From a virus (Duplodnaviria; Caudoviricetes): a stretch of DNA of 64,000 nucleotides. Of this stretch, positions 1-64,000 are shown one piece after another (the stretch's first letter is position 1; the number at the start of each line of letters is the position of its first letter). The notes beneath the pieces were generated by a model. The model made no database searches. It was not told the DNA's origin and saw only the letters and a list, made by a program, of their open reading frames with translations. Where the stretch lies: IMG/VR virus record IMGVR_UViG_3300028591_000141, positions 34,780 through 98,779 of that record; one strand, given 5' to 3'. A program made the position numbers and the translations under genes.

Positions 1-122
1 GGCACGTACCGGATCACGCTGCCGTCGCTCATCGGCACCATCAGATACGGCACCGGATCGACGCCTGGATGGTCCCAATGGGCCTTGATGTTCGGGATGT
101 CGGGAAGGATGCACTCAATCAT
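1..122 (-). CDS. phage early protein, partial (runs off the window)
   Basis: GGAGG RBS then ATG at 122 reading MIECILPDIPNIKAHWDHPGVDPVPYL... with no stop before base 1. Confidence 0.55.
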   Translation of the reverse strand, partial: MIECILPDIPNIKAHWDHPGVDPVPYLMVPMSDGSVIRYV

Positions 123-433
123 GCAGATCCGCCTCCCATTCCCCGCCATGCCGGTAACGGCAATCATCACAGGCGCCACGATGAGCATACTTGTAAGCTC
201 TGCATCTATTACACAGTTCGTTCCGGCAATTCCTGAGCTCGCTCTGAAGGCGCCGGATCTTGTTTTTCATCTCCTGCTCGTTCACAGTTTCACCTCCAAC
301 TATTGGCGCGACTTCTCACCGACGCCATTTCTGCCTCATATTTTCTTGCGAATTTCCTCAGCTGGTTAATCACCGCTTCAGGATCAGACAACATCATCAG
401 CTTTTGACCATCGTACATAGTTAGGGAGCTTCA

Positions 434-985
434 TCATTCTGGGCTCACCTCAAGATATTCGGCCTTGATGTAGCCCTGAGACGTGCAGGCCCAGCCGTCG
501 GCAATATAGTAGACATAAACCTTGCTCAGGTTCGTCAGCCAGGGCGCCCCGCTGACCTGCGGTCCGTTCATCCACCGCCGGCACGCGACTCTTTTCGGAG
601 CGCAGCAAACATAAGTTTTATTGATGACTTCCGGCTCTTCCGTTACTACATAGCCGCAGTACACCCAGCCCTCGCCGTATTCTCCGATGTCATAGCAACG
701 GATCCAACCGTCAGCTGATGTCCAATCAGTCATGAACCAGTCGCCGGCGTCAAGGTAGCCGACTTCCATGCCGTTCTTGCTGGGCGTCCTGCGGACGTGG
801 ACATAGTTGATTGTGTGGTCGTGGTTCTCCGGTTTGCACATCACCCAGCAGCGAACAAGGGCGTCTTCGCCTTTGCAGACGCTGACGGTGATCGCGACGA
901 CGACCGTGATGAGGACGGCGATCAGCGCGATAAACGCCACTATCTTTTCGCGGTCAAATATGCTATACTTATTTCGATGATTCAT
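434..985 (-). CDS. membrane-anchored SH3b-like domain protein
   Basis: N-terminal hydrophobic helix; YVHVRRTPS, EGWVYCGYV and GYIKAEYL motifs; clear homologue of 38210..38746. Confidence 0.7.
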   Translation of the reverse strand: MNHRNKYSIFDREKIVAFIALIAVLITVVVAITVSVCKGEDALVRCWVMCKPENHDHTINYVHVRRTPSKNGMEVGYLDAGDWFMTDWTSADGWIRCYDIGEYGEGWVYCGYVVTEEPEVINKTYVCCAPKRVACRRWMNGPQVSGAPWLTNLSKVYVYYIADGWACTSQGYIKAEYLEVSPE

Positions 986-1203
986 TTCATCACCCCATCA
1001 TTACCGTCAGCAGCTGGTCCCTGCTGGCGGCTCTTTTTTATCCAGTCTTGATACTCTGCTTCCAGATCCGGGTCGGTGAAGGTGCCGTCAGGATTCGTTA
1101 TCTTTTTAATCATCCTTGCGAAGGCACTGGCCGCCGGCCTGAGGTTCGGCTCCTGTCCTGTGTACTCTGCTCTGATCTCAAAGTCAGACATCCGGATCAT
1201 CAT
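982..1203 (-). CDS. hypothetical phage early protein
   Basis: ORF translationally coupled within the leftward operon downstream of cro. Confidence 0.6.
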   Translation of the reverse strand: MMIRMSDFEIRAEYTGQEPNLRPAASAFARMIKKITNPDGTFTDPDLEAEYQDWIKKSRQQGPAADGNDGVMK

Positions 1204-1423
1204 CCTTGGACAAGACCACGATCAGCTGACGGGCCATCTCAGCGATACCGGCGTTATGGTTCGCGATCAGGCAGTTTTCATAGGACACTTCGGCCATTGT
1301 TTTCACGGTCTTGTCCGACTTGATACCGCCGATAATCGGATCTCCCATCAGATCCAGGGCTGTGTGCTCGATGAGTGGAATCAGATCTACCAACTGGAAA
1401 GTATGGTATGGACTCCTTGCCAT
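1184..1423 (-). CDS. hypothetical phage early protein (true start MARSPYH)
   Basis: AGGAGGTG RBS upstream of ATG at 1423; 3' part of ORF 1184..1633. Confidence 0.6.
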   Translation of the reverse strand: MARSPYHTFQLVDLIPLIEHTALDLMGDPIIGGIKSDKTVKTMAEVSYENCLIANHNAGIAEMARQLIVVLSKDDDPDV

Positions 1424-1445
1424 TGTTGTTTCACCTCCTTTCCGC

Positions 1446-1667
1446 TTAAAGCGGACGCTTACCGCAAAAAATAAAGCTGGCCGGGTACTGATACAGATCG
1501 CAGATTTCCATGAACTTGTCATATCCTGGCACAGTATTTCCTTTTTCCCAGTTTCGGAGCGTTTCAGTTGTGACGTGAAGTTTCGCGGCAGCAACGTCCT
1601 GAAGGAATCCTGCATTGACACGGGCAGCGGCAAGGGAAATCTTCGGCGGGTAGTTCATGCCCTCCAT
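1446..1667 (-). CDS. Cro-like XRE HTH regulator (phage A)
   Basis: ARVNAGFLQDVAAAKLHVTTETLRNWEKG HTH; divergent from the repressor. Confidence 0.85.
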   Translation of the reverse strand: MEGMNYPPKISLAAARVNAGFLQDVAAAKLHVTTETLRNWEKGNTVPGYDKFMEICDLYQYPASFIFCGKRPL

Positions 1668-1709
1668 ATTGTGGTTTACCTCCTTTCAAATTGTCTTGAA
1701 CCACTACCC

Positions 1710-1796
1710 ATTATATCCGCTTTAAGCGGATTGTCAAGCATTAAGCGGAAATATTTTTTGGTTATGCTTGTTTTTTCCGCTTTTATCGAATATACT
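1710..1796. promoter_or_regulatory. phage A genetic switch: divergent promoters and operators
   Basis: Leftward TTGACA(1737-1732)-N16-TATAAT(1715-1710); rightward TTGTTT(1768)-N17-TATACT(1791); palindrome TCCGCTTTAAGCGGA at 1716-1730, partial copies at 1735 and 1776, full copy TCCGCTTAAAGCGGA at 1441-1455. Confidence 0.8.
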
Positions 1797-1819
1797 AATG
1801 TTCCAAGGAGGAATCAAAT

Positions 1820-2194
1820 ATGCCAGACAATGCCCGTGAAATCTTCGTAAGAAACCTTCGCTATCTGATGAATGTCAGAGGAATCAGCCAGGCAGATATC
1901 TGCCGGGAGCTCGGTGTGTCTTCAACAACAGTATCAGACTGGTGTGCCGGAAAGAAGTATCCGCGTGTGGACGCTATGCAACGCCTGGCCGATCTGCTGG
2001 GTGTACTGTTCTCAACATTGACAACAGAAGGCGGTCTGCAGGACTTTGAAGATCAGCAGCGTATCGAAGATCTGCATGAGAATCCGACGCTCCGTTTACT
2101 GTTCGACAAGCAGCGCCGACTCGACGATGCAGATCTGAACGCTGTCCTGGCCGTCGTAAACGCTATTTCAAAGGAGCGTGATCCTGATGGATAA
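1820..2194 (+). CDS. CI/ImmR-like repressor (phage A)
   Basis: XRE HTH (ISQADICRELGVSSTTVSDWCAGKKYPR); located upstream of an ImmA-like gene and integrase. Confidence 0.85.
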   Translation: MPDNAREIFVRNLRYLMNVRGISQADICRELGVSSTTVSDWCAGKKYPRVDAMQRLADLLGVLFSTLTTEGGLQDFEDQQRIEDLHENPTLRLLFDKQRRLDDADLNAVLAVVNAISKERDPDG

Positions 2195-2387
2195 TATACC
2201 GATTATTTTGAAAGACTTACCCGTGCACGTGCGCGGGTTTGTTTGCCTCGGCTCTGACTTCGAGCCCATCATTGTTATCAATGCACGTATGTCAAGAGAG
2301 CAGCAGCTGCGGACATACAAGCATGAGGTAAAGCATCTTCAGCGCGGTGAGATGTACAACGTTAACTATCACGAATACTGTATTTGA
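2187..2387 (+). CDS. minimal ImmA/IrrE-like metallopeptidase (anti-repressor)
   Basis: HExxH (HEVKH) preceded by IIVINARMS; overlaps the repressor stop. Confidence 0.75.
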   Translation: MDNIPIILKDLPVHVRGFVCLGSDFEPIIVINARMSREQQLRTYKHEVKHLQRGEMYNVNYHEYCI

Positions 2388-2400
2388 AGGAGGTACCATC

Positions 2401-2871
2401 ATGAAAAAACTACTCACTGTTATCCTGATCCTGGCACTGGCCGTGCCGGCAGCTGCCTTTGCAGATCTGCCCGACATCTCAAACCTGTCCTATGATGAAC
2501 TTGTCCAACTTAAAGACAGCATCAACCTCGCCATGTGGAACAGTCAGGAATGGCAGGAAGTCACAGTCCCGCAAGGGGTTTGGATTGTTGGGAAAGATAT
2601 CCCTGCCGGAACATGGACCGTTAAATGTGCGATTGACAATATTGCAGCTATTGTAATCGGTGACACCCTCAGCGAAACGGGCACAGACTTGAAACATTCA
2701 CAATATTATCACTCGGAACTCTTAGTGTCTCCTGATTATAAACGTTTTGAGAAAGATAAGGATATTACAGAGTATACTTTCACTGTAAAAGACGGAGATT
2801 ATATTCAGATAAAAAACGCATCCGTTATCTTTACACCTAATACCGGAAAGCCTTCCCTGGGATTCAAATAA
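2401..2871 (+). CDS. secreted/exported lysogeny-module protein
   Basis: Signal peptide MKKLLTVILILALAVPAAAFA; lies between immunity genes and integrase. Confidence 0.7.
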   Translation: MKKLLTVILILALAVPAAAFADLPDISNLSYDELVQLKDSINLAMWNSQEWQEVTVPQGVWIVGKDIPAGTWTVKCAIDNIAAIVIGDTLSETGTDLKHSQYYHSELLVSPDYKRFEKDKDITEYTFTVKDGDYIQIKNASVIFTPNTGKPSLGFK

Positions 2872-2881
2872 GGAGGCCATC

Positions 2882-4465
2882 ATGTCCACCGCTAAGAAGA
2901 AGCTGACAACCTGTGAACCGAAGACGGCCGTGGCCTATGCCCGCTATTCGTCCGCCCAGCAGCGTGACGTATCCATTGAGCAGCAGCTGCGGGATATCAG
3001 GGCATACGCTGAGCGAGAAGGCTATAAGATCATATATGAATATGCCGATCACGCGAAGTCCGGATTCAAGAATGTCGAACGCCGGACCCAGTTCCAGGCC
3101 ATGATACAGGCAGCTGCCTCCGGAGCTTTTGACACAGTCATCGCCTGGAAGGTTGATCGCTTTGGCCGGAATCGCAGGGAGTCAGCAACCTATAAAGGCC
3201 AGCTCGCAGACAACGGCGTTAAGGTCGTATATGCTATGGAACCGATCCCTGACGGGGCCGCCGGTGTTCTTACTGAAGGGATGCTGGAATCCCTGGCAGA
3301 ATGGTACAGCCGGAACATATCGGAGAATACAAAACGCGGTCAGCTGGATAACGCCGTCAAAGGATTGTATAACGGCCACGTCGCGTATGGATACCGCCGG
3401 AGCGCTGATAACCGCTTCGAGATCTATGAGCCGGAGGCTGCAGTCGTTCGCCGGATCTTCGATCTGTACGCTCAAGGACACTCTTTTGCGGATATTGTCA
3501 GAGAATTAAATGATGATGGCATCCTGACCAAATACGGGAATCCGTACCAGAAAGCATCCGTCTTGTATATCCTTACTAATGACAACTATATCGGAACTTA
3601 TCATTTTGCAGACGTCAGGATCCCGAACAGCCTGCCACCGATCATTGATATGGACTTATGGGAACGTGCCCAGGAGCAGCGTCGGAAGACATACAAAAAG
3701 CACGGTTGGGCGCCGGAAGATTACTTTCTCTCTGGCCGCTGCACCTGCGGCCTCTGTGGTTCTCCGATCTATGGAGCGTATGGATCCGGACGCGGAGGGA
3801 AAAGGTATCAGTATTATCACTGCAAAGGAATTAAAACAAAACCAAGAATCTGTACATCGCACTATATGCACAAGGAAGACATCGAAAAGCCGATCTTTGA
3901 CTTCCTGTTTAACAAGATCCTAAAAGGATCGCTTCTGGACGATTATATCGGCATGGTCTCCGATGTGCTGAAGGCCCGTCAGGCGACGTCGCCGAAGCGG
4001 CAGCTGGAAGCTGAACTCAGCGACACCACACGCCGGATCGACAACATCACCCGCGCCATCAGCGAGGGCATCTGGTCAAAGCAGACCGCCGCCATGCTCG
4101 AAGATCTGAATAAACGGGCGGAAGAACTGGAAAAGAAGATCGCTTACCACAAAATGACCGACGAAAAGATCATCGCGGACAGCCGAATCAGGTTTATCAT
4201 GGAAAAGGTAGCAGATGGAAAACGTGACGATCCGGAATACCTGAAAACAGTGATCAATGTCCTGGTCAATCATGTCAGAATCTTTGATCACTGGCTGGAA
4301 GTCGCCATCAACGCAACGGGAGCCATTGAACAGATACCGCCGGAAATCCTTCCGCCGCTTGACGTTCTGCCTGACGGGAACCGGTTCGAGTTTTGTAAAG
4401 TCAACGCCCCTTCACTTTACGTTCTCGAACCATATCCAGTGATCGTCTTCAAGATTGCAATTTGA
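2882..4465 (+). CDS. large serine integrase (phage A)
   Basis: AVAYARYSS catalytic motif, DRFGRN, recombinase domain, CxCGxCG zinc ribbon, coiled coil. Confidence 0.93.
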   Translation: MSTAKKKLTTCEPKTAVAYARYSSAQQRDVSIEQQLRDIRAYAEREGYKIIYEYADHAKSGFKNVERRTQFQAMIQAAASGAFDTVIAWKVDRFGRNRRESATYKGQLADNGVKVVYAMEPIPDGAAGVLTEGMLESLAEWYSRNISENTKRGQLDNAVKGLYNGHVAYGYRRSADNRFEIYEPEAAVVRRIFDLYAQGHSFADIVRELNDDGILTKYGNPYQKASVLYILTNDNYIGTYHFADVRIPNSLPPIIDMDLWERAQEQRRKTYKKHGWAPEDYFLSGRCTCGLCGSPIYGAYGSGRGGKRYQYYHCKGIKTKPRICTSHYMHKEDIEKPIFDFLFNKILKGSLLDDYIGMVSDVLKARQATSPKRQLEAELSDTTRRIDNITRAISEGIWSKQTAAMLEDLNKRAEELEKKIAYHKMTDEKIIADSRIRFIMEKVADGKRDDPEYLKTVINVLVNHVRIFDHWLEVAINATGAIEQIPPEILPPLDVLPDGNRFEFCKVNAPSLYVLEPYPVIVFKIAI

Positions 4466-4466
4466 G

Positions 4467-4488
4467 TGCAAAATCACTGCAAAATCAC
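4467..4488. repeat. tandem 11-bp repeat TGCAAAATCAC x2 right after the integrase stop
   Basis: Read directly; may be part of the serine-integrase att region. Confidence 0.5.
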
Positions 4489-4518
4489 GACAAAGACATG
4501 GAAGTCTGTACAAAGTAC

Positions 4519-4550
4519 AAAAAAAGCGCCCCGGGAGAATTCCCAGGGCG
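4519..4550 (-). terminator. intrinsic terminator of the phage A late/lysis operon
   Basis: CGCCC.GGGA-GAAT-TCCC.GGGCG hairpin with A7 on + (U tract on -). Confidence 0.7.
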
Positions 4551-4567
4551 TTACTTATAGTCAACAG

Positions 4568-4807
4568 TTATTCTTCTTCATCGGGCGGTACTTCTTCTTC
4601 CGGAATCTCTACAATTCCGGCATTCGCTGCATCGATCAGGCCTTCACCGATGATATAGGCGACAACAGCCGCCCCGGCCATGATCAGCGCTGTCACCTGA
4701 ACAGCTGTTTCCTGTTTGCCTCCAAAGGCAAGGATCAGCATAGTAACGAATTCAGCGATAGCCGCCCAGAATTTCCTGCTTGTCAGTTTCCTTTTCCAAT
4801 CGATCAT
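4568..4807 (-). CDS. holin
   Basis: IDWKRKLTSRKFW motif, two TM helices, acidic tail; in lysis cassette. Confidence 0.8.
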   Translation of the reverse strand: MIDWKRKLTSRKFWAAIAEFVTMLILAFGGKQETAVQVTALIMAGAAVVAYIIGEGLIDAANAGIVEIPEEEVPPDEEE

Positions 4808-5232
4808 TCGTTTGTACCTCCATTTATAATATTTTCATGCTCAGCGGTGTATGCCGCTGCCTTTGTGGTCCGTTCGGTCATATACTCTGTCAGAGCTGTT
4901 ATCTGGTCCTTTAATTTGTCGTGATCGTTTCCTGAATAAAAGTGCATCATCAGCGCCATCTGAGTATTTAACATATGCCCCATGTCGTCAGATTGCAGCT
5001 CGAACCTTTTATCGCCCAAGCTGAGCCGCGCCTCCACTTTCTTCATCCTCCCTTCCAACGCAGCACACCTGTCAGCAATCGCTTGTACTTTGTCACGGAC
5101 GGATATTTTACGGTAGGCTTCCCAGCCTTTGACCAGGGCAACCAGGACGCCGGCGACGGCCACGACCAACGCGACCACATACAGGATCGAATCGAACGTG
5201 ATCCCTGCCTCCGGCAGTTTTACTTCAGGCAT
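4804..5232 (-). CDS. lysis-module membrane protein (TM plus coiled coil)
   Basis: Start MPEVKL overlaps the endolysin stop; one TM helix; resembles 48713..49207. Confidence 0.65.
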   Translation of the reverse strand: MPEVKLPEAGITFDSILYVVALVVAVAGVLVALVKGWEAYRKISVRDKVQAIADRCAALEGRMKKVEARLSLGDKRFELQSDDMGHMLNTQMALMMHFYSGNDHDKLKDQITALTEYMTERTTKAAAYTAEHENIINGGTNE

Positions 5233-6110
5233 CAGACAACACTCCCTTTCTTTATTACCGCGCCATGGTAGTTTCCGGCGATTGCCTGGGCCTGTGTCAG
5301 GTCCAGACCGGATATGATCACACTGTAAACCGTGACAGGATCCGGCTGTGGTTTCAGACCGTCCACAGCAGCCTGCAGCTCCGCCCATGTACGCGGACCG
5401 CAGATCCCGTCAATGCCGAGCTTGTGGTCCTGCTGGAACTCCTTGACGGCTTTCTCGGTGGCCGTGCCGAAGTCTCCGTCAACGCCGCAGATTCCGAGAT
5501 TGTACCCGAGCTTGTCGAGCATGGTCTGCAGCTGCTTGACGTAGGTGTTCCGGTTGCCTCTCCGGATCGTCGGCAGCTTTGCCGGCTGCGGTTCGGGCGC
5601 GGGTGCCGGCACGGGCTCCACACCGTCAAAAGAGACGTCTTTCAGCTCGCCCCAGTGCGTCCAGCGAGCCTCCGTCACCTTGGAGGTGATCACGCCCTTC
5701 TGGGTGCCATAGGCTTCGATTACGGTGCCGTTCCCGATAAACAAGCCGACATGGCCGTACTTTTTGTCCTTCTCCTTCCAGGTGAATACCGCCGTGCCGG
5801 GCTTCAGTTCCTGCCCGTCAGAGCGCTGGCCTTTGGACAACGTACCATTTGCCACGCACCATTTTCTGTACATAGTGTCAGATCCGTGGTACATGGTAGA
5901 CCCGAGCTGCTTGAACGCCCAGGTGAACATACCGGAGCAATCGGCGACATTGTGGCCCACCCACTTCTGGCCGTATTTCACGGTTTGCTCCCGCGTGGCA
6001 CGGTCCTGCTGGGCCTGCGTCCACTTCCCGCCGACAGCGCCCCATATATAGCCCCATTTATTTGATAAAGCGAATTGGAACTTACTGATCAGGTCGTTTG
6101 CCGTGATCAT
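5232..6110 (-). CDS. endolysin: NlpC/P60-type peptidase plus peptidoglycan-binding domain
   Basis: DCSG and HVGLFIG catalytic motifs; Pro-rich linker; DGDFGxxTExAVKEFQ PG-binding repeat. Confidence 0.9.
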   Translation of the reverse strand: MITANDLISKFQFALSNKWGYIWGAVGGKWTQAQQDRATREQTVKYGQKWVGHNVADCSGMFTWAFKQLGSTMYHGSDTMYRKWCVANGTLSKGQRSDGQELKPGTAVFTWKEKDKKYGHVGLFIGNGTVIEAYGTQKGVITSKVTEARWTHWGELKDVSFDGVEPVPAPAPEPQPAKLPTIRRGNRNTYVKQLQTMLDKLGYNLGICGVDGDFGTATEKAVKEFQQDHKLGIDGICGPRTWAELQAAVDGLKPQPDPVTVYSVIISGLDLTQAQAIAGNYHGAVIKKGSVV

Positions 6111-6216
6111 CGTGCTTTCCTCCCTTCCACCTTCTCGGATCTGCGCCCATGACGATTATCCAGTCGACCACCACGAGAACGACCGCGATCGCGGCCACAT
6201 AGACCCACCAGTGCAT
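6082..6216 (-). CDS. small membrane protein (44 aa; not in ORF track)
   Basis: GGAGGTG RBS; MHWWVYVAAIAVVLVVVDWIIVMG... Confidence 0.55.
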   Translation of the reverse strand: MHWWVYVAAIAVVLVVVDWIIVMGADPRRWKGGKHDDHGKRPDQ

Positions 6217-6408
6217 ACGGCACCTCCAAAAATATGTTTGTTCCCCTTGTCTCGCAAAGGGAACTATGAGAAAATAAGCATAGAAAAAGAGCGCTGCGGG
6301 TTAGGCCCCCGCGAACGCTCTCACAGGTGGAGAATGTGGTGCGAGCACACCCTCCAAGATGAGTTTATCACATCCCTCCACCATTACGCAAGGAAGGATG
6401 TGTTTTTT

Positions 6409-7407
6409 GTGTCCGATAATTCTGAACTGTTCCGAAACGAACTGATCGCGAAGCTCGAATCAATGCTCCCGCCGGAGCAGCTGAGGGCCGTCCTGGCTGC
6501 CTTTGACACGACCTCGGCGTCCTATCAGATCAGCCGGCAGCAGCTGGACCTGATCGCGACTGATGGCTTCCCGGAGCCCGTCAAATGGTATCTGGCATCG
6601 AAGGCCGTCGCCAACCGGAGCCCCGGCACCGTCAAGCAGTACCGTTATAAACTGCTACACTTCTTTGACACTGTCAAAAAGCCGTTCCAGGACATCCGGC
6701 CCAACGACATCCGCGTCTACCTCTTCCAGTTCAAGAAGGAGCGGAACGCGTCCGACTGTTACCTGGAGAGTGTCCGGATCACGCTCAACGGCTTTTTTGG
6801 GTGGTTGGTAGCCAACGAATACCTCATGCGGAACCCGTGCGCGAACGTGGAGAAGATCCATTTCAACGCGAAGCGCCGGGAACCGCTCAGCATGGAACAG
6901 CTGGAGACGCTGCGGTGGAACGTCCAGGGCGTCCGGGAAAAGGCGCTGATTGACTTCCTGTTCTCCACCGGCTGCCGCGTCTCTGAGTGCGCTGACGTCC
7001 GCCTGTCGGACATCGGCTGGAAGGACCGTTCCGTTCTGATCCGCCACGGCAAGGGCGATAAGGAACGCATTGTTTATTTCAACGCAGAGGCGCTTGTCTC
7101 CATGCGGAAATACATCGACACCCGCCAGGACGACACAGACGCGCTGTTTGTCAGCGTCAAGGCGCCACACGCCGCGATCGGCGCCCATGCGCTGGAGAAT
7201 ATCATCAGCAAGGTCGCCGGCAGGACAGATCTGCACGTTTTCCCGCACAAGCTCCGGCATACCTTCGCCACGGCCGGGATGAACAGCGGGATGCCGCTGC
7301 ACGTCCTCCAGCAGCTGATGGGCCATGCCAAACCGGAGACCACCATGATCTACGCGAAGCAGATGCAGGAAGGCCTCCGGGCCGAACATCAGCGGGTGTA
7401 CGCTTAA
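6409..7407 (+). CDS. XerD-like tyrosine recombinase between tail and lysis genes
   Basis: Full catalytic set TGCRVSE, GKGDK, HKLRH, MGH, TMIY; N-terminal SAM-like domain; GTG start at 6409 after AGGAAGG. Confidence 0.9.
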   Translation: MSDNSELFRNELIAKLESMLPPEQLRAVLAAFDTTSASYQISRQQLDLIATDGFPEPVKWYLASKAVANRSPGTVKQYRYKLLHFFDTVKKPFQDIRPNDIRVYLFQFKKERNASDCYLESVRITLNGFFGWLVANEYLMRNPCANVEKIHFNAKRREPLSMEQLETLRWNVQGVREKALIDFLFSTGCRVSECADVRLSDIGWKDRSVLIRHGKGDKERIVYFNAEALVSMRKYIDTRQDDTDALFVSVKAPHAAIGAHALENIISKVAGRTDLHVFPHKLRHTFATAGMNSGMPLHVLQQLMGHAKPETTMIYAKQMQEGLRAEHQRVYA

Positions 7408-7412
7408 TAAGT

Positions 7413-7450
7413 TTCCGGCAGGAGGTGCTTCCCCCTGCCGGTTATTATTT
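7413..7450. terminator. terminator between the recombinase and the convergent tail-tip gene
   Basis: CCGGCAGG...CCTGCCGG hairpin followed by a T-rich run. Confidence 0.65.
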
Positions 7451-7480
7451 TGACTGTCGGTGCTGCGTTAAATCAGTCAT

Positions 7481-7930
7481 TTATAACTTTGTATATAATG
7501 CCCTAACTTTAATTGTCCTGTTTGCTCCAACCTGTGCAAATGATTTATTCATGCCAAGCAACTGAACATACTGTACCGTTCCGTCTACAATACTCAAATT
7601 CGGATAAATACCATCTGTTGTTGTCAAATAATAAAGATCATCATTCTGAACAAACGTTGCCCCAATCAGAATATACCCTGCTATTGTTGCCGATGCTGAA
7701 ACCGTTCTGCCAGAACTTGAAGTTAATTCAATATTATAATCATAATAATGAACTTTTTTGACATTACTATTTAACGAATCAATCTGATCCTGGACAGATG
7801 TGTTCCCGACAGCGCCGAGTTTCGTGTCGAGAAGGTTGGAATTATAGTTGATATCGTCCACGCTGGCCGGGTCTGTTCCCTGGGGGATCCTCAGTCCGAT
7901 GTTCGGGGTCGGGGTTCCTGTTGCTGCCAT
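7481..7930 (-). CDS. tail-tip/fibre-like protein with a variable AT-rich C-terminal domain
   Basis: N-terminus TPNIGLRIP...DDINYNSNLLD typical of tail-fibre anchors; last gene of the tail operon; composition break at DSLNS. Confidence 0.65.
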   Translation of the reverse strand: MAATGTPTPNIGLRIPQGTDPASVDDINYNSNLLDTKLGAVGNTSVQDQIDSLNSNVKKVHYYDYNIELTSSSGRTVSASATIAGYILIGATFVQNDDLYYLTTTDGIYPNLSIVDGTVQYVQLLGMNKSFAQVGANRTIKVRALYTKL

Positions 7931-7932
7931 AA

Positions 7933-8310
7933 TTAATTACCACCTTTCTGATTAGTTGTGAATTGGACAAAACAATCAAGGGCGTCAACGTCATCCATGG
8001 ACAGCGTCAGCCCGGGAATAGAGATCGGAATCTGAACCGGTTTGACCTTCAGATCCACATCAATGTCACTGAGTTCTTTCAACCTCTGCCGGAACGCAGC
8101 AGCTGCTTCCTGACTCTCGAACGTGATGGATCCATCAGCATTGACTTTTGCGCTGTCGGTCATCTTTTTTTCTTCATCGAGTTGGAAGTCCCACTGAGGC
8201 TGCAGCGCCTGCTTGATCTTGAACAGATCAAAGGCCAGCTTGATCGGAAGATCTTGCTGGCCAAGTTTTGTTAATGCTTTGTATGCTTTTATTACCTTGA
8301 ATTGTTTCAT
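7933..8310 (-). CDS. tail-module hypothetical protein
   Basis: Co-oriented ORF with RBS in the tail operon. Confidence 0.6.
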   Translation of the reverse strand: MKQFKVIKAYKALTKLGQQDLPIKLAFDLFKIKQALQPQWDFQLDEEKKMTDSAKVNADGSITFESQEAAAAFRQRLKELSDIDVDLKVKPVQIPISIPGLTLSMDDVDALDCFVQFTTNQKGGN

Positions 8311-8319
8311 GCGTCCTCC

Positions 8320-8616
8320 TTATTCACCGAGTACATCTATCGGGACGGTCAGCGCGATACGAAGATTCCCGCTTTCCGCAAGCACAATAGCCTCGATCAG
8401 GTCGGTATATCCGCGGTATTCCTTACTCACTTCACCGCCAATCAAGCCCTGGATAAAGTTGGTTTCGTCAGTGTTGGAAAAGACCGGAATAATCTCCATC
8501 ATGCTCTTTCCGACAAATTCGATATAAAGAACTGATGTCACACCGATCACCGTCGCGCCCATGAACCGGATAGGAAACTCTTTCCCGGTTGCTGTTCTGA
8601 CAGACAATTCGTCCAC
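8320..8616 (-). CDS. tail-module hypothetical protein
   Basis: Co-oriented ORF; analogous to 54937..55203. Confidence 0.6.
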   Translation of the reverse strand: MDELSVRTATGKEFPIRFMGATVIGVTSVLYIEFVGKSMMEIIPVFSNTDETNFIQGLIGGEVSKEYRGYTDLIEAIVLAESGNLRIALTVPIDVLGE

Positions 8617-8630
8617 GGTATCCCTCCTTT

Positions 8631-11600
8631 TTAAGAATGTCCAAGATAGTCAGCGATCGACTTCGTTGTCGTTTGTTTGTTTGTGAAGTCGACAGCCGTC
8701 ACGACGTTGAATCCGTTTTTCCAGTTTGCGCTCTGATAACCATAGAAGCCGTTGCCGACATAGAGATTGGTGCCGTACAGGTAATTAGCCTTCAAGTAGC
8801 TTGCTGTCACAGATCCGGCGGTCAGGCTGTCAATGGTCGCCTTCGCAGAGTCACCGTTGTCAAGCGATGTCTTAACACCGGAGCTACCCTTTCCATACGT
8901 CACCGAACCGTTAGCAATCTTTGCCGTCCCGATCGAGCCGTCAGTCAGGTTCGTGGCGTTCATTGTCACGCCGCTGCTGAAGGTGATCGAGTCGACCGTG
9001 ATGTTGCCTTTGATTGTCGCCGCCGTGGCCGTCAACCGACCGGAATAGTCGACAAAGAACGGATATGTCCACGCGCCATAGCTGGACCCGTTCCAATACC
9101 TGGAACCGATCGCGAACGCCATTGTTCCGGCGGTGATGGAGTTCGGCGAGCTCATCCAGGCACCATACTGCGTTGTTGCGCTGCCAGGGTACACCGTACT
9201 CAGTCGCTGGATGTTGTTGCTGGTTATCTCCCATCCGGCTATCTCGCCCTTGGTAGAAACCATGGCGCCATCATATCGGACGAAAAACGGATACTGTTCC
9301 GGATTGCTACCCTGCTTTGTTCTTATCGCAAAGGCGGCATCGGTTGTGCTGACTGAACTCGGCGCCTGAATCATAACCTTGTATTCAGTACCGCCGGATG
9401 TGCTTGTTTTCGACAGCATATTGCTGCCGATATCCCATCCGCCGATCTTGCCGGATGTAGCAGTGATCTTTCCGTCAGTGGCAACGGTAAAATATGTCGA
9501 TGTCAGTGAGAATGTGCCGCCGGACGCGATTTGTATCGCTGTCGGAGTGATATAAATGCCGCTTCCGGAAGACCCGAGGCTGTTAAACTTCAGGGAACTG
9601 AGCTCGATCTTATTGTCGCTGATCGTGACATACGATTTCGCGATATAGTTCGATCTGATCGCGCTCTCAGCGTTTGAGGCCCTCGTTACTTCCGCTGTTA
9701 TGCTATTTGCGGTTTGTGTAATTCTTGTGCCAAGGGCCCCCTCGGCATTTGTTGCCCTTGTGACCTCAGCCGTAATACTGTTCGCGTTCTGCGTGATCCG
9801 GCTGGAAAGCTGAGTTTCACCGTTCCTGCGCTGTGAAACTTCGCTTGCGATCTGATTTGCCTGGATTGTCAGCTGAGCGGTGTTTTCGACCAGCTGATCG
9901 TTCATTGTTGCCTGAGCCTGGGCCATCAGCGTGATCTCTTTGTCATTCTCGATGATCGCTGTGGTATGTCTGACCTCAGCGCCGTGATCAGAAACAAGGA
10001 CCCAGTTGTAGCCGTCCCATGCGTACTCTTTCGGGCCCTCCATGCTGTTCCAGTCGTAGGTGGCGGCCAGCGTGTTCCAGGACATGGTCGCGGCCTTGTT
10101 CCACGTTACGACACTATATCCAGGCTCGGCCTTGATCCAGTGATCGCCCATATTGACGATGACACTTGAATCGTTCCGCGGATCCGTCAGTCGGATATAC
10201 GTCACGCCCTTCGTGGCGACGGAGGCCACAGCCATGTCGATCTCCTGCTCGGCGACTGTCAGCCGTGTTTCAAAACTGGTGAAGGATTCGCCGTCGTAGA
10301 TCTTCTGCCAGCTGCCGCCGTTCCATGTGTACATATTCGGCTCTGTAGCACCGCCCAGCTGCTGCCATGTGTGCTGCGCCGCCCATGACCAGGTGTGCTC
10401 GGCAACTTCATCCCACGCATAGCGCCGTTCAGACTCAACCCAGACATCGCCGGTATTGAATGTGTCCAGCCCATAATCAGCCGGGTCCGGAGGTGTCAGT
10501 GAGATATAAGTCTTGCTGAATCCTGTCGCCTGGACATTCAGGCCCTGGAAGTCCATGGCCGTCTGCCAGGTCAGTCCGCCGTCCCTGGTGAAGCCGATAC
10601 CGTACCTGGTGCCGTCATACTGGCCGATGCGGATCTGCTGGCCACTGTCCTGCGGGTTGATGATGTAGATGTTTCCGGCGTCCCAGTAGAAATTTGTCGT
10701 GCCCAGGATCCGGATCAGGTTTGCCTGCAGCACGCCGGAGGTGATGTAGTCAGCTACAAACTGCCCGTCAATGCTCCAGGCAGTGCCATATGTGCCGTGG
10801 TATCCGTCCTGACTGAAAGCGATGCCGCCGTTGTTCATGCGGATGATATTGACGGCGTCTTCGATGTCCGGCGCGTCCATGATCAGGATCTCGTCCGGCT
10901 CGCCGTCGTTGTCGGTATCGTTCATGACGACATAACCGCCCAGCTGGCCGGTGACGCGCTCCGACACCGTCCGCGCCGTATCCGCCAGGGTGGATGTCGC
11001 GGTGTACGCCTGGTCAGCCGTCTTTTTGATGCCTGTGATCGTGCCGGCGATCGACACCCGGATGGATCCGAGCTCGATCTTGCTATACTGCTCCGTCAGG
11101 ACATTCCATCGGGTCCGCACGCACTTTGCGGAGGCATTGACACCCAGCGCGTCAAAGTAGACGTGCACGGTGTCGCACAGATCCACGCGTTCTTTGATTT
11201 CCTCAAGCTGCACATAGCTCAGCTGAAGATTGACCACCGGAACGCCGATGTCATTGCTGTCAATGTACGCCTGAGCGGCCGTCCGCAGCTGGCTCTCGGT
11301 CGGTTCTTCCTCGAACCGGTCTGTCAGATCCACCGGGCAGATTTTTGTGAAGCTGAACGTGCCGGGCGCGTTGATGGTCTTTTCCGGCAGCGTGACAACG
11401 TATTTGGTTTCCGGATTGCACCAGTACGGATAGATCCCGGTGTATACGTTGGCGTTGTTCTCTTCCTGCTTGATGCTTGTGAGGTTCTTCCCGTAGCGAA
11501 TCGTAACGCCGCGGTCTGTGCCCCTGTTTGCATTAAAGATGCAGGAATAGCCGTTGTAAGCCCATTCACCGTGCCAGTGATCGAGCAGAGAGCCGGAGGT

Positions 11601-12062
11601 CCCGCCCATCAGCGCCCGGATCGATGTCGGCTTAATGACCGTCAGCGTGCCGGTGGCCTCGCTCATATCAGACGCGAACGTGAACGGGCACGGGGACGGC
11701 GTGCAGTTGGCCGTCAGAGCGATCAGCGCGGACTGCACACCGACCGCCGAGAAGGCGCCGTCGACATAGCCGCTCAGGTCATAACACAGGTGCTGGGCGT
11801 TGACGGTCACAATGCCGTTCAGCGGTTTCGATATGTTGTAGATCCGGAAGGGCTGCGGGTTGTCGTTAAAGTTCGGCTTGGCAAGGATGATCATCCGAAG
11901 CGCCAGATCTGAATAATGCTGGCCGCTGATCGGATACGTCATTTCAAGTTCATACTGTCCGTTGCGTTCTTCCTGCACTTCACAGGTGATCGCATCAGAC
12001 AGTGCTCCAAGGCCGAACGATCCCCAGCTGGTGGAGTCAGCCGGGTGCAATACAGGGATCAT
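8631..12062 (-). CDS. tail spike/baseplate hub (Tal-like phage minor structural protein)
   Basis: N-terminal GLGALSDA..CEVQEERNGQYELEMTYP domain; ITQTANSITAEV coiled repeats; GKIGGW repeats; follows Dit. Confidence 0.85.
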   Translation of the reverse strand: MIPVLHPADSTSWGSFGLGALSDAITCEVQEERNGQYELEMTYPISGQHYSDLALRMIILAKPNFNDNPQPFRIYNISKPLNGIVTVNAQHLCYDLSGYVDGAFSAVGVQSALIALTANCTPSPCPFTFASDMSEATGTLTVIKPTSIRALMGGTSGSLLDHWHGEWAYNGYSCIFNANRGTDRGVTIRYGKNLTSIKQEENNANVYTGIYPYWCNPETKYVVTLPEKTINAPGTFSFTKICPVDLTDRFEEEPTESQLRTAAQAYIDSNDIGVPVVNLQLSYVQLEEIKERVDLCDTVHVYFDALGVNASAKCVRTRWNVLTEQYSKIELGSIRVSIAGTITGIKKTADQAYTATSTLADTARTVSERVTGQLGGYVVMNDTDNDGEPDEILIMDAPDIEDAVNIIRMNNGGIAFSQDGYHGTYGTAWSIDGQFVADYITSGVLQANLIRILGTTNFYWDAGNIYIINPQDSGQQIRIGQYDGTRYGIGFTRDGGLTWQTAMDFQGLNVQATGFSKTYISLTPPDPADYGLDTFNTGDVWVESERRYAWDEVAEHTWSWAAQHTWQQLGGATEPNMYTWNGGSWQKIYDGESFTSFETRLTVAEQEIDMAVASVATKGVTYIRLTDPRNDSSVIVNMGDHWIKAEPGYSVVTWNKAATMSWNTLAATYDWNSMEGPKEYAWDGYNWVLVSDHGAEVRHTTAIIENDKEITLMAQAQATMNDQLVENTAQLTIQANQIASEVSQRRNGETQLSSRITQNANSITAEVTRATNAEGALGTRITQTANSITAEVTRASNAESAIRSNYIAKSYVTISDNKIELSSLKFNSLGSSGSGIYITPTAIQIASGGTFSLTSTYFTVATDGKITATSGKIGGWDIGSNMLSKTSTSGGTEYKVMIQAPSSVSTTDAAFAIRTKQGSNPEQYPFFVRYDGAMVSTKGEIAGWEITSNNIQRLSTVYPGSATTQYGAWMSSPNSITAGTMAFAIGSRYWNGSSYGAWTYPFFVDYSGRLTATAATIKGNITVDSITFSSGVTMNATNLTDGSIGTAKIANGSVTYGKGSSGVKTSLDNGDSAKATIDSLTAGSVTASYLKANYLYGTNLYVGNGFYGYQSANWKNGFNVVTAVDFTNKQTTTKSIADYLGHS

Positions 12063-12074
12063 CGCTCCACCTCC

Positions 12075-12794
12075 TTAGATTTCCCACCACCTGGGCGTGA
12101 TTGCAACAGTGCTGACCGCTCCGCTGAACCCGATCGAATTGGATCCGGGCGCCAGCGTGGCGAATTCGCTTGTGCTGCTTGAAACAATCGCGTTTTTGTT
12201 GTTCCCGCTGCCGTCGTAACAGTTCATTGTTTCGCAGTCGATATAAACCGGAACGGTCGTGTCGCTGATGGTGAACACCGTGCCGTTGACCGTTACCGTG
12301 CCCTCAACGCCTCCGCCGGTAACAAGCAGCAACGGTCTGGAAGCGAACGCGGTCGGGTTTGTGATCGTGCCAGGGATGATAAACGTCTCCGATGTTTCTC
12401 CGCTTTTCAGAAACCGCTGCGGTTTGCAGTTGAAAGTGATCTTTGCCCGCCCGACGCGGGTCATGATGTTGTCGATGTCAACTGGTCCGACAAAGTGCGC
12501 CAGCCGGAAGTGATCCGGGTCGAAATCATCCTCCAGGCGCCGGTATCCTGTCGGTCCGTAGAGCCATGCCGCTACACTTGAAAAAGCGCCGGGGACGGCG
12601 TGCTCTGATCCGTCACCGGCGAATATTTCATAATCCTGATCGACATTGTCCCATGCGTCCTGCGGGCGGATGATATCCCCGCTCCGGCCTGGCACCGAGT
12701 AGACGTCAACCTTTCTTTTCGGTTTTACGTAGAAGGGAGCGGCCTCGACATAGATCCCGAGGCTGTCCGATGTGACATTGTTCCATGTGATCAT
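12075..12794 (-). CDS. distal tail protein (Dit-like)
   Basis: Directly after the tape measure gene; FNCKPQRF and ITPRWW motifs. Confidence 0.8.
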   Translation of the reverse strand: MITWNNVTSDSLGIYVEAAPFYVKPKRKVDVYSVPGRSGDIIRPQDAWDNVDQDYEIFAGDGSEHAVPGAFSSVAAWLYGPTGYRRLEDDFDPDHFRLAHFVGPVDIDNIMTRVGRAKITFNCKPQRFLKSGETSETFIIPGTITNPTAFASRPLLLVTGGGVEGTVTVNGTVFTISDTTVPVYIDCETMNCYDGSGNNKNAIVSSSTSEFATLAPGSNSIGFSGAVSTVAITPRWWEI

Positions 12795-15559
12795 GCGAAT
12801 ACCGCCTCCCGTCTGTCAATACTGTGCTGGATCCGTTCCATCACGATGTCGGCCAGCGTCCGGACATCCTGGCCCTCAGCGCCGTATACGTTGATCGTCA
12901 CGTCATGCGGGCCGGCTTCCTGGCGTACAATGTCGCGGAGGTCATCCAGGGCGCCGACGAACTCAGGCCGCTTTTCAGCGATACCGATCACGGTGGGCTG
13001 TGTGAAGACACCGCCCTTGTCGTACCAGCTGACGTTCAGCGACGGCGCGCTCATGTAGCCATCAGAGCCATCCATGTCCCACACACCGGACCAGTAGAAA
13101 TGCGGCGTGCTGATGTGCGGAATTGTCCAGCGAACATTCGCAAACAAATTTTCAATGCTGCTTAGTGCATAGCTGATGCTTGTGACAAACGGGTTCAGAT
13201 TCAGGAGATTGATGTTATCAATGGCATCCTTCATGTAATACTTGAAGTTGTAATTCTTGCCACTGAAAGTCTTTTCCATGTCTGACAAAGTAGTCTCAAT
13301 GGAAGTCTTGAAGGATGAGAAATCCGCCTTCCCATTCTCGACGAATGTATTCAGTTCCGAACCTGTTTCAAACGCCTGGTCACCGATACCGTCGATTGCT
13401 GTCGTGATGCGGTCAATATTCTGCGGAATGTTCTGCTCGCGCTTGGTTTCATCATTAAGTTCCTTAATGGAACCCGCCAGGCTGCTGATGTTCTTCGAGG
13501 CAGTATTAAGGCCCTTTGCCCCGGAAGATACTGTCTCAAGCGCCGGGCCGAGCGTTTCAAGTTTCTCGGCGATCTTCTTATTGGCCATGTCGTTGGCCTT
13601 GTTCGTGATGTCGCCGATGCCCTTCGCGATACCGCCCAGGGTCGCGACCAGGTCAAATACGCTTGTCTGATTGGCCAGCCGGATCGCAGCGTCCGCAACC
13701 GTGCTGAAGCCTTGGCCTGCCTTGACCGCCGCTTCGCCGATGCTGTCAAACACACCGGCCAGCTTCTCGAGGATGTTCGCGATACTGTCATTAATGCTGA
13801 CGACACCGTCAGAGATTGAAGTGATGATGCCGCTGATGGCGTCTCCGATCGCCGTGATCGGATCTGCCAGCGACTCATTGAACCCGCTGAACGCGTCAAC
13901 GATCAGCCCAAGATTCGTTCCGATGCTGTCAACAATACTGACAACCGTTTCGCCGATCTGTTTAATGAGACCGCTGATGCTGTCAATAATCGGGCTGATC
14001 TGTGAAACGATACCGTTAAAGGAATCAATAATTTCCGGCAGCTTCTCAGCCACGGTCTTGACCATGTCCTGGATCGCCGGGATAAACGGCTCGAATCCGG
14101 AAATGATGGTCTTGATCGCCTCAGCGATCCCGGGCGCGTGTTCGTCAAGTGCCGCGATGATTTCCCCGCCAAAGTCTACGAACGCCTTCAGGATGTTCGG
14201 CAGGCCGCTCTCTTCGTTGCCGATGGCGTTGACCAGCTGGCCGATGATTTCCCCGCCCTTTTCAAACACCTGGGGCAGGATCTCGCCGAGCTTGCCGACG
14301 ATTTTCTGCAGGGCATCGCCGATGGTCGTGAACAGGGAGGATCCATCTTCCGTCTGGCCGGAAATGCCTTCGACCAGTTTGGTGATCATTTCCCCGCCCT
14401 TTGTGATGATGGTCGGGAACAGGTCCGCGATCCCTTCCGTCAGGGCTCCGACTGCCTTAATGGCGCCCTCCGCCAGTTCCGGGGCGTGCTCAATAATGCT
14501 GCCGACCAGGCTGACAATGATATCCGCGCCGGCAGTGATCAGCGTCGGAAGCGCCTCAACAATCGCACCGCCCAGAGTGGTCAGGATATCAGTCGCAAGC
14601 GGGACAATCGTCGGCAGGTTCTCCGAGATCGCACCCAGGATGGCCTTCAGTATCTCACCGCCGGTTTCGATCAGCGTCGGCAGCACTTCCTTGATCTTTT
14701 CGGATATGCTGGCAATGCCTTCCTTAATCAGGGCGATACCTTTCGAGGAATCACCGGCAAAAATTTGCGTTAAGCCGTCCATGACCGTTGTGATCCCGGG
14801 CAGGAAGTCAGCGATCATCCGGTTCTTCAGCCCGTCAAACGACTGTGTCATGTTCTGCAGGCTGTCCTGGAACGCAGCTGACGCCTTCACATCTTCCTCG
14901 GACATGACAATTCCGAGATCATGGGCCTGCTGACGCATGGCCTCAATATCGGCAGCTGACGTGTTCAGCAGAGCGCCCATTTCGGTCGCACCCTTGCCGA
15001 AAAGTTCCTGGGCGATCCGGGCGCGTTCCGTTTCATCTTCGACGCTTGTCAGCGCCATGACGGTCTTGTTCCAGAGCTCTTCCCGGCTCATGCTCTGCGC
15101 GTCTTCCGCAGATATGCCCAGCTTCTGGAACGCGTCAGATCCATTCGCCGCTGCCGTGGACAGCTTGACCATGGAAGTTTTCAGAGACTCCATGCTGGTC
15201 CCGCTGTGCTGCGCTATGAAATCCCATTCCTGATAGGCATCCGTAGACAGCCCGATCTTCTGGGACATCTTGTCGATATTGTCGCCATAGGCGGCTGTGG
15301 CGGACGCTGCATCGTAAATGCCCTTGACCAGGGCACCCGTGCCGGCAACCGCCGCGGTGACCGCTGTGGCCATGACTTTTGCGCCCTTTTTGACGGCGCT
15401 GCCGAAGCCCCCGGTGAATTTACTACCGGACTGCTTGCCGGCCTTCTCGCCGGCTTCTTCGCCCGCGGAGGTGAGCTGATTCGTCATCTCGCGCTGCGAG
15501 CCCTCCATAGACGGAACGATTGTAACTATCGCCCGTGCTACTTCAATGCCTTCAGCCAT
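12791..15559 (-). CDS. tape measure protein (phage A)
   Basis: Long Ala/Gly/Ile-rich helical protein; DNIDKMSQKIGLS..AYQEW motif; synteny. Confidence 0.9.
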   Translation of the reverse strand: MAEGIEVARAIVTIVPSMEGSQREMTNQLTSAGEEAGEKAGKQSGSKFTGGFGSAVKKGAKVMATAVTAAVAGTGALVKGIYDAASATAAYGDNIDKMSQKIGLSTDAYQEWDFIAQHSGTSMESLKTSMVKLSTAAANGSDAFQKLGISAEDAQSMSREELWNKTVMALTSVEDETERARIAQELFGKGATEMGALLNTSAADIEAMRQQAHDLGIVMSEEDVKASAAFQDSLQNMTQSFDGLKNRMIADFLPGITTVMDGLTQIFAGDSSKGIALIKEGIASISEKIKEVLPTLIETGGEILKAILGAISENLPTIVPLATDILTTLGGAIVEALPTLITAGADIIVSLVGSIIEHAPELAEGAIKAVGALTEGIADLFPTIITKGGEMITKLVEGISGQTEDGSSLFTTIGDALQKIVGKLGEILPQVFEKGGEIIGQLVNAIGNEESGLPNILKAFVDFGGEIIAALDEHAPGIAEAIKTIISGFEPFIPAIQDMVKTVAEKLPEIIDSFNGIVSQISPIIDSISGLIKQIGETVVSIVDSIGTNLGLIVDAFSGFNESLADPITAIGDAISGIITSISDGVVSINDSIANILEKLAGVFDSIGEAAVKAGQGFSTVADAAIRLANQTSVFDLVATLGGIAKGIGDITNKANDMANKKIAEKLETLGPALETVSSGAKGLNTASKNISSLAGSIKELNDETKREQNIPQNIDRITTAIDGIGDQAFETGSELNTFVENGKADFSSFKTSIETTLSDMEKTFSGKNYNFKYYMKDAIDNINLLNLNPFVTSISYALSSIENLFANVRWTIPHISTPHFYWSGVWDMDGSDGYMSAPSLNVSWYDKGGVFTQPTVIGIAEKRPEFVGALDDLRDIVRQEAGPHDVTINVYGAEGQDVRTLADIVMERIQHSIDRREAVFA

Positions 15560-15914
15560 GTCTCTCCCTCCGTTTCTCTATCCATTTCCGCATCTCATCC
15601 GGCGGCATTGCGGATGCCTTTCCGCCGAACGTTTTCGACTTCCGTTTCGTGTCGCCGGGACGCGGGTACGGCGTCGGCTTCTTCGGCCGTCCGCCGTGCG
15701 CCTTTATAAGGATTGCCTGCAGACTCGCCAGATAGTCGATGACGTCCGCAAGCATTAAGTTCGTTTTGTAGGTTGTCGCCCATGCGGAGATCTCCGGATC
15801 TATTTCCCGCACGGTCGCCGAAGCTGGATCCATATACCTCAAAAAAGAGCCGAGCGCACTCCACGAAAGAGTGCGCCCGACTGATTCAAGGCCGCGGCCT
15901 GTTGTCATTAACAA
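15552..15914 (-). CDS. tail assembly chaperone, frameshift extension (gpT-like)
   Basis: Open in the -1 frame from the slippery site at 15968-15974; KPTPYPRPG motif. Confidence 0.75.
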   Translation of the reverse strand: MLMTTGRGLESVGRTLSWSALGSFLRYMDPASATVREIDPEISAWATTYKTNLMLADVIDYLASLQAILIKAHGGRPKKPTPYPRPGDTKRKSKTFGGKASAMPPDEMRKWIEKRRERHG

Positions 15915-15943
15915 GTCACGTTCAACCGCCTCGCGGTGTTCGC

Positions 15944-16252
15944 TTACGAATCCGCTGAGGCCGAGGATTCCCCCAGCTTCGCTTTCCCTTCGCTCAGGGC
16001 GTAGGAGTTGAAAATGGAGAAGAACTCCATATCACCGATGTCGGCTTCCTTCAGGTCCGGCGCGTACTTCAGGACGAAATCCTTGATCAGTTTACCGCGC
16101 TTTTCCAGATCATCAGCCTGGTCGATCTTCCGCATCATTTCCGCCTCAGCAAAAGACAGCTGAGACAGAGCCGGCAGGGTATAGACCTTATCGGTGCTGC
16201 CTTCCAGCGCAAACGTAAAGCCGCGCTGCTTTCTGACGATATAGTCAGCCAT
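15944..16252 (-). CDS. tail assembly chaperone (gpG-like)
   Basis: Between major tail and tape measure genes; ends LGES at GGGGGAA. Confidence 0.75.
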   Translation of the reverse strand: MADYIVRKQRGFTFALEGSTDKVYTLPALSQLSFAEAEMMRKIDQADDLEKRGKLIKDFVLKYAPDLKEADIGDMEFFSIFNSYALSEGKAKLGESSASADS

Positions 16253-16274
16253 TGGGAAATCCTCCTTTAATTAA

Positions 16275-16829
16275 TCAGCCGCTGGTCTTCTGGCCGTCAT
16301 CCTTGACGAACTTCCAGTCTCCCTCGATGGTGGGGTTCCAGGTGATCGCCCCTGTAGGATTGAAGGCCACGTCGCCGACTTCCGTCACGGTGCAGTCAGC
16401 GCTGCAGAGCATGAATTCGTCGTCGCCATCCTTGCCCAGGAAGACGAAAGCATAATGGTTGCTGGTCGGTCCCTGGCTCATGTCCACGTTAAGCAGCTTG
16501 CCATGGGTGGTGGTCGCGGCGGTTTCCGTCACGCGATCGCCGAAAATTGCGGTCAAGCTGGCCTTTGTGGTGGAGATCAGGGAGACATTCACGGTGCCCT
16601 TCTCGGTCATGACCTGGCGCCGGGCCGTGCGGCTCCAGTCGCGGATCACGTCCACGCTGCCGAAGGGAGTCAGGGTCGGGCCATCCTCAGAGATGTAGCC
16701 GCCCTCAACAAAGGCAGCGTCCAGCGTGTCACCGGGGAAAGTGGGCATCACCAGCTCATCATCGACCGGCGCGTAATAGAACATGCCGGACACATTGCCG
16801 AGACCGATATTGACGTCATTGGTCGCCAT
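16275..16829 (-). CDS. major tail protein
   Basis: GYISEDG motif; synteny. Confidence 0.85.
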   Translation of the reverse strand: MATNDVNIGLGNVSGMFYYAPVDDELVMPTFPGDTLDAAFVEGGYISEDGPTLTPFGSVDVIRDWSRTARRQVMTEKGTVNVSLISTTKASLTAIFGDRVTETAATTTHGKLLNVDMSQGPTSNHYAFVFLGKDGDDEFMLCSADCTVTEVGDVAFNPTGAITWNPTIEGDWKFVKDDGQKTSG

Positions 16830-16846
16830 AGTGTTTTACCTCCGTA

Positions 16847-17230
16847 TCAAATAGTTGTGTTTTCCAGATGCGCCGTCACGCTTAAACGCGCCGAGCACAT
16901 CGCGATATCCGGCCGCACAGGGTCAACGCCCCAGCTGCCGGACGATGTAACCTGAATATGCCTGACCGGCGTCGTGCTCTCCCTGGCGATCTTCCGCAGG
17001 ATGCCGACCGCCTTGTTAAGCAGGTCGACCGCCTGGGGCTCACGCAGGGCGCGGCTGTCCAGGACAATTTCAGTGCTGTCGATGGTGTCACGGTCAGAAC
17101 CTCCGACCTTGGTCACCAGGATGCAGGGCATTGTAAAGTCAGCCGGCAGCGGACGGCAGTACGCAGTCATATACGTGTCCAGGATCTTCTGGACTTCATA
17201 CTCGATATCAACCGATGTCTGAATCTGCAT
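16847..17230 (-). CDS. tail terminator/completion protein
   Basis: Synteny; size. Confidence 0.65.
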   Translation of the reverse strand: MQIQTSVDIEYEVQKILDTYMTAYCRPLPADFTMPCILVTKVGGSDRDTIDSTEIVLDSRALREPQAVDLLNKAVGILRKIARESTTPVRHIQVTSSGSWGVDPVRPDIAMCSARLSVTAHLENTTI

Positions 17231-17514
17231 TACATCACCGCCCCGCTTAGTGCTTTGTCCTCTGACTCAGCTATCATGCTCGCCCTGTCGGTCGTTCCCA
17301 CGAATCCGACATAACGATTGCTTCGATATGCGTGAGTCAGCTTTACGTTAGACTGGAATCCTTCTCCGCCGCGCGCGTTCGCCGCGTTCGCCCTTGAACA
17401 GATTGTCTCTGTTTCGGACAGAATCACGTCATGAACGCCGGCACCGGTCAGGATCTGCTCAAACCCTGCTGAAATGAATTCGATTTCAACCCGCTTCGCC
17501 ATCAGCCGTCCCAC
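17230..17514 (-). CDS. neck/tail completion protein
   Basis: Synteny. Confidence 0.6.
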   Translation of the reverse strand: MGRLMAKRVEIEFISAGFEQILTGAGVHDVILSETETICSRANAANARGGEGFQSNVKLTHAYRSNRYVGFVGTTDRASMIAESEDKALSGAVM

Positions 17515-17843
17515 CTCTCGAGGTTGAGAACAATGCTCGACACAAGCCCGGTCGGAGAATCCCAGACCCGGGGCTCGCCGTTGATGGTATAGGTGTTTCC
17601 GTTGTACCTGATCCGGTCGCCGGCGAGAACATCCGACCCGGGCGGCATATAACAGGTGTATCCGTCAGTGATGCCCTGGATCCTGCCGTCCTGAGACAGA
17701 GAAGTCCCGGCGGGCTGCATGGAGCAGCCGCTTATATCCAGTTCGTCCGGATTGTCCCAATCAGGGTAAACCGTGCCACGTTCGACGATCGTGCCGGCTC
17801 GGATCCGCGTCACTGTGTCGTTCACCCAGGAAGGAAGCGCCAT
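17502..17843 (-). CDS. head closure (stopper) protein
   Basis: DVLAGDRIRYNGNTYTINGEP motif; synteny. Confidence 0.7.
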   Translation of the reverse strand: MALPSWVNDTVTRIRAGTIVERGTVYPDWDNPDELDISGCSMQPAGTSLSQDGRIQGITDGYTCYMPPGSDVLAGDRIRYNGNTYTINGEPRVWDSPTGLVSSIVLNLERWDG

Positions 17844-18469
17844 CAGAACACCCCCCTCACCTTGTAGGGTTCGAGGGTCTCAAGGTCAGTAGACTGCAGC
17901 GCACCAGCTCCGCCTCCATTCGCCCAGCTTGCACTGTAAGAGATGGAAACACCGCCCGCGCTTTCGCTTGCCACGCCGTTCGGCGACACAAGCGCCCTGG
18001 TGGCCCGTCCGGAGATGATTTCCTTAATGGATCCCATCATCGTGTCCGGGACGCCTGCCGTATAAGCGACAGTGATCTCCGTTTTCCGGGAAACCGGCGC
18101 GACATCGAACAGATGGACGATTCCGTTCTGCTCAAACGTGAAATCCGTCCAGGCTTCGCCGTCAATCGTTACGGTCGAAACGCCTGTGATAAACGCCGCC
18201 GGCAGCTGCACCAGGAAGTCGTTATTAACCCGCTTGATCCTTCCGTTCCCGTAGAGCAGGCGCTCAGAGAACTCGCAGGCCTGCGGAGGAGATACATGCC
18301 AGCCGCAATGATTACGTACGCCCATGGAGGCCGCTGAGATGCTGGCGGGAATCCGAACGTCACCGGCGAACTTATTCGCGGTCATCGTGTTGAAATCCGC
18401 CTGGGACAGCATATCCGCCAGGGCATCCGCATCCGTGATGGTGTACCCCCAGTTCGTTACAAGGCTCAT
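17843..18469 (-). CDS. head-tail adaptor protein
   Basis: SESAGGVSISY motif; follows the capsid gene. Confidence 0.7.
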   Translation of the reverse strand: MSLVTNWGYTITDADALADMLSQADFNTMTANKFAGDVRIPASISAASMGVRNHCGWHVSPPQACEFSERLLYGNGRIKRVNNDFLVQLPAAFITGVSTVTIDGEAWTDFTFEQNGIVHLFDVAPVSRKTEITVAYTAGVPDTMMGSIKEIISGRATRALVSPNGVASESAGGVSISYSASWANGGGAGALQSTDLETLEPYKVRGVF

Positions 18470-18651
18470 TTTGTCGCCGCCTTCCTGGATTTGTTCGCAG
18501 GCTTAACAGCCTTTACAGCAGGATTTTCGACCTTCGCCTTGGGCGGTTCCACCGCCTTCGCCGCGGGCCGCTTAAACTCGACAGCGCCTGCCGGCTGCTG
18601 GCCTTCTTCGTACTCGAGCTTCATGCCGTTGTACAGGTAAGTCTTCAGCAT
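18466..18651 (-). CDS. small Lys/Ala-rich head-associated protein
   Basis: Ends KPANKSRK; directly after the capsid gene. Confidence 0.6.
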   Translation of the reverse strand: MLKTYLYNGMKLEYEEGQQPAGAVEFKRPAAKAVEPPKAKVENPAVKAVKPANKSRKAATK

Positions 18652-18717
18652 CTGGTTTCACCGCCCTTTCATGGTAAGATGGGGAGCCGCCCAGACTGGA
18701 CGGCCCCCGGTTATTCA

Positions 18718-19896
18718 TCAGGCAGAAACGGCAGCGGACAGGACGCAGATACCGGCCGGGTACTTCGGCACGAACGCCATGCGCTCTTCAGCGATGACGG
18801 TCACGCGGTTGTACAGAGCGTCGTCTTCGTTCTGCTCGTAGACCTTAACGGTCGTGCCGCCCTTGCGAGCGATCTGGATGGACTGCTTGCCGGCGCCGAC
18901 AATGACCTTGCCCTGGGTGACATTCGCGTTCTCGTAGATCGGGAGGCCCCAGATGCGGGCGGGCTGAGAATACTCGCCGTTGCCATAGGCATTCTGGAAG
19001 TAGCCGCCGCCGAGATACTGCTGATTGTTATCCTTGGCAGTCAGCAGCGCGTACAGATCCGCGGGGTTCATCAGGACGAAGTCAGCCGCGAAGGGCGTAT
19101 TCTGCTTGATCAGCCTGGCAGCGTACAGGATACCTTCGGCCAGGTTCGCAGCGTCGCCGGTGTTGCCGCCGTCAGTGTAGTCGGCTGTCTGCTTGCCGGA
19201 CAGGCTCAGCAGGGAGGACACGATGCTCGCATTTTCCACGGCGTCCAGTTCGTAGAGAAGGTCATTCTCAACGACGGAGGTCAGGAAGGGAGCATCCTGC
19301 AGGATCTCATCGGATTCCTTCACAAAGCCGGCGATCTTGCCCAGAGCCACAGTGTGAGGGGTGAAACCGGTGGACAGCTGCGGCTTCTTGGCGTTTTCAC
19401 TCACAGCCGCGGGAGCGCCGGCGTCGGGCTTAACCCACGCGTCACGCGTGAAGTAGGTCAGGGCGTTGCCGGAAATGTTCAGGGCGCCGAACAGGTCAGC
19501 GATTTTCGGCCGGCGGGCCATCTTGACGGGGTTCTTGTCGATATCAGCCAGCTGCACGCCGGTGATGGTGTCGGTATAGACGCGATCCTTGAAATTGATC
19601 TCAGCGGACGCGCTCCAGCCTTTGCTGTTCTTGTCAATGGCCTTGGCCTGCTCGATCAGGCTCTGCATGGGATCATTCATGTGTTTTTCCTCACTTTCTT
19701 CGGATTTGGATCCGATCCTTCCGAGAAGCTCGTTCGCTTTCTCGGCTTTTTCGATAGCGCCGGTCAGCTCATCGATGGCCGTCGCAAGTTCTTCGCCGGA
19801 CTTGATGTCTTCCTCATTCCCGGCTTCGATACCGTCCTTCAGGGCGGCCAGGGCGGCTTTTTTCTCCGCCAGCTGCTCTTTAAGGCTCATAGTCAT
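18718..19896 (-). CDS. major capsid protein, HK97 fold
   Basis: N-terminal coiled delta domain; VSENAKKP, KIAGF and AEERMAF motifs. Confidence 0.92.
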   Translation of the reverse strand: MTMSLKEQLAEKKAALAALKDGIEAGNEEDIKSGEELATAIDELTGAIEKAEKANELLGRIGSKSEESEEKHMNDPMQSLIEQAKAIDKNSKGWSASAEINFKDRVYTDTITGVQLADIDKNPVKMARRPKIADLFGALNISGNALTYFTRDAWVKPDAGAPAAVSENAKKPQLSTGFTPHTVALGKIAGFVKESDEILQDAPFLTSVVENDLLYELDAVENASIVSSLLSLSGKQTADYTDGGNTGDAANLAEGILYAARLIKQNTPFAADFVLMNPADLYALLTAKDNNQQYLGGGYFQNAYGNGEYSQPARIWGLPIYENANVTQGKVIVGAGKQSIQIARKGGTTVKVYEQNEDDALYNRVTVIAEERMAFVPKYPAGICVLSAAVSA

Positions 19897-20585
19897 ACCT
19901 CCATAGTCTTGATCCGTTCCAGGAGCGCATCCTTCCGGGAATTGAGCACCTCGGGCTCCTCCGGGACTGCCGCCTCGTTGGCCTTTGACGCTTCCTCTTC
20001 CGTTTCGGACTCTTCCGGTTCGGGTTCTGTATCGTCAAGCTGACCAAGAACATCCCTGATCAGCGTGATCGCCTGCTCCAGCTTCTCAGCGTCAGCCTTG
20101 CTGTTCCGCCTGCCGGACTTGATCTCAGTGACTTCCGCGCGGGGATTCGCCGGAATCGGCACGATGGAAACCTCGAACAGTTCCAGTTCGCGCAGCTCGT
20201 TCGCCTTTGTTCCGTCCTCCAGCTCCACCTGGGCGGCCTTTTTGACCTCATAGGCGAAGCTGAACTGGTAAACACACCCGGACAGGACCAGCGCCCGCTT
20301 TTCCTGGGCGAGAGGCGTATCAAAAAAGCTCGCTGTCATCAGCGGGCCTTTTTCGGTATCCTCAATGTTGTCCACTGTCCCGATGATCTGATCGAGATCG
20401 TGGTTCCAGCAGAGCGGGAACGGGTGACCGGATTCCTTCCGAGCCTTCAGCGTTTCAGTAAACGCCCCTGGCGCGATCACATCGCCGTAACTGTCCGGGA
20501 TCCTGTCGTATGTGCTGAAATATCCGGAGATCGTGCCGGCGTCCCCTGCTTTGACTTCTCCGTAACTCTTGAAAAGTCTGTCCAT
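19893..20585 (-). CDS. HK97-family prohead protease
   Basis: DSYGDVIAPGAF, LCWNHD and LFEVSIVPIPANP motifs. Confidence 0.92.
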   Translation of the reverse strand: MDRLFKSYGEVKAGDAGTISGYFSTYDRIPDSYGDVIAPGAFTETLKARKESGHPFPLCWNHDLDQIIGTVDNIEDTEKGPLMTASFFDTPLAQEKRALVLSGCVYQFSFAYEVKKAAQVELEDGTKANELRELELFEVSIVPIPANPRAEVTEIKSGRRNSKADAEKLEQAITLIRDVLGQLDDTEPEPEESETEEEASKANEAAVPEEPEVLNSRKDALLERIKTMEV

Positions 20586-20586
20586 G

Positions 20587-22548
20587 TTATCCCTCCTGTA
20601 TTACAATTTCGGTCGAACAGTTGCAGTTGCAGGTCCCATCAGGCCCGAGGATGTCATCCCCCGGCCAGTCAGCGCCGTTTGAGAATCTGTCATCAATTCC
20701 GACCATCTCGCCGTCCATCATCGCGTGCTCCGGGCGCGGATTGTCGCCGGTTACCCAAACCTTAGAAATTGTTTTCCTGAAGCCCTGGCGCTCAGACTGA
20801 TGGCAAGCCTCCTGCGTGGCCCAGCTGGCCACCGCCGTCGCGACGGAGCGCCCGAGCATACTGGACTCCGTTTCTTCGCGTTTCTTCATGGCATCCGCCG
20901 GAGACTCACTGTCCTCATCATCCGGATCGTAATTGTCCTGGACTTCCTGCAGCTTCTTTTTCGTCTTGTTGTTTGTCGCCTTTGCCCGTCCTTCAGCCAT
21001 CGCCCGGATGAAAGCCACCGTGGCGTCCATATAGTAGTTGACGCCCAGGATGCCGGCAGTCTCTTCACCGTGCGCTCTGTTCACCACGTTCATGACCGGC
21101 TCAAGGTCATCCGCCAGTTCTTTGTTCCAGCGTTTTTCGTCGAACCAGTCCGGGTTGCCGGCGCCCAGTTTCGGCAGGATGCTGTTCCCCTGGCGCTTGA
21201 AAAACTTTTTCAGCACGTCAGCGATCAGTTCGTCTTCTTCCTTTGTGGAGCGTCCTTTGACACGGATCTCATAAGATTTGCACTCAGGGCACCCGCAAGC
21301 GGCAGAACGAATCGGCACCGGTTCTTCCGGGGTGGATTCCGTTGCCATTTCGTTTCCCGTGCTAAGGTTCAGCGGAACGATGATGTCGTCACCGCCATCG
21401 ATCGGAGGCAGATTGTTGTCCGCTCTGGCCTCGTTCCGCGTCATCCACGGCCCCCCAACGGCTGCCTGCAGGATCGCGGCGCGTTCCTCGAAGGATCCCT
21501 TCAGTTTTTCCGTCAGGTCAAACTCGACATACAGATCAGGATCCGCGCCGATCATCGGCAGCAAGAAAGAGTTAATCCGCTGCTGGATCATCTGCAGATC
21601 CGGCCCGAGGCACTCCGCATACAGCGCGCGGCTGTTATCCTTGGCGCTCGCGTAGGTCTGTGTGTCCGTATGCCACACAAGGGAAGGATTGATCCTGTAT
21701 GCAGCTGCCACGGCCTCCCTGGACAGCTTGATCGATTCAGCCCACTGCTGCTCTTTGAACGACGTTGAGAACGGTTTGATCTCCATGCCGTCCTCGAGCA
21801 GCGGAATTGATCCGGCTTTGCTTCCACCGGCGCCCCAGGCTTCACGGAACGCGGTTATCCAGCGCTTTTTCGTTTCCTCATCCCACGGCTGCACATCTTT
21901 CGGCCTGATAATCTGTGCATTCAGCCGCCCGGATGATTTCCACAGTTCCTTCCGGAACCGCCCAGCCTGGATCTGTTCTTCCAGCGTCTGCCGGAGTGCG
22001 GAAACCGGACTGACATACCCGCCCGGATTGCCAGGAGAATACGTGTTAAACCGCACGAACTCACTCGACGGGATCTCGATCTGGTTCCCGGACTGCGTCC
22101 GCACGGTGATGCTCTCGGGGCCGTATGCGTTTACCTTGTTCGTCTGTGTGACCCATTCCGTCGGAACGATCCGCAGCTGATACCCTGAGTCGCTTTCAGC
22201 GTCCGGAAGGACCCACACATACACGCAACCAAACACGAAGTACTCCGTCGCGATCGCCCGGATGAATTCATACTCCGTCTGATCGCTGTTCGGGCGCCAT
22301 AGTAAAAGCGCGGCCGTGCTTGTCCGGTCGCGCTCCCTGTCAGTTTCACCTTTTCGCCTGTAGACCTTCAGCGGCAGCTGAGCGATACTGTTCGCCAGGA
22401 AATTGACAACCGCTGACAGGTTGTCCTGGCTGTTGTAAAGCTGCCGCGCCGTATAATTCAAGACATTCGACGGCGCGTCAGGCCCCAGATATACCTGGTA
22501 GACATTCGGCTTAAACAATGTCCGCCAGCGTTCCACAATTCCAGGCAT
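20587..22548 (-). CDS. HK97-family portal fused to a MuF-like minor head domain
   Basis: Portal motifs (IAQLPLKVY, MTRNEARADNNLPPIDGGD) plus C-terminal KVWVT..PRPEH..DG...CNCNC. Confidence 0.85.
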   Translation of the reverse strand: MPGIVERWRTLFKPNVYQVYLGPDAPSNVLNYTARQLYNSQDNLSAVVNFLANSIAQLPLKVYRRKGETDRERDRTSTAALLLWRPNSDQTEYEFIRAIATEYFVFGCVYVWVLPDAESDSGYQLRIVPTEWVTQTNKVNAYGPESITVRTQSGNQIEIPSSEFVRFNTYSPGNPGGYVSPVSALRQTLEEQIQAGRFRKELWKSSGRLNAQIIRPKDVQPWDEETKKRWITAFREAWGAGGSKAGSIPLLEDGMEIKPFSTSFKEQQWAESIKLSREAVAAAYRINPSLVWHTDTQTYASAKDNSRALYAECLGPDLQMIQQRINSFLLPMIGADPDLYVEFDLTEKLKGSFEERAAILQAAVGGPWMTRNEARADNNLPPIDGGDDIIVPLNLSTGNEMATESTPEEPVPIRSAACGCPECKSYEIRVKGRSTKEEDELIADVLKKFFKRQGNSILPKLGAGNPDWFDEKRWNKELADDLEPVMNVVNRAHGEETAGILGVNYYMDATVAFIRAMAEGRAKATNNKTKKKLQEVQDNYDPDDEDSESPADAMKKREETESSMLGRSVATAVASWATQEACHQSERQGFRKTISKVWVTGDNPRPEHAMMDGEMVGIDDRFSNGADWPGDDILGPDGTCNCNCSTEIVIQEG

Positions 22549-23630
22549 TATCTCGCCTCCACTTCCTCGACCAGCTCGGCCAGCCTGTAACCCGTCGGGT
22601 TATCTCCAAGCAGCTGCTGCAGCCGTTCATAGTTTACAATCCACTCTTCGCCCTCCGGAATAATCCGGTGCAGTTTCGCATCATAAATATGATGCTTGGC
22701 ATAATTTTCAGTCGCGCGGACACGGTATCGCTTTCTCATGTGTTCCGCGTAATCTGATTTATCATCTGTCAGCAGTTTCGCCCACTTCGTCGGCCTTGGC
22801 GTCATTCGGAAGTTGAACGTGCCGGCCTTCTCGTAGATCTCGCGGACAGGGACGTTTTTCATGTCCAGCGGCAGCACAAAACCAACAGGATCCTGATCCC
22901 GCATTGACGGTATATCTGTCACGATAACCGGCACTCCCAGACAAAGCGCTTCATAAACCGTGTATGCATACCCCTCATAGTCTGACAGCTGGACAAGGTA
23001 ATCAGCATCCGCGATGAAGTCTGTGATATCATAGCGCGGTTCACGTTTAATAACGTTCGGGTTTTTGAACGGTATCGGCTGATTACTGAACACATCCCAC
23101 CGGAACGGGATTCCCTCATCATCCAGCATTCGAGCGAGCTTTTCCATCCGGCCCGCGCCCTTTTCCGGCGCTAACCGCGTTGCGCTGATCAGGCGGAGGA
23201 CTCTCCTGGGTTCCTCAACAATGATCGGATTATACAAAACATCCGTATGATGCCCGGTCAGTTTCTCAAACTTCGCCGCCGCCGACGGGCTGACAGCATA
23301 GTAATGTGTGCCTTCAGGCATATGCGGATCATCCAGCTTTGCCAGGTCATAATCCTGGTGGACAATGTAGTAATATTCATCCGCGTGAAAATACTCCGGG
23401 ACCCCTGGGCACCAATTCATGAAAGCCCGCCTGCACTTGACTTCCTGATGATCCCATTTCACACACCGGACAAATTGTTTCAACCTCTCCAGCTGATGCT
23501 CGTCCGCTTCCCGGTACACAATGACGAAATCCCTGGCAGAAAACATCCTGGCCAACGTATAAGCAAACGTTTCCACGCCGCCGATCCTGGTCAGGTGCCA
23601 GCAGAACATCGCATTACTGCACTCGATCAT
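22548..23630 (-). CDS. glycosyltransferase (GT-B/GT4-like)
   Basis: IGGVET, ATRLAPEKG and EGYAYTVYEALCLGVPVIVTD (EX7E) motifs. Confidence 0.85.
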   Translation of the reverse strand: MIECSNAMFCWHLTRIGGVETFAYTLARMFSARDFVIVYREADEHQLERLKQFVRCVKWDHQEVKCRRAFMNWCPGVPEYFHADEYYYIVHQDYDLAKLDDPHMPEGTHYYAVSPSAAAKFEKLTGHHTDVLYNPIIVEEPRRVLRLISATRLAPEKGAGRMEKLARMLDDEGIPFRWDVFSNQPIPFKNPNVIKREPRYDITDFIADADYLVQLSDYEGYAYTVYEALCLGVPVIVTDIPSMRDQDPVGFVLPLDMKNVPVREIYEKAGTFNFRMTPRPTKWAKLLTDDKSDYAEHMRKRYRVRATENYAKHHIYDAKLHRIIPEGEEWIVNYERLQQLLGDNPTGYRLAELVEEVEAR

Positions 23631-25138
23631 ACAAAAATAACCTCCGCGCCTCTTGCATAAACGCTTTCGTATAGTTTCTTCTGCGGGGCTTCAGCCTGTT
23701 TTGTCAGTCCTGAGAACGCCATGATGCAGGCGAACAGAGGAGCGATATCGTCCGGGCTTTTCAGCCGGTCCGGCAGCTGGACGCCTCCGCCCATCTGCTT
23801 CAGCTGCATCGTGTGCCCGGGCGTATCCATCACCGGCTGCGGCAGGTGATAGATCCGTTTCCCGTCACGATCCGGAAGGCAGGCACAAACACCGTCATAA
23901 AAGCGGCCCCATCCGTTCGACAGGTCCGTCCCTTCAATAGCGATCCGCTCCACGCCCGTGATCGTGCAGATCTGTTCGGCCAGTCCGCCGACCGGTGCGC
24001 CGCGGGACTGGAAAGCCAGCTTCATTTTCCCCTTCAGCGCACGCTGCCGGAACCAGTCAATCGCCCACTCCGTGCCGATCCTCCGGGCTACAAGCTCGAC
24101 GTGCCAGTTGCCATCCTCGCGGAGGCCGCAAGCGCCGATCGACGTCCAGCGCCGGTCCTGTGACAGGTCGATTCCGTAGAAAACCGGCTCTTCCGGCGGG
24201 ATGAATGACTCCGGATCCATGCCGGCATCCCACGCGCCATCTGGAAACGGCGGCGGAAGGATTGTTTCGACCATCTGACACATACATTCGGACCGGAATT
24301 TCGCTTCCGGAAAGGTCGCACGGTTGGCAAGCAGCGCCCGCTCCGTCAGCAGGCCATACCCCATGGCGGGATTCGCCTGGGCCAGCGCGTTCAGGTCGTC
24401 CGTCGCAGCGCCTTCCGGCGCGGACCACTCAAACAGGCCGAGCGTGTTCGTGTCGACGTCGCCGCCGAGGTTCGCCTGCTGGCCGAGCGCCTGGGACCGC
24501 AGCTGCCGGAGGACGATGCTGTCCGGATCGCCAGCATTGCTGAAGCAGACCACAAGGCCATTCGGCTTCGCATTCGTGGACGCCGCCGCTGCGGACCATG
24601 TTTCCCAGTCACGGTGCTCGCGGATCTCGTCCAGCATGACAAAGTCGTTACTGTCACCGCGGCCGGCCCGGCGGGTGGGTGCGCCGACTTTATAGCGCCG
24701 GTTCTCCGTCAGCTCCAGGCTCTTCTTTCCGTTCGTCCGGCTGATCCGCGTGATGTCAGCAGACAACCCCGGGCACTCCTCCTGGTCGCGGATCACGGCC
24801 TCCCAGACTTCCTCAGCCTTTTCGAGGGAGAGGGACGTCCCGAAGATGTTCTCGACCATCATGACGTTAAGGAAGAAAGACGCCAGCACTTCAGAAAGCA
24901 CTGTCTTACCGTTCTGCCGGGAGATCAGGAACATGATCGTCCGGAAGCGGAACTTCCAGTCAGCGCCCAGGGTGCCGGTGATCTCCAGCGCGTGGATCAG
25001 CGCCCACTCCTGCCACGGGTACAAGGTCTTTTTCAGAACCGTCTTCGCGTACTCAATGCAGGCAAACCCGAGCGACGTTTCTTCCGTCAGCTCGCGGAGG
25101 GGCTTTGTGTATAATCGCGGCTCTGTCTTCCCATTCAT
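23627..25138 (-). CDS. terL: terminase large subunit
   Basis: Walker A SRQNGKT, Walker B VMLDEIRE, SNAGD, nuclease YGIDLS. Confidence 0.93.
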   Translation of the reverse strand: MNGKTEPRLYTKPLRELTEETSLGFACIEYAKTVLKKTLYPWQEWALIHALEITGTLGADWKFRFRTIMFLISRQNGKTVLSEVLASFFLNVMMVENIFGTSLSLEKAEEVWEAVIRDQEECPGLSADITRISRTNGKKSLELTENRRYKVGAPTRRAGRGDSNDFVMLDEIREHRDWETWSAAAASTNAKPNGLVVCFSNAGDPDSIVLRQLRSQALGQQANLGGDVDTNTLGLFEWSAPEGAATDDLNALAQANPAMGYGLLTERALLANRATFPEAKFRSECMCQMVETILPPPFPDGAWDAGMDPESFIPPEEPVFYGIDLSQDRRWTSIGACGLREDGNWHVELVARRIGTEWAIDWFRQRALKGKMKLAFQSRGAPVGGLAEQICTITGVERIAIEGTDLSNGWGRFYDGVCACLPDRDGKRIYHLPQPVMDTPGHTMQLKQMGGGVQLPDRLKSPDDIAPLFACIMAFSGLTKQAEAPQKKLYESVYARGAEVIFV

Positions 25139-25413
25139 CTTGCTACCTTGAACCTCGCCCTCAGATCGCTGAGGTTCGTGACCTCTGTGTCCTCGGCGCC
25201 CGTCATGCTCTTCAGGGCAGCCAGCGTCTTCGTGTAGCAGGTCATCAGCTTCTCATAAGCCGGGAAGAACGGGTTCTCTCTGATTCCGCTCTGGCCTCCG
25301 CCGTGATCGTACTCGACTGTCATCGGCTCGTCAGCCAGGCGCTCGCCCTCTGTCAGGATCTTGGCAGCCATAAGCTCCAGTTGATCCCGCAACAGCTTTT
25401 TCTCCTTTTCCAT
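25135..25413 (-). CDS. terS: terminase small subunit (P27-like)
   Basis: GGGQSGIRENP motif; directly upstream of terL. Confidence 0.75.
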   Translation of the reverse strand: MEKEKKLLRDQLELMAAKILTEGERLADEPMTVEYDHGGGQSGIRENPFFPAYEKLMTCYTKTLAALKSMTGAEDTEVTNLSDLRARFKVAR

Positions 25414-25503
25414 GGTTTACACTCCTTTTGAGGGCCCGGAGGGGGAAAAGACTGCCGTCGGTTGGTCTCTTCCGTCAACAAAAGCGCCAAGATTTCTTGG
25501 CCC

Positions 25504-25791
25504 CTACCATATCCGACTACGCATTCCTATGGCGTTTTCGCCATTCGTCCCGTCCCCGCGAGCCCGGTTGCACTTCATGTGCGATGCTAAAATGTTGTTC
25601 AGATCCAGTTCCAGTTCAGGCGCTTTTGCTACCGGTACCAGGTGATCAGGCTCCCAGGAATCCGGAGCTGAAGATGGATCCAGGTGATAATTGATTTCCT
25701 GCCCGCAGATATGACAAACAGCCCGGGCCTTCCGATCACGGTCCCAAGCAAGCCGCCGAACCTGTGGCCACCTTCCTGATCTGCTACTCAA
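25504..25791 (-). CDS. HNH endonuclease (packaging-associated)
   Basis: CHICG...DHLVP...H.KCN; TTG start at 25791 after GGGAGG. Confidence 0.85.
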   Translation of the reverse strand: MSSRSGRWPQVRRLAWDRDRKARAVCHICGQEINYHLDPSSAPDSWEPDHLVPVAKAPELELDLNNILASHMKCNRARGDGTNGENAIGMRSRIW

Positions 25792-25904
25792 TAGCGCCGC
25801 CCTCCCGCGCACGTTGTGGCGCTGTGCGCCCCTCTGCCGGAAGGAGCGAAACCGGCAGCACATCCAAGGAAACATGAATAAACATGAAGAAACATGAAGA
25901 TACG

Positions 25905-25982
25905 AAAAAGCAGCCGGTTGTCTTCGGCTGCTTTTCCACGCTACTATTATACTGATAAGTTTACTGAAATTCACTGAAATAA
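25905..25982 (-). promoter_or_regulatory. putative late promoter with activator repeats
   Basis: ACTGAAAT/ACTGATA direct repeats at 25951, 25963, 25973 beside TATAAT (25951-25946); CAGCCG..CGGCTG hairpin downstream. Confidence 0.5.
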
Positions 25983-25984
25983 AG

Positions 25985-26398
25985 TTATTTACGCACCTTT
26001 TCCGGATACTTCCTCGCCAGCTGATCCTCCGCCCTGCTCAGGTAGTAATAGACAGATCTGTCCGTCCGGCAGATTGCCTCTGCGATGTCTTCCGGGCTGT
26101 AGCACTCAATATAGCGGAGCCGCATCACCGCCCGGTCGTCCGGGTTGTCCAGGTTGTCGATCAGCGGATCCAGCTCTCGCTGCATTTGTTCCAGTTCTCC
26201 CAACGTTTCCCGGTACGCCGCTTTGACTTCATCGATCTTGATAGCGCCTTCTGCGACCTGATCATGCCCGGTTCCACCGTGCGGCATCCCTGTCAGCACC
26301 GACGTGATCTTCGTCGCCCTGGCCATTTCCTTTTCGACCTTCCACCGCGCCTTGATCGTGTAGCGCATCAGCTGGCGCATCCGGTAAAGGTTTACCAT
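25985..26398 (-). CDS. ArpU/RinA-like late transcriptional regulator
   Basis: TSVLTGMPHGG motif; C-terminal sigma-r4-like HTH; upstream of packaging genes. Confidence 0.75.
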   Translation of the reverse strand: MVNLYRMRQLMRYTIKARWKVEKEMARATKITSVLTGMPHGGTGHDQVAEGAIKIDEVKAAYRETLGELEQMQRELDPLIDNLDNPDDRAVMRLRYIECYSPEDIAEAICRTDRSVYYYLSRAEDQLARKYPEKVRK

Positions 26399-26511
26399 GT
26401 AATCACCTCCGATTCATCCAATAGCGTATAGCATACTCAAGCAAAATGTCAGGAAAGCGGCTATTCCAACCGCGATCCAGAAAAAATCGTCCTCCTCAGG
26501 CCATAGGCGTT

Positions 26512-26859
26512 TCATTCCTTCACCTTCTTTTCCCCGTCAGCACAGAACCAATCCGGCGTAACAACAGTCCCGTTTCGTCCGCAGACATTTTCCTGTTCGG
26601 ATGGTATCCTATTGTCTGCAAAATACCAGTGTTTGCAATCCTTGCAGCGGACAACCGGAACAGCATCAATGGTTGGGGAAATGTCTTCATCGAGGAAATA
26701 ATCAATCGTGTCCCCAATATCACAGGCACGGCACGGAGCTTCGCCTATTTCGTAGCAAAAGCGGATTTTCCCGTTCTTCATTCCCTTTCGTCTGTCACAT
26801 TCTTTGCATCTAAACTCTCGCAAATATTTGATCGTTGCATCAGCATCAATCAACCTCAT
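26512..26859 (-). CDS. small Cys-rich phage protein
   Basis: MRLIDADA...PTIDAVPVVRCKDCK...DWFCADG. Confidence 0.7.
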   Translation of the reverse strand: MRLIDADATIKYLREFRCKECDRRKGMKNGKIRFCYEIGEAPCRACDIGDTIDYFLDEDISPTIDAVPVVRCKDCKHWYFADNRIPSEQENVCGRNGTVVTPDWFCADGEKKVKE

Positions 26860-26865
26860 TTCACT

Positions 26866-27093
26866 TCACCAACCTTTACTTTGTCCAGACTTGATGCCCT
26901 TGCACGTTCCTTTTGCAATATCAAGCGCAAGCCTTAATTGCCGTATTTCAGCTTCTTGCTCTTTCAGCATGTCAAGGGCATCAGCATGAAGCAGAAAAAT
27001 ACACTTTGAAGAGTTGATGTCATATTGGCATCCATCGCATGAACCACCTTCTTTACAATTCTCCAACCCTTTGATAACCTTCTCCCTGTCCAT
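26866..27093 (-). CDS. small phage protein, DREKVIKGL family
   Basis: Paralogue of 27483 and 28598 ORFs. Confidence 0.7.
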   Translation of the reverse strand: MDREKVIKGLENCKEGGSCDGCQYDINSSKCIFLLHADALDMLKEQEAEIRQLRLALDIAKGTCKGIKSGQSKGW

Positions 27094-27482
27094 TCACTTC
27101 ACCGCCACTTCTCAATTCCAATCGTCACAACTGTCATTGTCTTCCACAATATCCCCGTTTCGTAAAACACAACAAAGGTATGTATCGTGATATTGGTCTT
27201 CATCGACAAACGCATTTGCACAGGTAAGGCAACAATGTTCTACATCGTTATGATTTGTTATCTTCATACCCAAAAATACTCTCCTATTTTTTCGTTATTC
27301 GCTCCTTTATCGAACTATCTTGTATTCTCAACAAGCGTTTTTTTTCCGCATTTACGGCACACCATAATTCCCCTTGAAAAACTGCCATAAAGTAGCGGAC
27401 TTGCAGGAACATAATCATGCAAACATATAAATCGTCTGAAAATCGTTCGTAAATCCATGTCACAATCCACTCCTTTTCTGAA

Positions 27483-27773
27483 TCAATCCCACTTCACAGG
27501 TCTGCCACAATCATCACAAAACTTTTGCTTGTAATACAATTCTGTTTTGCACTCACACAGATAATTATCGAAACTCGCTCGTTCGCTGTGGTTCATGCGT
27601 TTCGGTTTTACAGGTTCCTGCTCTTTCAGCATGGCAAGGGCATCACGACACATTTTTCTCAAGCAATCAAACCCAAATTTATCTTCTATATACGGGCATT
27701 CTCCGCATATAAAAAAATCTTCGTCCTTTTCGCAACACTCCAACCCTTTGATAACCTTCTCCCTGTCAATCAT
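27483..27773 (-). CDS. small zinc-ribbon protein, DREKVIKGL family
   Basis: MIDREKVIKGLECC...FCDDCGRPVKW. Confidence 0.7.
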   Translation of the reverse strand: MIDREKVIKGLECCEKDEDFFICGECPYIEDKFGFDCLRKMCRDALAMLKEQEPVKPKRMNHSERASFDNYLCECKTELYYKQKFCDDCGRPVKWD

Positions 27774-28002
27774 CGTCCGTTCTCCTTTTCCCGTCTGCGC
27801 AGAACCAATCAGCATTTGGTTTGAATTTCAAGCAATGTTTTTCTCTCATGCTTTCGCAATAACCATCGTCCATGAAACCATAATGGTCAATCAAATACTT
27901 GCATTCCTTGCACCGGACTAATTCTTTTGTTTCAAACGTTTTCGGACTACCATCCCATGCACGTTCTCCCGGTTCGTCAATGTTGACGATCATCGTTTTC
28001 AT
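27766..28002 (-). CDS. small Cys-rich phage protein
   Basis: LVRCKECKY...DWFCADG, shared with the 26512 ORF. Confidence 0.65.
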   Translation of the reverse strand: MKTMIVNIDEPGERAWDGSPKTFETKELVRCKECKYLIDHYGFMDDGYCESMREKHCLKFKPNADWFCADGKRRTDDD

Positions 28003-28009
28003 TTTAACT

Positions 28010-28333
28010 TCACCGACCTTCCCATAGAACAGGCTTTCCGCATTGCCTACAAAACTTTGCATATTCTTTTGCTTTGTCTATTCCATCATAAATGTGATAC
28101 ATATATGCTCCACACGAACCGCAACACCAAACAAAAATACCTTTTTCATCTTGCTTGAATGATGGCTCAACCGCTTCTTGCTCTTTCAGCAGAGCAAAGA
28201 TTTCTTCTGCTTTTGTTAGGCTTATAATCACTTCACTGAAAGATTCAGAGATTACTCTATTCCGCATACACGTTTCAAGATATTCAGCAAGGTTTTCAGC
28301 AACCTTTCTCTTCTCTGGAGCATAATCATACAT
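28010..28333 (-). CDS. small zinc-ribbon protein
   Basis: ALLKEQE...CGSCG...FCRQCGKPV. Confidence 0.65.
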   Translation of the reverse strand: MYDYAPEKRKVAENLAEYLETCMRNRVISESFSEVIISLTKAEEIFALLKEQEAVEPSFKQDEKGIFVWCCGSCGAYMYHIYDGIDKAKEYAKFCRQCGKPVLWEGR

Positions 28334-28348
28334 CCTACTTCACCTACC

Positions 28349-28582
28349 TTACGTATTGCATGGACAATCGTTCGTCCTAAAAGAACACTGCCCATTACAT
28401 AAAGTGTTATACAACTTGCAATACGGAACCGTTGCGCCCATATTCTGTTCCCATTCGACCATGGGACAATTCTTTTGAAGCTCTATTACTTTATTGCGAA
28501 ACGCTAATGTTTCTGGATTAAATGCATTGACTATTGCAGAATTTTGTCCATACAATACAGATAAAATGTCGTTGTTATTCAT
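28349..28582 (-). CDS. small Cys-rich phage protein
   Basis: ORF preceded by the GGTGAAGT motif. Confidence 0.55.
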   Translation of the reverse strand: MNNNDILSVLYGQNSAIVNAFNPETLAFRNKVIELQKNCPMVEWEQNMGATVPYCKLYNTLCNGQCSFRTNDCPCNT

Positions 28583-28597
28583 CCCACTTCACCGCCT

Positions 28598-28990
28598 TTA
28601 AGTTTCTTCACATGGTTCAAGTTTTGCACCGCAATGCGGACAATACTGATAGAAAATTCCTGCATCGTTGTACCTTGTTGGTTCTCCGCATACAGAACAC
28701 CACCAGAATAAATCCGCATATACTCCCGGTCTTGAATAATGCCGTTCCCATTTCCCCTGTTTCGCTTCCTGCTCTTTCAGCAGTTTCTCAATCTGTTCAT
28801 TCTTTTTGCGAATTAACTCAACAGCATTCGTCAGTTCTGTTCCAAGATCGTCCTGCTCTTTCAGCAGGGCAAGGGCATCGTTAATCGTCTGCAGGAAATT
28901 CCGTGCCTGTTCAAATCCTACACGCCCCGCAATGAAACCGCCAATGTCATTCAGACCTTTGATAACCTTCTCCCTGTCTGGCATGTTCAA
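28598..28990 (-). CDS. small zinc-ribbon protein, DREKVIKGL family
   Basis: DREKVIKGL...CSVCG...YCPHCGAK. Confidence 0.7.
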   Translation of the reverse strand: MNMPDREKVIKGLNDIGGFIAGRVGFEQARNFLQTINDALALLKEQDDLGTELTNAVELIRKKNEQIEKLLKEQEAKQGKWERHYSRPGVYADLFWWCSVCGEPTRYNDAGIFYQYCPHCGAKLEPCEET

Positions 28991-29202
28991 TCATTCCTTT
29001 CCACCGCAAGATGCGACTCAAAGTAGTTCAGCACCCGTCGCATCAGTTCCCCGCTTGGCTGGACATCTCCGTACACATACCGCCTGATCGTGCGCTCACA
29101 CATACCAAGTTCTTCCGCAAGCATTTTCTGCGAGATACCGTATTCTTTCATGACTGACCGCAGCCACTCACCGAATTCGTTTGCTCCATATTTACAATGC
29201 AT
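28987..29202 (-). CDS. XRE HTH regulator
   Basis: ISQKMLAEELGMCERTIRRYVYG. Confidence 0.8.
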   Translation of the reverse strand: MHCKYGANEFGEWLRSVMKEYGISQKMLAEELGMCERTIRRYVYGDVQPSGELMRRVLNYFESHLAVERND

Positions 29203-29216
29203 CTTTTACCTCCGTA

Positions 29217-29609
29217 CTACCAACTCATATAAACACATTCAAGCGGGATGTCAGCATTCCATCCACCTTTTATCCCGTCCCAGTCATTTGTCAACCAACT
29301 CATAATTGACTGCAATGCACACAATGCCGTACTGCAACTGCCCCATCCGTTCTCCGGTTCAAGACACCTGTACTTCGTCTGGTTAAATGTCAGTTCGTGG
29401 ATGCCACGCTCAATATTCGGAATAATATCCGTTACTCTGTACCATTCGCCCTGATGAAAGTCCCAGTCCATACACTTCCGGAACAGATCGCCAATGTTAT
29501 ATGTCGGACTGTGCCTCTCCGGTTCACCAATAACCGCGTACAGATCGTCATGGCCCGCAACCTTCACCGCGAACCTGATGTCATAACTCATTCTTTTACC
29601 TCCGTACAT
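29217..29609 (-). CDS. hypothetical phage protein
   Basis: TYNIGDLF...EPENGWGS motif; co-oriented. Confidence 0.65.
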   Translation of the reverse strand: MYGGKRMSYDIRFAVKVAGHDDLYAVIGEPERHSPTYNIGDLFRKCMDWDFHQGEWYRVTDIIPNIERGIHELTFNQTKYRCLEPENGWGSCSTALCALQSIMSWLTNDWDGIKGGWNADIPLECVYMSW

Positions 29610-29914
29610 TCCATTGCCATGTCTTCGTAAAACCGTCGTGCTTCCGGAATCAGTTCAACCGCCGTCCGGAACTCCTCACTCCACTCATCGTCCGGATGTT
29701 TCGGTACGTTCATGTCCCGCTGGCACGTTAGGATCATCAGTATCTGCATTGCAGTCAGGTACATGTTGAACCCCATTTTTCCCTTCCACTTCCGGAATTC
29801 TTCCTGTGTCCGCCTGTGCTCAACAGCGCGCAACACACGTTCGTGTTCCTGCATGTCACGTTCATGGTTGTTCTCCGCATGACGCGCGATCCGTTCAGCC
29901 ATGCTTGGTTTCAT
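29588..29914 (-). CDS. hypothetical phage protein
   Basis: GGAG RBS before MKPSMAE. Confidence 0.55.
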   Translation of the reverse strand: MKPSMAERIARHAENNHERDMQEHERVLRAVEHRRTQEEFRKWKGKMGFNMYLTAMQILMILTCQRDMNVPKHPDDEWSEEFRTAVELIPEARRFYEDMAMECTEVKE

Positions 29915-29940
29915 AAACAATCTCCAACAATTCGACAACA

Positions 29941-30058
29941 TTTCTACAATTAGACAACTGTTTTCGACAACTAAATCCGTGTTTTCTACAACTAATTGCC
30001 TGTTTTTCTACAACTAATAAACTGTTTTCTACAACAAAACGACTATTTTCCAACAACT
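29941..30058. repeat. iteron-like repeats, candidate replication origin
   Basis: TGTTTTCTACAACT-like units at about 29941, 29959, 29980, 30001, 30023, 30044 (21-22 bp spacing among the last five). Confidence 0.65.
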
Positions 30059-30399
30059 GCCGACCGGATCCTCGCACGTCTGGCACGTTGAAACACGCTC
30101 GGCTTCTCCGTGTCCCGGCGAAACCCCAGTCCGAAGTTGTCGTTCACCCACCACATCGCGTCAACATATCCGATGTCCGGAACAACTCCCTGGACAAGAT
30201 GAATGCAGTCGCCTGATTGATGGCAAACAAAACAGTAAAAGCCTCTGTTACCTGGGTATAGTTTACAATTAAAACCATCGCCGTGATGGAATGGACACGG
30301 GCATCTTCCATGCCGATCAACATTAAGTCCGAGCGCCTTTCCAACGTCTATTGCTGATACTGAGTTACGGATTGCATCACTGATTTCTCGGATGTCCAT
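30043..30399 (-). CDS. CHC2 zinc-finger protein (primase zinc-binding domain only)
   Basis: CPFH...FYCFVC..SGD.IHLV. Confidence 0.85.
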   Translation of the reverse strand: MDIREISDAIRNSVSAIDVGKALGLNVDRHGRCPCPFHHGDGFNCKLYPGNRGFYCFVCHQSGDCIHLVQGVVPDIGYVDAMWWVNDNFGLGFRRDTEKPSVFQRARRARIRSAVVGK

Positions 30400-31055
30400 T
30401 AATCATTATCCTTCCTACTGATTTGAATGTATTCCCAATGAAGTCCATGTGAACTTTTTTGTTCTCCAGCACATGCTGCTCTTATTCCTTTTGGAGAAAT
30501 ACCATTATCACTTGCGGCGCGTATTATCGAATCGTATACAACCCCTGTTTCTACACATACAACTTGTCTTTTGTTCTTCTCATGTAGTTTCATTAGTGCT
30601 TCACGTTGCTTTGTGGACAGTTTCCCTTTACGAACATCGCTTAGTTTCTTCAGAGTTTCAGCAGAAAACTTTTTTCCATAATTCGGATTAAGAGGACCAA
30701 GCATTCGTTTTCTGGCCTTTTCTCGAAAGTCAGCACTAAGCTTTGCACCATATGTTCCGCCTTCGCCACCAATACTCATGTTATATCCATATGCTGGGTC
30801 TGTTGTTTTGCATCCGGCAATCAAAGATATTTCAAGATTGCACGCATCTTCTTTTGAAAGGTGTTCGGCAAGTATAATATGTTGGAAGTTGTCCCATCCG
30901 TATTTCAGTATCGCATCAAAGAAATATTTATTTTTTACATATCCTTTTCCGTGATTCCAACGGTGTTCCGGCTTTTTACTGGTTATACCAATATACTTTT
31001 TCCCATTCGGTGACACATGCATATACACAGTAAATTCATTCACTTTAAGAATCAT
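30399..31055 (-). CDS. GIY-YIG homing endonuclease with NUMOD repeats
   Basis: TVYMHVSPNGKKYIGIT, GYNMSIGG, NPNYGKK; AT-rich. Confidence 0.85.
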   Translation of the reverse strand: MILKVNEFTVYMHVSPNGKKYIGITSKKPEHRWNHGKGYVKNKYFFDAILKYGWDNFQHIILAEHLSKEDACNLEISLIAGCKTTDPAYGYNMSIGGEGGTYGAKLSADFREKARKRMLGPLNPNYGKKFSAETLKKLSDVRKGKLSTKQREALMKLHEKNKRQVVCVETGVVYDSIIRAASDNGISPKGIRAACAGEQKSSHGLHWEYIQISRKDND

Positions 31056-32443
31056 TTTTCAATCACGGCCCCCATCTTTCGGTAGCTAGAGCACCGCTTC
31101 TTGTATGCACCCTGGCAGAACCCTACGTTTACATCTACGAAGTCATAGACAACAGGTGTATCCTTGCCTTCAAACGTCCGCTGTATGCGTCCTACGGCCT
31201 GTGTAATGATTGCGCTGAACTTACACGGGGAAGCAAGGAACAGACGGTCAAGCCTGGGGATATCCAACCCTTCCTTCGCAAGACTGTATGTCGCAAACAA
31301 GTATTTTCGTTTGCCTGTACGCATGTCCTCAAGCAGCTGTTCACGTTCAGCCTTTGCTTTCTTCGATTGCATCTTGCCGTCGATGTATGCCACGTCTTTC
31401 TGCATATCATCCGGAAGATATGAGATAATTGCCTTTAATTGTTCAAGCCTATCTGACAGGATCAGACAACTATGGTCACGTTCCTCAACAATCTTCCGCA
31501 TGATATCAAGATTCCTGCCTTCACAGGTCGTCAATGCTTCAATCAGTTTCACATAGTTAATCGTGCCGTCATCGTTCAGACAGTTGTCATCGATCTCAAA
31601 GTCCGTCTCTACCGGCCGGATCTTCACGCCCATCGTCCGATCTGCTACAGCTTCATCCGGCACTGTCCACATCACGTTGCCGAGAAGCGCAAACGTCGCT
31701 TTGATCAGTCCGTCGCTGCGTTCCGGTGTGGCACTCAACCCGTACTTGTGCCTTGCGGACAGGTGGTTCAGTACCTTCTCATACCGCGTGAACGTACTGG
31801 CTGATGCTGATACCCTGTGGCATTCGTCCACAATGATGACGTCCCAGTAGTCACGGTACTGTGTCAGTTCAAGGTTTGCCATCGTCTGTACGGTCGCAAA
31901 CGTAACGCCGACGCCGATGTTTACCTTGCCTTCCGTGATTGTGCCGATAGTTTCAGGATCAATGTACTGTTTCGCACGGTCCATGCTCTGCTTCAGCAGG
32001 TCCTGCGTATGGCACAACCACAACGCACGTCTCCGGAATCCTTTGATAAGTGCAATCCCCATCTGTGTTTTCCCGCTGCCGGGTTTGCTCTTGAGTATCC
32101 CGTACTTGGCACCGATCATGGCACCGACCGCTTCCGCCTGGTAATCATAGAGTGGTACGGCAGTTCCTCCGTAGTTGATCACATTGTCTTGCCGGAAGTC
32201 CGTGTAAACACGTGAGTGTTTCAGCAGCGGCATCAGTTCCCTGCACACGCCGAACGGCAGGATCAGCGTATCGCCGTTCCACTCATACAGTCTCAGTTCC
32301 TTCGGTGTCTTCCCGACCCAAAACCCCATCCGCTGTTTCTTTTCATACTCCGGGTTCGGGAACTTCAGGTTCTCTTTTGCCCACCGCTGAACCTCAATGG
32401 ACGGATCCTGTATGTAGATCCGGTTCGCAATCGTCGTGTTCAT
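31052..32443 (-). CDS. SF2 DEAD/DEAH-like helicase
   Basis: PGSGKT, DECH, SAT, EGLDIP and QAVGR motifs. Confidence 0.92.
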   Translation of the reverse strand: MNTTIANRIYIQDPSIEVQRWAKENLKFPNPEYEKKQRMGFWVGKTPKELRLYEWNGDTLILPFGVCRELMPLLKHSRVYTDFRQDNVINYGGTAVPLYDYQAEAVGAMIGAKYGILKSKPGSGKTQMGIALIKGFRRRALWLCHTQDLLKQSMDRAKQYIDPETIGTITEGKVNIGVGVTFATVQTMANLELTQYRDYWDVIIVDECHRVSASASTFTRYEKVLNHLSARHKYGLSATPERSDGLIKATFALLGNVMWTVPDEAVADRTMGVKIRPVETDFEIDDNCLNDDGTINYVKLIEALTTCEGRNLDIMRKIVEERDHSCLILSDRLEQLKAIISYLPDDMQKDVAYIDGKMQSKKAKAEREQLLEDMRTGKRKYLFATYSLAKEGLDIPRLDRLFLASPCKFSAIITQAVGRIQRTFEGKDTPVVYDFVDVNVGFCQGAYKKRCSSYRKMGAVIEK

Positions 32444-32444
32444 C

Positions 32445-32876
32445 TCAATCCTCCGCCCATACTCTGCTGGAGTCCAGCCAATCGACAATATTCCATGTTT
32501 CCTTTGTCATGTCTTCCGCACTGATCCGGCTCTTGCCCCTGTTACGGATTGTTTCGCATCGTTCCAGAGATACAAGGCGGACACCGCCGTCCGGAAGCTT
32601 CAGCGCAAAGTAGCACAGTTCACCACACCTGTTGAAGAACCTCTTCATTGCACTACGCTGGTTGTCCTCGATCCGGTCAAAGCTGAAATATCCCTGGTCG
32701 CATACCTTGCAGTCGATCAGCGTATGGAATCTCCCGCGTATCGCAATGATATCCGCAGGCTGACCGGCTTTGTTCTGTTGCAGCACGTGACACCAAAATC
32801 CATTCTCTGCCAGGACGTGACTCAGTTCCTGTTCAAACTTTCCGCCTGTTGTCCGGTTGTCTGTTTTTGTTGTCAT
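32445..32876 (-). CDS. PD-(D/E)xK nuclease, putative Holliday junction resolvase
   Basis: GGKFEQE...PADIIA...IDCK. Confidence 0.7.
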   Translation of the reverse strand: MTTKTDNRTTGGKFEQELSHVLAENGFWCHVLQQNKAGQPADIIAIRGRFHTLIDCKVCDQGYFSFDRIEDNQRSAMKRFFNRCGELCYFALKLPDGGVRLVSLERCETIRNRGKSRISAEDMTKETWNIVDWLDSSRVWAED

Positions 32877-33193
32877 TCGCTCACCCCCGTAGGCACTACA
32901 ACCTTTGCCAGTGCCGTCACGATGATCCGTTCAGGTTCTTCCTTCCTGCTTATGTACTCAATCAGACCTTCTTCAAGCATCTTGTCACCAATCACGTATG
33001 CCAGGTCTTTCCGTACATACTCTTCATAGTCAGGATGTACTTCCAATACTTCTTTCATGAACGTTTGGTTCACTTTCAGCGTCCGGAAACTGAAGCGGGA
33101 AACATATGTTCGTTCAGGTCGTGTCCTGATCATGACGTCTTCATGCGTATATCCGCCGAGCAGGCGGATCAGTTTATCTTTCAGTTTTTTCAT
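32873..33193 (-). CDS. hypothetical phage protein
   Basis: Co-oriented ORF with RBS. Confidence 0.6.
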   Translation of the reverse strand: MKKLKDKLIRLLGGYTHEDVMIRTRPERTYVSRFSFRTLKVNQTFMKEVLEVHPDYEEYVRKDLAYVIGDKMLEEGLIEYISRKEEPERIIVTALAKVVVPTGVSE

Positions 33194-33202
33194 ATGTTCT
33201 CC

Positions 33203-33445
33203 TTATCTGTGGTCAGAGGTCGGAATAAGACTGATCCCGTTGAACCGCATATTCCAGCGTTTCACTGCAAGATCAACCGCATTCCTGTGTCCCATGCTGA
33301 CAGGAAACCGTTCTGTACGCATGTTGCATGTTGTACACCGTACAAAAGCAACCTTTGTTGACTCGCCTTTTACAAAGCCACGGCTGTCCGATTCGATGTA
33401 CGGCGTTCCTCCGCAGAACGGGCATGTCTTCAGATCATATTTCAT
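33203..33445 (-). CDS. Lar-like restriction alleviation zinc-ribbon protein
   Basis: LKTCPFCGG...C..C...AVKRWN; start at 33445, downstream of the tmRNA. Confidence 0.7.
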   Translation of the reverse strand: MKYDLKTCPFCGGTPYIESDSRGFVKGESTKVAFVRCTTCNMRTERFPVSMGHRNAVDLAVKRWNMRFNGISLIPTSDHR

Positions 33446-33512
33446 CTCATTCATTCCTTTCTGTTTAGTCTCCGGATGGCGTCTCTCTGTCCGCATTAAT
33501 CCGGAGGAAACA

Positions 33513-33864
33513 TGGTGGAGGTGACGGGATTCGAACCCGTGTCCAGACTGCAACCAATACAGAGACTTCTTACACGATAGGCAGTTTCAAGAGATGCCGC
33601 TCATAAAGGAAAGGAGTGTTCCCTCATGTCCACCACCTGCTCTTTTCTTTCACGGTGAGCAGGAGATCCGGAGAGTGTTAATCTTTCTCTGATCCTCATA
33701 CGGTTACCGATTAACAGGTCCGTCGTTTTGGAGCGAAACGGCATCAGGCCGCTTTCAGTTCGCCGTAGATTTCGTCTTCGTCAGTTCTTGTTTTTGCCCC
33801 GTAAGGTGGTTGCATACCCGTGATCTCTGTACCATTCACAACCTGTCGAAACCAAATCACCCCC
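33513..33864 (-). ncRNA. ssrA: tmRNA
   Basis: 5' GGGGGTGATTTGGTTTCGAC; 3' GGGTTCGAATCCCGTCACCTCCACCA; acceptor stem with G3-U70; tag frame 33782-33744 (A)DEDEIYGELKAA*; 352 nt. Confidence 0.93.
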
Positions 33865-33873
33865 ATAAAGTTG

Positions 33874-34004
33874 TGATGCGTGCGGGGACTCGAACCCCGC
33901 AAGGAAGCCTTCAGCACTACAGGGGCAGCTTCCGTGGAGGAAATCCAGGTCATGAGTAAAAACCTGCCTGTAGTTTCACGCGTTTCCCGTTCCGCCAACG
34001 CATC
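33874..34004 (-). ncRNA. tRNA-like RNA with expanded anticodon region (131 nt)
   Basis: Acceptor GATGCGT/ACGCATC; D arm GCGGAACGGGAAACGC; T arm GCGGGG-TTCGAGT-CCCCGC; central ACTACAGG/CCTGTAGT branch with no 7-nt anticodon loop. Confidence 0.7.
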
Positions 34005-34015
34005 GTAAAGTCAAA

Positions 34016-34115
34016 AGTGCGGGTGAGGATTTGCACCTCACATGATAGGCGGCCAAGCCTTCTACCCACCGTGTCCGGACACGTTCTATAGCGTCTACCT
34101 ATTCCGCCACCGCAC
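34016..34115 (-). ncRNA. tRNA-like RNA lacking a canonical anticodon loop (100 nt)
   Basis: Acceptor GTGCGG/CCGCAC; Leu-type D arm TGGCGGAATAGGTAGACGC; T arm GTGAGG-TGCAAAT-CCTCAC; ATAG/CTAT stem enclosing a branched insert. Confidence 0.7.
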
Positions 34116-34125
34116 AATCAATCAG

Positions 34126-34503
34126 TTAGAATGGCAGTTCATCAGTTTCAACAGGCGTCCCACCACTTGGATCCTGTGCCTGTCCGCCGTCCTGCTTCTT
34201 TCCGCAGAAGTTAATACCGCTCAGAATCAGCACGATCTTGCTCCTGCTCTCGCCGTCCTTGGTCTTCCACTCTTCGGTGTTCAGCTTGCCTTCGACGACC
34301 GTTTCCTGCCCCTTGGTGAAGTACTTGCACACATGTTCAGCCAGTCCGCCGAATGCCTTGCACTCCAGGAACAGTTTTGTCTCACGATCCTTCACCTTCT
34401 CGCTCCACGCGATCCGGAAGTTAGCGACCTTCACACCACTGTTCGTATCCCGCAGTTCGGGGTCTGCCACAAGCCTGCCTTGCAGGGAAAGATGATTAAT
34501 CAT
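34126..34503 (-). CDS. ssb: single-stranded DNA-binding protein
   Basis: GRLVADPELR OB fold; DELPF tail. Confidence 0.92.
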   Translation of the reverse strand: MINHLSLQGRLVADPELRDTNSGVKVANFRIAWSEKVKDRETKLFLECKAFGGLAEHVCKYFTKGQETVVEGKLNTEEWKTKDGESRSKIVLILSGINFCGKKQDGGQAQDPSGGTPVETDELPF

Positions 34504-35125
34504 TGGTCTTGTCCTCCTCGTTCAGCCACTTCTCCAAACGTTCTTTTACGTTCGGGTTGTAATACCATGCCGGATCAATCTTTACATCGAATCCGTAGTT
34601 ATGCCGGATGAATGTTGCAGAAGAATCCGCTGATTCATGATCCTCAAAGAACATCGCGTCGATCAGTCTCGGACTGAACACCGGATCACCGCATGCGTCC
34701 TCTGTTTCTTTTGCGATCTCTTCCTCTGTCTTGCCTTCTTCCTTCAGCCGCGCCTCCATAGCACCGATGCAGTACTTCCGGAAATAGTACAGTCCCTTCT
34801 TGCCGTCCTCGTCTTCCTCGACAAGAGTCAGAACGTACTTATCCATGTAGAACTCGTCCTCAATCCGCTTGTGCATGGCGCGGATTTCGTCAGGCGTTTC
34901 GCAGGCATGGATCTTGTTCAGCAGGATCTCGCTCATCACATGGACCAGCGCTCCGGTTTCGATGGCGTCCTCCGTTGTCAGACCAAACGTGCCGTCTTTC
35001 TGGTAGAACTTACCATCCTCATCGCGGGTATACTTGTCGTAAATCTTCCGTCTCATGCAACGCAACATGTGATCCAGGTCTCCGAGAAGAATGTACTGTT
35101 TGTTCTCAGCTTCATAAATCTTCAT
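34496..35125 (-). CDS. hypothetical phage protein
   Basis: Co-oriented ORF with AGGAG RBS. Confidence 0.65.
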   Translation of the reverse strand: MKIYEAENKQYILLGDLDHMLRCMRRKIYDKYTRDEDGKFYQKDGTFGLTTEDAIETGALVHVMSEILLNKIHACETPDEIRAMHKRIEDEFYMDKYVLTLVEEDEDGKKGLYYFRKYCIGAMEARLKEEGKTEEEIAKETEDACGDPVFSPRLIDAMFFEDHESADSSATFIRHNYGFDVKIDPAWYYNPNVKERLEKWLNEEDKTND

Positions 35126-35138
35126 GCAATCACTCTCC

Positions 35139-35813
35139 TTATTCCGCGTCTGCCATCAGCGCCGCCGCCAGGTCGTCCTGCTCACTTGATTCATGCGTCT
35201 GTGCTTCTTCTGCTTTAAGCGCTTCAGAGGCTTCAGCCGCAGCCTTTTCAGCCGCTTCCACTTCAGCTTTCCGTTTCTGTGCGCACTCCATGCACAGGCA
35301 CTTGCCGTACTTCTGCTTGCTTCCGGCGACAATCTGCTCTGCCGTGAAACTTCCGCTTCCTGTAATTTCGTTTCCGCACGTAGCGCACTTCACCGCAGCC
35401 TTCGGTTTCGCACCGGCAGCGGACGGCTTCTTGTCACGGATGCGGATGCCGTCGGTCAGTTCTCCGTTGCTGGGATTCCGGACGCCATGCTCGATGTAAA
35501 GCTGAATCTGCTTTCCTTCCAGCGCGTTCGCCGTGACCTGCCCGTACAGTTTTTTCAGCGTCTGCCGGTTCGTGCTGTTGACAATCAGCGGACGAACCTC
35601 CGCGATGCCCGGAACGGTCTCTTCAACGAACGTCAGCACGTTCTTAACTTCCTTGCCCCTGGACAGGGTAACCTTGCCACGGTACAGGTTCTTGATGGTC
35701 AGCACCGGCTCGACCTTCTGGTCGATGTCATCAGCGCCCATGTACTCAGAATCTCTTTCCAGTTTTTCTTCGCCCTTCAGGGCCTTCATGTTCTGAATCT
35801 CTTTCGGGATCAT
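35139..35813 (-). CDS. putative ssDNA-binding/annealing protein with C-terminal zinc finger
   Basis: RPLIVNSTN...DGIRIR core; CATCG...CMEC; near exonuclease and SSB. Confidence 0.55.
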   Translation of the reverse strand: MIPKEIQNMKALKGEEKLERDSEYMGADDIDQKVEPVLTIKNLYRGKVTLSRGKEVKNVLTFVEETVPGIAEVRPLIVNSTNRQTLKKLYGQVTANALEGKQIQLYIEHGVRNPSNGELTDGIRIRDKKPSAAGAKPKAAVKCATCGNEITGSGSFTAEQIVAGSKQKYGKCLCMECAQKRKAEVEAAEKAAAEASEALKAEEAQTHESSEQDDLAAALMADAE

Positions 35814-35816
35814 TAT

Positions 35817-36269
35817 TTAAGCCTCCATTCTTTTTACTTTCCTGTCATACATCACAATGCTTCCTGCCGTACTGACATTCATGCACCTGTCGCCGAGCAG
35901 TTGAACCGTTGCCCAGCACCTGTCGAGAATCTCCGGCGGCAGTCCGTGGTCCTCCGCTCCGAGCAGGTAGATGCACCGCTCCGGATGCACGAACGTTTCC
36001 AGCGGAACGCTCCGGTCATCCAGTTCAATAGCCACCACAGGACAGTTGTACGGAACGTGCCGGAACATATCGTCCCAGTCATCGAAGTGCCACAGCGGAA
36101 TGTGTTTCGGCGTGTTCATTGTGTCAGTACACTGCTTGCTGTACCGCTTGCCGATGGTGAAGATGAAGTCAGCGTCGAGGATGTTGGCGCTCCTCCACAG
36201 AGTGCCAATGTTCTCCTCGTTCTTTCCGTGAAAGATTCCGATACCAAAGTATCCTCGCTTCTGCTTCAC
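35817..36269 (-). CDS. SpoU/TrmH-family (SPOUT) RNA methyltransferase
   Basis: NIGTLWRSA, LLGAEDHGL and MNVSTAGSIVMYD motifs. Confidence 0.88.
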   Translation of the reverse strand: MKQKRGYFGIGIFHGKNEENIGTLWRSANILDADFIFTIGKRYSKQCTDTMNTPKHIPLWHFDDWDDMFRHVPYNCPVVAIELDDRSVPLETFVHPERCIYLLGAEDHGLPPEILDRCWATVQLLGDRCMNVSTAGSIVMYDRKVKRMEA

Positions 36270-37084
36270 TCGAAGTCATCCTCCATCTCCTGCTGCATCC
36301 AGTTCGGTACAAACGAATCATTCGGAATATCGCCACAATAACCAGGCCATTGATCAAGGACTTTGCACTGATGATACTTCTCCATTAACTGCTTAAATTT
36401 TGCACATCCTGCGTTCATGACTTCTTCCGTTACTTCGATCACGTTCACGCTGTACGGTGCCTTCTTCTCCTGGGCGACGAACATGAAACCGGGACGCTTC
36501 CGAAGTTTTTTTGCCTTCATCACGCCTTCTGTGTACATGTACGCTTGGAGTTGATAGCCAAGGCGGAAGATGTCGGAATTAAAACGGAACGTCTCCGCGC
36601 ACAGCGTGGTCTTGTAGTCCACCACGTACCACTTCCGGTTGAACTTTACCAGCCGGTCTACCTTAATCTTGCACTTTTCGCCGGTGTCCTTATCCGTCCA
36701 GAAGAACGGAACTTCGGTTTCGCCCTTTCCGTAGATCAACTTGTTCGCCAGCGGGCAGTGATCCAATGCAGTACGCATTTCAGCAGCAATCTGCATATCC
36801 TCTGCGTTTACGATTGTCTTTCCTTCATTGGCATTGCAGAACGTTTCCCACTGTTCCTTGCCTTCCTTTGTCCTGCGGTTAATCCCTTCAGGAGCAATCG
36901 CATATTCATCCAGGAAACTTTCCGGTTCAAGAATGAACTTGTGGCACGCACTCCCGAATGCCATCGCCGGAGTCTGTTCAACCGGATGCTCAAGGTTCCA
37001 CTTGAACTTCTCCGGAGACTCTTCCATCTTCCACAGGTCGCTGCGGCGGATACCTTCCGCATTGTTGTAGTCTCTCTCATTCAT
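36266..37084 (-). CDS. RecE/exonuclease VIII-like PD-(D/E)xK nuclease
   Basis: AMAFGSACH, CKIKVD, VDYKTT, YQLQAYMY motifs. Confidence 0.85.
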   Translation of the reverse strand: MNERDYNNAEGIRRSDLWKMEESPEKFKWNLEHPVEQTPAMAFGSACHKFILEPESFLDEYAIAPEGINRRTKEGKEQWETFCNANEGKTIVNAEDMQIAAEMRTALDHCPLANKLIYGKGETEVPFFWTDKDTGEKCKIKVDRLVKFNRKWYVVDYKTTLCAETFRFNSDIFRLGYQLQAYMYTEGVMKAKKLRKRPGFMFVAQEKKAPYSVNVIEVTEEVMNAGCAKFKQLMEKYHQCKVLDQWPGYCGDIPNDSFVPNWMQQEMEDDFE

Positions 37085-37461
37085 GAGACTCGTCCTCCTT
37101 AATTTTCTGAATATCATTCATCGCCTCTTCAGGCGTGACTTTCACCATATGCCTGTGAACCCACCATCTCGCATACAGCACCATGAACACCGCACCGGAT
37201 ATCCATCCGGCAAGAAAGAACCAAATCAATCGTTTATCGTCTCCTTCCACTACTTTTTGTAGTAATGTGGTGGTTTTAAAAAGCCGCGTCGCGGCACCGG
37301 CTGACCACCAACCGGATGGCATAGTCCCTCTTTCCATTGTGTCCCGCGACCCATAAGCATGGACCTTTTGAGAGGAACACACAGGGGAGAAAGCTGTGTT
37401 CAGGGCTAAACCCTTTGCCCGTATGATTTACCGTCAGCGCCCATGTCCAAAACGCTTCCGG

Positions 37462-37713
37462 TCAGTCGGCCTTTGTGCTCTTGTTGTAGGTCAGTTGCCT
37501 TGAATACCGTTTGCTCCGCCACATGGCTTTCTTCTTGGATTCGCTCATCGTATCGTTGTTCTTGTGGTACGTACGCTCCACCTTGTTTCGTTCGTCAAGC
37601 AGTTTGCGCCACTTCTGATACTTTTCGCACTGACTGTGATACGCACCGCATCCTTTGTCCGGACAGTCCCGGCATGGACAGTTTGACCTGTTTGCCTTGT
37701 CAAAGTCCATCAT
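37462..37713 (-). CDS. small Cys-rich basic protein
   Basis: CPCRDC...CGAYHSQCEKY. Confidence 0.6.
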   Translation of the reverse strand: MMDFDKANRSNCPCRDCPDKGCGAYHSQCEKYQKWRKLLDERNKVERTYHKNNDTMSESKKKAMWRSKRYSRQLTYNKSTKAD

Positions 37714-38207
37714 CAGTTTTCCCACCCCGCCAGGTTGTACGGACACAGGAACGTACCGTCATATGTTTCCAAAGGCACAACTACCTTCAGCAGTTTGAAC
37801 AGTCCGCATGCCTTGCACTGTTCACTGTCATCCGTACATTCACGGCACTTCACCTGGGCGGCATCCACAAGATGCCGGAACTCTTCCTTCTGCACCAGCA
37901 CCGTTGTCTTGCTCGGAGTCATCTTCGGGACCATCCGCATTTCCATGTCTTTGGAAACATTGTTGATGTTCATCCGCTGCTCCGTCGGAATTGTCCGCCG
38001 AATTTCCGTCAGCAGTTTCTCGGCGCTGTTCACCATCGTGTCCATCAGCTCAGCACCGCCGTCGATCCTGCTGACCCTGTCCTTCAGTTCATCCCGGCTG
38101 TCCATCATGGCGCTGACCGTGTTCATCAGAAACAGAATGGATATCTTTTCCTGCCGCGTTACGTCCCATGCATCATCCCTGCTCGGAACAACAAATCTCT
38201 CGGCCAT
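37713..38207 (-). CDS. hypothetical phage protein
   Basis: Co-oriented ORF; C-terminal Cys cluster. Confidence 0.65.
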   Translation of the reverse strand: MAERFVVPSRDDAWDVTRQEKISILFLMNTVSAMMDSRDELKDRVSRIDGGAELMDTMVNSAEKLLTEIRRTIPTEQRMNINNVSKDMEMRMVPKMTPSKTTVLVQKEEFRHLVDAAQVKCRECTDDSEQCKACGLFKLLKVVVPLETYDGTFLCPYNLAGWEN

Positions 38208-38209
38208 CC

Positions 38210-38746
38210 TTATTCACCATCCAATTCGAGATACTTGCTTTGTATGTATCCGCAGTCTGTCAGCGCCCATTCTTCCGTCCAGTACCGCACCTTCAGTTTT
38301 GCACCGCTTTTCAGCCAGCGAGTCCGTTTGCCGTTCACATACTTTCGCGCCGCAAGCCGTCCGTAGCTGACGATTGTTGCGGTCTGTCCGACCTTTTCCG
38401 GTTCGTCATACACAAGGAATCCTGCGAAGACCCATCCTTCTGTCTGCTCAAACGTCAGGTCGATGCAGTGGACATATCCGTTCTTCTTCCTGCCGTCCAG
38501 AACAACAGAGTCGCCGACCTCAAGCCGTCCGATTGGATCCTGTTTCTTGTTCGGCGTTGCTCTGACATTCACGTAGTCATCGCAGAGAACGAACATCGTT
38601 TCGTGGTATTCGTCCGCTTTCGCTTCGCCAAGCCCAAGCGACGTGTACAGTTCAATCGCACCCCACACAACAGCGGCAATCAGCAGGAGTTCAATCAGCA
38701 GCTTGATCCATTTCCATGCTTCCGTTTCTATGAACCGCTTCTTCAT
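38210..38746 (-). CDS. membrane-anchored SH3b-like domain protein
   Basis: TM helix; YVNVRATP, EGWVFAGFL and GYIQSKYL motifs; homologue of 434..985. Confidence 0.7.
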   Translation of the reverse strand: MKKRFIETEAWKWIKLLIELLLIAAVVWGAIELYTSLGLGEAKADEYHETMFVLCDDYVNVRATPNKKQDPIGRLEVGDSVVLDGRKKNGYVHCIDLTFEQTEGWVFAGFLVYDEPEKVGQTATIVSYGRLAARKYVNGKRTRWLKSGAKLKVRYWTEEWALTDCGYIQSKYLELDGE

Positions 38747-38749
38747 TGC

Positions 38750-38986
38750 TTACCTCTCTGCCGCCATCTGATCGGCGACCTCACGCCACTTCTGTGAGAA
38801 CGTGCTCTGCGATGTGCCTGGATGTACCTTGTTCACCTGCTCAAATTCAGCGAATGCCATCCGGCTGTGGGCTACGGACCGTGCAAGGGAGCGCGGATGA
38901 AAATGTTCCCGCGCTTCCCGCTGATGCTTCCTCGTTTCAAGTCTCCTGCCTTCACGGCCCAGTTTCAGTCCAGCATTTTCTTTCAT
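38750..38986 (-). CDS. hypothetical phage protein
   Basis: AAGGAGGAG RBS. Confidence 0.6.
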   Translation of the reverse strand: MKENAGLKLGREGRRLETRKHQREAREHFHPRSLARSVAHSRMAFAEFEQVNKVHPGTSQSTFSQKWREVADQMAAER

Positions 38987-38998
38987 GATTGCTCCTCC

Positions 38999-39766
38999 TT
39001 ATTCAGCCAACTCAATCCGGTTGGTTCTCTTTCCTTTGTTGTACTGTTCAACGAACGCTTTCGCGTACCGCACCTGCGCAGATCCGTCAAACTTGTTTGC
39101 CTTCTGCATATACCAGTCCGCAGGTTGCTTCTGAAGGGCCGCAATCATCTGCTTGGCGGTGATCTTGTCAGCATAGTGCTTGAACAAATACTTCATGCCC
39201 TTGAGGAATCCGTCCTGGAATCCCTTGTAATCTCCGAAGAACGAACGGCGCAGGATATCGAGGATGTTGATGAAGTTGTCGTGGCCGACTTCCTTGTACA
39301 CGTTGTACGCCGTCGTCACAGCGTTAATCCGGTTCTGCGACTGGCTCGTCCTGTTCTCAAAGTCCATCGTGCATCCGGCAAGCGATACGCACCGGACCAT
39401 ATCCATGACCTCGTCGTTCCCGCTGTTGTACTCCGCGCGGAGTTTATCCACCAGTCCGACCGCCTTGGAGAATCCTTCCTGCTTGACAAACAGGTCTTTT
39501 TCCTCCGTTTCCGTCAGTCCGCGATAGACCTTGCACTGGATCATCTTGTTGCCGTAGCGCTTCTTCCAGGCAGCCAAAGTGTGCTGACCGTTGAACACGT
39601 AATAGTTGCCGTTCTCGCGCAGGGAAACCTTCGGCGCGTTTACGAGGTCATCGTCCCAGTTCTTGGTAATCTTCTTGATCCTCGCAACGTCGATCTCACG
39701 CTGGTACTTCGGGTCTTTCTTGATCTGCTCCGGATAGAGCATGACATATTCATAACTGTGTTCCAT
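38999..39766 (-). CDS. ParB/Srx-like N-terminal domain protein
   Basis: DPKYQR...YYVFNGQHT motif. Confidence 0.7.
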   Translation of the reverse strand: MEHSYEYVMLYPEQIKKDPKYQREIDVARIKKITKNWDDDLVNAPKVSLRENGNYYVFNGQHTLAAWKKRYGNKMIQCKVYRGLTETEEKDLFVKQEGFSKAVGLVDKLRAEYNSGNDEVMDMVRCVSLAGCTMDFENRTSQSQNRINAVTTAYNVYKEVGHDNFINILDILRRSFFGDYKGFQDGFLKGMKYLFKHYADKITAKQMIAALQKQPADWYMQKANKFDGSAQVRYAKAFVEQYNKGKRTNRIELAE

Positions 39767-40667
39767 TGCTTACTCTCCTTTTAATCTTCGTAATCTCAAC
39801 CATGATTTTGTCCAGTGATTCAATGACCGCCATCCTGTTGTCATCGCACAGGTCTGCGTGGTCTGTGAGCAGGTTGTTCAGTGACCGTACAAACTGTTCC
39901 GAGTTCATGCTGATCTGCTCTGTCAGATGTCCGATGGTGTACTCCATCACGGATTCGTCTGTCAGCGTTTCCGCAATCCTGTTCATTTCTTTTGTTTCCG
40001 CTTTGGTGATCTTCTTTTTCTTTCCGCTTTTGATGTCGTCAATCATGATCTTCCGTACTTCCGGTCTTGCCTGTCCGATGTCACGCACAATCTGTTTGCT
40101 TACCTTCTTCTGTGCGCTCACAATTGAGTCAGCAAGTTCCGGTTCTTCCTCACGGATCGCGTCAATGCCTTTTGCATACATCTCTGCTCTGACGACTGTA
40201 GCCGAACTGACATTCAGTTCGTCGGCGATCTGTTCAGCGACACGGTTCTGCTTGGCTGTGTTTGGTAAGTTATCATTCTGACTACTTACCGCCTTCGTGT
40301 ACTGATTGCCGCGTCCGCCCTTCTCCGCGCCGTGGCTATGCTTCCTCGCCTTGTACATCTCGCCGATCAGCACTGTCTTCTGCTCATCTGTCAGATTCCG
40401 ACGACCAAGCTGATTCTTGTACATCCAGCCGAACGCTTCCCACTTGTCAGCAAAGTGCATTTCCCGCACGTTCCATTCCACAAACGGATGAGCGAGGATC
40501 ACCTTATACCTGTTATGACCGTCGATGATCGTGTCATTCCAAACCGTGATCGGGTCAAATACCTTTCCTGCTTCAAGGATGTTCTCCTCAAGCTGGGCGT
40601 ATTCAGCCTTAGTCAAAGGCGGGATCTTGTTCTGAAACTCCGGATCAACTTTCAACACTCTTTCCAT
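39750..40667 (-). CDS. ParB-like N-terminal domain plus HTH protein
   Basis: IIDGHNRY, NQLGRRNL, IADELNVSSATVVR. Confidence 0.75.
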   Translation of the reverse strand: MERVLKVDPEFQNKIPPLTKAEYAQLEENILEAGKVFDPITVWNDTIIDGHNRYKVILAHPFVEWNVREMHFADKWEAFGWMYKNQLGRRNLTDEQKTVLIGEMYKARKHSHGAEKGGRGNQYTKAVSSQNDNLPNTAKQNRVAEQIADELNVSSATVVRAEMYAKGIDAIREEEPELADSIVSAQKKVSKQIVRDIGQARPEVRKIMIDDIKSGKKKKITKAETKEMNRIAETLTDESVMEYTIGHLTEQISMNSEQFVRSLNNLLTDHADLCDDNRMAVIESLDKIMVEITKIKRRVSNGTQL

Positions 40668-40799
40668 ACAATCTCCACAATCCTTAACAAATAATTCATT
40701 GACCGCAGTTGTTGTTTGGTTTACAATGATTATGATTTCTCATGGTTGCCTTCGGATCGTTGATGTTCCAGCATCAGCGGTCCATTTTTGTTGTCACAA

Positions 40800-41036
40800 T
40801 CAATTCACACCACCACCGTTCCATACGATCATGGGCGTCTGCCCGGTGTACCAGTTAATGAACCCGACTCTCGGTATGCAGTAGCTATGCCCTGCCTTGC
40901 AGATCGGGAACCCGAGATACTTCGGTTCACGCTCCGCCTGGTCACGGATCGTCTGCGCATCCTTTCCGAGGAACTCAGCCACCTGCTTCACCGTCAGCGT
41001 GTTGCATGTCATGCTCTCAATCTCCGCCAGCGTCAT
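40800..41036 (-). CDS. excisionase-like HTH protein
   Basis: LTVKQVAEFLG...IPRVGFINW. Confidence 0.65.
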   Translation of the reverse strand: MTLAEIESMTCNTLTVKQVAEFLGKDAQTIRDQAEREPKYLGFPICKAGHSYCIPRVGFINWYTGQTPMIVWNGGGVN

Positions 41037-41434
41037 TGCCAGTCACCTTCCGGCGTCTGATATCCGCCGTTTTTCTTCACCATCTTCCGGAATGCTTCCG
41101 GTTCAATGGTGTTCGGCTTCGGCTGCTTCGGCTGAAAGTCCGGGCAGCAGTTCCGTATATAGGCATGGTGAAGCATCGCCGCCCGCCGCTCGTCGCACAG
41201 ATACGGGGCGGTAATCGCGGTATACGTTACGGATTCCTCAATTGCCTTTGTATCTTCGCCGACAAGGTGGTAGATCGCTTCAGCAATCTCGCCGTATATG
41301 TCGTTGTACGGGGTCTCGTCATACCCCATTTTCAGAAGCGCTTCGTCCAGTTCCTTGGCTTTGCGAGCCACCCTGACCATCCGCAATAATGCGTCTTTCA
41401 TGCCATCCATTACTCTGTCCTTTCTGTTCCACAC
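41033..41434 (-). CDS. hypothetical phage early protein
   Basis: Directly downstream of cro. Confidence 0.6.
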   Translation of the reverse strand: MWNRKDRVMDGMKDALLRMVRVARKAKELDEALLKMGYDETPYNDIYGEIAEAIYHLVGEDTKAIEESVTYTAITAPYLCDERRAAMLHHAYIRNCCPDFQPKQPKPNTIEPEAFRKMVKKNGGYQTPEGDWQ

Positions 41435-41467
41435 TCGTTTTTGCAGTATCTGTCCGTAAAAAAAATA

Positions 41468-41698
41468 TCAGTAGAAGATCTTCTCAACAGGGACGCCGTA
41501 ATAGTCTGCGATAATTTGCTTCAATTCTCCGGAAGGCTCGCGCGTTCCGTCCTCATAACTTTGCAGCGTGCTGTACGGAATTCCTGTTTCCCTGGACACA
41601 CCGGACCTTGTCCGTATTCCTCGCAGTTCGCGCAGCCGCTTCCCTGCTTCCGCCATGTTCGCTTTTCTTTCCAAAAGATGCCCCTCCTTTCTGTTCAT
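41468..41698 (-). CDS. Cro-like XRE HTH regulator (phage B)
   Basis: RSGVSRETGIPYSTLQSYEDGTREP. Confidence 0.85.
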   Translation of the reverse strand: MNRKEGHLLERKANMAEAGKRLRELRGIRTRSGVSRETGIPYSTLQSYEDGTREPSGELKQIIADYYGVPVEKIFY

Positions 41699-41709
41699 TT
41701 CTGACTAAA

Positions 41710-41800
41710 ATTATACTACAGTTTTTCCGTTAGTCAATCATATTAATTATAAACTTTTTATTACGATTGTGTTGAATTTTACTACATATTATGGTATTAT
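41710..41800. promoter_or_regulatory. phage B genetic switch: divergent promoters
   Basis: Leftward TTGACT(41737)-N16-TATAAT(41715); rightward TTGAAT(41772)-N17-TATTAT(41795); ACTACA half sites at 41715 and 41781. Confidence 0.7.
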
Positions 41801-41819
41801 CAGCATTGAGGTGATGATT

Positions 41820-42185
41820 ATGCCGTCATTTGGAGAAAATTTAAAAACGCTCAGAAAGTCACGTGGGTACAGCCAGGACAGGTTCGCCCGTGAAATAGGA
41901 AGCAACCAGGTCAACGTCAGCGCGTGGGAGATCGGCACAAGGATACCTTCCGTCTCAACCATCAAACATATAGCTGACGTATTCGACGTCCCGTTCAGCT
42001 CCCTTATTCCGCTTGCAGATTCCGGAAACGACGACGACTTCGTCCGTGAGGTTGCCGATGCCCTGCACCGGGATCCGAAGGTCCGCCTGCTTTTCGACAA
42101 GACACGTTACATGACTTCGGAAGACCTTGATGCCGTCCTCGGCGTGGTCAACGCCATATCAAGGAGCCGTGATCAAAATGAATGA
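41820..42185 (+). CDS. CI/ImmR-like repressor (phage B)
   Basis: XRE HTH; C-terminus homologous to 1820..2194. Confidence 0.85.
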   Translation: MPSFGENLKTLRKSRGYSQDRFAREIGSNQVNVSAWEIGTRIPSVSTIKHIADVFDVPFSSLIPLADSGNDDDFVREVADALHRDPKVRLLFDKTRYMTSEDLDAVLGVVNAISRSRDQNE

Positions 42186-42381
42186 AGACGTCACCGTTGT
42201 CCTGAAAGACATGTCTCCGCATGTCCGCGGTTTTACCTGTCTCGGGTCTGACTATAGCCCGATTATCGTAATCAACTCACGCCTGTCCGCTGAACAGCAG
42301 CGGAAAACCTATAAGCACGAACTGGAACATATCCGCACCGGGCAGATTGACGATGACGACTACGTGGAGTACGCGACATGA
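42178..42381 (+). CDS. minimal ImmA/IrrE-like metallopeptidase
   Basis: HELEH motif; homologous to 2187..2387. Confidence 0.75.
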   Translation: MNEDVTVVLKDMSPHVRGFTCLGSDYSPIIVINSRLSAEQQRKTYKHELEHIRTGQIDDDDYVEYAT

Positions 42382-43535
42382 AACCGAAGACACGCGGCAA
42401 TGGGCAGGGCACTGCCTATCAGCGTCCCGGGGAAAAGACCTGGACCGTGGAAGTTGTGGTCGGCTGGAGATTCCCGGACGGAGATCCGTCCAGACCGAAG
42501 CGCCCGGTCCGGAAGAAAAAGGGCGGGTTCAAAACAAAAAAACTGGCGCTTGATTATGTTTCCAGCCTTCAAAAGCAGAGCGGCAAGCGTGTGCAGAAAA
42601 CGCTTGAAGAAGTCTGGCTGTCATGGAAGGCTTTTTATGAATCACGTGTCGTCAAATCTACCATGGATAATTACCTGTACGCCTATATGCATTTCAATCC
42701 GCTGCACGGCATCTTCATGGACAGGATCACAGCCAATGACCTCCAGTCCTGCATGGATCATTGCAAGTCAGGAAAGCGTACGCACGAAAACATGCGGTGC
42801 GTCGCGAACCTTCTTTGGAAATATGCCATCGATCAGAATATCATCGACCGGAACGTCGCTTCCAATTTATATATCGGAGACGGCGTGTCCGTCCAGCGCG
42901 AACCAATCGATCCGGAAGAGGAAGCGGTCATCAAATCCGCCATCGGCAGGATCCGGTACGCCGAATATGTTTACTGCCTGTGCTGGCTCGGCTACCGTCC
43001 TGGAGAAATGCTGCAGCTCCGAAAAGATCAGATGTTCTGCGCTCCCGTCAAAACAGACTCCGGTCTGATCCACGTTTGGTATTTTGTCAACGGAAAGAAA
43101 ACAGACGCCGGCAGGGACAGGATCGTGATCGTTCCGGACGAGATTCTCCCGTATGTCATTGCCCGTCTGTACATCCCCGGAACGGATCTTGTCTTCCCGC
43201 AGTATGTATTCAACCGGAAGAAAACGCCTTCGCTTGTTTGCTTTAAGGAAATGAGCCATGCCTATTTCCGAACGGAAATCTTCAAACCCATGATGAAAAA
43301 GCTGAACATTGCCGAAGGGAAAGTTCCCTATTCGGGCCGTCATGCTTACGCGGACAAACTGAAAAACGCAAAAGGCACAGAAAAAGACAAGGCCCAGCTC
43401 ATCGGTCACTCGTCCTATCTGACCACCGTAAACAAGTACCAGTCATCCCATCTGGAGGATCTCCACGCGCTCGTAAACTCGTTTTCTACTCCCACCGTAC
43501 TCCCACCAAAAAAACCGCAACACATTGATAAATAA
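42378..43535 (+). CDS. int: tyrosine integrase (phage B)
   Basis: RGNGQGT arm-binding N-terminus; GYRPGE, KTDAG, YSGRH, IGH, NKY. Confidence 0.92.
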   Translation: MKPKTRGNGQGTAYQRPGEKTWTVEVVVGWRFPDGDPSRPKRPVRKKKGGFKTKKLALDYVSSLQKQSGKRVQKTLEEVWLSWKAFYESRVVKSTMDNYLYAYMHFNPLHGIFMDRITANDLQSCMDHCKSGKRTHENMRCVANLLWKYAIDQNIIDRNVASNLYIGDGVSVQREPIDPEEEAVIKSAIGRIRYAEYVYCLCWLGYRPGEMLQLRKDQMFCAPVKTDSGLIHVWYFVNGKKTDAGRDRIVIVPDEILPYVIARLYIPGTDLVFPQYVFNRKKTPSLVCFKEMSHAYFRTEIFKPMMKKLNIAEGKVPYSGRHAYADKLKNAKGTEKDKAQLIGHSSYLTTVNKYQSSHLEDLHALVNSFSTPTVLPPKKPQHIDK

Positions 43536-43707
43536 GGCTTCCGTTTTTGAATGGGGTTCAAGAGGCCGGAGGTTCGAATCCTCTCACCCAGACTTCCCGG
43601 AAGCCAATAAAATCAAGGCTTCCGGGAATTTTTATTCTGTAGTACATCCACTACAAGCTGTAATAAATGGCGAAAAATTGGATTCTACTCCCACCACTAC
43701 TCCCACC
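43487..43707. other. attP-like site: core plus arm repeats on both sides
   Basis: TACTCCCACC at 43487, 43498, 43686, 43698 flanking the tRNA-derived core; hairpin TTCCCGGAAGCC/GGCTTCCGGGAA at 43594-43628. Confidence 0.8.
43547..43593 (+). pseudogene. 3' half of tRNA-Pro(GGG), att core
   Basis: TTGA-ATGGGGT-TCAAG anticodon arm; GGAGGTTCGAATCCTCT T arm; no 5' acceptor strand or D arm. Confidence 0.8.
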
Positions 43708-43809
43708 ATTATTACAACGGTTTTGCTCATAGAAATACCCGTCCGTTTCCGGACGGGTATCTTTCAGTCATACAATTGAAAAGAGGATTGCGGAATATCA
43801 CTGGTAATA

Positions 43810-43843
43810 AAAACAGACCCGCTCATTTCTGAGCGGGCCTTTT
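43810..43843. terminator. terminator ending the moron operon
   Basis: CCCGCTCA-TTTC-TGAGCGGG hairpin with A and T flanks; second hairpin at 43733-43761. Confidence 0.6.
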
Positions 43844-43871
43844 GCTGCGGACATTTTTTGTCCTTTGCAAA

Positions 43872-44249
43872 TCAGTACCTACCGCCGTAGTACGGAGGCA
43901 TCCAGGGGGCATACGTCCCGGACATCGGAACCATGTCGCGGCTGGTGTACCGTCCCATGCTGTCGCGCGCACGGCGGTAGGACCGTCCGTCCTCTTCACC
44001 GCGCATGCCATAGCTGCGTCCGGAGTACATCCGTCCGTCATCGCCGCGGCGACCGGATGTATCCATATCCTCATCCATTTCTGCCTCTTCCTTCATGGCG
44101 TAATGGGTGTCCAGCTTCACAGCGGAGCTGAGCAGAAGCCGGAGCATTTCCAGATCCTGCATTGTCATCTCGGTGTCACCGGCATACTTCTTGTCGAGCT
44201 TGTCGAGTTCGTTGCACAGTTTGTCCTCGATGTTGTCATAGTACTTCAT
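43872..44249 (-). CDS. moron protein with RARDSMGRY motif
   Basis: Helical N-terminus; Arg/Gly/Tyr/Met-rich tail. Confidence 0.7.
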   Translation of the reverse strand: MKYYDNIEDKLCNELDKLDKKYAGDTEMTMQDLEMLRLLLSSAVKLDTHYAMKEEAEMDEDMDTSGRRGDDGRMYSGRSYGMRGEEDGRSYRRARDSMGRYTSRDMVPMSGTYAPWMPPYYGGRY

Positions 44250-44267
44250 CGGTGTTTCCTCCTTTCA

Positions 44268-44744
44268 TCAGGCAATCCTGGCCACGGTCAGGTTGGCGTT
44301 CTTCACGAGAATTTCAGGCGCGGCTCCGCCGGGAGCGGCAGGCGTGGAATCGTTCTCCACCGATACGGTGTAGCAGCATCCGCGCGGCACGGTAATAATC
44401 GCCGTGCTGGTCACGTTGAAGAAATTATCGTCCGTAGGAGGATCCGCGGCCGTAGCGGCGGGCGTCACAATGGCTTTGCTCGTCTGGAGCGGTTCGCCGT
44501 CAATCGCCAGCGCCACGGCAATCGGACCGACAGTACCGCTGTCCGGGATAGCAATGTTGCCGTTGAAGGTCACTTCGTACCTTGCAAAGCAGGCCGTCGG
44601 GCAGTTCACCATACCACGGAGAGTAAGGATCCCGCTGCCGTTACGGTGAATCACGTAACCTTTGTTGCAGGGGATGGAGTCGTTCAGCAGAACGTTCTGG
44701 TTCGGCTCTACCAGTTGGTAGGGGTTATACACATACTCAGCCAT
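44268..44744 (-). CDS. moron beta-sandwich protein (BclA C-terminal/TNF-like, tentative)
   Basis: HRNGSGILTLRG...YEVTFNGNIA...NANLTVARIA. Confidence 0.6.
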   Translation of the reverse strand: MAEYVYNPYQLVEPNQNVLLNDSIPCNKGYVIHRNGSGILTLRGMVNCPTACFARYEVTFNGNIAIPDSGTVGPIAVALAIDGEPLQTSKAIVTPAATAADPPTDDNFFNVTSTAIITVPRGCCYTVSVENDSTPAAPGGAAPEILVKNANLTVARIA

Positions 44745-44756
44745 GATTTCACCGCC

Positions 44757-45587
44757 TTACGCAGCACCGCATCCGCATCCGCAGCCGGCATAGCCGTTGT
44801 TGCCGCAGGTGAAGATCGGGGTCCGGCCGTACACAGGCGTGGTCGGTACAGGGCAGTTGTTCAGCCGGTTGTACAGCGCATCCACTTCAGCGCCCTGACC
44901 GGCGAGAATCGCGGCAGTCTGGGCGGTCTGGCTGGCTTCGTTGTTGGCAACAAGCAGCTGAGTCCGCAGCTGGTTGATCGTGTTGTTGGCGTCAGCCAGC
45001 TGACCCTTCACGCCGTCCAGCTCCAGCTGGCACAGCTTGTCCAGGATCGCCTGGGTGTTTGCGGTGCTGGTCGCGCGGGTGTTGCAGCCTTCGGTGGCGA
45101 TTGTGTACTTCACATCAGCCAGCCCGGCTTTGTTGTCGCAGCAGCATGTGGCAAGTTGCTGCTGGAGAGCGAAGTTCTGCTGCATGTCGGCGATCTGCCG
45201 CGCGTTGTTGGCGATTTCAGCCTGGGCAAAGCCGTTCTGCACGCCGGCAAAACCGGAACACAGGCTCTGCTGCACACCGGCAAATCCGCTCGTCACAGCG
45301 TCATGGACATTGTTGATGCCGGAGATGACCGCGCTCTGGTCGAAACCGCGCTGGACATCGCTGTACCCGGTCTGCTGACCGGCCATGACCCACGGGAAAT
45401 ATCCGCCGGCATTGCCGCCGTTGTTTCCCCAGCCGTTGTTTCCCCAACCGCCCATCAGGACGATGAGGAACAGGATGATCCACCATCCGGACCCGCCAAA
45501 GTCGCCGAATCCGCCGTTGTTGCCGTATCCGCCACCGTACATCGGGGCGACAGGCATTACCATGTTTCCATTGGTATCAGTTGTCAT
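44757..45587 (-). CDS. moron Gly/Asn-rich membrane protein with CCC motif and coiled coil
   Basis: GWWIILFLIVLMGGWG TM segment; TCCCD; Cys/Gly tail. Confidence 0.75.
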   Translation of the reverse strand: MTTDTNGNMVMPVAPMYGGGYGNNGGFGDFGGSGWWIILFLIVLMGGWGNNGWGNNGGNAGGYFPWVMAGQQTGYSDVQRGFDQSAVISGINNVHDAVTSGFAGVQQSLCSGFAGVQNGFAQAEIANNARQIADMQQNFALQQQLATCCCDNKAGLADVKYTIATEGCNTRATSTANTQAILDKLCQLELDGVKGQLADANNTINQLRTQLLVANNEASQTAQTAAILAGQGAEVDALYNRLNNCPVPTTPVYGRTPIFTCGNNGYAGCGCGCGAA

Positions 45588-45797
45588 AGTCGTTTGATTC
45601 CTTTCAGTTTATTTATCCTTCATCGGCTATGCGCACTCACCGAAAAGAATCAAGTTGAACTTTTTATGCTGTTTTCGTGCATCTTATCCGCTGATTTTGC
45701 GAGTTTTTCGCAAAATACAGAATCGAATTGCACTTTATCGTTCATTTAAAGAAAAATGCCGTTTGCTTTAATTACTCGTCAGCAATTAAAACCGGCT

Positions 45798-46043
45798 TTA
45801 CTTCTTTACCGCCTTCACCGTCTGCGTCATGGGTTTTGACTCCACGGCAGGAGCAACAGAAGGAATAAAGGAAGCCAGAAGTTTTGTGAACTTGTCGTTG
45901 TTGTCTCCCTGTTCCCGGCGAAATCGGGCATCCTTCAGTTCCGCACTCAGGATCATGTAGTCCTCGCTCGTAACTGCCTCCACTGGTTTGCTGATGATGT
46001 ATTCCACCAGCGCGTTGATCTTCTCCTGAATCTTTTCTTCCAT
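45798..46043 (-). CDS. hypothetical protein
   Basis: AAAGGAG RBS; flanked by repeats. Confidence 0.6.
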   Translation of the reverse strand: MEEKIQEKINALVEYIISKPVEAVTSEDYMILSAELKDARFRREQGDNNDKFTKLLASFIPSVAPAVESKPMTQTVKAVKK

Positions 46044-46173
46044 GGTCTTTCTCTCCTTTCATATATCCGTAACTGAACGAAAACTGCACATTTCATATAT
46101 CTGTACTTGCACGAAACATACACTTTTCGTTCAATTCCGTTCGTAAACTTGCACGCGTGTTATTCCGTGCGTG

Positions 46174-46467
46174 TTACCTTCCAATCATCTGCCGGGCCAT
46201 CTGCACCATCTGCGGGTCAACCTTCCCGCTCTGCTGAAGCCATCCGAGCAACTGCTCCGGATTGCCTGACACCTCGCTCGGCGCGTCCGGAAAATACTGC
46301 TGAACCATCTGCTGCGGATTCTGGAACATTCCGGCAAGCTGCCTGGCCCGCTGCATTACGTTCTGCAAAGCCCCAAACGGCCCGCCTGCCTGCATCGGTG
46401 CGGAATTATTCGTCCCGATTCCGGAGGCTCCGGAAACGCCCTTCAAAGCCTGATAAAGTTGGTTCAT
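46174..46467 (-). CDS. Gln/Met-rich moron protein
   Basis: NPQQMVQQ...LQQSGKV. Confidence 0.7.
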   Translation of the reverse strand: MNQLYQALKGVSGASGIGTNNSAPMQAGGPFGALQNVMQRARQLAGMFQNPQQMVQQYFPDAPSEVSGNPEQLLGWLQQSGKVDPQMVQMARQMIGR

Positions 46468-46953
46468 TTACTCCGCCCCCTTTACCGTCCGTTTCACGCC
46501 TGTGCCGCTGGTGTTCATCTGTCCGATGGTGTCGATCAGATCCTGCTTCATCCGCTCCAGGTCTTCCTTCTTCACAAACTGGCTCATGTCCGGCTTTGGT
46601 TCAGCCTCTCCGCTGAATCCCTGTGTCTTTTCCCCGCTCGGCGTTCCTTCCAGTTTGTATCTCGCCTTCTGGAGCGGGTTCGGCATGCCCATCGGGTTGA
46701 TGCTCTTCAGGTAGATCACCGTGTCGTTCGTGTCCCACAGGTCAATCGGCTGGTTCGGCGGCCATCCGGCCGGCATCTGGAATGCCTTGGCGCCGACCTC
46801 GCCGTCCACCCACTTGATGCCCATCCCGCTCTGGTTCTGCATCACCTGCTGAACGGGCTGCTGTGCAAACGTCTGCTGATACTGCGGATACATCTGCTGT
46901 CCGACTCCGCCGTAGTTCCAGTTGTTCTGGTATGGCACCGGATAATTTGGCAT
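46468..46953 (-). CDS. Gln-rich moron protein
   Basis: WVDGEVGAKAF...IYLKS..MGMP...FVKKEDLE. Confidence 0.7.
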   Translation of the reverse strand: MPNYPVPYQNNWNYGGVGQQMYPQYQQTFAQQPVQQVMQNQSGMGIKWVDGEVGAKAFQMPAGWPPNQPIDLWDTNDTVIYLKSINPMGMPNPLQKARYKLEGTPSGEKTQGFSGEAEPKPDMSQFVKKEDLERMKQDLIDTIGQMNTSGTGVKRTVKGAE

Positions 46954-46956
46954 GGT

Positions 46957-47334
46957 TTATTCCTTCTTTCTGAAAAAATAGGTCGGTGTTTCATCCGCTG
47001 AATCCCACATGTCGTACCAGTTTCCGCCCTTCACACAGACCGCGTGTGATCCTGTTCCGATCACATACGTCCCTCTCGGATACCGCTTCGCAAACTCGCG
47101 GACCGTCACGCACTCCGGACAGCTCGCCGGCAGCAGAAACCTCTCAAACCCGCAGGCTTTCAAATACAGCCCCCACAGCCAGTTCACGCTCGGCATCGTG
47201 CAGTGAATGTGGCTCAGTATGCACAGATCCCAATGCACGTCCTCCCAGTCCTGATCAGTTGCGATTGCAATCGCCCTGACCACGCAGTCCGGTTCCTCGC
47301 TCCTGCATGGATTCGGGTTCGCGTAGATCCACAT
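46957..47334 (-). CDS. putative papain-fold (C39-like) protein
   Basis: DCVVRAIA, HAVCV and DMWDS give a possible Cys-His-Asp triad. Confidence 0.55.
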   Translation of the reverse strand: MWIYANPNPCRSEEPDCVVRAIAIATDQDWEDVHWDLCILSHIHCTMPSVNWLWGLYLKACGFERFLLPASCPECVTVREFAKRYPRGTYVIGTGSHAVCVKGGNWYDMWDSADETPTYFFRKKE

Positions 47335-47528
47335 CAGGCACAGTCCGGGCTGACACCGCAGTCCTCCAGGATCATGTCCGCCACATCGTCATCTTCCGGC
47401 CGCAGATCCATCAGCGTAGCCGTGAGCAGCATCATGGCGTACGCGGTTTCCACGCTTGCTCCCGTAGCGTTCATAATCCTGTTGATGTTTTTCCGGCAGC
47501 TCTTCGGGTACATGATCGTCTGGTCCAT
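47334..47528 (-). CDS. hypothetical protein
   Basis: GGAGGTG RBS. Confidence 0.55.
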   Translation of the reverse strand: MDQTIMYPKSCRKNINRIMNATGASVETAYAMMLLTATLMDLRPEDDDVADMILEDCGVSPDCA

Positions 47529-47737
47529 CGGATTTCAGCACCTCCCTTATGCCCTGATTGTCGCAGAAAAAGACCGCCGTGCAGAGTAAGCACAGCGGTA
47601 TCTTTATGGTAGTTTCAGGGTATAAAAAAACGGGCAGGTGTTGCCTGCCCTTAAAGGTCCTTACTTAGTCCGCCTGCGGCCTGCCGGAAAGTTTTCAAAC
47701 CCGGCAAGTGTGCCGCCTCAGCGTGTAAGGCTCTTTC

Positions 47738-48025
47738 CTATATGTGCCGGAACAGTTGTTCCTTTCGTGTCCGGATGATTTGCTTCAGCCGATCCTTGGT
47801 CAGTTCGTACCCGCGTTCCTCCAGCCGGTCCAGCATCTGCTCATATGTGATGCCGTCAAACAGGTACATGGACAGGATGTATCTGTCCCGTTCGCCGTTC
47901 CGTCCGTTGATCCATCTCCAGATGAGCATCTCCGTTTCGGCGCGGTCAAGCTCCTGTACGCTCATTTCCTTCCACCGGAATAACTCGGATTCTTTACGAT
48001 TCCTGTACCGCCACATGTCCCGCAT
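47738..48025 (-). CDS. sigma-region-4-like HTH protein
   Basis: ERDRYILSMYLFDGITYEQM. Confidence 0.65.
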   Translation of the reverse strand: MRDMWRYRNRKESELFRWKEMSVQELDRAETEMLIWRWINGRNGERDRYILSMYLFDGITYEQMLDRLEERGYELTKDRLKQIIRTRKEQLFRHI

Positions 48026-48055
48026 GTCTTTGCGGGGCCGTTTGTGCTGCCCTTC

Positions 48056-48340
48056 TTAACGCGAATCCGTATCGTCTGCCTTGCTTTGCCCAACGTTCAC
48101 ATCTCCTATTCCGGCTCCGTAGTTGATGGAGTCTCCGCATTCTCCGGATTCTGCTTCCTGTGTCACTACCACATCCTGGAAACTGTTCTCATAGATCACC
48201 CATGCCAGGTTCGTTCCGAACAGCATCGCCAGCACCACCATAAACGCGATAAACCACCGCTTGCACTGGGTCTCAATCCTTGTCATTTCCCGTTCGTGCT
48301 GGGCCATTGTGTAAACCGGTTCGCTCATGCAATAAAGCAC
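48056..48340 (-). CDS. small membrane protein
   Basis: Single TM helix WFIAFMVVLAMLFGTNLAWVIYE. Confidence 0.65.
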   Translation of the reverse strand: MLYCMSEPVYTMAQHEREMTRIETQCKRWFIAFMVVLAMLFGTNLAWVIYENSFQDVVVTQEAESGECGDSINYGAGIGDVNVGQSKADDTDSR

Positions 48341-48361
48341 CTCCTATTATAATGTGTAGTA

Positions 48362-48390
48362 ATTATACTACATTCTGTATTTTTTATCAA
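48362..48390 (-). promoter_or_regulatory. sigma-A promoter of the moron operon with an operator in the spacer
   Basis: TTGATA(48390)-N17-TATAAT(48367); ACTAC-ATTCT-GTATT at 48367-48381. Confidence 0.65.
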
Positions 48391-48395
48391 CGGGA

Positions 48396-48716
48396 TTACT
48401 TATCCATGTCCCGCTGTTCTCCCTGCTCGATCCGCAGTTCCCTTACCAGCGACTCAATCAGCGCGTCTACGGCAGGTGCGTCGATCTCATAACCGTTCTG
48501 CTTGAGGAAATCCAGTACATACTGCTTCTTCTCCTTCCACTGCTCGGTCGAGAAGATCTGTTCCGCCGCGTATACGCCTACGCGGGCCAGCATTGCCAGG
48601 GCCTCAAACTGCCGTTCGTTCGTCTTTTCCTTGATCCATGGAATCAGATACCGGGTAATGATCGCTCCGATCAGGGTGATTATCGCCAGGATGATCTGTG
48701 TCAAATCAATTGTCAT
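48396..48716 (-). CDS. holin (LL-H-like)
   Basis: TM helix; VYAAEQ...EKKQYV...IESLV. Confidence 0.8.
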   Translation of the reverse strand: MTIDLTQIILAIITLIGAIITRYLIPWIKEKTNERQFEALAMLARVGVYAAEQIFSTEQWKEKKQYVLDFLKQNGYEIDAPAVDALIESLVRELRIEQGEQRDMDK

Positions 48717-49207
48717 TCCGCCTTTTCCTCCTTGTATACGCCGTCTATCAGGTAGTTCTTCATGGCATTATATGCCGTAGTATGTTTCTCGTCTTTTTCC
48801 AGCAGGGCCAGCATGCCATGACACAACGCATTGGTGTCACTTTCCAGCTTGCCGACTCTGCTTTCGTGTGCGTTCAGCTGGTTGGTGTGCATGGTCAGCA
48901 GTTCCTTGTCTGCCGCCAGCTTGTCGTTAATGTCGTTGAACTTCTTATCAAAACTGGTTTCAAAGTCCTTGAACTTCTGGTCGATCTGTGGGCCAATCTG
49001 CTCGACCACCTTGTCCGCAACTTCCTTGGTAATGTCCGTCTTTCCAAGCGCTTGTTTCTCCTGGCGTTCCTTGATCCATTTTTTAATCTGGTCAATAAAC
49101 TTTGCAATGACAAGGAAAGCACCAATAAGGGCAAATCCGATGCAGATGAATGTCCATACGGAGTCAAGCGTCAGTCCCTCAATTGTCATCGTTTTCACCC
49201 CTTTCAA
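48713..49207 (-). CDS. lysis-module membrane/coiled-coil protein
   Basis: One TM helix plus coiled coil; between endolysin and holin. Confidence 0.65.
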   Translation of the reverse strand: MKGVKTMTIEGLTLDSVWTFICIGFALIGAFLVIAKFIDQIKKWIKERQEKQALGKTDITKEVADKVVEQIGPQIDQKFKDFETSFDKKFNDINDKLAADKELLTMHTNQLNAHESRVGKLESDTNALCHGMLALLEKDEKHTTAYNAMKNYLIDGVYKEEKAE

Positions 49208-49995
49208 TACTTGCCCTTGCCGTCTCCTACAACGTCAAGGAATTTTGCCATCATGTACCAACCTTTGCGTTTACCGCAGTTGATCTTCGCCCATGTTTCT
49301 CCCGGTTCGACAATCTCAACCTCTGTACCGCACGGAACCTTCTCCCACGTCCTACACGTCTTGTCAGGGTACTGCCGCATTTTCACAGGATCACCGTTAT
49401 CTGCATACACGATTGCCTTGCTTCCGTCACTCGGTACAGGTTCGGGTATTGGTGTCGGTTCCGGTGCAGGTTTCCCATCACAGGCGGTATAGACCGGTCG
49501 CCACTTCCCTGCATAGTTCCATCCGCCGTCCAGTGATGTGTCAAGTTTCATCCTCGGACTAGTCATGTGCTTAATTCGCAACGGATTTACACTGTACACA
49601 ACACCTGCGTGATAATAATCCAGCAAGTCTCCGTTGTAGTAGGCATTGCCTTTCTTATATCGGTCAGGAAGCTTGTATGCGTGGGTCTTGTATCCTTTGT
49701 TGCAAGCCTTTCGGACTTTTCCGGTGCTGTCACATGCCTTTAGCACAACATCGCCTGGTTTCAGTTCGTTAACGTTTGAAATGTAGTGCAGGTTAACAAT
49801 CCTGTTTCGTGCGGCGTAGTTACTGCCTTGGATACCGGAGTACTTAAATCCTGCTCTGTTTCCTGCACCGATAGGCAGACCGATGCAGTCACACACACCG
49901 CCTGTACCGTCGCCCGGTTGTTTGTAGGCTGGGTCTTCTTTCTGTATTTCGTCTACTTTCTTTAGAAACTTGTCCACACCTTCATCGTAAGTCAC
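49204..49995 (-). CDS. endolysin: NlpC/P60-like domain plus C-terminal SH3b
   Basis: CDCIG, HAGV; PAPEPTP linker; GWYMMAKFL. Confidence 0.8.
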   Translation of the reverse strand: MTYDEGVDKFLKKVDEIQKEDPAYKQPGDGTGGVCDCIGLPIGAGNRAGFKYSGIQGSNYAARNRIVNLHYISNVNELKPGDVVLKACDSTGKVRKACNKGYKTHAYKLPDRYKKGNAYYNGDLLDYYHAGVVYSVNPLRIKHMTSPRMKLDTSLDGGWNYAGKWRPVYTACDGKPAPEPTPIPEPVPSDGSKAIVYADNGDPVKMRQYPDKTCRTWEKVPCGTEVEIVEPGETWAKINCGKRKGWYMMAKFLDVVGDGKGKY

Positions 49996-50336
49996 CCGTT
50001 ACTCACCTCACTTTCATCCGCATCACTCTCCGTTTCTGTTGGGTCTGTTTCTGTCTGGTCTGATTCTCCTGTATTGGAAAGGTTCATTTCGATCTTCGCC
50101 TTGTCGAGCATTGCAAACACGCCTTTTTCATAGATGCTGTTGCGCGTGTATGCCCATACGTTCAGAATCATGACCGCCGTCGCGATAATGCCCATGTATA
50201 CACTATACAGTGCAGCTGAAGGCTGAAGGAGCAGGATCACAGACAGCCATGTCATAAAGACAAACCAGAATACGGCAGTCCATCTCGCCAGCTTTTTGCT
50301 GAACTGCTTCTTCGGATCAATCCTGTAGTTGTCCAT
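49992..50336 (-). CDS. two-TM membrane protein (holin-like)
   Basis: Two hydrophobic helices; upstream of the endolysin. Confidence 0.6.
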   Translation of the reverse strand: MDNYRIDPKKQFSKKLARWTAVFWFVFMTWLSVILLLQPSAALYSVYMGIIATAVMILNVWAYTRNSIYEKGVFAMLDKAKIEMNLSNTGESDQTETDPTETESDADESEVSNG

Positions 50337-50348
50337 CCTGTCCTCCTT

Positions 50349-50388
50349 AAAAGTAAAAGCACCCGCCGGTTCTCACCGACAGGTGCCT
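50349..50388 (-). terminator. leader attenuator-like hairpin before the lysis genes
   Basis: GCACCTGTCGG...CCGGCGGGTGC plus TTTTACTTTT directly before the RBS; shares 19 nt with 59379-59397. Confidence 0.65.
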
Positions 50389-50453
50389 AAACAAAAATGT
50401 TCACTTACATAAGTATTGTATCACGAACAGGATTTTAAATGCAAGAAATTGTT

Positions 50454-50756
50454 TTAAGATTCAGGTTCAGTTTCTTCTTCCTGTTCTGGTTCAGGTACAG
50501 GGAAAGAACCACGTGTTTTGCGTTCAAGCATGAACCCGTCAACAGTAGAAAGTGTAACGGTTGAAATTTGGCGCGTGTCAACCTTGCACATATCTGACCA
50601 AGCGTCGGACATATCACCTTCTGCCCTGATCTGCGCCTTGTCTATGTCATCACCGTAACTTTTACTGTCAAATCTTTTCGGATACCCGGAGATGTAGTTG
50701 AAAGTGCCGTTCTGATCCACGATGTGAGCATCAACAATGAAAATCTGCCTTGCCAT
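50454..50756 (-). CDS. hypothetical tail-region protein
   Basis: AAAGGA RBS; follows the site at 50782. Confidence 0.7.
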   Translation of the reverse strand: MARQIFIVDAHIVDQNGTFNYISGYPKRFDSKSYGDDIDKAQIRAEGDMSDAWSDMCKVDTRQISTVTLSTVDGFMLERKTRGSFPVPEPEQEEETEPES

Positions 50757-50852
50757 AATAAAATCATCCTTTCTTTTTGTTCGTTAATTCATTCTTTATC
50801 ATTTTTGATAATTACCGTTTCTCTGTGATATAATCAATACAGAGGTGGTTTT

Positions 50853-51011
50853 ATGGTTATCGTTTGCATTGTCGGTTGTCTTGCTATTGCATTGCTCCTT
50901 ATTGGAATAGTGTTTATTTACTATTCTGTCGGATATACTCATCATAAAAATAACAATAGTAAGTTATACCGTTTGGTTTGGTCTGTCATTGACAAAATTG
51001 ATGGACGATGA
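50853..51011 (+). CDS. 52-aa membrane moron with its own promoter (not in ORF track)
   Basis: TTGATA..TATAAT, GAGGTGG RBS, MVIVCIVGCLAIALLLIGIVFIYY. Confidence 0.6.
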   Translation: MVIVCIVGCLAIALLLIGIVFIYYSVGYTHHKNNNSKLYRLVWSVIDKIDGR

Positions 51012-51012
51012 T

Positions 51013-51177
51013 TCATTCATAGTTCAACTCTGCTCCAATCTTTTCAGACAATGCTACAACCATGTGATAAAACTCGTTTTCTTGTTCATAATCACTTTCG
51101 TACTCTTTGGTCAACAATATTGCTTCATGATAAAGCGTTAATGCTTTACGCAAAAGTTCAATCTGCTTTTCGTCCAT
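51013..51177 (-). CDS. 54-aa cassette ORF (not in ORF track)
   Basis: GGAGG RBS right after the site at 51191; MDEKQIELLRKAL... Confidence 0.55.
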   Translation of the reverse strand: MDEKQIELLRKALTLYHEAILLTKEYESDYEQENEFYHMVVALSEKIGAELNYE

Positions 51178-51192
51178 TATTGTTTTCCTCCG

Positions 51193-51300
51193 TTAATTCA
51201 TTCTTTGTTTCTTTGCTAACCTTTCGTCACGCTTTTTCAGTTTCTTATACATCCACTTGTTTGCATAGAACAAGTCGAGCATTTGAATAATGAAGTCCAT
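51193..51300 (-). CDS. 35-aa cassette ORF (not in ORF track)
   Basis: GAGGT RBS right after the site at 51310; its stop TAA lies inside the next site. Confidence 0.5.
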   Translation of the reverse strand: MDFIIQMLDLFYANKWMYKKLKKRDERLAKKQRMN

Positions 51301-51326
51301 GTTTTACCTCGTTAAATCATTTATGA

Positions 51327-52223
51327 TTAAGACTCTTTATAAAATACACGAACAGTATAATCCCCTGCAGGTACATTTGATAGAGTATCGATATTTTTTA
51401 ATCTGCAATAAATGAGATTATTGTATGTATAAATTATCGTTGCTATATAGTTTGCGCCAACAACATAAGCATTTAAAAATTTATCATAAGTTGCTTTATA
51501 ACCCGTTGCAGCACTAATATTAATGCCGTTATCATTTGTTATATTGACATCTTCATATACTATTTTGCTTTTATTGCTATTTACCGAATTAAATGTCCAT
51601 GTCCCATTATTAAAAGAGAAATTAACGAACTCGGCATTTGTTATGCTATAAAGCACTCCTGCATAGAAACCGCTTAAATTGTTTGATATGTAGTAGATGT
51701 TTCCTTCATAGTATCCACCATTGGAAAAACCACTATCTGTAAAGCGTGTAATTATGCCAATAACTCTGCTCTCACGAGCATTCATCGTTGCAATAACACC
51801 GGACAGATACGTTTTTACTGCATCCAATGACGCACATTCTGTAAGCGAAGAAACGGACAATTTGCTATTTAACGCATTCAAACCACCAGCAGAATCGGCT
51901 GTCAAATTACTACCGGACAAAGTACCGTTTGCGCTAATGTTTGATGTTGCAGTATACAGACCTTCGGACAAACTTCCGTGATTCCGAACGTATACGTACT
52001 GACCGGATGTAATCGCAGCGTGTGCGTTCCCATTCGCAACGATTGCCAAACCGTCTGCAAGATTGTTAATGCTTGTATTAACACTTGGGTTTCCACTGAG
52101 TCCAAATCCTGCACCAAACGCTGAGTCAATCGTGTCCATGTTGCCAGCCTGATTTGCTGGATAGGTTTTCATTTTTTCTGAACCTGACAGTTTGACCAGA
52201 TTCAGGTTTGTTGTGTTTGCCAT
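51327..52223 (-). CDS. tail-tip/fibre-like protein with two stacked variable domains
   Basis: TTNLNLVK...NMDTIDSA anchor; internal ALNSK and SVNSN junctions; last tail gene. Confidence 0.7.
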   Translation of the reverse strand: MANTTNLNLVKLSGSEKMKTYPANQAGNMDTIDSAFGAGFGLSGNPSVNTSINNLADGLAIVANGNAHAAITSGQYVYVRNHGSLSEGLYTATSNISANGTLSGSNLTADSAGGLNALNSKLSVSSLTECASLDAVKTYLSGVIATMNARESRVIGIITRFTDSGFSNGGYYEGNIYYISNNLSGFYAGVLYSITNAEFVNFSFNNGTWTFNSVNSNKSKIVYEDVNITNDNGINISAATGYKATYDKFLNAYVVGANYIATIIYTYNNLIYCRLKNIDTLSNVPAGDYTVRVFYKES

Positions 52224-52235
52224 ATTCTCACTCCT

Positions 52236-52691
52236 TTATGCTGTTCTTTTCCAAACATATATTCCACTTGTTACACCAACCGAATTGTTCCAATCAAGGT
52301 CCGTATCATTCCATGTCAAATCCATTGGTGCGTATTTTGTCCACGTTCCAAAACCGAGAATTGTTGCAGGGTTATCAGAACTGCTTTCTGTTACATAAAG
52401 ACTTCCTATTGGATAAACTTCTGTAAGTAAGTAATACGTATTTGGAATTGCACTGACCGTAATATTCCCGGTCATATATTTTCCACTTATACCAACCGTC
52501 TGTGTCTGTCTTGTTGGAGTTACGGTCGTTCCTGCATCACTTTGAATACTTCCGGTTATTGCTGTACCACTTGCATCATGCGCAGTATATCCGTACAGAA
52601 TTTTGTTGTCTGCAACAGTATCATTGCTAATATCTATAAGTATAGTTCCATCTGCTAACTCAACTTTATTTACATACGGATTATTCGCCAT
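52236..52691 (-). CDS. tail-associated protein
   Basis: YVNKVELADGTILID; YPIGSLY...GFGTW...YVWKRTA. Confidence 0.7.
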   Translation of the reverse strand: MANNPYVNKVELADGTILIDISNDTVADNKILYGYTAHDASGTAITGSIQSDAGTTVTPTRQTQTVGISGKYMTGNITVSAIPNTYYLLTEVYPIGSLYVTESSSDNPATILGFGTWTKYAPMDLTWNDTDLDWNNSVGVTSGIYVWKRTA

Positions 52692-52707
52692 CTCCCCTCA
52701 CCACCTG

Positions 52708-53313
52708 TCAGGCATCAGGGTCAACTGCGCCAATAGTCACCGTCTTTCCACCAGCCGCATTATCACTTTCCGTAATCGTAATTTCTGCTACATTCACCTG
52801 ACTAATATAATCATATCCGCTGGGTGGCAGGACGGTTGCCGCAGTCAAATAAGGAGTAACATTAACAGACGTTGCCGTTGCTCCCTCACCCGAATATGTT
52901 CCTGTTACACCAAGAATCTCAACACCGGATTTGATATTTGATGCGATAATCTTTGCCTGTTCCGTACTGTCGATACTAACAGAACCAAGGCCGTTGTGAT
53001 AACCAGATGGAACGGTGTACGTCCCGGCAACTGTGCTAATCGTTCCGCTGACAGCACTATTATTTGTCATTGAACCGGTAATTTTGTTTTTATTTACGTA
53101 GGCTGTCTGGCCTGAAAGAATTTCGCTTGCCAGTGCATTCGCATCCGTAGTGTCACTGTCATATGTACTTGTTCCCTGTACACGTTCGCCAGTTGCAAGG
53201 TGGAAATATTTTCCGCTTTGTACATCACTGGCAACAGCAGTATCACTGGTCAGGTCGATTAATATAGTACCATCTGCCAGTCCCACTTGATTTACATACG
53301 TGTTCTCCGCCAT
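52708..53313 (-). CDS. tail-associated protein
   Basis: N-terminus paralogous to the 52236 ORF; GYHNGLG, NIKSGVEILGVTGT. Confidence 0.7.
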   Translation of the reverse strand: MAENTYVNQVGLADGTILIDLTSDTAVASDVQSGKYFHLATGERVQGTSTYDSDTTDANALASEILSGQTAYVNKNKITGSMTNNSAVSGTISTVAGTYTVPSGYHNGLGSVSIDSTEQAKIIASNIKSGVEILGVTGTYSGEGATATSVNVTPYLTAATVLPPSGYDYISQVNVAEITITESDNAAGGKTVTIGAVDPDA

Positions 53314-53331
53314 TTCACTTCACTCTCCTTT

Positions 53332-53607
53332 TTATCCAATTACAACGGTATTTCCACCGTATGGATTTGTGCTCCATGTGACGGGTATTTCTCTTACTGT
53401 CACATTATCTGTCATTAGTTTGTTTTTTGTTAAAAGCACCTGCTCGTCATATAAAACTGGAGTCACCTCATAATTTCCTGTATATTCCTCATAATGATGC
53501 TCATACGGAACGTCATCAATAAGAACCATATCATTTGTATCATCATCCTCAAGTCTCAGTTCTATATCACTGTCAAGGATTAGAATCAGTTCATCATTTG
53601 CCGCCAT
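53332..53607 (-). CDS. tail-associated protein
   Basis: YTGNYEVTP...LLTKNKLMTDNVTV. Confidence 0.65.
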   Translation of the reverse strand: MAANDELILILDSDIELRLEDDDTNDMVLIDDVPYEHHYEEYTGNYEVTPVLYDEQVLLTKNKLMTDNVTVREIPVTWSTNPYGGNTVVIG

Positions 53608-53619
53608 CCTGATTCCCCC

Positions 53620-53967
53620 TTACTCGTTATAATAATGAGTGACTTCCTTTGACAGTTTCAGTTTGCCGTAAAATGTCTTTTTGTATCCTTCCTTACGGAA
53701 CTCAATATCACAATCATAATCTCCAAACGCAAGATCATTCGTGTCTGATGGGTCAATATACATCGTATAATGTCCGTCACCGTTATAAACAATGCCGCCT
53801 GTTGTCATTCGTTTCTGGAAAACAAAATCATGATCGCTATGATATTTTTTGACTGTAAAATATACATCCTCAAACTGTTCTCCGACCGTCTCACCGTCAC
53901 GTTTCAGTACAAAACCTTTCTGATAACTGTCACCCCGTGCAAATTCAATCTGAATCATTCTGCTCAC
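53620..53967 (-). CDS. BppU-like baseplate-associated protein
   Basis: RGD...VYFTVK...IDPSDT..LAFGDY. Confidence 0.6.
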   Translation of the reverse strand: MSRMIQIEFARGDSYQKGFVLKRDGETVGEQFEDVYFTVKKYHSDHDFVFQKRMTTGGIVYNGDGHYTMYIDPSDTNDLAFGDYDCDIEFRKEGYKKTFYGKLKLSKEVTHYYNE

Positions 53968-54944
53968 CTCACTTTGCTATAAACATTTACCAATGACGTT
54001 GCCCATTTTTTAACTCTTTCGTGCTCGTCAGGTACAATTTCATCCGGTTCAATCAATTCCATACGGGCAATCTTTCTAATTTCATCCAGAGATTCAGCAT
54101 CTACCTTACCAAAGGAATCAAGCCTTTCAGCAATCCACGGTGTGAACTCGTCTATAATTCGTCTTCGCATCTGCATGGAATTTCGTTTGCCAAACACCAT
54201 ATAATATGTATCGTATACCGTTCGCGTCACCATCCCATAGTACCGCTCATCGCCAGTTCCCTCATATTCACCAGTCACAATCAGATTCCGTTTGAAATGA
54301 CCATATGATGCTTCATCTTCACGTCCGCTGTTTGTAACGCTGGCCTGTCTGCGAATCCAACCATATAACGTAATTGGACTTTTAATCTCACCGATCCGTT
54401 CATGAGATATATGTGCAATGATTTCTGCATTCAGGCAACTGTCCTCATTAAATACCAGTTCTTCCCTGAACCGTATGCCACTTTCCCTGAAGAAGTTCGT
54501 CCGGTATACTTTACCGTGGCAAAACACAAATCTTTGTTTGTCTGGGACGTAATAGAGAAGTTGTTTGCCGTTTACATAATCCTCTGCTAAAATGCGACTC
54601 CATAGCATATCGTATTCATCAGTATCAAGCAGATTAATAATCTCACGTAGACTGTATACCGAAACAAACGAATCATCAAAATCGCAGAACATAATCCAAC
54701 GTGCTTTTGCGTTTTCTATTCCTGCGTTCCGTGCTGCGCTCACACCTCCATGCGGAATGGATAACTGCTCCACTTGATACGGAAGTTCTTTGAAATATTC
54801 ATTTGGGAACACAGTGGTGCCATCATGAACAATCATCACACGAATCTGATCAAAATCTATACATCTCTGAAGAGCAAGCATCTGAAACATCTTTTTGCCC
54901 ACTTCAAACGGTTCTTTATAGTGAGTAATAATAATGTCAAGCAT
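53964..54944 (-). CDS. glycosyltransferase family 2
   Basis: GGVSAARNAGI, WIMFCDFDD and FNED motifs. Confidence 0.9.
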   Translation of the reverse strand: MLDIIITHYKEPFEVGKKMFQMLALQRCIDFDQIRVMIVHDGTTVFPNEYFKELPYQVEQLSIPHGGVSAARNAGIENAKARWIMFCDFDDSFVSVYSLREIINLLDTDEYDMLWSRILAEDYVNGKQLLYYVPDKQRFVFCHGKVYRTNFFRESGIRFREELVFNEDSCLNAEIIAHISHERIGEIKSPITLYGWIRRQASVTNSGREDEASYGHFKRNLIVTGEYEGTGDERYYGMVTRTVYDTYYMVFGKRNSMQMRRRIIDEFTPWIAERLDSFGKVDAESLDEIRKIARMELIEPDEIVPDEHERVKKWATSLVNVYSKVR

Positions 54945-55203
54945 TGTTCTCTACCTTTCTCATTACCAGATTGCAATTCCCAAACTCATGACTTGCTGAC
55001 CATAGTTCTGTATAGTCATTGTAAACGTGCTCCGTTCCATAACTTGTTGCAACAATTTTGCAAGTCTTATCGGAATCTGAAAAAAGTGTGACACCTTGAA
55101 CGATGCTCATTCCATCAAGGTAAACAAAGATTGTCTTCCCATCCCCACCGTCAATGATGTGTCCGTTGACGGTCGTGCCGTCATACAGTGTCAGCGTTTC
55201 CAT
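54937..55203 (-). CDS. tail-module hypothetical protein
   Basis: Co-oriented, overlapping stops and starts. Confidence 0.6.
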   Translation of the reverse strand: METLTLYDGTTVNGHIIDGGDGKTIFVYLDGMSIVQGVTLFSDSDKTCKIVATSYGTEHVYNDYTELWSASHEFGNCNLVMRKVENNA

Positions 55204-55408
55204 CTTCGCCCTCCTGTTCCTTCTGAGCTTCTTCGGCCGCCCGTGCTTCGTCCCTCTGGATCGCCTTGATGCACTCGTCCATGTTCCGGATCGCCGTGTT
55301 CAGTGGGATGCCGATGTGTTCCACTTCGTCAAGCGGAACAGACCCGATGCTGCGGAGCAGGTCGCGGGTTATGATCAGGACTTCTTTGAGTGTCATTTTC
55401 TCTCCCAT
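55181..55408 (-). CDS. tail-module hypothetical protein
   Basis: Start MGEKMTLKE after AAGGGGGA. Confidence 0.55.
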   Translation of the reverse strand: MGEKMTLKEVLIITRDLLRSIGSVPLDEVEHIGIPLNTAIRNMDECIKAIQRDEARAAEEAQKEQEGEDGNADTV

Positions 55409-55419
55409 TGTTATCCCCC

Positions 55420-58182
55420 TTATGTGTACAAGTGATATTGGCTTCCGCTGTTGAACGGGATGCTTTGGCTCACTGCAAAGTCCTTTGAAAGCCGGCAGGT
55501 CTTGTTCGATCCTGACTGGGTGATGGAGCACGTCCAGTAGGACCCCTTGTCCGAATACGGATCGCTCAGCGTGACCGCCGCGCCGGAATAGTCCGACGTG
55601 CCGCCGATCTGCACCCATGGATAGATCGTCATGCCGCCCTTTGCAAAGTACTCGTTCCCGACCTTGTGTGCACCCGATCCCGTGGTCCATATTTCGATCC
55701 GGTTCGGGGTGCCGCCTCCGGGTACATTGACAGTGATTGTTTTTTGCGCACCTGTAGAAACATCGTCACCGTCCGCGTTTTCATAATCCACAGTGTATGT
55801 ATACGTTCCGTTGCTTGTGATGGTGTTTTGCCCGTCAATGGAAACGCTGACGGGTTTCGTCTGGTTTTGAGGCAGGGCTGTTACATTGATTTTGCCGTTT
55901 CCACCGCCCCAAACCCATGAGGAAACGGCTCGACTAAAAGACTCTGTTTTTACAATTTCGCCGTTGAATTTTGACCCCCATATCTGGTAGCTATTATTGC
56001 CACTTTGATGTAGTTGGAGATTCATAATCGCGTTTGCCGGATTCCCGTATAACCCACCTCCGACACTGAATTGTATGTTGCTTGCAACAAGCGATTGCAT
56101 GGATACGGACGAAATTGATGCGATTTTACCCTTGATATAATCGGCAGTAATGTCAGATGCTTTGACATATCCATCAAGATTGATGTGGTTTGCACTAATA
56201 ATAATCGAACTTGCTCCGTTGTTGATGGATTGTACAATACTTGCAGGTTTAATCTTTGCATTTGCACCTGTCCCCTCAACAACAAGACTGATTCGGTTTG
56301 CTTCTGTTGTAATTGAACTACGTAAACTGCTTTCAGTATTTGCTACTGCTTGTCTAATATATGTTGCAGTTTGATCAATATATGAATACAATGTGCTTTT
56401 TGCAGCATGGACCTCCGACCTAATCTGACTTGCAGTCTGAAGAATTTCGGAACCAATATCATTAATTTCATCTACAACATATGAACGAATACTTGTTGCA
56501 GTCTGCTCAATAGCAGAATACAATCGACTGTTCGCAGCATGAACTTCTGCACGAATTTGTGATGCTGTTTGCAATATTTCAGAACCAATATCATTGATTT
56601 CATCTACAACATACGAACGAATGCTTGTAGCTGTCTGCTCTATAGCAGAATAGAGTTGACTGTTTGCCGCATGAACTTCTGCACGAATCTGTGTTGCAGT
56701 CTGGGTAATACGACTACCGACTTCACCAATACTTCTGCTATTTTGTTGTACAGCAGAGGAAATGCTATCCGCACGAACGTCAAGACGTGCAAGATTTCCA
56801 CGTAGTTCACCATCTATTTTTTCATAATTATACGCAATGGTTGAAACTTGATCTTTCAGTCGTATAAAGTCAGTATCTTCAACCAGTTTTGTCCCATCTT
56901 CAACTAAGTGGAACTTTCCGTCTTCCTTAAATACATGGATTTTTTGTCCAGAAACATCTTGCCATCCAAGCTGTAGTGCATATGGATCATAATCAATCCA
57001 CGGGGAACCTTCTGGAAAGTCATCCCACGCATTGATTTCTGTACCCTCAATCCATATGTCACCAACACTTAACGGATTTTCTGAAGTATCCTGTGGTTCG
57101 TCCAGACTTGCAATTACTTTTGAACCACTCCGTTCTCCAACATGGTCAAGAATATAGCTGGCAGTCTGGTCTACATAAGCATATACGGTACTGTTTGCAG
57201 TCCACACAGCAGACCGAATCATGCTTTGTGTCTGAAGAATCTCTGTATGCAAGTCTTCATTCACATCTTCCACACGGGAGGTTATACTTGTTGCAGTCTG
57301 ATTGATGTAAGAATACACCGTACTATTTGCTGCATGGACCTCAGAATAAATCTGTTCGGCGGTCTGCACGATATTTGAACCAAGACTGCTTTCCACATTT
57401 TCAACTACAGCACTTATATAAGTCGCGGTCTGGTCAATATAACTATACAGATTACTATTGGCTGCATGAACCTCACTACGAATTTGTGAAGCTGTTTGAA
57501 GAATCGCTGAACCAAGATTATTATTGACATCTGCAACAACCGCTTCAATATAAGTAGCAGTCTGGTCAATGTAGCTGTACAGGGTACTGTTAGCTGCATG
57601 AACCTCACTGCGAATTTGAGATGCTGTCTGGAGAATTGCAGAACCAAGGTCGTTATTTATATCAGCAACTACCGACTCCATATATGTTGCAGTTTGATCA
57701 ATATAGCTATACAATGTGCTACTTGACGCATGGACCTCCGAATAAATCTGGTCAGCAGTCTGCAAAATACTGCTATGCACGTCACTAATTGCATTGTCGA
57801 ACTGTGTGGTCAGTTTCGACTCAGACATATAGATTGCACTATGAAGCATACCGTCACTGCTGGTAAATTCTTTGTAGATATACTCCTGGCTGCGGACTGC
57901 CGTTCCGCCGCGTCCATACTTCTTCCTGCTGACTTTGCTGATAGCGTCACGCTCTTTTTTCCCCGTGCTGCTGATAGTTGTCTGTGGTGTACCGCGCCAT
58001 ACCATCCGGCTTGAATGGACAGGACTCTGATACTCTTCTGTCCCACGCTTTACGGTAATTACGTCTCCTGCCTGTACGCTCCAGTCCGCAAACGTCTCTG
58101 CGTCCAGCGGATGGTATTCCGATACACCGTTCAGTTTTGTATAGATATCGTTAAGAGATGCGCCCGTAACGGTGTGTGCCAT
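55420..58182 (-). CDS. tail spike/fibre protein with internal coiled-coil repeats
   Basis: Repeated ILQTASQIRSEVHAANSTLYSYIDQTA units; IIISANHINLDG. Confidence 0.8.
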   Translation of the reverse strand: MAHTVTGASLNDIYTKLNGVSEYHPLDAETFADWSVQAGDVITVKRGTEEYQSPVHSSRMVWRGTPQTTISSTGKKERDAISKVSRKKYGRGGTAVRSQEYIYKEFTSSDGMLHSAIYMSESKLTTQFDNAISDVHSSILQTADQIYSEVHASSSTLYSYIDQTATYMESVVADINNDLGSAILQTASQIRSEVHAANSTLYSYIDQTATYIEAVVADVNNNLGSAILQTASQIRSEVHAANSNLYSYIDQTATYISAVVENVESSLGSNIVQTAEQIYSEVHAANSTVYSYINQTATSITSRVEDVNEDLHTEILQTQSMIRSAVWTANSTVYAYVDQTASYILDHVGERSGSKVIASLDEPQDTSENPLSVGDIWIEGTEINAWDDFPEGSPWIDYDPYALQLGWQDVSGQKIHVFKEDGKFHLVEDGTKLVEDTDFIRLKDQVSTIAYNYEKIDGELRGNLARLDVRADSISSAVQQNSRSIGEVGSRITQTATQIRAEVHAANSQLYSAIEQTATSIRSYVVDEINDIGSEILQTASQIRAEVHAANSRLYSAIEQTATSIRSYVVDEINDIGSEILQTASQIRSEVHAAKSTLYSYIDQTATYIRQAVANTESSLRSSITTEANRISLVVEGTGANAKIKPASIVQSINNGASSIIISANHINLDGYVKASDITADYIKGKIASISSVSMQSLVASNIQFSVGGGLYGNPANAIMNLQLHQSGNNSYQIWGSKFNGEIVKTESFSRAVSSWVWGGGNGKINVTALPQNQTKPVSVSIDGQNTITSNGTYTYTVDYENADGDDVSTGAQKTITVNVPGGGTPNRIEIWTTGSGAHKVGNEYFAKGGMTIYPWVQIGGTSDYSGAAVTLSDPYSDKGSYWTCSITQSGSNKTCRLSKDFAVSQSIPFNSGSQYHLYT

Positions 58183-59327
58183 TAATTCACCCCCTTCAGC
58201 AAAGGATTGTCCTGAATCAGATATGCTTCGTTTCCTGTACCGGTTGTATTTTCATATTCACCGTTAGAAGCGCGGTTATATACCTTCGTGATCTTCTTTG
58301 TTTCATACCAGTGCGGATTGAACTCGCTGTATCCATGTTCATCAATTTCTAATCCTGTTTCAGTGTGCAGCCAGTCAAACTTCAGTTTTCCGTCCCTGTC
58401 AAACCGCGCCACGCTTCCTGCCGCTTCAGCAAGCCACTGCAGCACTTCCCGCATGGTCGCATTGTCAAATTCTTCTGGGCGCGTACTCAACTGAGCGGAA
58501 CTGTTAACAAAGTACGTTGACGCATACTGTACGCCGACGTGCTGGCACATCTTAATAAACAGATTCCCAAATGTACTTGGCCACGTAATCCCCAAAGTTG
58601 CATCGTCAGGCATGTCTTTCTCAAAACGCTGCATAAGGTCATAGCACGTAAAATGTATTTCATTCACATACGGAACGTTCGGACGTTCGGCATTGAATAC
58701 GCCCAACGGAACGAACTCATATGTTCGCCTGTTTGTACCTTGCCAAATTTTCAGTATTCTGCTTGTTTTGTCGTAACTGATTCCCTTTCCGATCCACCTG
58801 GCAAGCTGTGCTTTCATAAATCCGTTTACCGTTACGCTTTGGACTGCTCCATTCGAGTCCTTATATCCGACAACCGCGTTATTTGAAAGCAGACAGTACA
58901 CAATCCCTTCATAGATCAGGATGCTCTTGACTTCCCTTGCAGGCTGGCTGGCAATGTTTGACCCGTCACGCTTCAAATATGGGGAACTGCTATATGCCAC
59001 ATACGTGTGGTATGTACTCTGAACCTGAATTGTTCCCTGCGCGGTGACAGTTTCGTTTCCAATCTGTGCGCCGATGGTCGCTGTGAAGTCACCAAACTCA
59101 TAATCGTTCAGCAGACCATGGTCATTAAAAATGCTGAATGAGATCTCGTTGCTCAGCGCCTGCCCGATAGTAAGGTCTTCTTCCGTATTGAAGTAGTCAT
59201 TGAACTCAATGCCTGTCGTCACGTTAATGTCATCATTCGTGAACACCGCATCGTCGAAAATAAGCAGTGCGATCTGGTGTGCGCCGTTCGCCACCGCCTC
59301 GTGGAAAGCTTCGCTGGCGTTATACAT
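58182..59327 (-). CDS. baseplate hub/Tal-like tail protein
   Basis: Synteny; EFVPLGVF, REVLQWLAEAAG..ARFDRDG. Confidence 0.7.
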   Translation of the reverse strand: MYNASEAFHEAVANGAHQIALLIFDDAVFTNDDINVTTGIEFNDYFNTEEDLTIGQALSNEISFSIFNDHGLLNDYEFGDFTATIGAQIGNETVTAQGTIQVQSTYHTYVAYSSSPYLKRDGSNIASQPAREVKSILIYEGIVYCLLSNNAVVGYKDSNGAVQSVTVNGFMKAQLARWIGKGISYDKTSRILKIWQGTNRRTYEFVPLGVFNAERPNVPYVNEIHFTCYDLMQRFEKDMPDDATLGITWPSTFGNLFIKMCQHVGVQYASTYFVNSSAQLSTRPEEFDNATMREVLQWLAEAAGSVARFDRDGKLKFDWLHTETGLEIDEHGYSEFNPHWYETKKITKVYNRASNGEYENTTGTGNEAYLIQDNPLLKGVN

Positions 59328-59347
59328 CTGTTGTCTCCTCCTTTCAG

Positions 59348-59441
59348 CAAAGTAAAAGGCACCTGTAGTGAAAAAACATTCTCACCGACAGGTGCCTCTA
59401 ACGATATTCGATTACGTTTATTCTACACTACATACAGTAGT
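59348..59441 (-). promoter_or_regulatory. internal promoter/operator plus attenuator hairpin
   Basis: ACTAC-ATACA-GTAGT at 59427-59441; TG-n-TAGAAT-like -10; AGGCACCTGT...ACAGGTGCCT plus TTTACTTT. Confidence 0.6.
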
Positions 59442-59444
59442 TAA

Positions 59445-60134
59445 TCAATACTCGATAAACTTCAGCTTCAGGCTGAACTGCGCGATGTCATCCTTCTCTT
59501 CCAGATAGTACAGCGCGTCCCCCGTACGGTCACCGACATAATAGTCCCCGGTGTACGTCGTATTGAACGTGCGCGGGTCAATCCCCGTGAACGTGAACTT
59601 CGGTGCGTTCACCGCCGCCAAAATCGTCTGAAGCATCTGCCAGTCTAAGCTATTCCAGCTGAGTTCGTAGTTGATCTTCGTTGCAACGTACGCTCTGTGC
59701 AGAAGTCCCGTGGCGTCCCTGCTGCCGGAGGTGTCCAGGTCACCGACCTGGTACGTGAACTTGCTGGGGTCTGGAATGTTCGTGCTGTTCACTCTGAAGC
59801 CCATCGCATAGTTGTAGTGTCTCATAAACATCACCCTTTGCCCGTAATACCACTCCTGCCGCTCGTGCAAACGCTCTGCGTAGTCTTCCGCTTCATCGAC
59901 AGTATCAAACTTTCCGAGATACTGTCCGGTCTGTAGATAGTACTCAATCGCATAATCCTCGTCCTGTATAACGCCGTTGATCACTGTGGGCAACAGCACT
60001 TCCTTGTCGTCGATGTTCACGCTGAATGATCGCTCCGTACTGAACGACCCGTCAGCGTTGAACACCACGATCCGGTGGTTCAGGTCAATGTTCCCTTCAC
60101 CCCATTGCCCGATAGTGTCAATGTATTCAGACAT
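59445..60134 (-). CDS. distal-tail-like protein with an extra N-terminal domain
   Basis: C-terminal DLDTSGSRDATGLLHR...YYVGDR...FIEY; follows the tape measure gene. Confidence 0.7.
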   Translation of the reverse strand: MSEYIDTIGQWGEGNIDLNHRIVVFNADGSFSTERSFSVNIDDKEVLLPTVINGVIQDEDYAIEYYLQTGQYLGKFDTVDEAEDYAERLHERQEWYYGQRVMFMRHYNYAMGFRVNSTNIPDPSKFTYQVGDLDTSGSRDATGLLHRAYVATKINYELSWNSLDWQMLQTILAAVNAPKFTFTGIDPRTFNTTYTGDYYVGDRTGDALYYLEEKDDIAQFSLKLKFIEY

Positions 60135-60148
60135 CGGCCGTCACCTCC

Positions 60149-63100
60149 TTAACCGCCTGTAATCTTTGATGCCATCACTGCAGCAGCGCCGTTCATGAAT
60201 CCCATAGTCGCACTTGGATATATGTTCACATTCCACTGTTTTGCAGCCAGTATGCGGACGGAACTCATGATGTTTGCAATCGCTTCTGCAAGTTCCTTGT
60301 TTCCTTCCCTAACACCAGCAGCAACGGCCTGCTGGTCCAGTCCGCCTTCGACCTCAGCCTGCATCTCCACAGGTTCTCCGCCTGCGGAAACAAAAGACTG
60401 TGACGGTCCCCATCCGACGTCGCTTACAGCACCGGCAGATGCGACATAGTAACCGTTTTTCGGAAGGCCGCGTCCGGTGCTGAATCCCTCTTCGTCAAGT
60501 GAATATTCAAGTTCGTTAAGAATCTGATTAACGGCGTCCTTCCCAAATGTCAGTTCAAGTGCCGTCCGTTCAGTAAAATCAAGTTGTCCATCTGATAATG
60601 CAGATTCTATCTTGTTCTTCAGGTCTGTCATGACCTTCCGCTCATCAAGCTGTAAATCAATCGTCGGTTCCGCTGTAATCTCAGGCTTGGTTGTAACGTT
60701 CAGATCGTCTTCCGGAGGAGTGAACTTCCAAAACTCCCACCATCCACGTTCTGCTTCATGCGCGGTTTCTTCAATGATCTCGCCTGCATCGTTAAAGAAT
60801 CTCCTTGTGTACTGCTCAACATCCCTGTACGGAACATTGAACATCTTCATGAAGATTTCTTCCGCAAGGCTTAGGTCATCCGTAGCTCTGTACAGGCTTC
60901 TCAGCAATGTCTCTTTGGACTCGTCAGACATGACGTCATACAGATTTCCACCAAGGTCGTTAATGTAGTTACTGATAATCCCCTTTGGATCTTTCCCCGG
61001 GGTTGTCATTTCCTTGATGATCTCTTCGACCAGTTTGTCTGCTGTTTCTCCAATCCCATGCTTTTTGATGTTTTCAGCAGTCATACTGTAACTGTTCCCA
61101 AACGGGTCAAGCAGCATATCCCAGGCGTCGATATCAAACACGCCGCCCTTCATTGCCTGATCGACAGCGTCCTTGAAATCCGGTCCATAGACTTTTTCGA
61201 GAACCTTCGCCCACTCTTTTGCCATTATTGTTTTTGTAGGTTCAAGTTTTTCGTCAACCGCTCTCTGAAGGTTTTCGCCCATCATGCGCTGTGCGCTTTC
61301 GACAAATTCGTCCCCTGCGTCCTTCAGTTTTTGACCGACTTCAGTATCTTCCCCGACCTCCATAGCAGAAGCATAGGCTTTTGCGGCAAGACCCATAATT
61401 TCTTTGGCTTCCTGTTCAACGCTTGCTTTAACTGTCTCCTCATATTCAGCAAACCTTTGTTTTTGTGTTTCCATGGTTGCCACTGCTGTGTCTCTGTCAA
61501 TGACATTGTCAAGGGCCATGGAGAACTCTGTTTCAAACTCAAGCTGTTTCTCAATGCGTTCAGAGTTTTCAAGAATCCGCTGCTGGCTGCGCATCAGTTC
61601 AAGCGCCTGTTCCATTTCTCCGTTCTTCCAGCCTGTTCTTTCTCCTTCATAAATCAGGTTGGCAAGCTTTTCACCGAGTCCGAGGAAATATTCGCTGAGC
61701 GTTTTGTCGGCGCCCTTTATGGTGCCAAGCAGTTCGTCTGTTATGTCTTCTCCGGCTCCATTCCGGAACGTGAAATTGGTCAGCGTAAATTCAAGGCCTT
61801 TTTCGTTTGTTTCAATCAGGCTCTGAAGCGCGGTAACGGTAGCCTGCGCGTCTTCTGCCGCTTTTTTGACGGCCGCAACCTTTTCCTGCGCTGTCGTCGT
61901 ATCAATATCTGCAACAACCTTCTCAGCGTCCTGAAGAGATGTATTGAATTGCTTTACAGCATCATTAACTTTATTCTTTGCATCGGTAGTGTCAGCAATA
62001 TGGGCATTCATTACATCAATCTCAGCATCAACAGGGAATGTAAACTGTTCACGCACAAATTGCTCAATCTGATCCTGAGTCCAAGTAAGATTTCCCCACT
62101 TGTTTTTATCTTTGAGATCCTGTTCGCCTTGGCAATAACCGACAATCGTAACAACAGCAGCCGCCATCAATCCGATTCCGAATCCAAGGACTCCGCCCAT
62201 TCCAAGCGCTGTCGTTATTAATGACCCGCCTATCGCAGCAGCAAGTCCGCCAATAATGCTTCTCAGAATATCCTGCGTATCAAAATATCCTTTTGCACCG
62301 GCGTCATAAGCCGCGCCGTACGACAAATCAAGTCCAATTGCAACAATTGCACCACCAGCGACTAGTTTTCCAAGCGTACCAAGCAATCCGGTAAACGCTT
62401 TGCTGAACTTCCATCCAAGAAGTGCTATGCCTGCCTTTTTAATAATTTCAGAAAGACCACCAAGATGTTCGTCAATAAAAGCAAGTGTGTTTTTTACTTT
62501 GTCGTCAAACGAATTGACCTCTTCAAACATGTTCTTATATTCTTCGGCAGTCTTTCCAGTTCCGGAACCGCTTCCGCCAGCGTTCTGACTCTGAATGATG
62601 TTCAGTTCGTCCCAGTCAGCAAGCAAGTCTTTCATTGCCTTACTTGTGCCTTTGGCTGCCTTTGTGTTCTTCTCAAACGCTTCAGCGGCTTCCGGCAACG
62701 CTCTTGTCCATGTGCTTTGACCGTTCAGCAACGCAAAGAACTGGTTGAGATAGTTGATTCCTGTAATCAGCCAGTTAACAACCGTTTGAAGAACCGGAAC
62801 AAGCGCCTGAATCACAGGAGCAACGGCTGCGCCAATACTGTTTTTCATCTGTTGAAGTGCTGTAGCAGCCTGATCCATCGCAGGTGCAAGGGACGTTCCG
62901 ACTGCTTTGCTGTATTGATATACATTCTGTACGCCTTCCGAGAACCCGGCGGCAATCTGTCTGATCACGTACCGAAGCGCTCGCATGGTTGCCATGCTCT
63001 TGAAACGCTTCAGCAATCCGGTGATTGTCGGGAACAGCGCTTCCATTTTGCTTTTTATGTATCCGAAAGAACCGCCGGACTCATTAATGTCATTCCGAAG

Positions 63101-64000
63101 TGCAGCGAATCGTTCACCAAGTTTTGACAGCACACCGGAAAGCCTTTCGGCAGCACCGCTGAATATGCTCGTTTCTTTTGACTGCTCTGAAATACCGTTG
63201 TCCTGACTGATAATTCCCCTTGCTTCCTTCGCGACCTGAATGGCAGTTTTCATGCTTCCGTAATTAAACTCTGATTCTATTTTTCGGTTCGCTGCGTTTG
63301 CAAGTGCGGCCTCCTCTTTTTTTGCTTCAAGAATAGCAGCAAACTTTTTCGCATATTCTTCCGCCGCGTTTGTTTCTTCACTTGTCTTTGATGTTACCTG
63401 TTCAGTTTCTTCTATGATATCCTTGATGTCTTTCTTAGCGCCTGTATACGGGATAATGGCATTCTCACCGAACGGCATAAAGGCCGAGTTCCTGGCCATC
63501 TCCTCCATCAGCCCGTTGGTCTGTCCGAGATAGTCGTTCAGATTGCCAAGCTGAGAACTCATGCCGGTCAGGTACTGGATCGGTTCGCCAAGCCTTGCCG
63601 TCACCGTATCCATGGCGTCGGATACCGTGCCTTCGACCTCGATGGCGCCTTCCTTCCATGCCGTCCATCCGTTCTCCACCTGCGTGGAGATGCCAGTCTG
63701 GTCCCCGGCCGGGAGCGACATGGCCGCGCGGATCCGGGCATACTGCTCAAACATCTCCCGGAACTGGTCGATACCGCCGCTCCACGCCTTGTTCTGCATC
63801 AGTGCCTGCGTATCGCGCAAAGACGAATTCATCCCGTCGATTCCGCCTTTTGCTTCGAAAGCGCGGCTCTTAATGTCGTCAAAACCGGTATTGATTCCGG
63901 TCATGTCCTGCATTGTTTCCCGCACAGCGGACCGAATGCTTTCAATGCTTGTCCCGCCGCCGATGCGGATGTTCAGGTCACCCATGCCTTTCAGTTTGCT
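60149..64000 (-). CDS. tape measure protein (phage B), 5'-partial
   Basis: More than 1278 aa, helical, central hydrophobic segment; upstream of the Dit-like gene; frame open to the window edge. Confidence 0.85.
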   Translation of the reverse strand, partial: SKLKGMGDLNIRIGGGTSIESIRSAVRETMQDMTGINTGFDDIKSRAFEAKGGIDGMNSSLRDTQALMQNKAWSGGIDQFREMFEQYARIRAAMSLPAGDQTGISTQVENGWTAWKEGAIEVEGTVSDAMDTVTARLGEPIQYLTGMSSQLGNLNDYLGQTNGLMEEMARNSAFMPFGENAIIPYTGAKKDIKDIIEETEQVTSKTSEETNAAEEYAKKFAAILEAKKEEAALANAANRKIESEFNYGSMKTAIQVAKEARGIISQDNGISEQSKETSIFSGAAERLSGVLSKLGERFAALRNDINESGGSFGYIKSKMEALFPTITGLLKRFKSMATMRALRYVIRQIAAGFSEGVQNVYQYSKAVGTSLAPAMDQAATALQQMKNSIGAAVAPVIQALVPVLQTVVNWLITGINYLNQFFALLNGQSTWTRALPEAAEAFEKNTKAAKGTSKAMKDLLADWDELNIIQSQNAGGSGSGTGKTAEEYKNMFEEVNSFDDKVKNTLAFIDEHLGGLSEIIKKAGIALLGWKFSKAFTGLLGTLGKLVAGGAIVAIGLDLSYGAAYDAGAKGYFDTQDILRSIIGGLAAAIGGSLITTALGMGGVLGFGIGLMAAAVVTIVGYCQGEQDLKDKNKWGNLTWTQDQIEQFVREQFTFPVDAEIDVMNAHIADTTDAKNKVNDAVKQFNTSLQDAEKVVADIDTTTAQEKVAAVKKAAEDAQATVTALQSLIETNEKGLEFTLTNFTFRNGAGEDITDELLGTIKGADKTLSEYFLGLGEKLANLIYEGERTGWKNGEMEQALELMRSQQRILENSERIEKQLEFETEFSMALDNVIDRDTAVATMETQKQRFAEYEETVKASVEQEAKEIMGLAAKAYASAMEVGEDTEVGQKLKDAGDEFVESAQRMMGENLQRAVDEKLEPTKTIMAKEWAKVLEKVYGPDFKDAVDQAMKGGVFDIDAWDMLLDPFGNSYSMTAENIKKHGIGETADKLVEEIIKEMTTPGKDPKGIISNYINDLGGNLYDVMSDESKETLLRSLYRATDDLSLAEEIFMKMFNVPYRDVEQYTRRFFNDAGEIIEETAHEAERGWWEFWKFTPPEDDLNVTTKPEITAEPTIDLQLDERKVMTDLKNKIESALSDGQLDFTERTALELTFGKDAVNQILNELEYSLDEEGFSTGRGLPKNGYYVASAGAVSDVGWGPSQSFVSAGGEPVEMQAEVEGGLDQQAVAAGVREGNKELAEAIANIMSSVRILAAKQWNVNIYPSATMGFMNGAAAVMASKITGG

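Follow-up and report, generated by a model that had tools for sequence, protein, structure and literature searches.

The tyrosine recombinase and the 149-aa tail protein encoded next to each other in a sheep-gut prophage probably form a Rin-type module that would recombine the receptor-binding tip of the tail and that stands here in a one-cassette state; from the sequence comparisons described below we put the probability of this reading at about 0.7. Both genes lie in a stretch of 64,000 nucleotides that was analysed as a whole and is called the window in what follows. An initial annotation had drawn attention to the locus, and its observation as a whole was confirmed, with every sequence feature that it described found in its place. 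The elements of the locus are the following.

5232-6110, minus strand: endolysin with NlpC/P60 and PG_binding_1 domains (domain matches, gene order)
6409-7407, plus strand: Xer-like armless tyrosine recombinase, putative tail-tip invertase (332 aa; PF00589 and a SAM-like N-terminal domain)
7415-7451, plus strand: hairpin CCGGCAGG...CCTGCCGG followed by a T-rich run, read off the sequence and situated between the convergent genes
7466-7475, minus strand: outer boundary motif TGATTTAACG (type 2), 5 nt beyond the stop codon and with the inverted 8-mer CGTTAAAT inside it
7484-7762, minus strand: AT-rich C-terminal head cassette of foreign composition, codons 57-149 (from GC3, the tips of homologues and contigs of other samples)
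7764-7776, minus strand: in-frame crossover-type site CGTTAAATAGTAA, coding for S-LNS-N, with two synonymous differences from the consensus CGTTAAACAGCAA
7777-7930, minus strand: residues 1-51 of the distal tail protein, its constant N-terminal part (alignment of 118 homologues)
7933-8310 and 8320-8616, minus strand: two small ORFs upstream of the 149-aa gene (relatives of the 125-aa ORF are in the same place in L016 and L023)
8631-12062, minus strand: Tal (PF06605 and PHROG tail proteins)

The recombinase and the last tail gene

Comparison of the recombinase with PF00589 gave an E value of 9e-35, and a domain search located a SAM-like domain at its N-terminus and found the arm-binding domain to be absent. 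The enzyme had been described as a complete Xer-like recombinase, and all RKHRHY residues are there (R190, K215, H280, R283, H306 and Y315); the protein can be aligned to solved XerA structures with this set kept. The best NCBIfam model was XerA-like, under its cut-off. A role as XerC/XerD chromosome-dimer resolvase was rejected, the score being under all NCBIfam equivalog cut-offs: 199.9 versus 220 for XerA, 151.6 versus 335 for XerC and 145.3 versus 329.6 for XerD. More than 1300 homologues were found, and the closest relatives (P0126-P0133) are 83-89% identical. The recombinase is also distinct from the integrase, as had been claimed, since a separate large serine recombinase is encoded at 2882-4465. 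This 527-aa protein of the integrase type, about 3 kb away, is the sole PF00239 protein. A serine invertase of the Gin/Cin/Min/Pin type was rejected as well: no small PF00239 enzyme adjoins the fibre segment, and the neighbouring enzyme belongs to PF00589.

The orientation of the recombinase gene towards the final tail gene was borne out, with 6409-7407 on the plus strand converging on 7481-7930 on the minus strand. The hairpin between the two genes is likely the terminator of the recombinase gene; it was absent from the output of a simple terminator scan. The 149-aa gene is the last tail gene because the upstream tail genes (7933-12062) place it there, and the recombinase splits the usual run from tail to lysis genes in the window. 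Neither the 149-aa protein nor the products of the two small upstream ORFs had a match in Pfam, PHROGs or NCBIfam. An AlphaFold2 model of the 149-aa protein, of low confidence (mean pLDDT 56) and used for secondary structure alone, has a helix that ends at the site and beta strands after it. The protein has two parts, a constant anchor of about 55 aa, which in the model ends in the helix, and a predicted beta-rich head that would be the putative host-binding tip.

The abrupt change from GC-rich to AT-rich DNA that had been reported at the in-frame site is real. GC content drops from about 57% (7800-7930) to 29-40% (7450-7800), and GC3 is 0.66 in codons 1-50 of the 149-aa gene and 0.26 in codons 57-149, next to 0.81 in the recombinase gene, 0.71 in Tal and 0.74 in the lysin gene. 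To judge by its GC3, the head cassette is an apparent recent import, foreign to the phage.

The two boundary motifs and the cassette between them

The in-frame site was recovered as TCGTTAAATAGTAAT at 7763-7777 on the minus strand, where it codes for SLNSN, and an oppositely oriented copy, CGTTAAATCAG, lies on the plus strand at 7466, 5 nt beyond the stop codon; both had been placed there by the initial annotation. Its statement that the inverted segment codes merely for SLNQSFITLYIMP* also holds, as read-through of the outer copy gives that peptide. We counted five copies of CGTTAAAT in the window against 1.65 expected (five or more in 1 of 100 shuffles), and four of the five occupy equivalent spots of two fibre genes (7466 and 51310 on the plus strand, 7769 and 51867 on the minus strand). 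The motif TGAWTTAACG was found four times (0.23 expected). The inverted pair of the window matches at 11 of 13 nt, has a longest perfect stretch of 8 nt and ranks 24th among the 34 inverted repeats of the 4-kb region, so that it is significant because of the comparison with other loci and not from the window alone.

The outer copy had been proposed to be the inverted partner arm of the site. This did not stand: it is not canonical and represents TGAWTTAACG, a recurrent intergenic motif that precedes several small genes in phage B, L006 and L026. As a canonical partner site it was rejected because it fits the inverted consensus only with a 1-nt gap; it does fit the type-2 motif of L016, L026 and L031. 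The inner site itself departs at two positions from a consensus that is otherwise invariant. No canonical inverted partner site and no second stored cassette were found at the window locus, which has a single head cassette, and the 98.8-kb record contains no further site copies besides those in the phage B fibre gene. For these reasons the prophage is unable to alternate between stored tips.

Relatives of the N-terminus or the recombinase were not found by scans of genome contigs, nor did a single recombinase sequence used as query recover any relative among viral contigs; an alignment query with the recombinase did recover relatives there. An exact 20-mer across the recombinase flank and the outer motif matched no other viral contig. 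At least 120 N-terminal homologues of the 149-aa protein exist. In a comparison of 118, residues 1-55 are 81-100% identical to those of the window in most columns and 46-65% in a few substituted ones, and from residue 57 on identity is 1-18%. The collapse of identity predicted to occur at the motif was thus seen between residues 55 and 57, and the tips of the 118 homologues fell into 108 clusters. Head families are common to different scaffolds. A diversity-generating retroelement was rejected as the source of this variation: the tips are wholly unrelated and do not vary at set positions, and no reverse transcriptase occurs among the Pfam-scanned ORFs, neighbours of the fibre gene included.

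Assembled contigs from sheep and cattle samples, in which rare forms are dropped, showed alternative cassettes at the window locus. In run X4 a contig of 3855 nt agrees with the window over 6898-7489 and 7767-8700 and carries 395 unmatched letters in between; contigs of run X5 join 7483 to 7763 or 7767; and in run X1, the probable source sample, a contig departs from the window sequence after 7475. The breaks at 7763/7767 and at 7475-7489 agree with the prediction that cassette boundaries lie at both motifs. Replacement of the cassette is therefore real, because other sheep and cattle contigs hold other cassettes between the same two boundaries. In these contigs, which lose rare forms and therefore do not bear on inversion, joints with a switch of strand were not present at the locus; intermediates of an exchange, circles and events in trans were not observed either. 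The same N-terminus with the same hypervariable boundary was also found without an adjoining recombinase (L001, L003/L011, L006, L007, L009 and L010; the L006 piece, without such a recombinase, is 3.4 kb), and when L003 is compared with L011 the 10 nt past the outer site differ as well.

Loci of the recombinase family

The initial annotation had linked the recombinase to the tail gene, and the family keeps that position: in about 17 viral contigs its recombinase is situated between the lysin and the last tail gene. The recurrent order in L016-L036 is serine recombinase, lysin (minus strand), tyrosine recombinase (plus strand) and tail genes (minus strand), with the lysin adjoining the recombinase in 17 loci, the serine recombinase present in 6 and downstream tail genes in 5. 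The recombinases of these loci are 51-63% identical to that of the window. The 13-nt site CGTTAAACAGCAA is kept as DNA over at least five unrelated N-terminal scaffolds. The codon ahead of it is always NCG though the residue may be A, S or T, and the Leu of the site is always TTA, a codon used for 14% of Leu elsewhere in the same genes; conservation thus goes beyond the amino acids LNS, in agreement with the initial annotation. Sites with at most two mismatches from the consensus numbered 26 downstream of the recombinase genes versus 2 in 107.5 kb upstream. The gene strand carries the inner site in every case; its outer counterpart is inverted, adjoins the stop codon of the recombinase gene and in most loci has a conserved variant sequence of its own, CGTAAWACAGCAA.

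Two or more cassettes behind inverted site copies were found in L017, L018, L019, L030, L031 and L035, with one or two silent cassettes per relative. Positions 7027-7390 of L017 correspond to 7773-7410 of L018 in inverted orientation (364 nt, 99.7% identity); the flanks of this inversion are colinear at 95-97%, and its junctions fall inside a 14-nt repeat. The claim that the system is not a switch of the Gin/Cin/Rci type consequently fails for the family, which is one of tip invertases, given the silent cassettes of the relatives and the L017/L018 inversion. Synteny, sites conserved as DNA, inverted partners and this inversion are the reasons for which we regard the recombinase family as Rin-like tip invertases. 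In the proposed mechanism the anchor would join the head at the in-frame DNA site, with the consensus CGTTAAACAGCAA and the form CGTTAAATAGTAA in the window. In relatives the DNA between site copies contains a head that is expressed, frequently together with one or two silent ones, and the recombinase would act on the CGTTAAAYAGYAA sites and invert the intervening DNA, with a change of tip as the outcome. The window lineage changes its tips by replacement of what lies from the site to the motif TGATTTAACG, as the contigs of other samples show; the replacement is proposed to take place by recombination at the site with the DNA of another phage, with the recombinase as the likely catalyst.

A single cassette within inverted sites is the commonest layout (L023, L024, L029, L033, L036 and the window). 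Such a geometry might serve as an on/off phase switch, in which inversion between the 8-nt CGTTAAAT copies at 7466-7473 and 7769-7776 flips the one cassette; the protein would be cut to about 66 aa, and therefore some virions would be without this head. We consider this very unlikely. The geometry does recur, with perfect 14-nt repeats in L023, and the outer frame gives nothing but junk there (38 residues) and 13 residues in the window; however, no locus of the set was found in the off orientation, the perfect repeat in the window is just 8 nt and the off state has no evident benefit.

The frequency of the one-cassette layout bears also on the possibility, a doubtful one in our estimate, that the module works by cassette exchange, in which the recombinase pairs the inner and inverted outer sites with those of another phage or of an excised cassette, with no stored alternative, and draws on an open, community-wide pool of tips. 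The outer variant CGTAAWACAGCAA could hinder flipping in cis and permit exchange of like with like; moreover, the same flanks carry different cassettes by sample with boundaries at the two motifs, related heads are found on unrelated scaffolds that share just the 13-20 nt site, and the GC3 of the cassette is foreign to the phage. However, none of the expected intermediates, circles or trans events was encountered, identity is bound to collapse at the edges of a conserved site under any mechanism, and within a lineage homologous recombination would leave the same picture if it acted in the recombinase gene and the conserved N-terminal part. The outer motif of the window, moreover, is an intergenic motif that occurs without recombinases, and the sequence just past the outer site differs between L003 and L011. 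A specific form of this idea, which we put forward tentatively, is that single cassettes between heterospecific sites (inner CGTTAAAC..., outer CGTAAWAC... or TGATTTAACG) may be swapped between phages by the recombinase in trans. If true, recombinase-mediated cassette exchange with heterospecific sites would have an equivalent in nature, one that taps more than 100 tips over at least six unrelated scaffolds, including phages without the enzyme.

Ordinary tail-fibre mosaicism would account for the variation with no part for the recombinase: the head would have come in at a conserved linker, through recombination of the homologous or short-homology kind, and the neighbouring enzyme would be inactive or have a different task, for example dimer resolution or a second function in integration. 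The identical hypervariable boundary in relatives without an adjoining recombinase and the deviation of the window site and outer motif from the canonical sites are in favour of it. In cultured Clostridium and Terrisporobacter phages, distant homologues (32% identity) are situated at the tail/lysis junction, flanked by tail and holin genes and co-oriented with the late genes, and for that reason the position of the recombinase may serve another role. We nevertheless find mosaicism unlikely as the explanation, since the synonymous positions of the site are conserved over unrelated scaffolds, inverted partner sites adjoin the recombinase gene, a documented inversion ends in the sites and the recombinase has its full set of catalytic residues.

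Several observations weigh against the Rin-type module that we prefer. The window has one cassette and the record no other site copy outside phage B, the window site is off consensus at two positions, and its outer motif TGAWTTAACG is present in phage B and L006 without a neighbouring recombinase. The same anchor and boundary occur in phages with no recombinase adjoining, and the distant homologues at the tail/holin position are co-oriented with the late genes.

Comparison with known switches and the phage B fibre gene

The Rin shufflon was described in Bifidobacterium breve and Bifidobacterium longum prophages by Mavrich et al. 2018 (PMC6109161). Rin is a tyrosine recombinase of the Xer-like, armless kind and a separate enzyme from the phage integrase; it flanks a receptor-binding-protein locus with a constant N-terminal part, an in-frame short asymmetric repeat and dissimilar C-terminal cassettes of 95-100 aa, and inversions between related genomes end in the repeats (PMC6109161). 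The module described here likewise has an armless Xer-like enzyme apart from the phage integrase and beside a tail-tip gene, a constant N-terminus that continues in frame, across a short repeat, into C-terminal cassettes of dissimilar sequence and, in the relatives L017/L018, an inversion that ends in the sites. The likeness is one of layout and logic of the locus. The two systems differ in site sequence (rix is TTCCCTAACCC, versus CGTTAAACAGCAA or CGTTAAATAGTAA here), in the length of the constant part (168 aa in Rin versus 17-126 aa) and in the number of cassettes, of which Rin stores 3-5 and half of the loci here, the window included, one. Unlike those of Rin, the phages here are of the ruminant gut and of Firmicutes type.

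Gin of Mu, Cin of P1, Min of p15B and Pin of e14 are serine invertases that flip alternative C-terminal fibre parts. As in those systems, the recombinase gene of our family adjoins a fibre gene with alternative C-terminal parts, and L017, L018 and L031, with two cassettes placed tail to tail, are arranged like the G segment of Mu; however, the enzyme belongs to the tyrosine family (PF00589), dependence on an enhancer or Fis is not expected, and the window is without a second cassette. Serine-invertase fibre switches are also cited in PMC6109161, and the R64/IncI1 pilV shufflon with Rci is cited in PMC9881135. Our family resembles Rci in having a tyrosine recombinase, short asymmetric in-frame sites with one conserved arm, site variants and swapped C-terminal tips of an adhesin. 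In R64 the Rci tyrosine recombinase acts on seven sites and four segments of pilV, which, unlike the gene studied here, encodes a plasmid pilus adhesin and not a phage tail protein; the site sequences are unrelated.

Recombination between conserved motifs of T-even distal fibre genes was reportedly described by Tetart et al. in 1998, and the modular theory of Susskind and Botstein is said to have invoked boundary (linker) sequences of lambdoid phages. Here, too, short conserved boundary sequences join unrelated adhesin modules, so that different scaffolds share a pool of tips. In the T-even and lambdoid cases the exchange is ascribed to homologous or short-homology recombination and no site-specific enzyme is dedicated to it, whereas here a dedicated recombinase and inverted partner sites adjoin the junction. 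The likening of the system to integrons did not hold, with 79.5 bits for TIGR02249 (cut-off 265) and 53.8 for PRK15417 (cut-off 435). An integron was rejected: there is no attC-like site and no array, and the locus has one in-frame domain cassette with 13-nt inverted in-frame repeats. The resemblance is one of concept alone (promoterless cassettes, bounded by recombination sites, from a large pool), since the cassettes are in-frame protein domains and not whole genes.

The host range of phages is largely set by the tips of their tail proteins, and to our knowledge tyrosine-recombinase tip switches are still little studied. Their first description dates from 2018, in Bifidobacterium prophages (PMC6109161). 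The window locus is a one-tip version of this known, Rin-type host-range switch, and together with its relatives it represents a new and abundant recombinase-and-site family of ruminant-gut phages, whose scale is given by the more than 1300 recombinase homologues and by a single 55-aa anchor that carries over 100 different tips. Switches with stored cassettes coexist in it with one-cassette loci, and a single 13-nt junction is where the same heads pass from one unrelated scaffold to another. Should exchange between genomes also be the work of the recombinase, this would account for the common pool of receptor-binding domains in the gut phage community, and the enzyme would be a small tool from nature with which phage tips could be swapped; otherwise the window is no more than a reduced example of a switch class already known.

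The window holds a second fibre gene with the same motifs, that of phage B.

51327-52223, minus strand: phage B fibre gene with two direct in-frame sites
51862-51874: phage B in-frame site CGTTAAATAGCAA
51574-51586: phage B in-frame site CGGTAAATAGCAA

The claim that both site types recur at this gene was correct for the copies at 51875 and 51310, and those at 51191 and 50782 proved to be the variant TGAATTAACG; the copy reported at 51587 is present, in the form CGGTAAATAG with one mismatch. TGAWTTAACG follows the gene at 51310, 51191 and 50782. No homologous recombinase was found beside the phage B fibre gene. The last 81 aa of its product are 63% identical to the tip of P0019, a protein with the N-terminus of the window type.

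The constant N-terminus and hypervariable tip of the last tail gene

The tail block on the minus strand of the window was of the siphovirus type and ended in a gene for a 149-aa protein:

12791-15559, minus strand, tape measure
12075-12794, minus strand, Dit
8631-12062, minus strand, Tal
between Tal and the 149-aa gene, minus strand, two small ORFs
7481-7930, minus strand, 149-aa gene, end of the tail block
6409-7407, plus strand, tyrosine recombinase (332 aa), convergent with the 149-aa gene
5232-6110, minus strand, NlpC/P60 endolysin, past the recombinase
2882-4465, large serine recombinase (527 aa), past the recombinase

The recombinase on the opposite strand breaks the usual tail-holin-lysin order, and no ORF of holin size was visible between it and the endolysin start at 6110 (window 6111-6408). 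The runs containing window sequence were sheep and bovine gut metagenomes.

A protein-collection search with the 149-aa protein gave 261 homologues, of which 118 were examined. Apart from a few substituted columns, residues 1-55 showed 81-100% identity to the window protein per position; residue 56 was N or K, and from residue 57 onward identity was 1-18%, the C-termini of the 118 homologues forming 108 clusters. In a low-confidence model (pLDDT 56) a predicted helix (residues 43-55) stops at the 13-nt in-frame junction with the tip, referred to here as the site, and beta strands follow. The initial annotation had paired the recombinase with a swappable C-terminal cassette in this gene, and every feature that it named was present in the window, including a GC switch from about 57% to 29-40% near 7780. 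GC3 of the gene was 0.66 over codons 1-50 and dropped to 0.26 over codons 57-149, compared with 0.71-0.81 in Tal, lysin and recombinase and 0.32 in the fibre gene of phage B, which also lies within the window; these values mark the C-terminal part as foreign to its phage. The head cassettes of the window and of loci L003-L036 on other viral contigs were all AT-rich (GC 0.28-0.45 versus 0.43-0.62 in the upstream N-terminal DNA), whatever the scaffold or phage, which suggests a base composition proper to the cassette pool.

In the window, TCGTTAAATAGTAAT, which encodes SLNSN, lies on the minus strand at 7763-7777, and CGTTAAATCAG lies on the plus strand at 7466, 5 nt beyond the stop codon of the 149-aa gene. 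CGTTAAAT occurred five times in the window versus 1.65 expected, four of the copies being at equivalent spots of the two fibre genes. By itself the inverted pair (11/13 nt) was unremarkable among the 34 inverted repeats of a 4-kb region; it is the other loci that give it significance.

The recombinase family and its site

The window recombinase combines a catalytic domain (PF00589) with a core-binding domain of the SAM-like type, and lacks an arm-binding domain. It is XerA/XerC/XerD-like, scoring under every NCBIfam cut-off, and keeps R190, K215, H280, R283, H306 and Y315. More than 1300 homologues were found at E < 1e-30, and a profile scan of viral contigs yielded 21 loci (4.5-13 kb each) with recombinases 51-63% identical to that of the window. 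In 17 of these loci the recombinase had a lysin as its neighbour on the other strand; within the same 4.5-13 kb pieces a serine recombinase was seen upstream in six and tail genes downstream in five. Since this gene order recurs, the window recombinase is not a chance insertion. Distant homologues (32% identity to it) are located in two cultured phages, with the last tail gene on one side and the holin on the other, all in one orientation:

Clostridium phage phiCp-D (L062), 21639-22616, late-gene orientation, Xer-like 'integrase' before the holin/endolysin pair
Terrisporobacter phage TPELB_ph1 (L063), 17645-18640, late-gene orientation, Xer-like 'integrase' before the holin/endolysin pair

The tail/lysis junction thus seems a widespread home of such recombinases. 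TPELB_ph1 has a second, larger integrase past the lysin. In L020:2896-5763 and L028:2795-5197 recombinases of the same family converge on fibre genes that are large (955 and 800 aa), AT-rich and devoid of the site.

Downstream of the recombinase genes, CGTTAAACAGCAA was found inside the last tail gene, on the gene strand, and was perfect in 11 loci. The inverted copy nearer the recombinase was also perfect in L017, L018, L023 and L031; it was the conserved variant CGTAAWACAGCAA in L019, L024, L027, L029, L030, L033 and L035, and the related CGCAAAACAGCAA in L036. With up to two mismatches allowed, the DNA downstream of the recombinase genes had 26 matches, whereas the 107.5 kb upstream had 2. 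Through the site, unrelated heads are attached to six or more unrelated constant parts, whose lengths range from 17 to about 126 aa. The site was conserved as DNA in the recombinase-linked loci, and not only as the amino acids LNS, which the initial annotation had named as a refuting outcome: its Leu codon was always TTA (14% of Leu codons elsewhere in the same genes), its Asn codon AAC except in L029 (AGC, Ser) and its Ser codon AGC, and the codon preceding it was always NCG, encoding A, S or T. By arithmetic from the codon usage of the same genes, five independent scaffolds would all have such codons by chance with a probability of about 1e-12.

Inversion in relatives and replacement in the window

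Single cassettes bracketed by inverted sites were common in the family (L023, L024, L029, L033, L036), and L019, L031 and L035 had two cassettes each. L030:7799-9300 holds three sites, two outer and one inner, and is therefore a multi-cassette shufflon. L017 and L018, from different metagenomes, were colinear in both flanks at 95-97% identity, and L017 7027-7390 corresponded to L018 7773-7410 reversed at 99.7% identity, with both inversion junctions within the 14-nt repeat GCGTTAAACAGCAA. L017 stores the shared 119-aa head silently behind the outer site, and L018 has it fused to the gene; since their second cassettes are different, replacement occurred too. The same logic is found in the Rin shufflon of Bifidobacterium prophages, which comprises an armless tyrosine invertase, rix sites of 11 bp, a constant Rc part and Rv cassettes that vary (PMC6109161). 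The module of recombinase and site is real, and it is of a known kind, a Rin-like tyrosine-invertase tip switch.

At the window locus there is one cassette and the site has diverged; the tip there has been replaced and not switched. The window site, CGTTAAATAGTAA, has two synonymous differences from the consensus, and CGTTAAATAG is retained by same-lineage contigs from gut metagenome runs X4 and X5, which makes this a stable variant of the lineage. Contigs of four runs were compared with window 6800-8700. A 3855-nt contig from the bovine run X4 matched 6898-7489 and 7767-8700, with 395 other letters replacing 277; X5 contigs joined 7483 to 7763 or 7767, and one contig from X1, the probable source sample, followed the recombinase flank up to 7475 and was unlike the window beyond. 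The segment between the two motifs has thus been replaced while the two flanks remain similar, as the initial annotation had predicted. Of the interpretation in the initial annotation, the recombinase-plus-site module, the site as DNA and the replacement between motifs stood; its denial of an Rci-type switch was wrong for the recombinase family, given the site-bounded inversion between L017 and L018.

Cassette exchange by the recombinase is a possible explanation of the replacement. A collapse of identity at the edges of conserved sites is expected under any mechanism. Homologous recombination in the flanks, replacing the cassette within a lineage, would look the same. Relatives that share the N-terminus and its boundary (L001, L003/L011, L006, L007, L009, L010) had no recombinase beside the tail gene; in L003 and L011 the inner site is perfect despite this, and the outer site is a variant. 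The record behind L001 has a distant recombinase homologue 12 kb away, in the early region. Transfers between unrelated scaffolds had only the 13-20 nt of the site in common, which favors site-specific or very-short-homology recombination. Judged by sequence identity (31-83% aa), these transfers are old. Heads were shared between scaffolds: the silent head of L018 and the tip of P0043, a protein with a window-type N-terminus, were 67% identical, the last domain of the phage B fibre 63% identical to the P0019 tip, and the L004 head 83% identical to that of P0065.

L003 and L011 come from one 30,028-nt metagenome contig, whose ends (L003:5001-5485, L011:1-576) have the same constant N-terminus and different heads (P0078, P0103), both followed by the inverted variant site ATTGCTGTATTACG. 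No window-family recombinase was found in the two pieces. The contig represents either within-sample polymorphism of a circular phage of about 29.7 kb or a tandem pair.

The phage B fibre gene and the outer motif

The window locus holds one cassette, and the only further site copies in the 98.8-kb IMG/VR record were in phage B's own fibre gene (51327-52223, minus strand):

51862-51874, in-frame site copy, direct
51574-51586, in-frame site copy, direct

With two direct in-frame sites, the middle domain of about 95 aa is itself site-bounded. L004 combines three parts: a window-type N-terminus, the phage-B-type middle domain joined to it, and a head attached to the latter at a second site.

The outer motif of the window was rejected as a canonical partner site. 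It is TGATTTAACG, a recurrent motif (TGAWTTAACG) found four times in the window versus 0.23 expected:

7466-7475, TGAWTTAACG
50782-50791, TGAWTTAACG
51191-51200, TGAWTTAACG
51310-51319, TGAWTTAACG

Oriented like the genes, it preceded series of small genes that follow fibre genes in phage B (three copies), L006 (four, 2347-3194) and L026 (three, 4145-5551); L004, L016 and L031 had one such copy each. In several unrelated phages it directly preceded the ribosome-binding sites of consecutive small genes. No recombinase homologue was found next to the phage B fibre gene, and none was visible in the 3.4-kb piece of L006. CGTTAAA is common to this motif and the tip site, in inverted orientation. 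Candidate roles of the motif are those of regulatory element, module-boundary linker and recombination half-site. Family-2 glycosyltransferase genes were seen near or directly after the hypervariable tail gene in L007:550-1590, L010:5519-6502 and window 53964-54944.

Follow-up and report, generated by a model that had tools for sequence, protein, structure and literature searches.

In the R64/IncI shufflon, many segments of the gene for the plasmid pilus adhesin PilV are rearranged at sfx sites by the tyrosine recombinase Rci. Host-range switches of another kind are operated by Gin, Cin and Min of Mu, P1 and p15B, which are serine invertases that work with an enhancer and Fis, and integrons consist of the integrase IntI, attI/Pc, and attC sites that are imperfect palindromes of ~60-140 bp. 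The Rin shufflon, found in prophages of Bifidobacterium breve and Bifidobacterium longum, has short asymmetric in-frame sites and an arm-less XerD-like invertase (Mavrich et al. 2018, PMC6109161); the same study also reports an inverted locus that lacks a recombinase, and proposes an invertase acting in trans. In T4-type phages, PeSL mobile regulatory cassettes combine an early promoter with a terminator stem-loop (Arbiol et al. 2010, PMC2839356).

The stretch of DNA analysed here (the window) is the last 64 kb (64,000 nucleotides) of a 98.8-kb IMG/VR record from a sheep-gut metagenome, and carries two prophages, A and B, whose hosts are probably Firmicutes of ruminants. The gene order in prophage B, the 'phage B' of the original prediction, is tape measure, glycosyltransferase, tail proteins, a 298-aa last tail gene, small ORFs, a 100-aa gene, and holin-like and endolysin-like genes. 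The relevant features, in window coordinates, are the following.

~7.4-42 kb, minus strand: prophage A
~45-64 kb, minus strand: prophage B
6409..7407, plus strand: Xer-like arm-less tyrosine recombinase, reversed between the last tail gene of prophage A and the endolysin; candidate trans-acting invertase
7461..7930, minus strand: last tail gene of prophage A (7481-7930), containing an in-frame site (7763-7777); short inverted arm at 7461-7473, with a hairpin after it
50454..50756, minus strand: 100-aa gene, conserved, 3' of the tail gene in this phage group
50782..50797, minus strand: boundary motif copy 3, heading the leader of the 100-aa gene
50805..51011, plus strand, opposite to the late operon: self-promoted 52-aa membrane ORF (ORF 50853-51011), moron-like
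51013..51177, minus strand: 54-aa ORF with its RBS
51191..51206, minus strand: boundary motif copy 2, containing the stop codon of the 35-aa ORF and preceding the RBS of the 54-aa ORF
51193..51300, minus strand: 35-aa ORF with its RBS
51310..51321, minus strand: boundary motif copy 1, directly 3' of the tail-gene stop and 5' of the RBS of the 35-aa ORF
51327..52223, minus strand: receptor-binding tail protein (RBP), 298 aa, with anchor (residues 1-122), D2 (123-212) and tip D3 (213-298)
51573..51587, minus strand: in-frame site 2, encoding SVNSN, with one mismatch to the consensus; second-tier junction
51861..51875, minus strand: in-frame site 1, encoding ALNSK; proximal crossover-type site

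We think it likely that the in-frame motifs of the RBP gene are sites of a Rin-type shufflon, of which the prophage B copy is frozen or dependent on an enzyme in trans, and that the motifs downstream of the gene are borders of small units rather than full sites. The original prediction had read all five motifs as sites at which successive insertions added both protein domains and small genes, through a recombinase since lost or supplied in trans. Its in-frame recombination sites, its missing local enzyme, the kind of enzyme it pointed to and its unit borders are retained here, while serial insertion of the domains, and insertion of the small genes by a recombinase, are not supported.

All five motif strings lie where they had been placed, and an enrichment scan puts their clustering at the locus far above chance. 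CGTTAAWTCATT has exactly three copies in the window, all inside 540 bp (four with at most one mismatch in the window scan, against 0.75 expected), across the entire 98.8-kb record TGAWTTAACG is confined to the late strand and has four copies, of which three are here and one is just 3' of the last tail gene of prophage A, and the three copies of CGKTAAAYAGYAA in that record are all within the last tail genes of prophages A and B. For comparison, a first-order model of the local AT-rich DNA predicts ~0.001 copies of each 12-mer per 2.3 kb. The exact 16-bp pair at 51191 and 50782 extends to 27 nt at 85% identity; a scan of viral contigs for the exact 16-mer gave 39 loci, which is about chance level on a rough estimate of the collection size, and an array in only one of them (L036). 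The claim that the in-frame and downstream motifs are the same sites did not hold, since the 8-mer CGTTAAWT is all that the two kinds of motif have in common.

The RBP belongs to a large family of ruminant-gut phage proteins in which a constant anchor is joined to swappable tips. Neither Pfam nor PHROGs gave a match for the RBP or for the 35-, 54-, 52- and 100-aa ORFs, in 50,697 phage records BLASTN found no more than a single 69-bp match to the locus, and a search of genome contigs with the RBP alignment found no relative. The 306 homologues of the RBP mostly match it within the first ~122 residues, and among the best 120 of these 306 the HSP ends cluster, 56 of the 127 HSPs ending at residues 122-123 and 7 at 213-216, positions that coincide with the two in-frame sites. 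Mosaic homologues are arranged accordingly at the same junctions. For instance, P0002, the closest homologue, has a near-identical D2 behind a more divergent anchor and in front of an unrelated tip, and in P0006 the anchor is joined directly to a D3-type tip. Homology to contigs from other studies also stops at site 1, at 51861 and 51864. An AlphaFold model of the RBP (pLDDT 55) is confident only at residues 61-115 and too poor for tip folds or a fold search, and no usable result for this protein came from the ESM Atlas or from a sequence search of the PDB.

The peptide LNS[KN] recurs at the later junctions of multi-domain homologues and is nearly invariant, as a mere linker might be. The codons, however, are conserved as well. 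The junction leucine is TTA in 18 of 19 non-redundant loci, a codon that makes up only 3% of anchor leucines and 25% of those in tips, and 15 of the 19 have G as the last base of the codon before it, although the residue that this codon encodes varies between A, T and S. This pattern indicates a constraint on the DNA, CGTTAAAY(AGYAA), and not on the peptide alone. HSP ends, mosaic homologues and codon-level conservation thus agree with the original prediction in making the in-frame motifs domain junctions. The two-tier arrangement of prophage B is also found in L002 and L093. In a comparison with dif, no dyad was seen in the in-frame site.

The protein encoded at 6409-7407 has the Pfam Phage_integrase and SAM-like domains and is XerA/C/D-like, with scores under all curated family cut-offs; it is the only member of its clade in the 98.8-kb record, and the 45-64 kb prophage has no recombinase of that clade, in line with the absence noted originally. 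A single-protein search with it reached only relatives at 30-38% identity, and an alignment search was needed. Homologues that are 52-67% identical adjoin family RBPs in L060, L082 and L069, and ~17 viral loci have a common synteny of RBP or 100-aa gene, reversed recombinase, and endolysin. The closest homologue (67%) is in L060, which has a B-like gene order and the AAATAG variant of the site, the variant common to prophages A and B, and the recombinases of loci with the AAACAG site are 52-59% identical. The original suggestion of 6409-7407 as the enzyme in trans therefore named the right kind of protein, as its 52-67% homologues stand beside the site in more than 15 related phages.

Of two other recombinases, both lying at the outer ends of the prophage blocks, one is a large serine recombinase (CcrB/XisF-like) at 2882-4465 (plus strand) and the other a separate tyrosine integrase at 42378-43535 (plus strand). 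This makes 6409-7407 a third recombinase, in a position that is not integrase-like. Distant relatives of this third enzyme in human-gut phages (34-36% identity) have recurrent inverted repeats of their own, 0.9-2.9 kb apart and just 3' of the gene, in L158, L177-L179, L181 and L184 (~5937, 8300-8800) and in L166 (6239 and 7174); one of these repeats is a 14-15 nt GTTAAGATTCAATT motif, and that of L166 contains AACAGCAAT. The recombinase family may drive many more invertible loci.

In the related phages, the site is found both within the RBP gene and inverted downstream of it. In L119, L122, L113, L133, L120 and L118, the best inverted repeat is the site itself, over 15-23 nt at 86-100% complementarity. 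Between the arms of L122 lie the expressed tip, a 96-aa gene and an opposite-facing open frame of 83 aa in register with the inverted arm; the silent tip that this frame encodes shares 57% identity with the tip expressed in P0081. At nine loci (L109, L118, L119, L122, L133, L002, L052, L081 and L093), the inverted arm is followed in frame by a start-less silent tip of 80-106 aa, that of L002 being 94.6% identical to the silent tip of L118, which has the recombinase.

In most of the silent arms, TAA takes the place of the TTA of the expressed arm (L122 6219-6239, L118 6292-6310 and 6901-6919, L109 5806, L002 6156, L093 6102). A stored tip would thus begin with an in-frame stop codon and be untranslatable, and inversion would exchange the stop for leucine; judged from the arm sequences, this suggests that the crossover is located inward of the TAA/TTA base. 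Among the fetched loci, no pair was found in which the same tip occurs in opposite states. Four loci (L113, L114, L120 and prophage A) have the recombinase and no silent tip, and the role of the enzyme may therefore be wider than tip switching, or differ from it.

Under the likely reading, the in-frame motifs (consensus CGTTAAAYAGYAA) would be the crossover sites of a Rin-type shufflon. In relatives, the Xer-like tyrosine recombinase lies between the RBP and lysis genes, and the in-frame site and its inverted downstream copy, which flank the tip DNA, would be its substrates, such that flipping would replace the expressed tip by the start-less silent tip stored in the opposite orientation. We infer tip inversion in these phages from this architecture and by analogy with Rin. 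The same architecture, an inversion that would swap silent tips, speaks against the serial site-specific insertion of domains that had been proposed.

Prophage B has kept two in-frame sites and has no recombinase of the clade. A silent tip is also absent, as the frames behind its three inverted motifs stop after 3, 7 and 13 codons, and prophage B as a working shufflon in its own right was rejected for want of tip-length frames there. At this locus, contigs from four other-study runs gave neither inversion nor excision products, and no strand-switch joints. Lacking both recombinase and silent tip, prophage B is either a frozen copy or dependent on an enzyme in trans. The obvious candidate for the latter would be the prophage A recombinase at 6409-7407, since the prophage A RBP carries the same AAATAG variant. 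Prophage A itself has a short, degenerate inverted arm of 13 nt that is 85% complementary, and the frame behind this arm stays open over no more than 11 codons. Two other records bear on action in trans: L002 (98% complete) has intact sites and a silent tip of 97 codons, and L088 (100% complete, with terminal repeats) has intact sites, both without a recombinase of the clade. That sites are kept in these phages points to trans action, and such action of a recombinase on the prophage B sites is plausible from the sequences.

The small genes between the RBP and lysis genes are as originally described, with ORFs of 35, 54 and 100 aa on the minus strand and one of 52 aa on the plus strand. The 52-aa ORF is indeed self-promoted (TTGATA-18-TGnTATAAT, 50805-50834, 11/12 matches), whereas the 35- and 54-aa ORFs have an RBS only; no terminator was found for the 52-aa ORF. 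Homologues of the 100-aa gene lie downstream of the tail gene in L044/L045, L060, L069 and L115, and in prophage B the gene is followed by a terminator-like hairpin (50357-50388). We also observed a promoter-like sequence, TTGCAT-N17-TACAAT, within 50337-50453, upstream of the holin-like gene. With the hairpin, this would allow the lysis genes of prophage B to form a separate transcription unit.

At each downstream motif, stop codons in two frames are followed by an RBS. A scan of the three motifs revealed no late-strand promoter or terminator stem-loop, and an inverted-repeat search of the locus no palindrome at any motif copy. The true distal arms of relatives read TTACTTCG-T(T/A)AA-AYAGCAA, and the prophage B motifs match only their outer 8-14 nt (for copy 1, the outer 12 of 14 nt match the true distal arm of L113). 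The inner half AAYAGYAA, present in all working arms, is lacking from them. Copy 3 can be aligned with the copies of the motif in L060, L115 and L119. In L060, L078, L119 and prophage A, too, the RBP module is directly followed by the motif (RAATGAWTTAACGNAG), and in 1.16 Mb of related loci the boundary motif gave 14 hits against one control hit.

Contigs from other studies differ from prophage B by units bounded at these motifs, as had been anticipated for close relatives. Homology ends at 51321 (copy 1) in an X5 contig and at 51203 (copy 2) in an X3 contig, and breaks around copy 3 at 50792 and 50769-50805 in other contigs. In contig 18 of X4, from bovine gut, position 50799 is joined to 51861, 536 unrelated letters taking the place of 50800-51860; the phage concerned has the same anchor and 100-aa gene, with DNA that is different and half as long where prophage B has D2, D3 and the small genes. 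Individual units are also found in other contexts: the 54-aa ORF in an X3 contig, with 93% identical DNA, the 5' parts of the 35-aa and the 54-aa ORF, each with its motif, elsewhere among the other-study contigs, and the 52-aa ORF alone in an X5 contig. Together, the contig breaks and the relocated ORFs indicate that the motifs are true unit borders, and that each motif moves together with its downstream gene. The downstream motifs (GAATGAWTTAACG on the late strand) would then be the borders of small mobile gene units, perhaps descended from the distal-arm/leader region of the 100-aa gene, where units would be gained, lost and replaced. These units may spread by a recombinase or by short-homology exchange.

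Arrays of the motif are not confined to prophage B. In L115, six copies lie between the tip stop codon and the 100-aa gene, adjoining the recombinase, and L036/G001 has a six-copy array in an early region related to prophage A, in a record without a recombinase of the clade. The L115 array (3975-5760, minus strand) was seen to hold genes for a membrane peptide and a 94-aa membrane protein, a zinc-ribbon gene like that of the prophage A early region, and a self-promoted pair that looks ribbon-helix-helix-like. Separately, the same 313-bp segment of a zinc-ribbon gene occurs twice in the 98.8-kb record (window 26530-26842; record 27769-28081, outside the window), both copies being 97-98% identical to the start of record G001. 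Prophage A also has four to five direct copies of (T)TGTAGAAAA after a CHC2 zinc-finger (primase-like) gene at window positions 29930-30040, and the same iterons are found inside the G001 array (L036 1384-1435); they may mark a replication origin or a set of operators.

That one recombinase made the whole locus, as first proposed, is in our judgement doubtful. On this account all five motifs are sites of a single enzyme, now supplied in trans from 6409-7407, and domains and small genes alike were captured serially as circular cassettes, in the manner of an integron. The CGTTAAWT common to all motifs is consistent with such an origin, as are the direct-repeat arrays that flank single small genes here, beside the recombinase in L115 and in G001, the break in other-study contig homology at each motif, and the near-complete relatives that keep sites and silent tips without a clade recombinase and so make trans action plausible. 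However, the inner half that the downstream motifs lack is invariant in all arms that pair with an in-frame site, and no sign was seen of the recombinase having inserted the small genes; the G001 array sits in a record without the enzyme, and neither circles nor empty sites were seen in the contigs. Attention was also given to a true integron, and this reading was rejected: attC-like hairpins are absent, integron-integrase models scored 78 and 53 bits, far under their cut-offs of 265 and 435, and the motif is only 13-16 nt long. A related and still unlikely idea is that recombinases of the same Xer-like family use the 13-16 nt motif as a secondary (half-)site, such that the slot between RBP and lysis genes would be a miniature integron-like capture site in which small gene units accumulate, with RBP domains exchanged between co-resident prophages through one recombinase in trans.

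It is improbable that no dedicated enzyme was involved, with LNS[KN] being a mere linker, the downstream repeats mere stop-plus-RBS junctions, and the shuffling due to homologous or microhomology exchange between co-infecting phages, as for PeSL cassettes or the 'box' motifs of T4-type tail fibres. Shuffling at short conserved intergenic repeats is documented in T4-type phages (PMC2839356), and the near-invariant peptide and the lack of a recombinase in prophage B would fit. The conservation of synonymous and flanking positions as DNA argues otherwise, as do the perfect inverted repeats that the site forms around tips beside a recombinase, complete with in-frame silent tips, and the motifs, on the late strand, have neither the promoter nor the stem-loop of such cassettes. 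Least probable is that the downstream motif is kept for expression, as an RNA operator, processing site or translational-coupling signal of a small-phage-gene regulon. In its favour, the motif in three arrays is on the coding strand, after a stop codon and before the next RBS, and contains a mini-frame ATG-NNN-TAA with an overlapping TGA. However, the 9 to 25 nt that separate it from the start codon are too variable to suit a fixed translational operator, homology breaks coincide with it, and the copy at 50782-50797 follows a reverse-oriented gene rather than a stop codon.

Tip-swapping switches set phage host range, and are thus relevant to the ecology of gut and rumen phages and to phage engineering. 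Here, a single 13-nt DNA site is conserved through 306 related RBPs and can occupy two successive domain junctions. The near-complete phages that have sites, some with silent tips, and no recombinase of the clade argue for enzymes shared in trans between co-resident prophages. Lastly, the boundary motif at the borders of small units provides a concrete sequence with which to test the entry of morons into phage late operons.

In relation to known systems, the array resembles an integron in being a one-way series of promoter-less single ORFs split by a repeat, and its core resembles GTTRRRY / RYYYAAC, but it has no IntI, no imperfect palindrome of the attC type and no attI/Pc, and the repeat is far shorter. 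With the R64/IncI shufflon, the locus and its relatives have in common a tyrosine recombinase, short asymmetric sites, and a constant N-terminus fused in frame to alternative C-termini by inversion; there, however, the protein is a plasmid pilus adhesin and not a phage RBP, the segments are many, and the site sequence is different. Gin, Cin and Min similarly switch host range through inversion of the portion of a tail-fibre gene that encodes the variable C-terminus (PMC6109161), but are serine invertases, whereas the enzyme linked to the site here is a tyrosine recombinase. Like PeSL cassettes (PMC2839356), the downstream motifs are short intergenic repeats that flank small non-essential genes and bound insertions, deletions and replacements between relatives; in contrast to them, the motif is without promoter or stem-loop and consists of stop codons followed by an RBS.

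The closest likeness is to Rin. Both concern a temperate gut phage whose RBP has a constant N-terminus and an asymmetric in-frame site at the junction of constant and variable parts, and the relatives described here also have start-less inverted tips and, beside the locus and separate from the integrase, a tyrosine recombinase that is arm-less and XerD-like. The two systems have unrelated RBP families and unrelated sites, the site being 13-23 nt here and 11 bp (TTCCCTAACCC) in Rin. Unlike Rin, the phages of this group have up to two in-frame tiers, most silent arms have TAA for TTA, and most loci have one silent tip or none. Of the hallmarks of a Rin-type shufflon, prophage B displays the in-frame junction site, and neither the inverted silent tip nor the adjacent arm-less tyrosine recombinase; to these differences it adds an array of small genes bounded by a half-site-like motif. 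The principle of the Rin-type shufflon has already been described, and we regard prophage B as a recombinase-less variant of it, with an array of boundary motifs that is unexplained but real.
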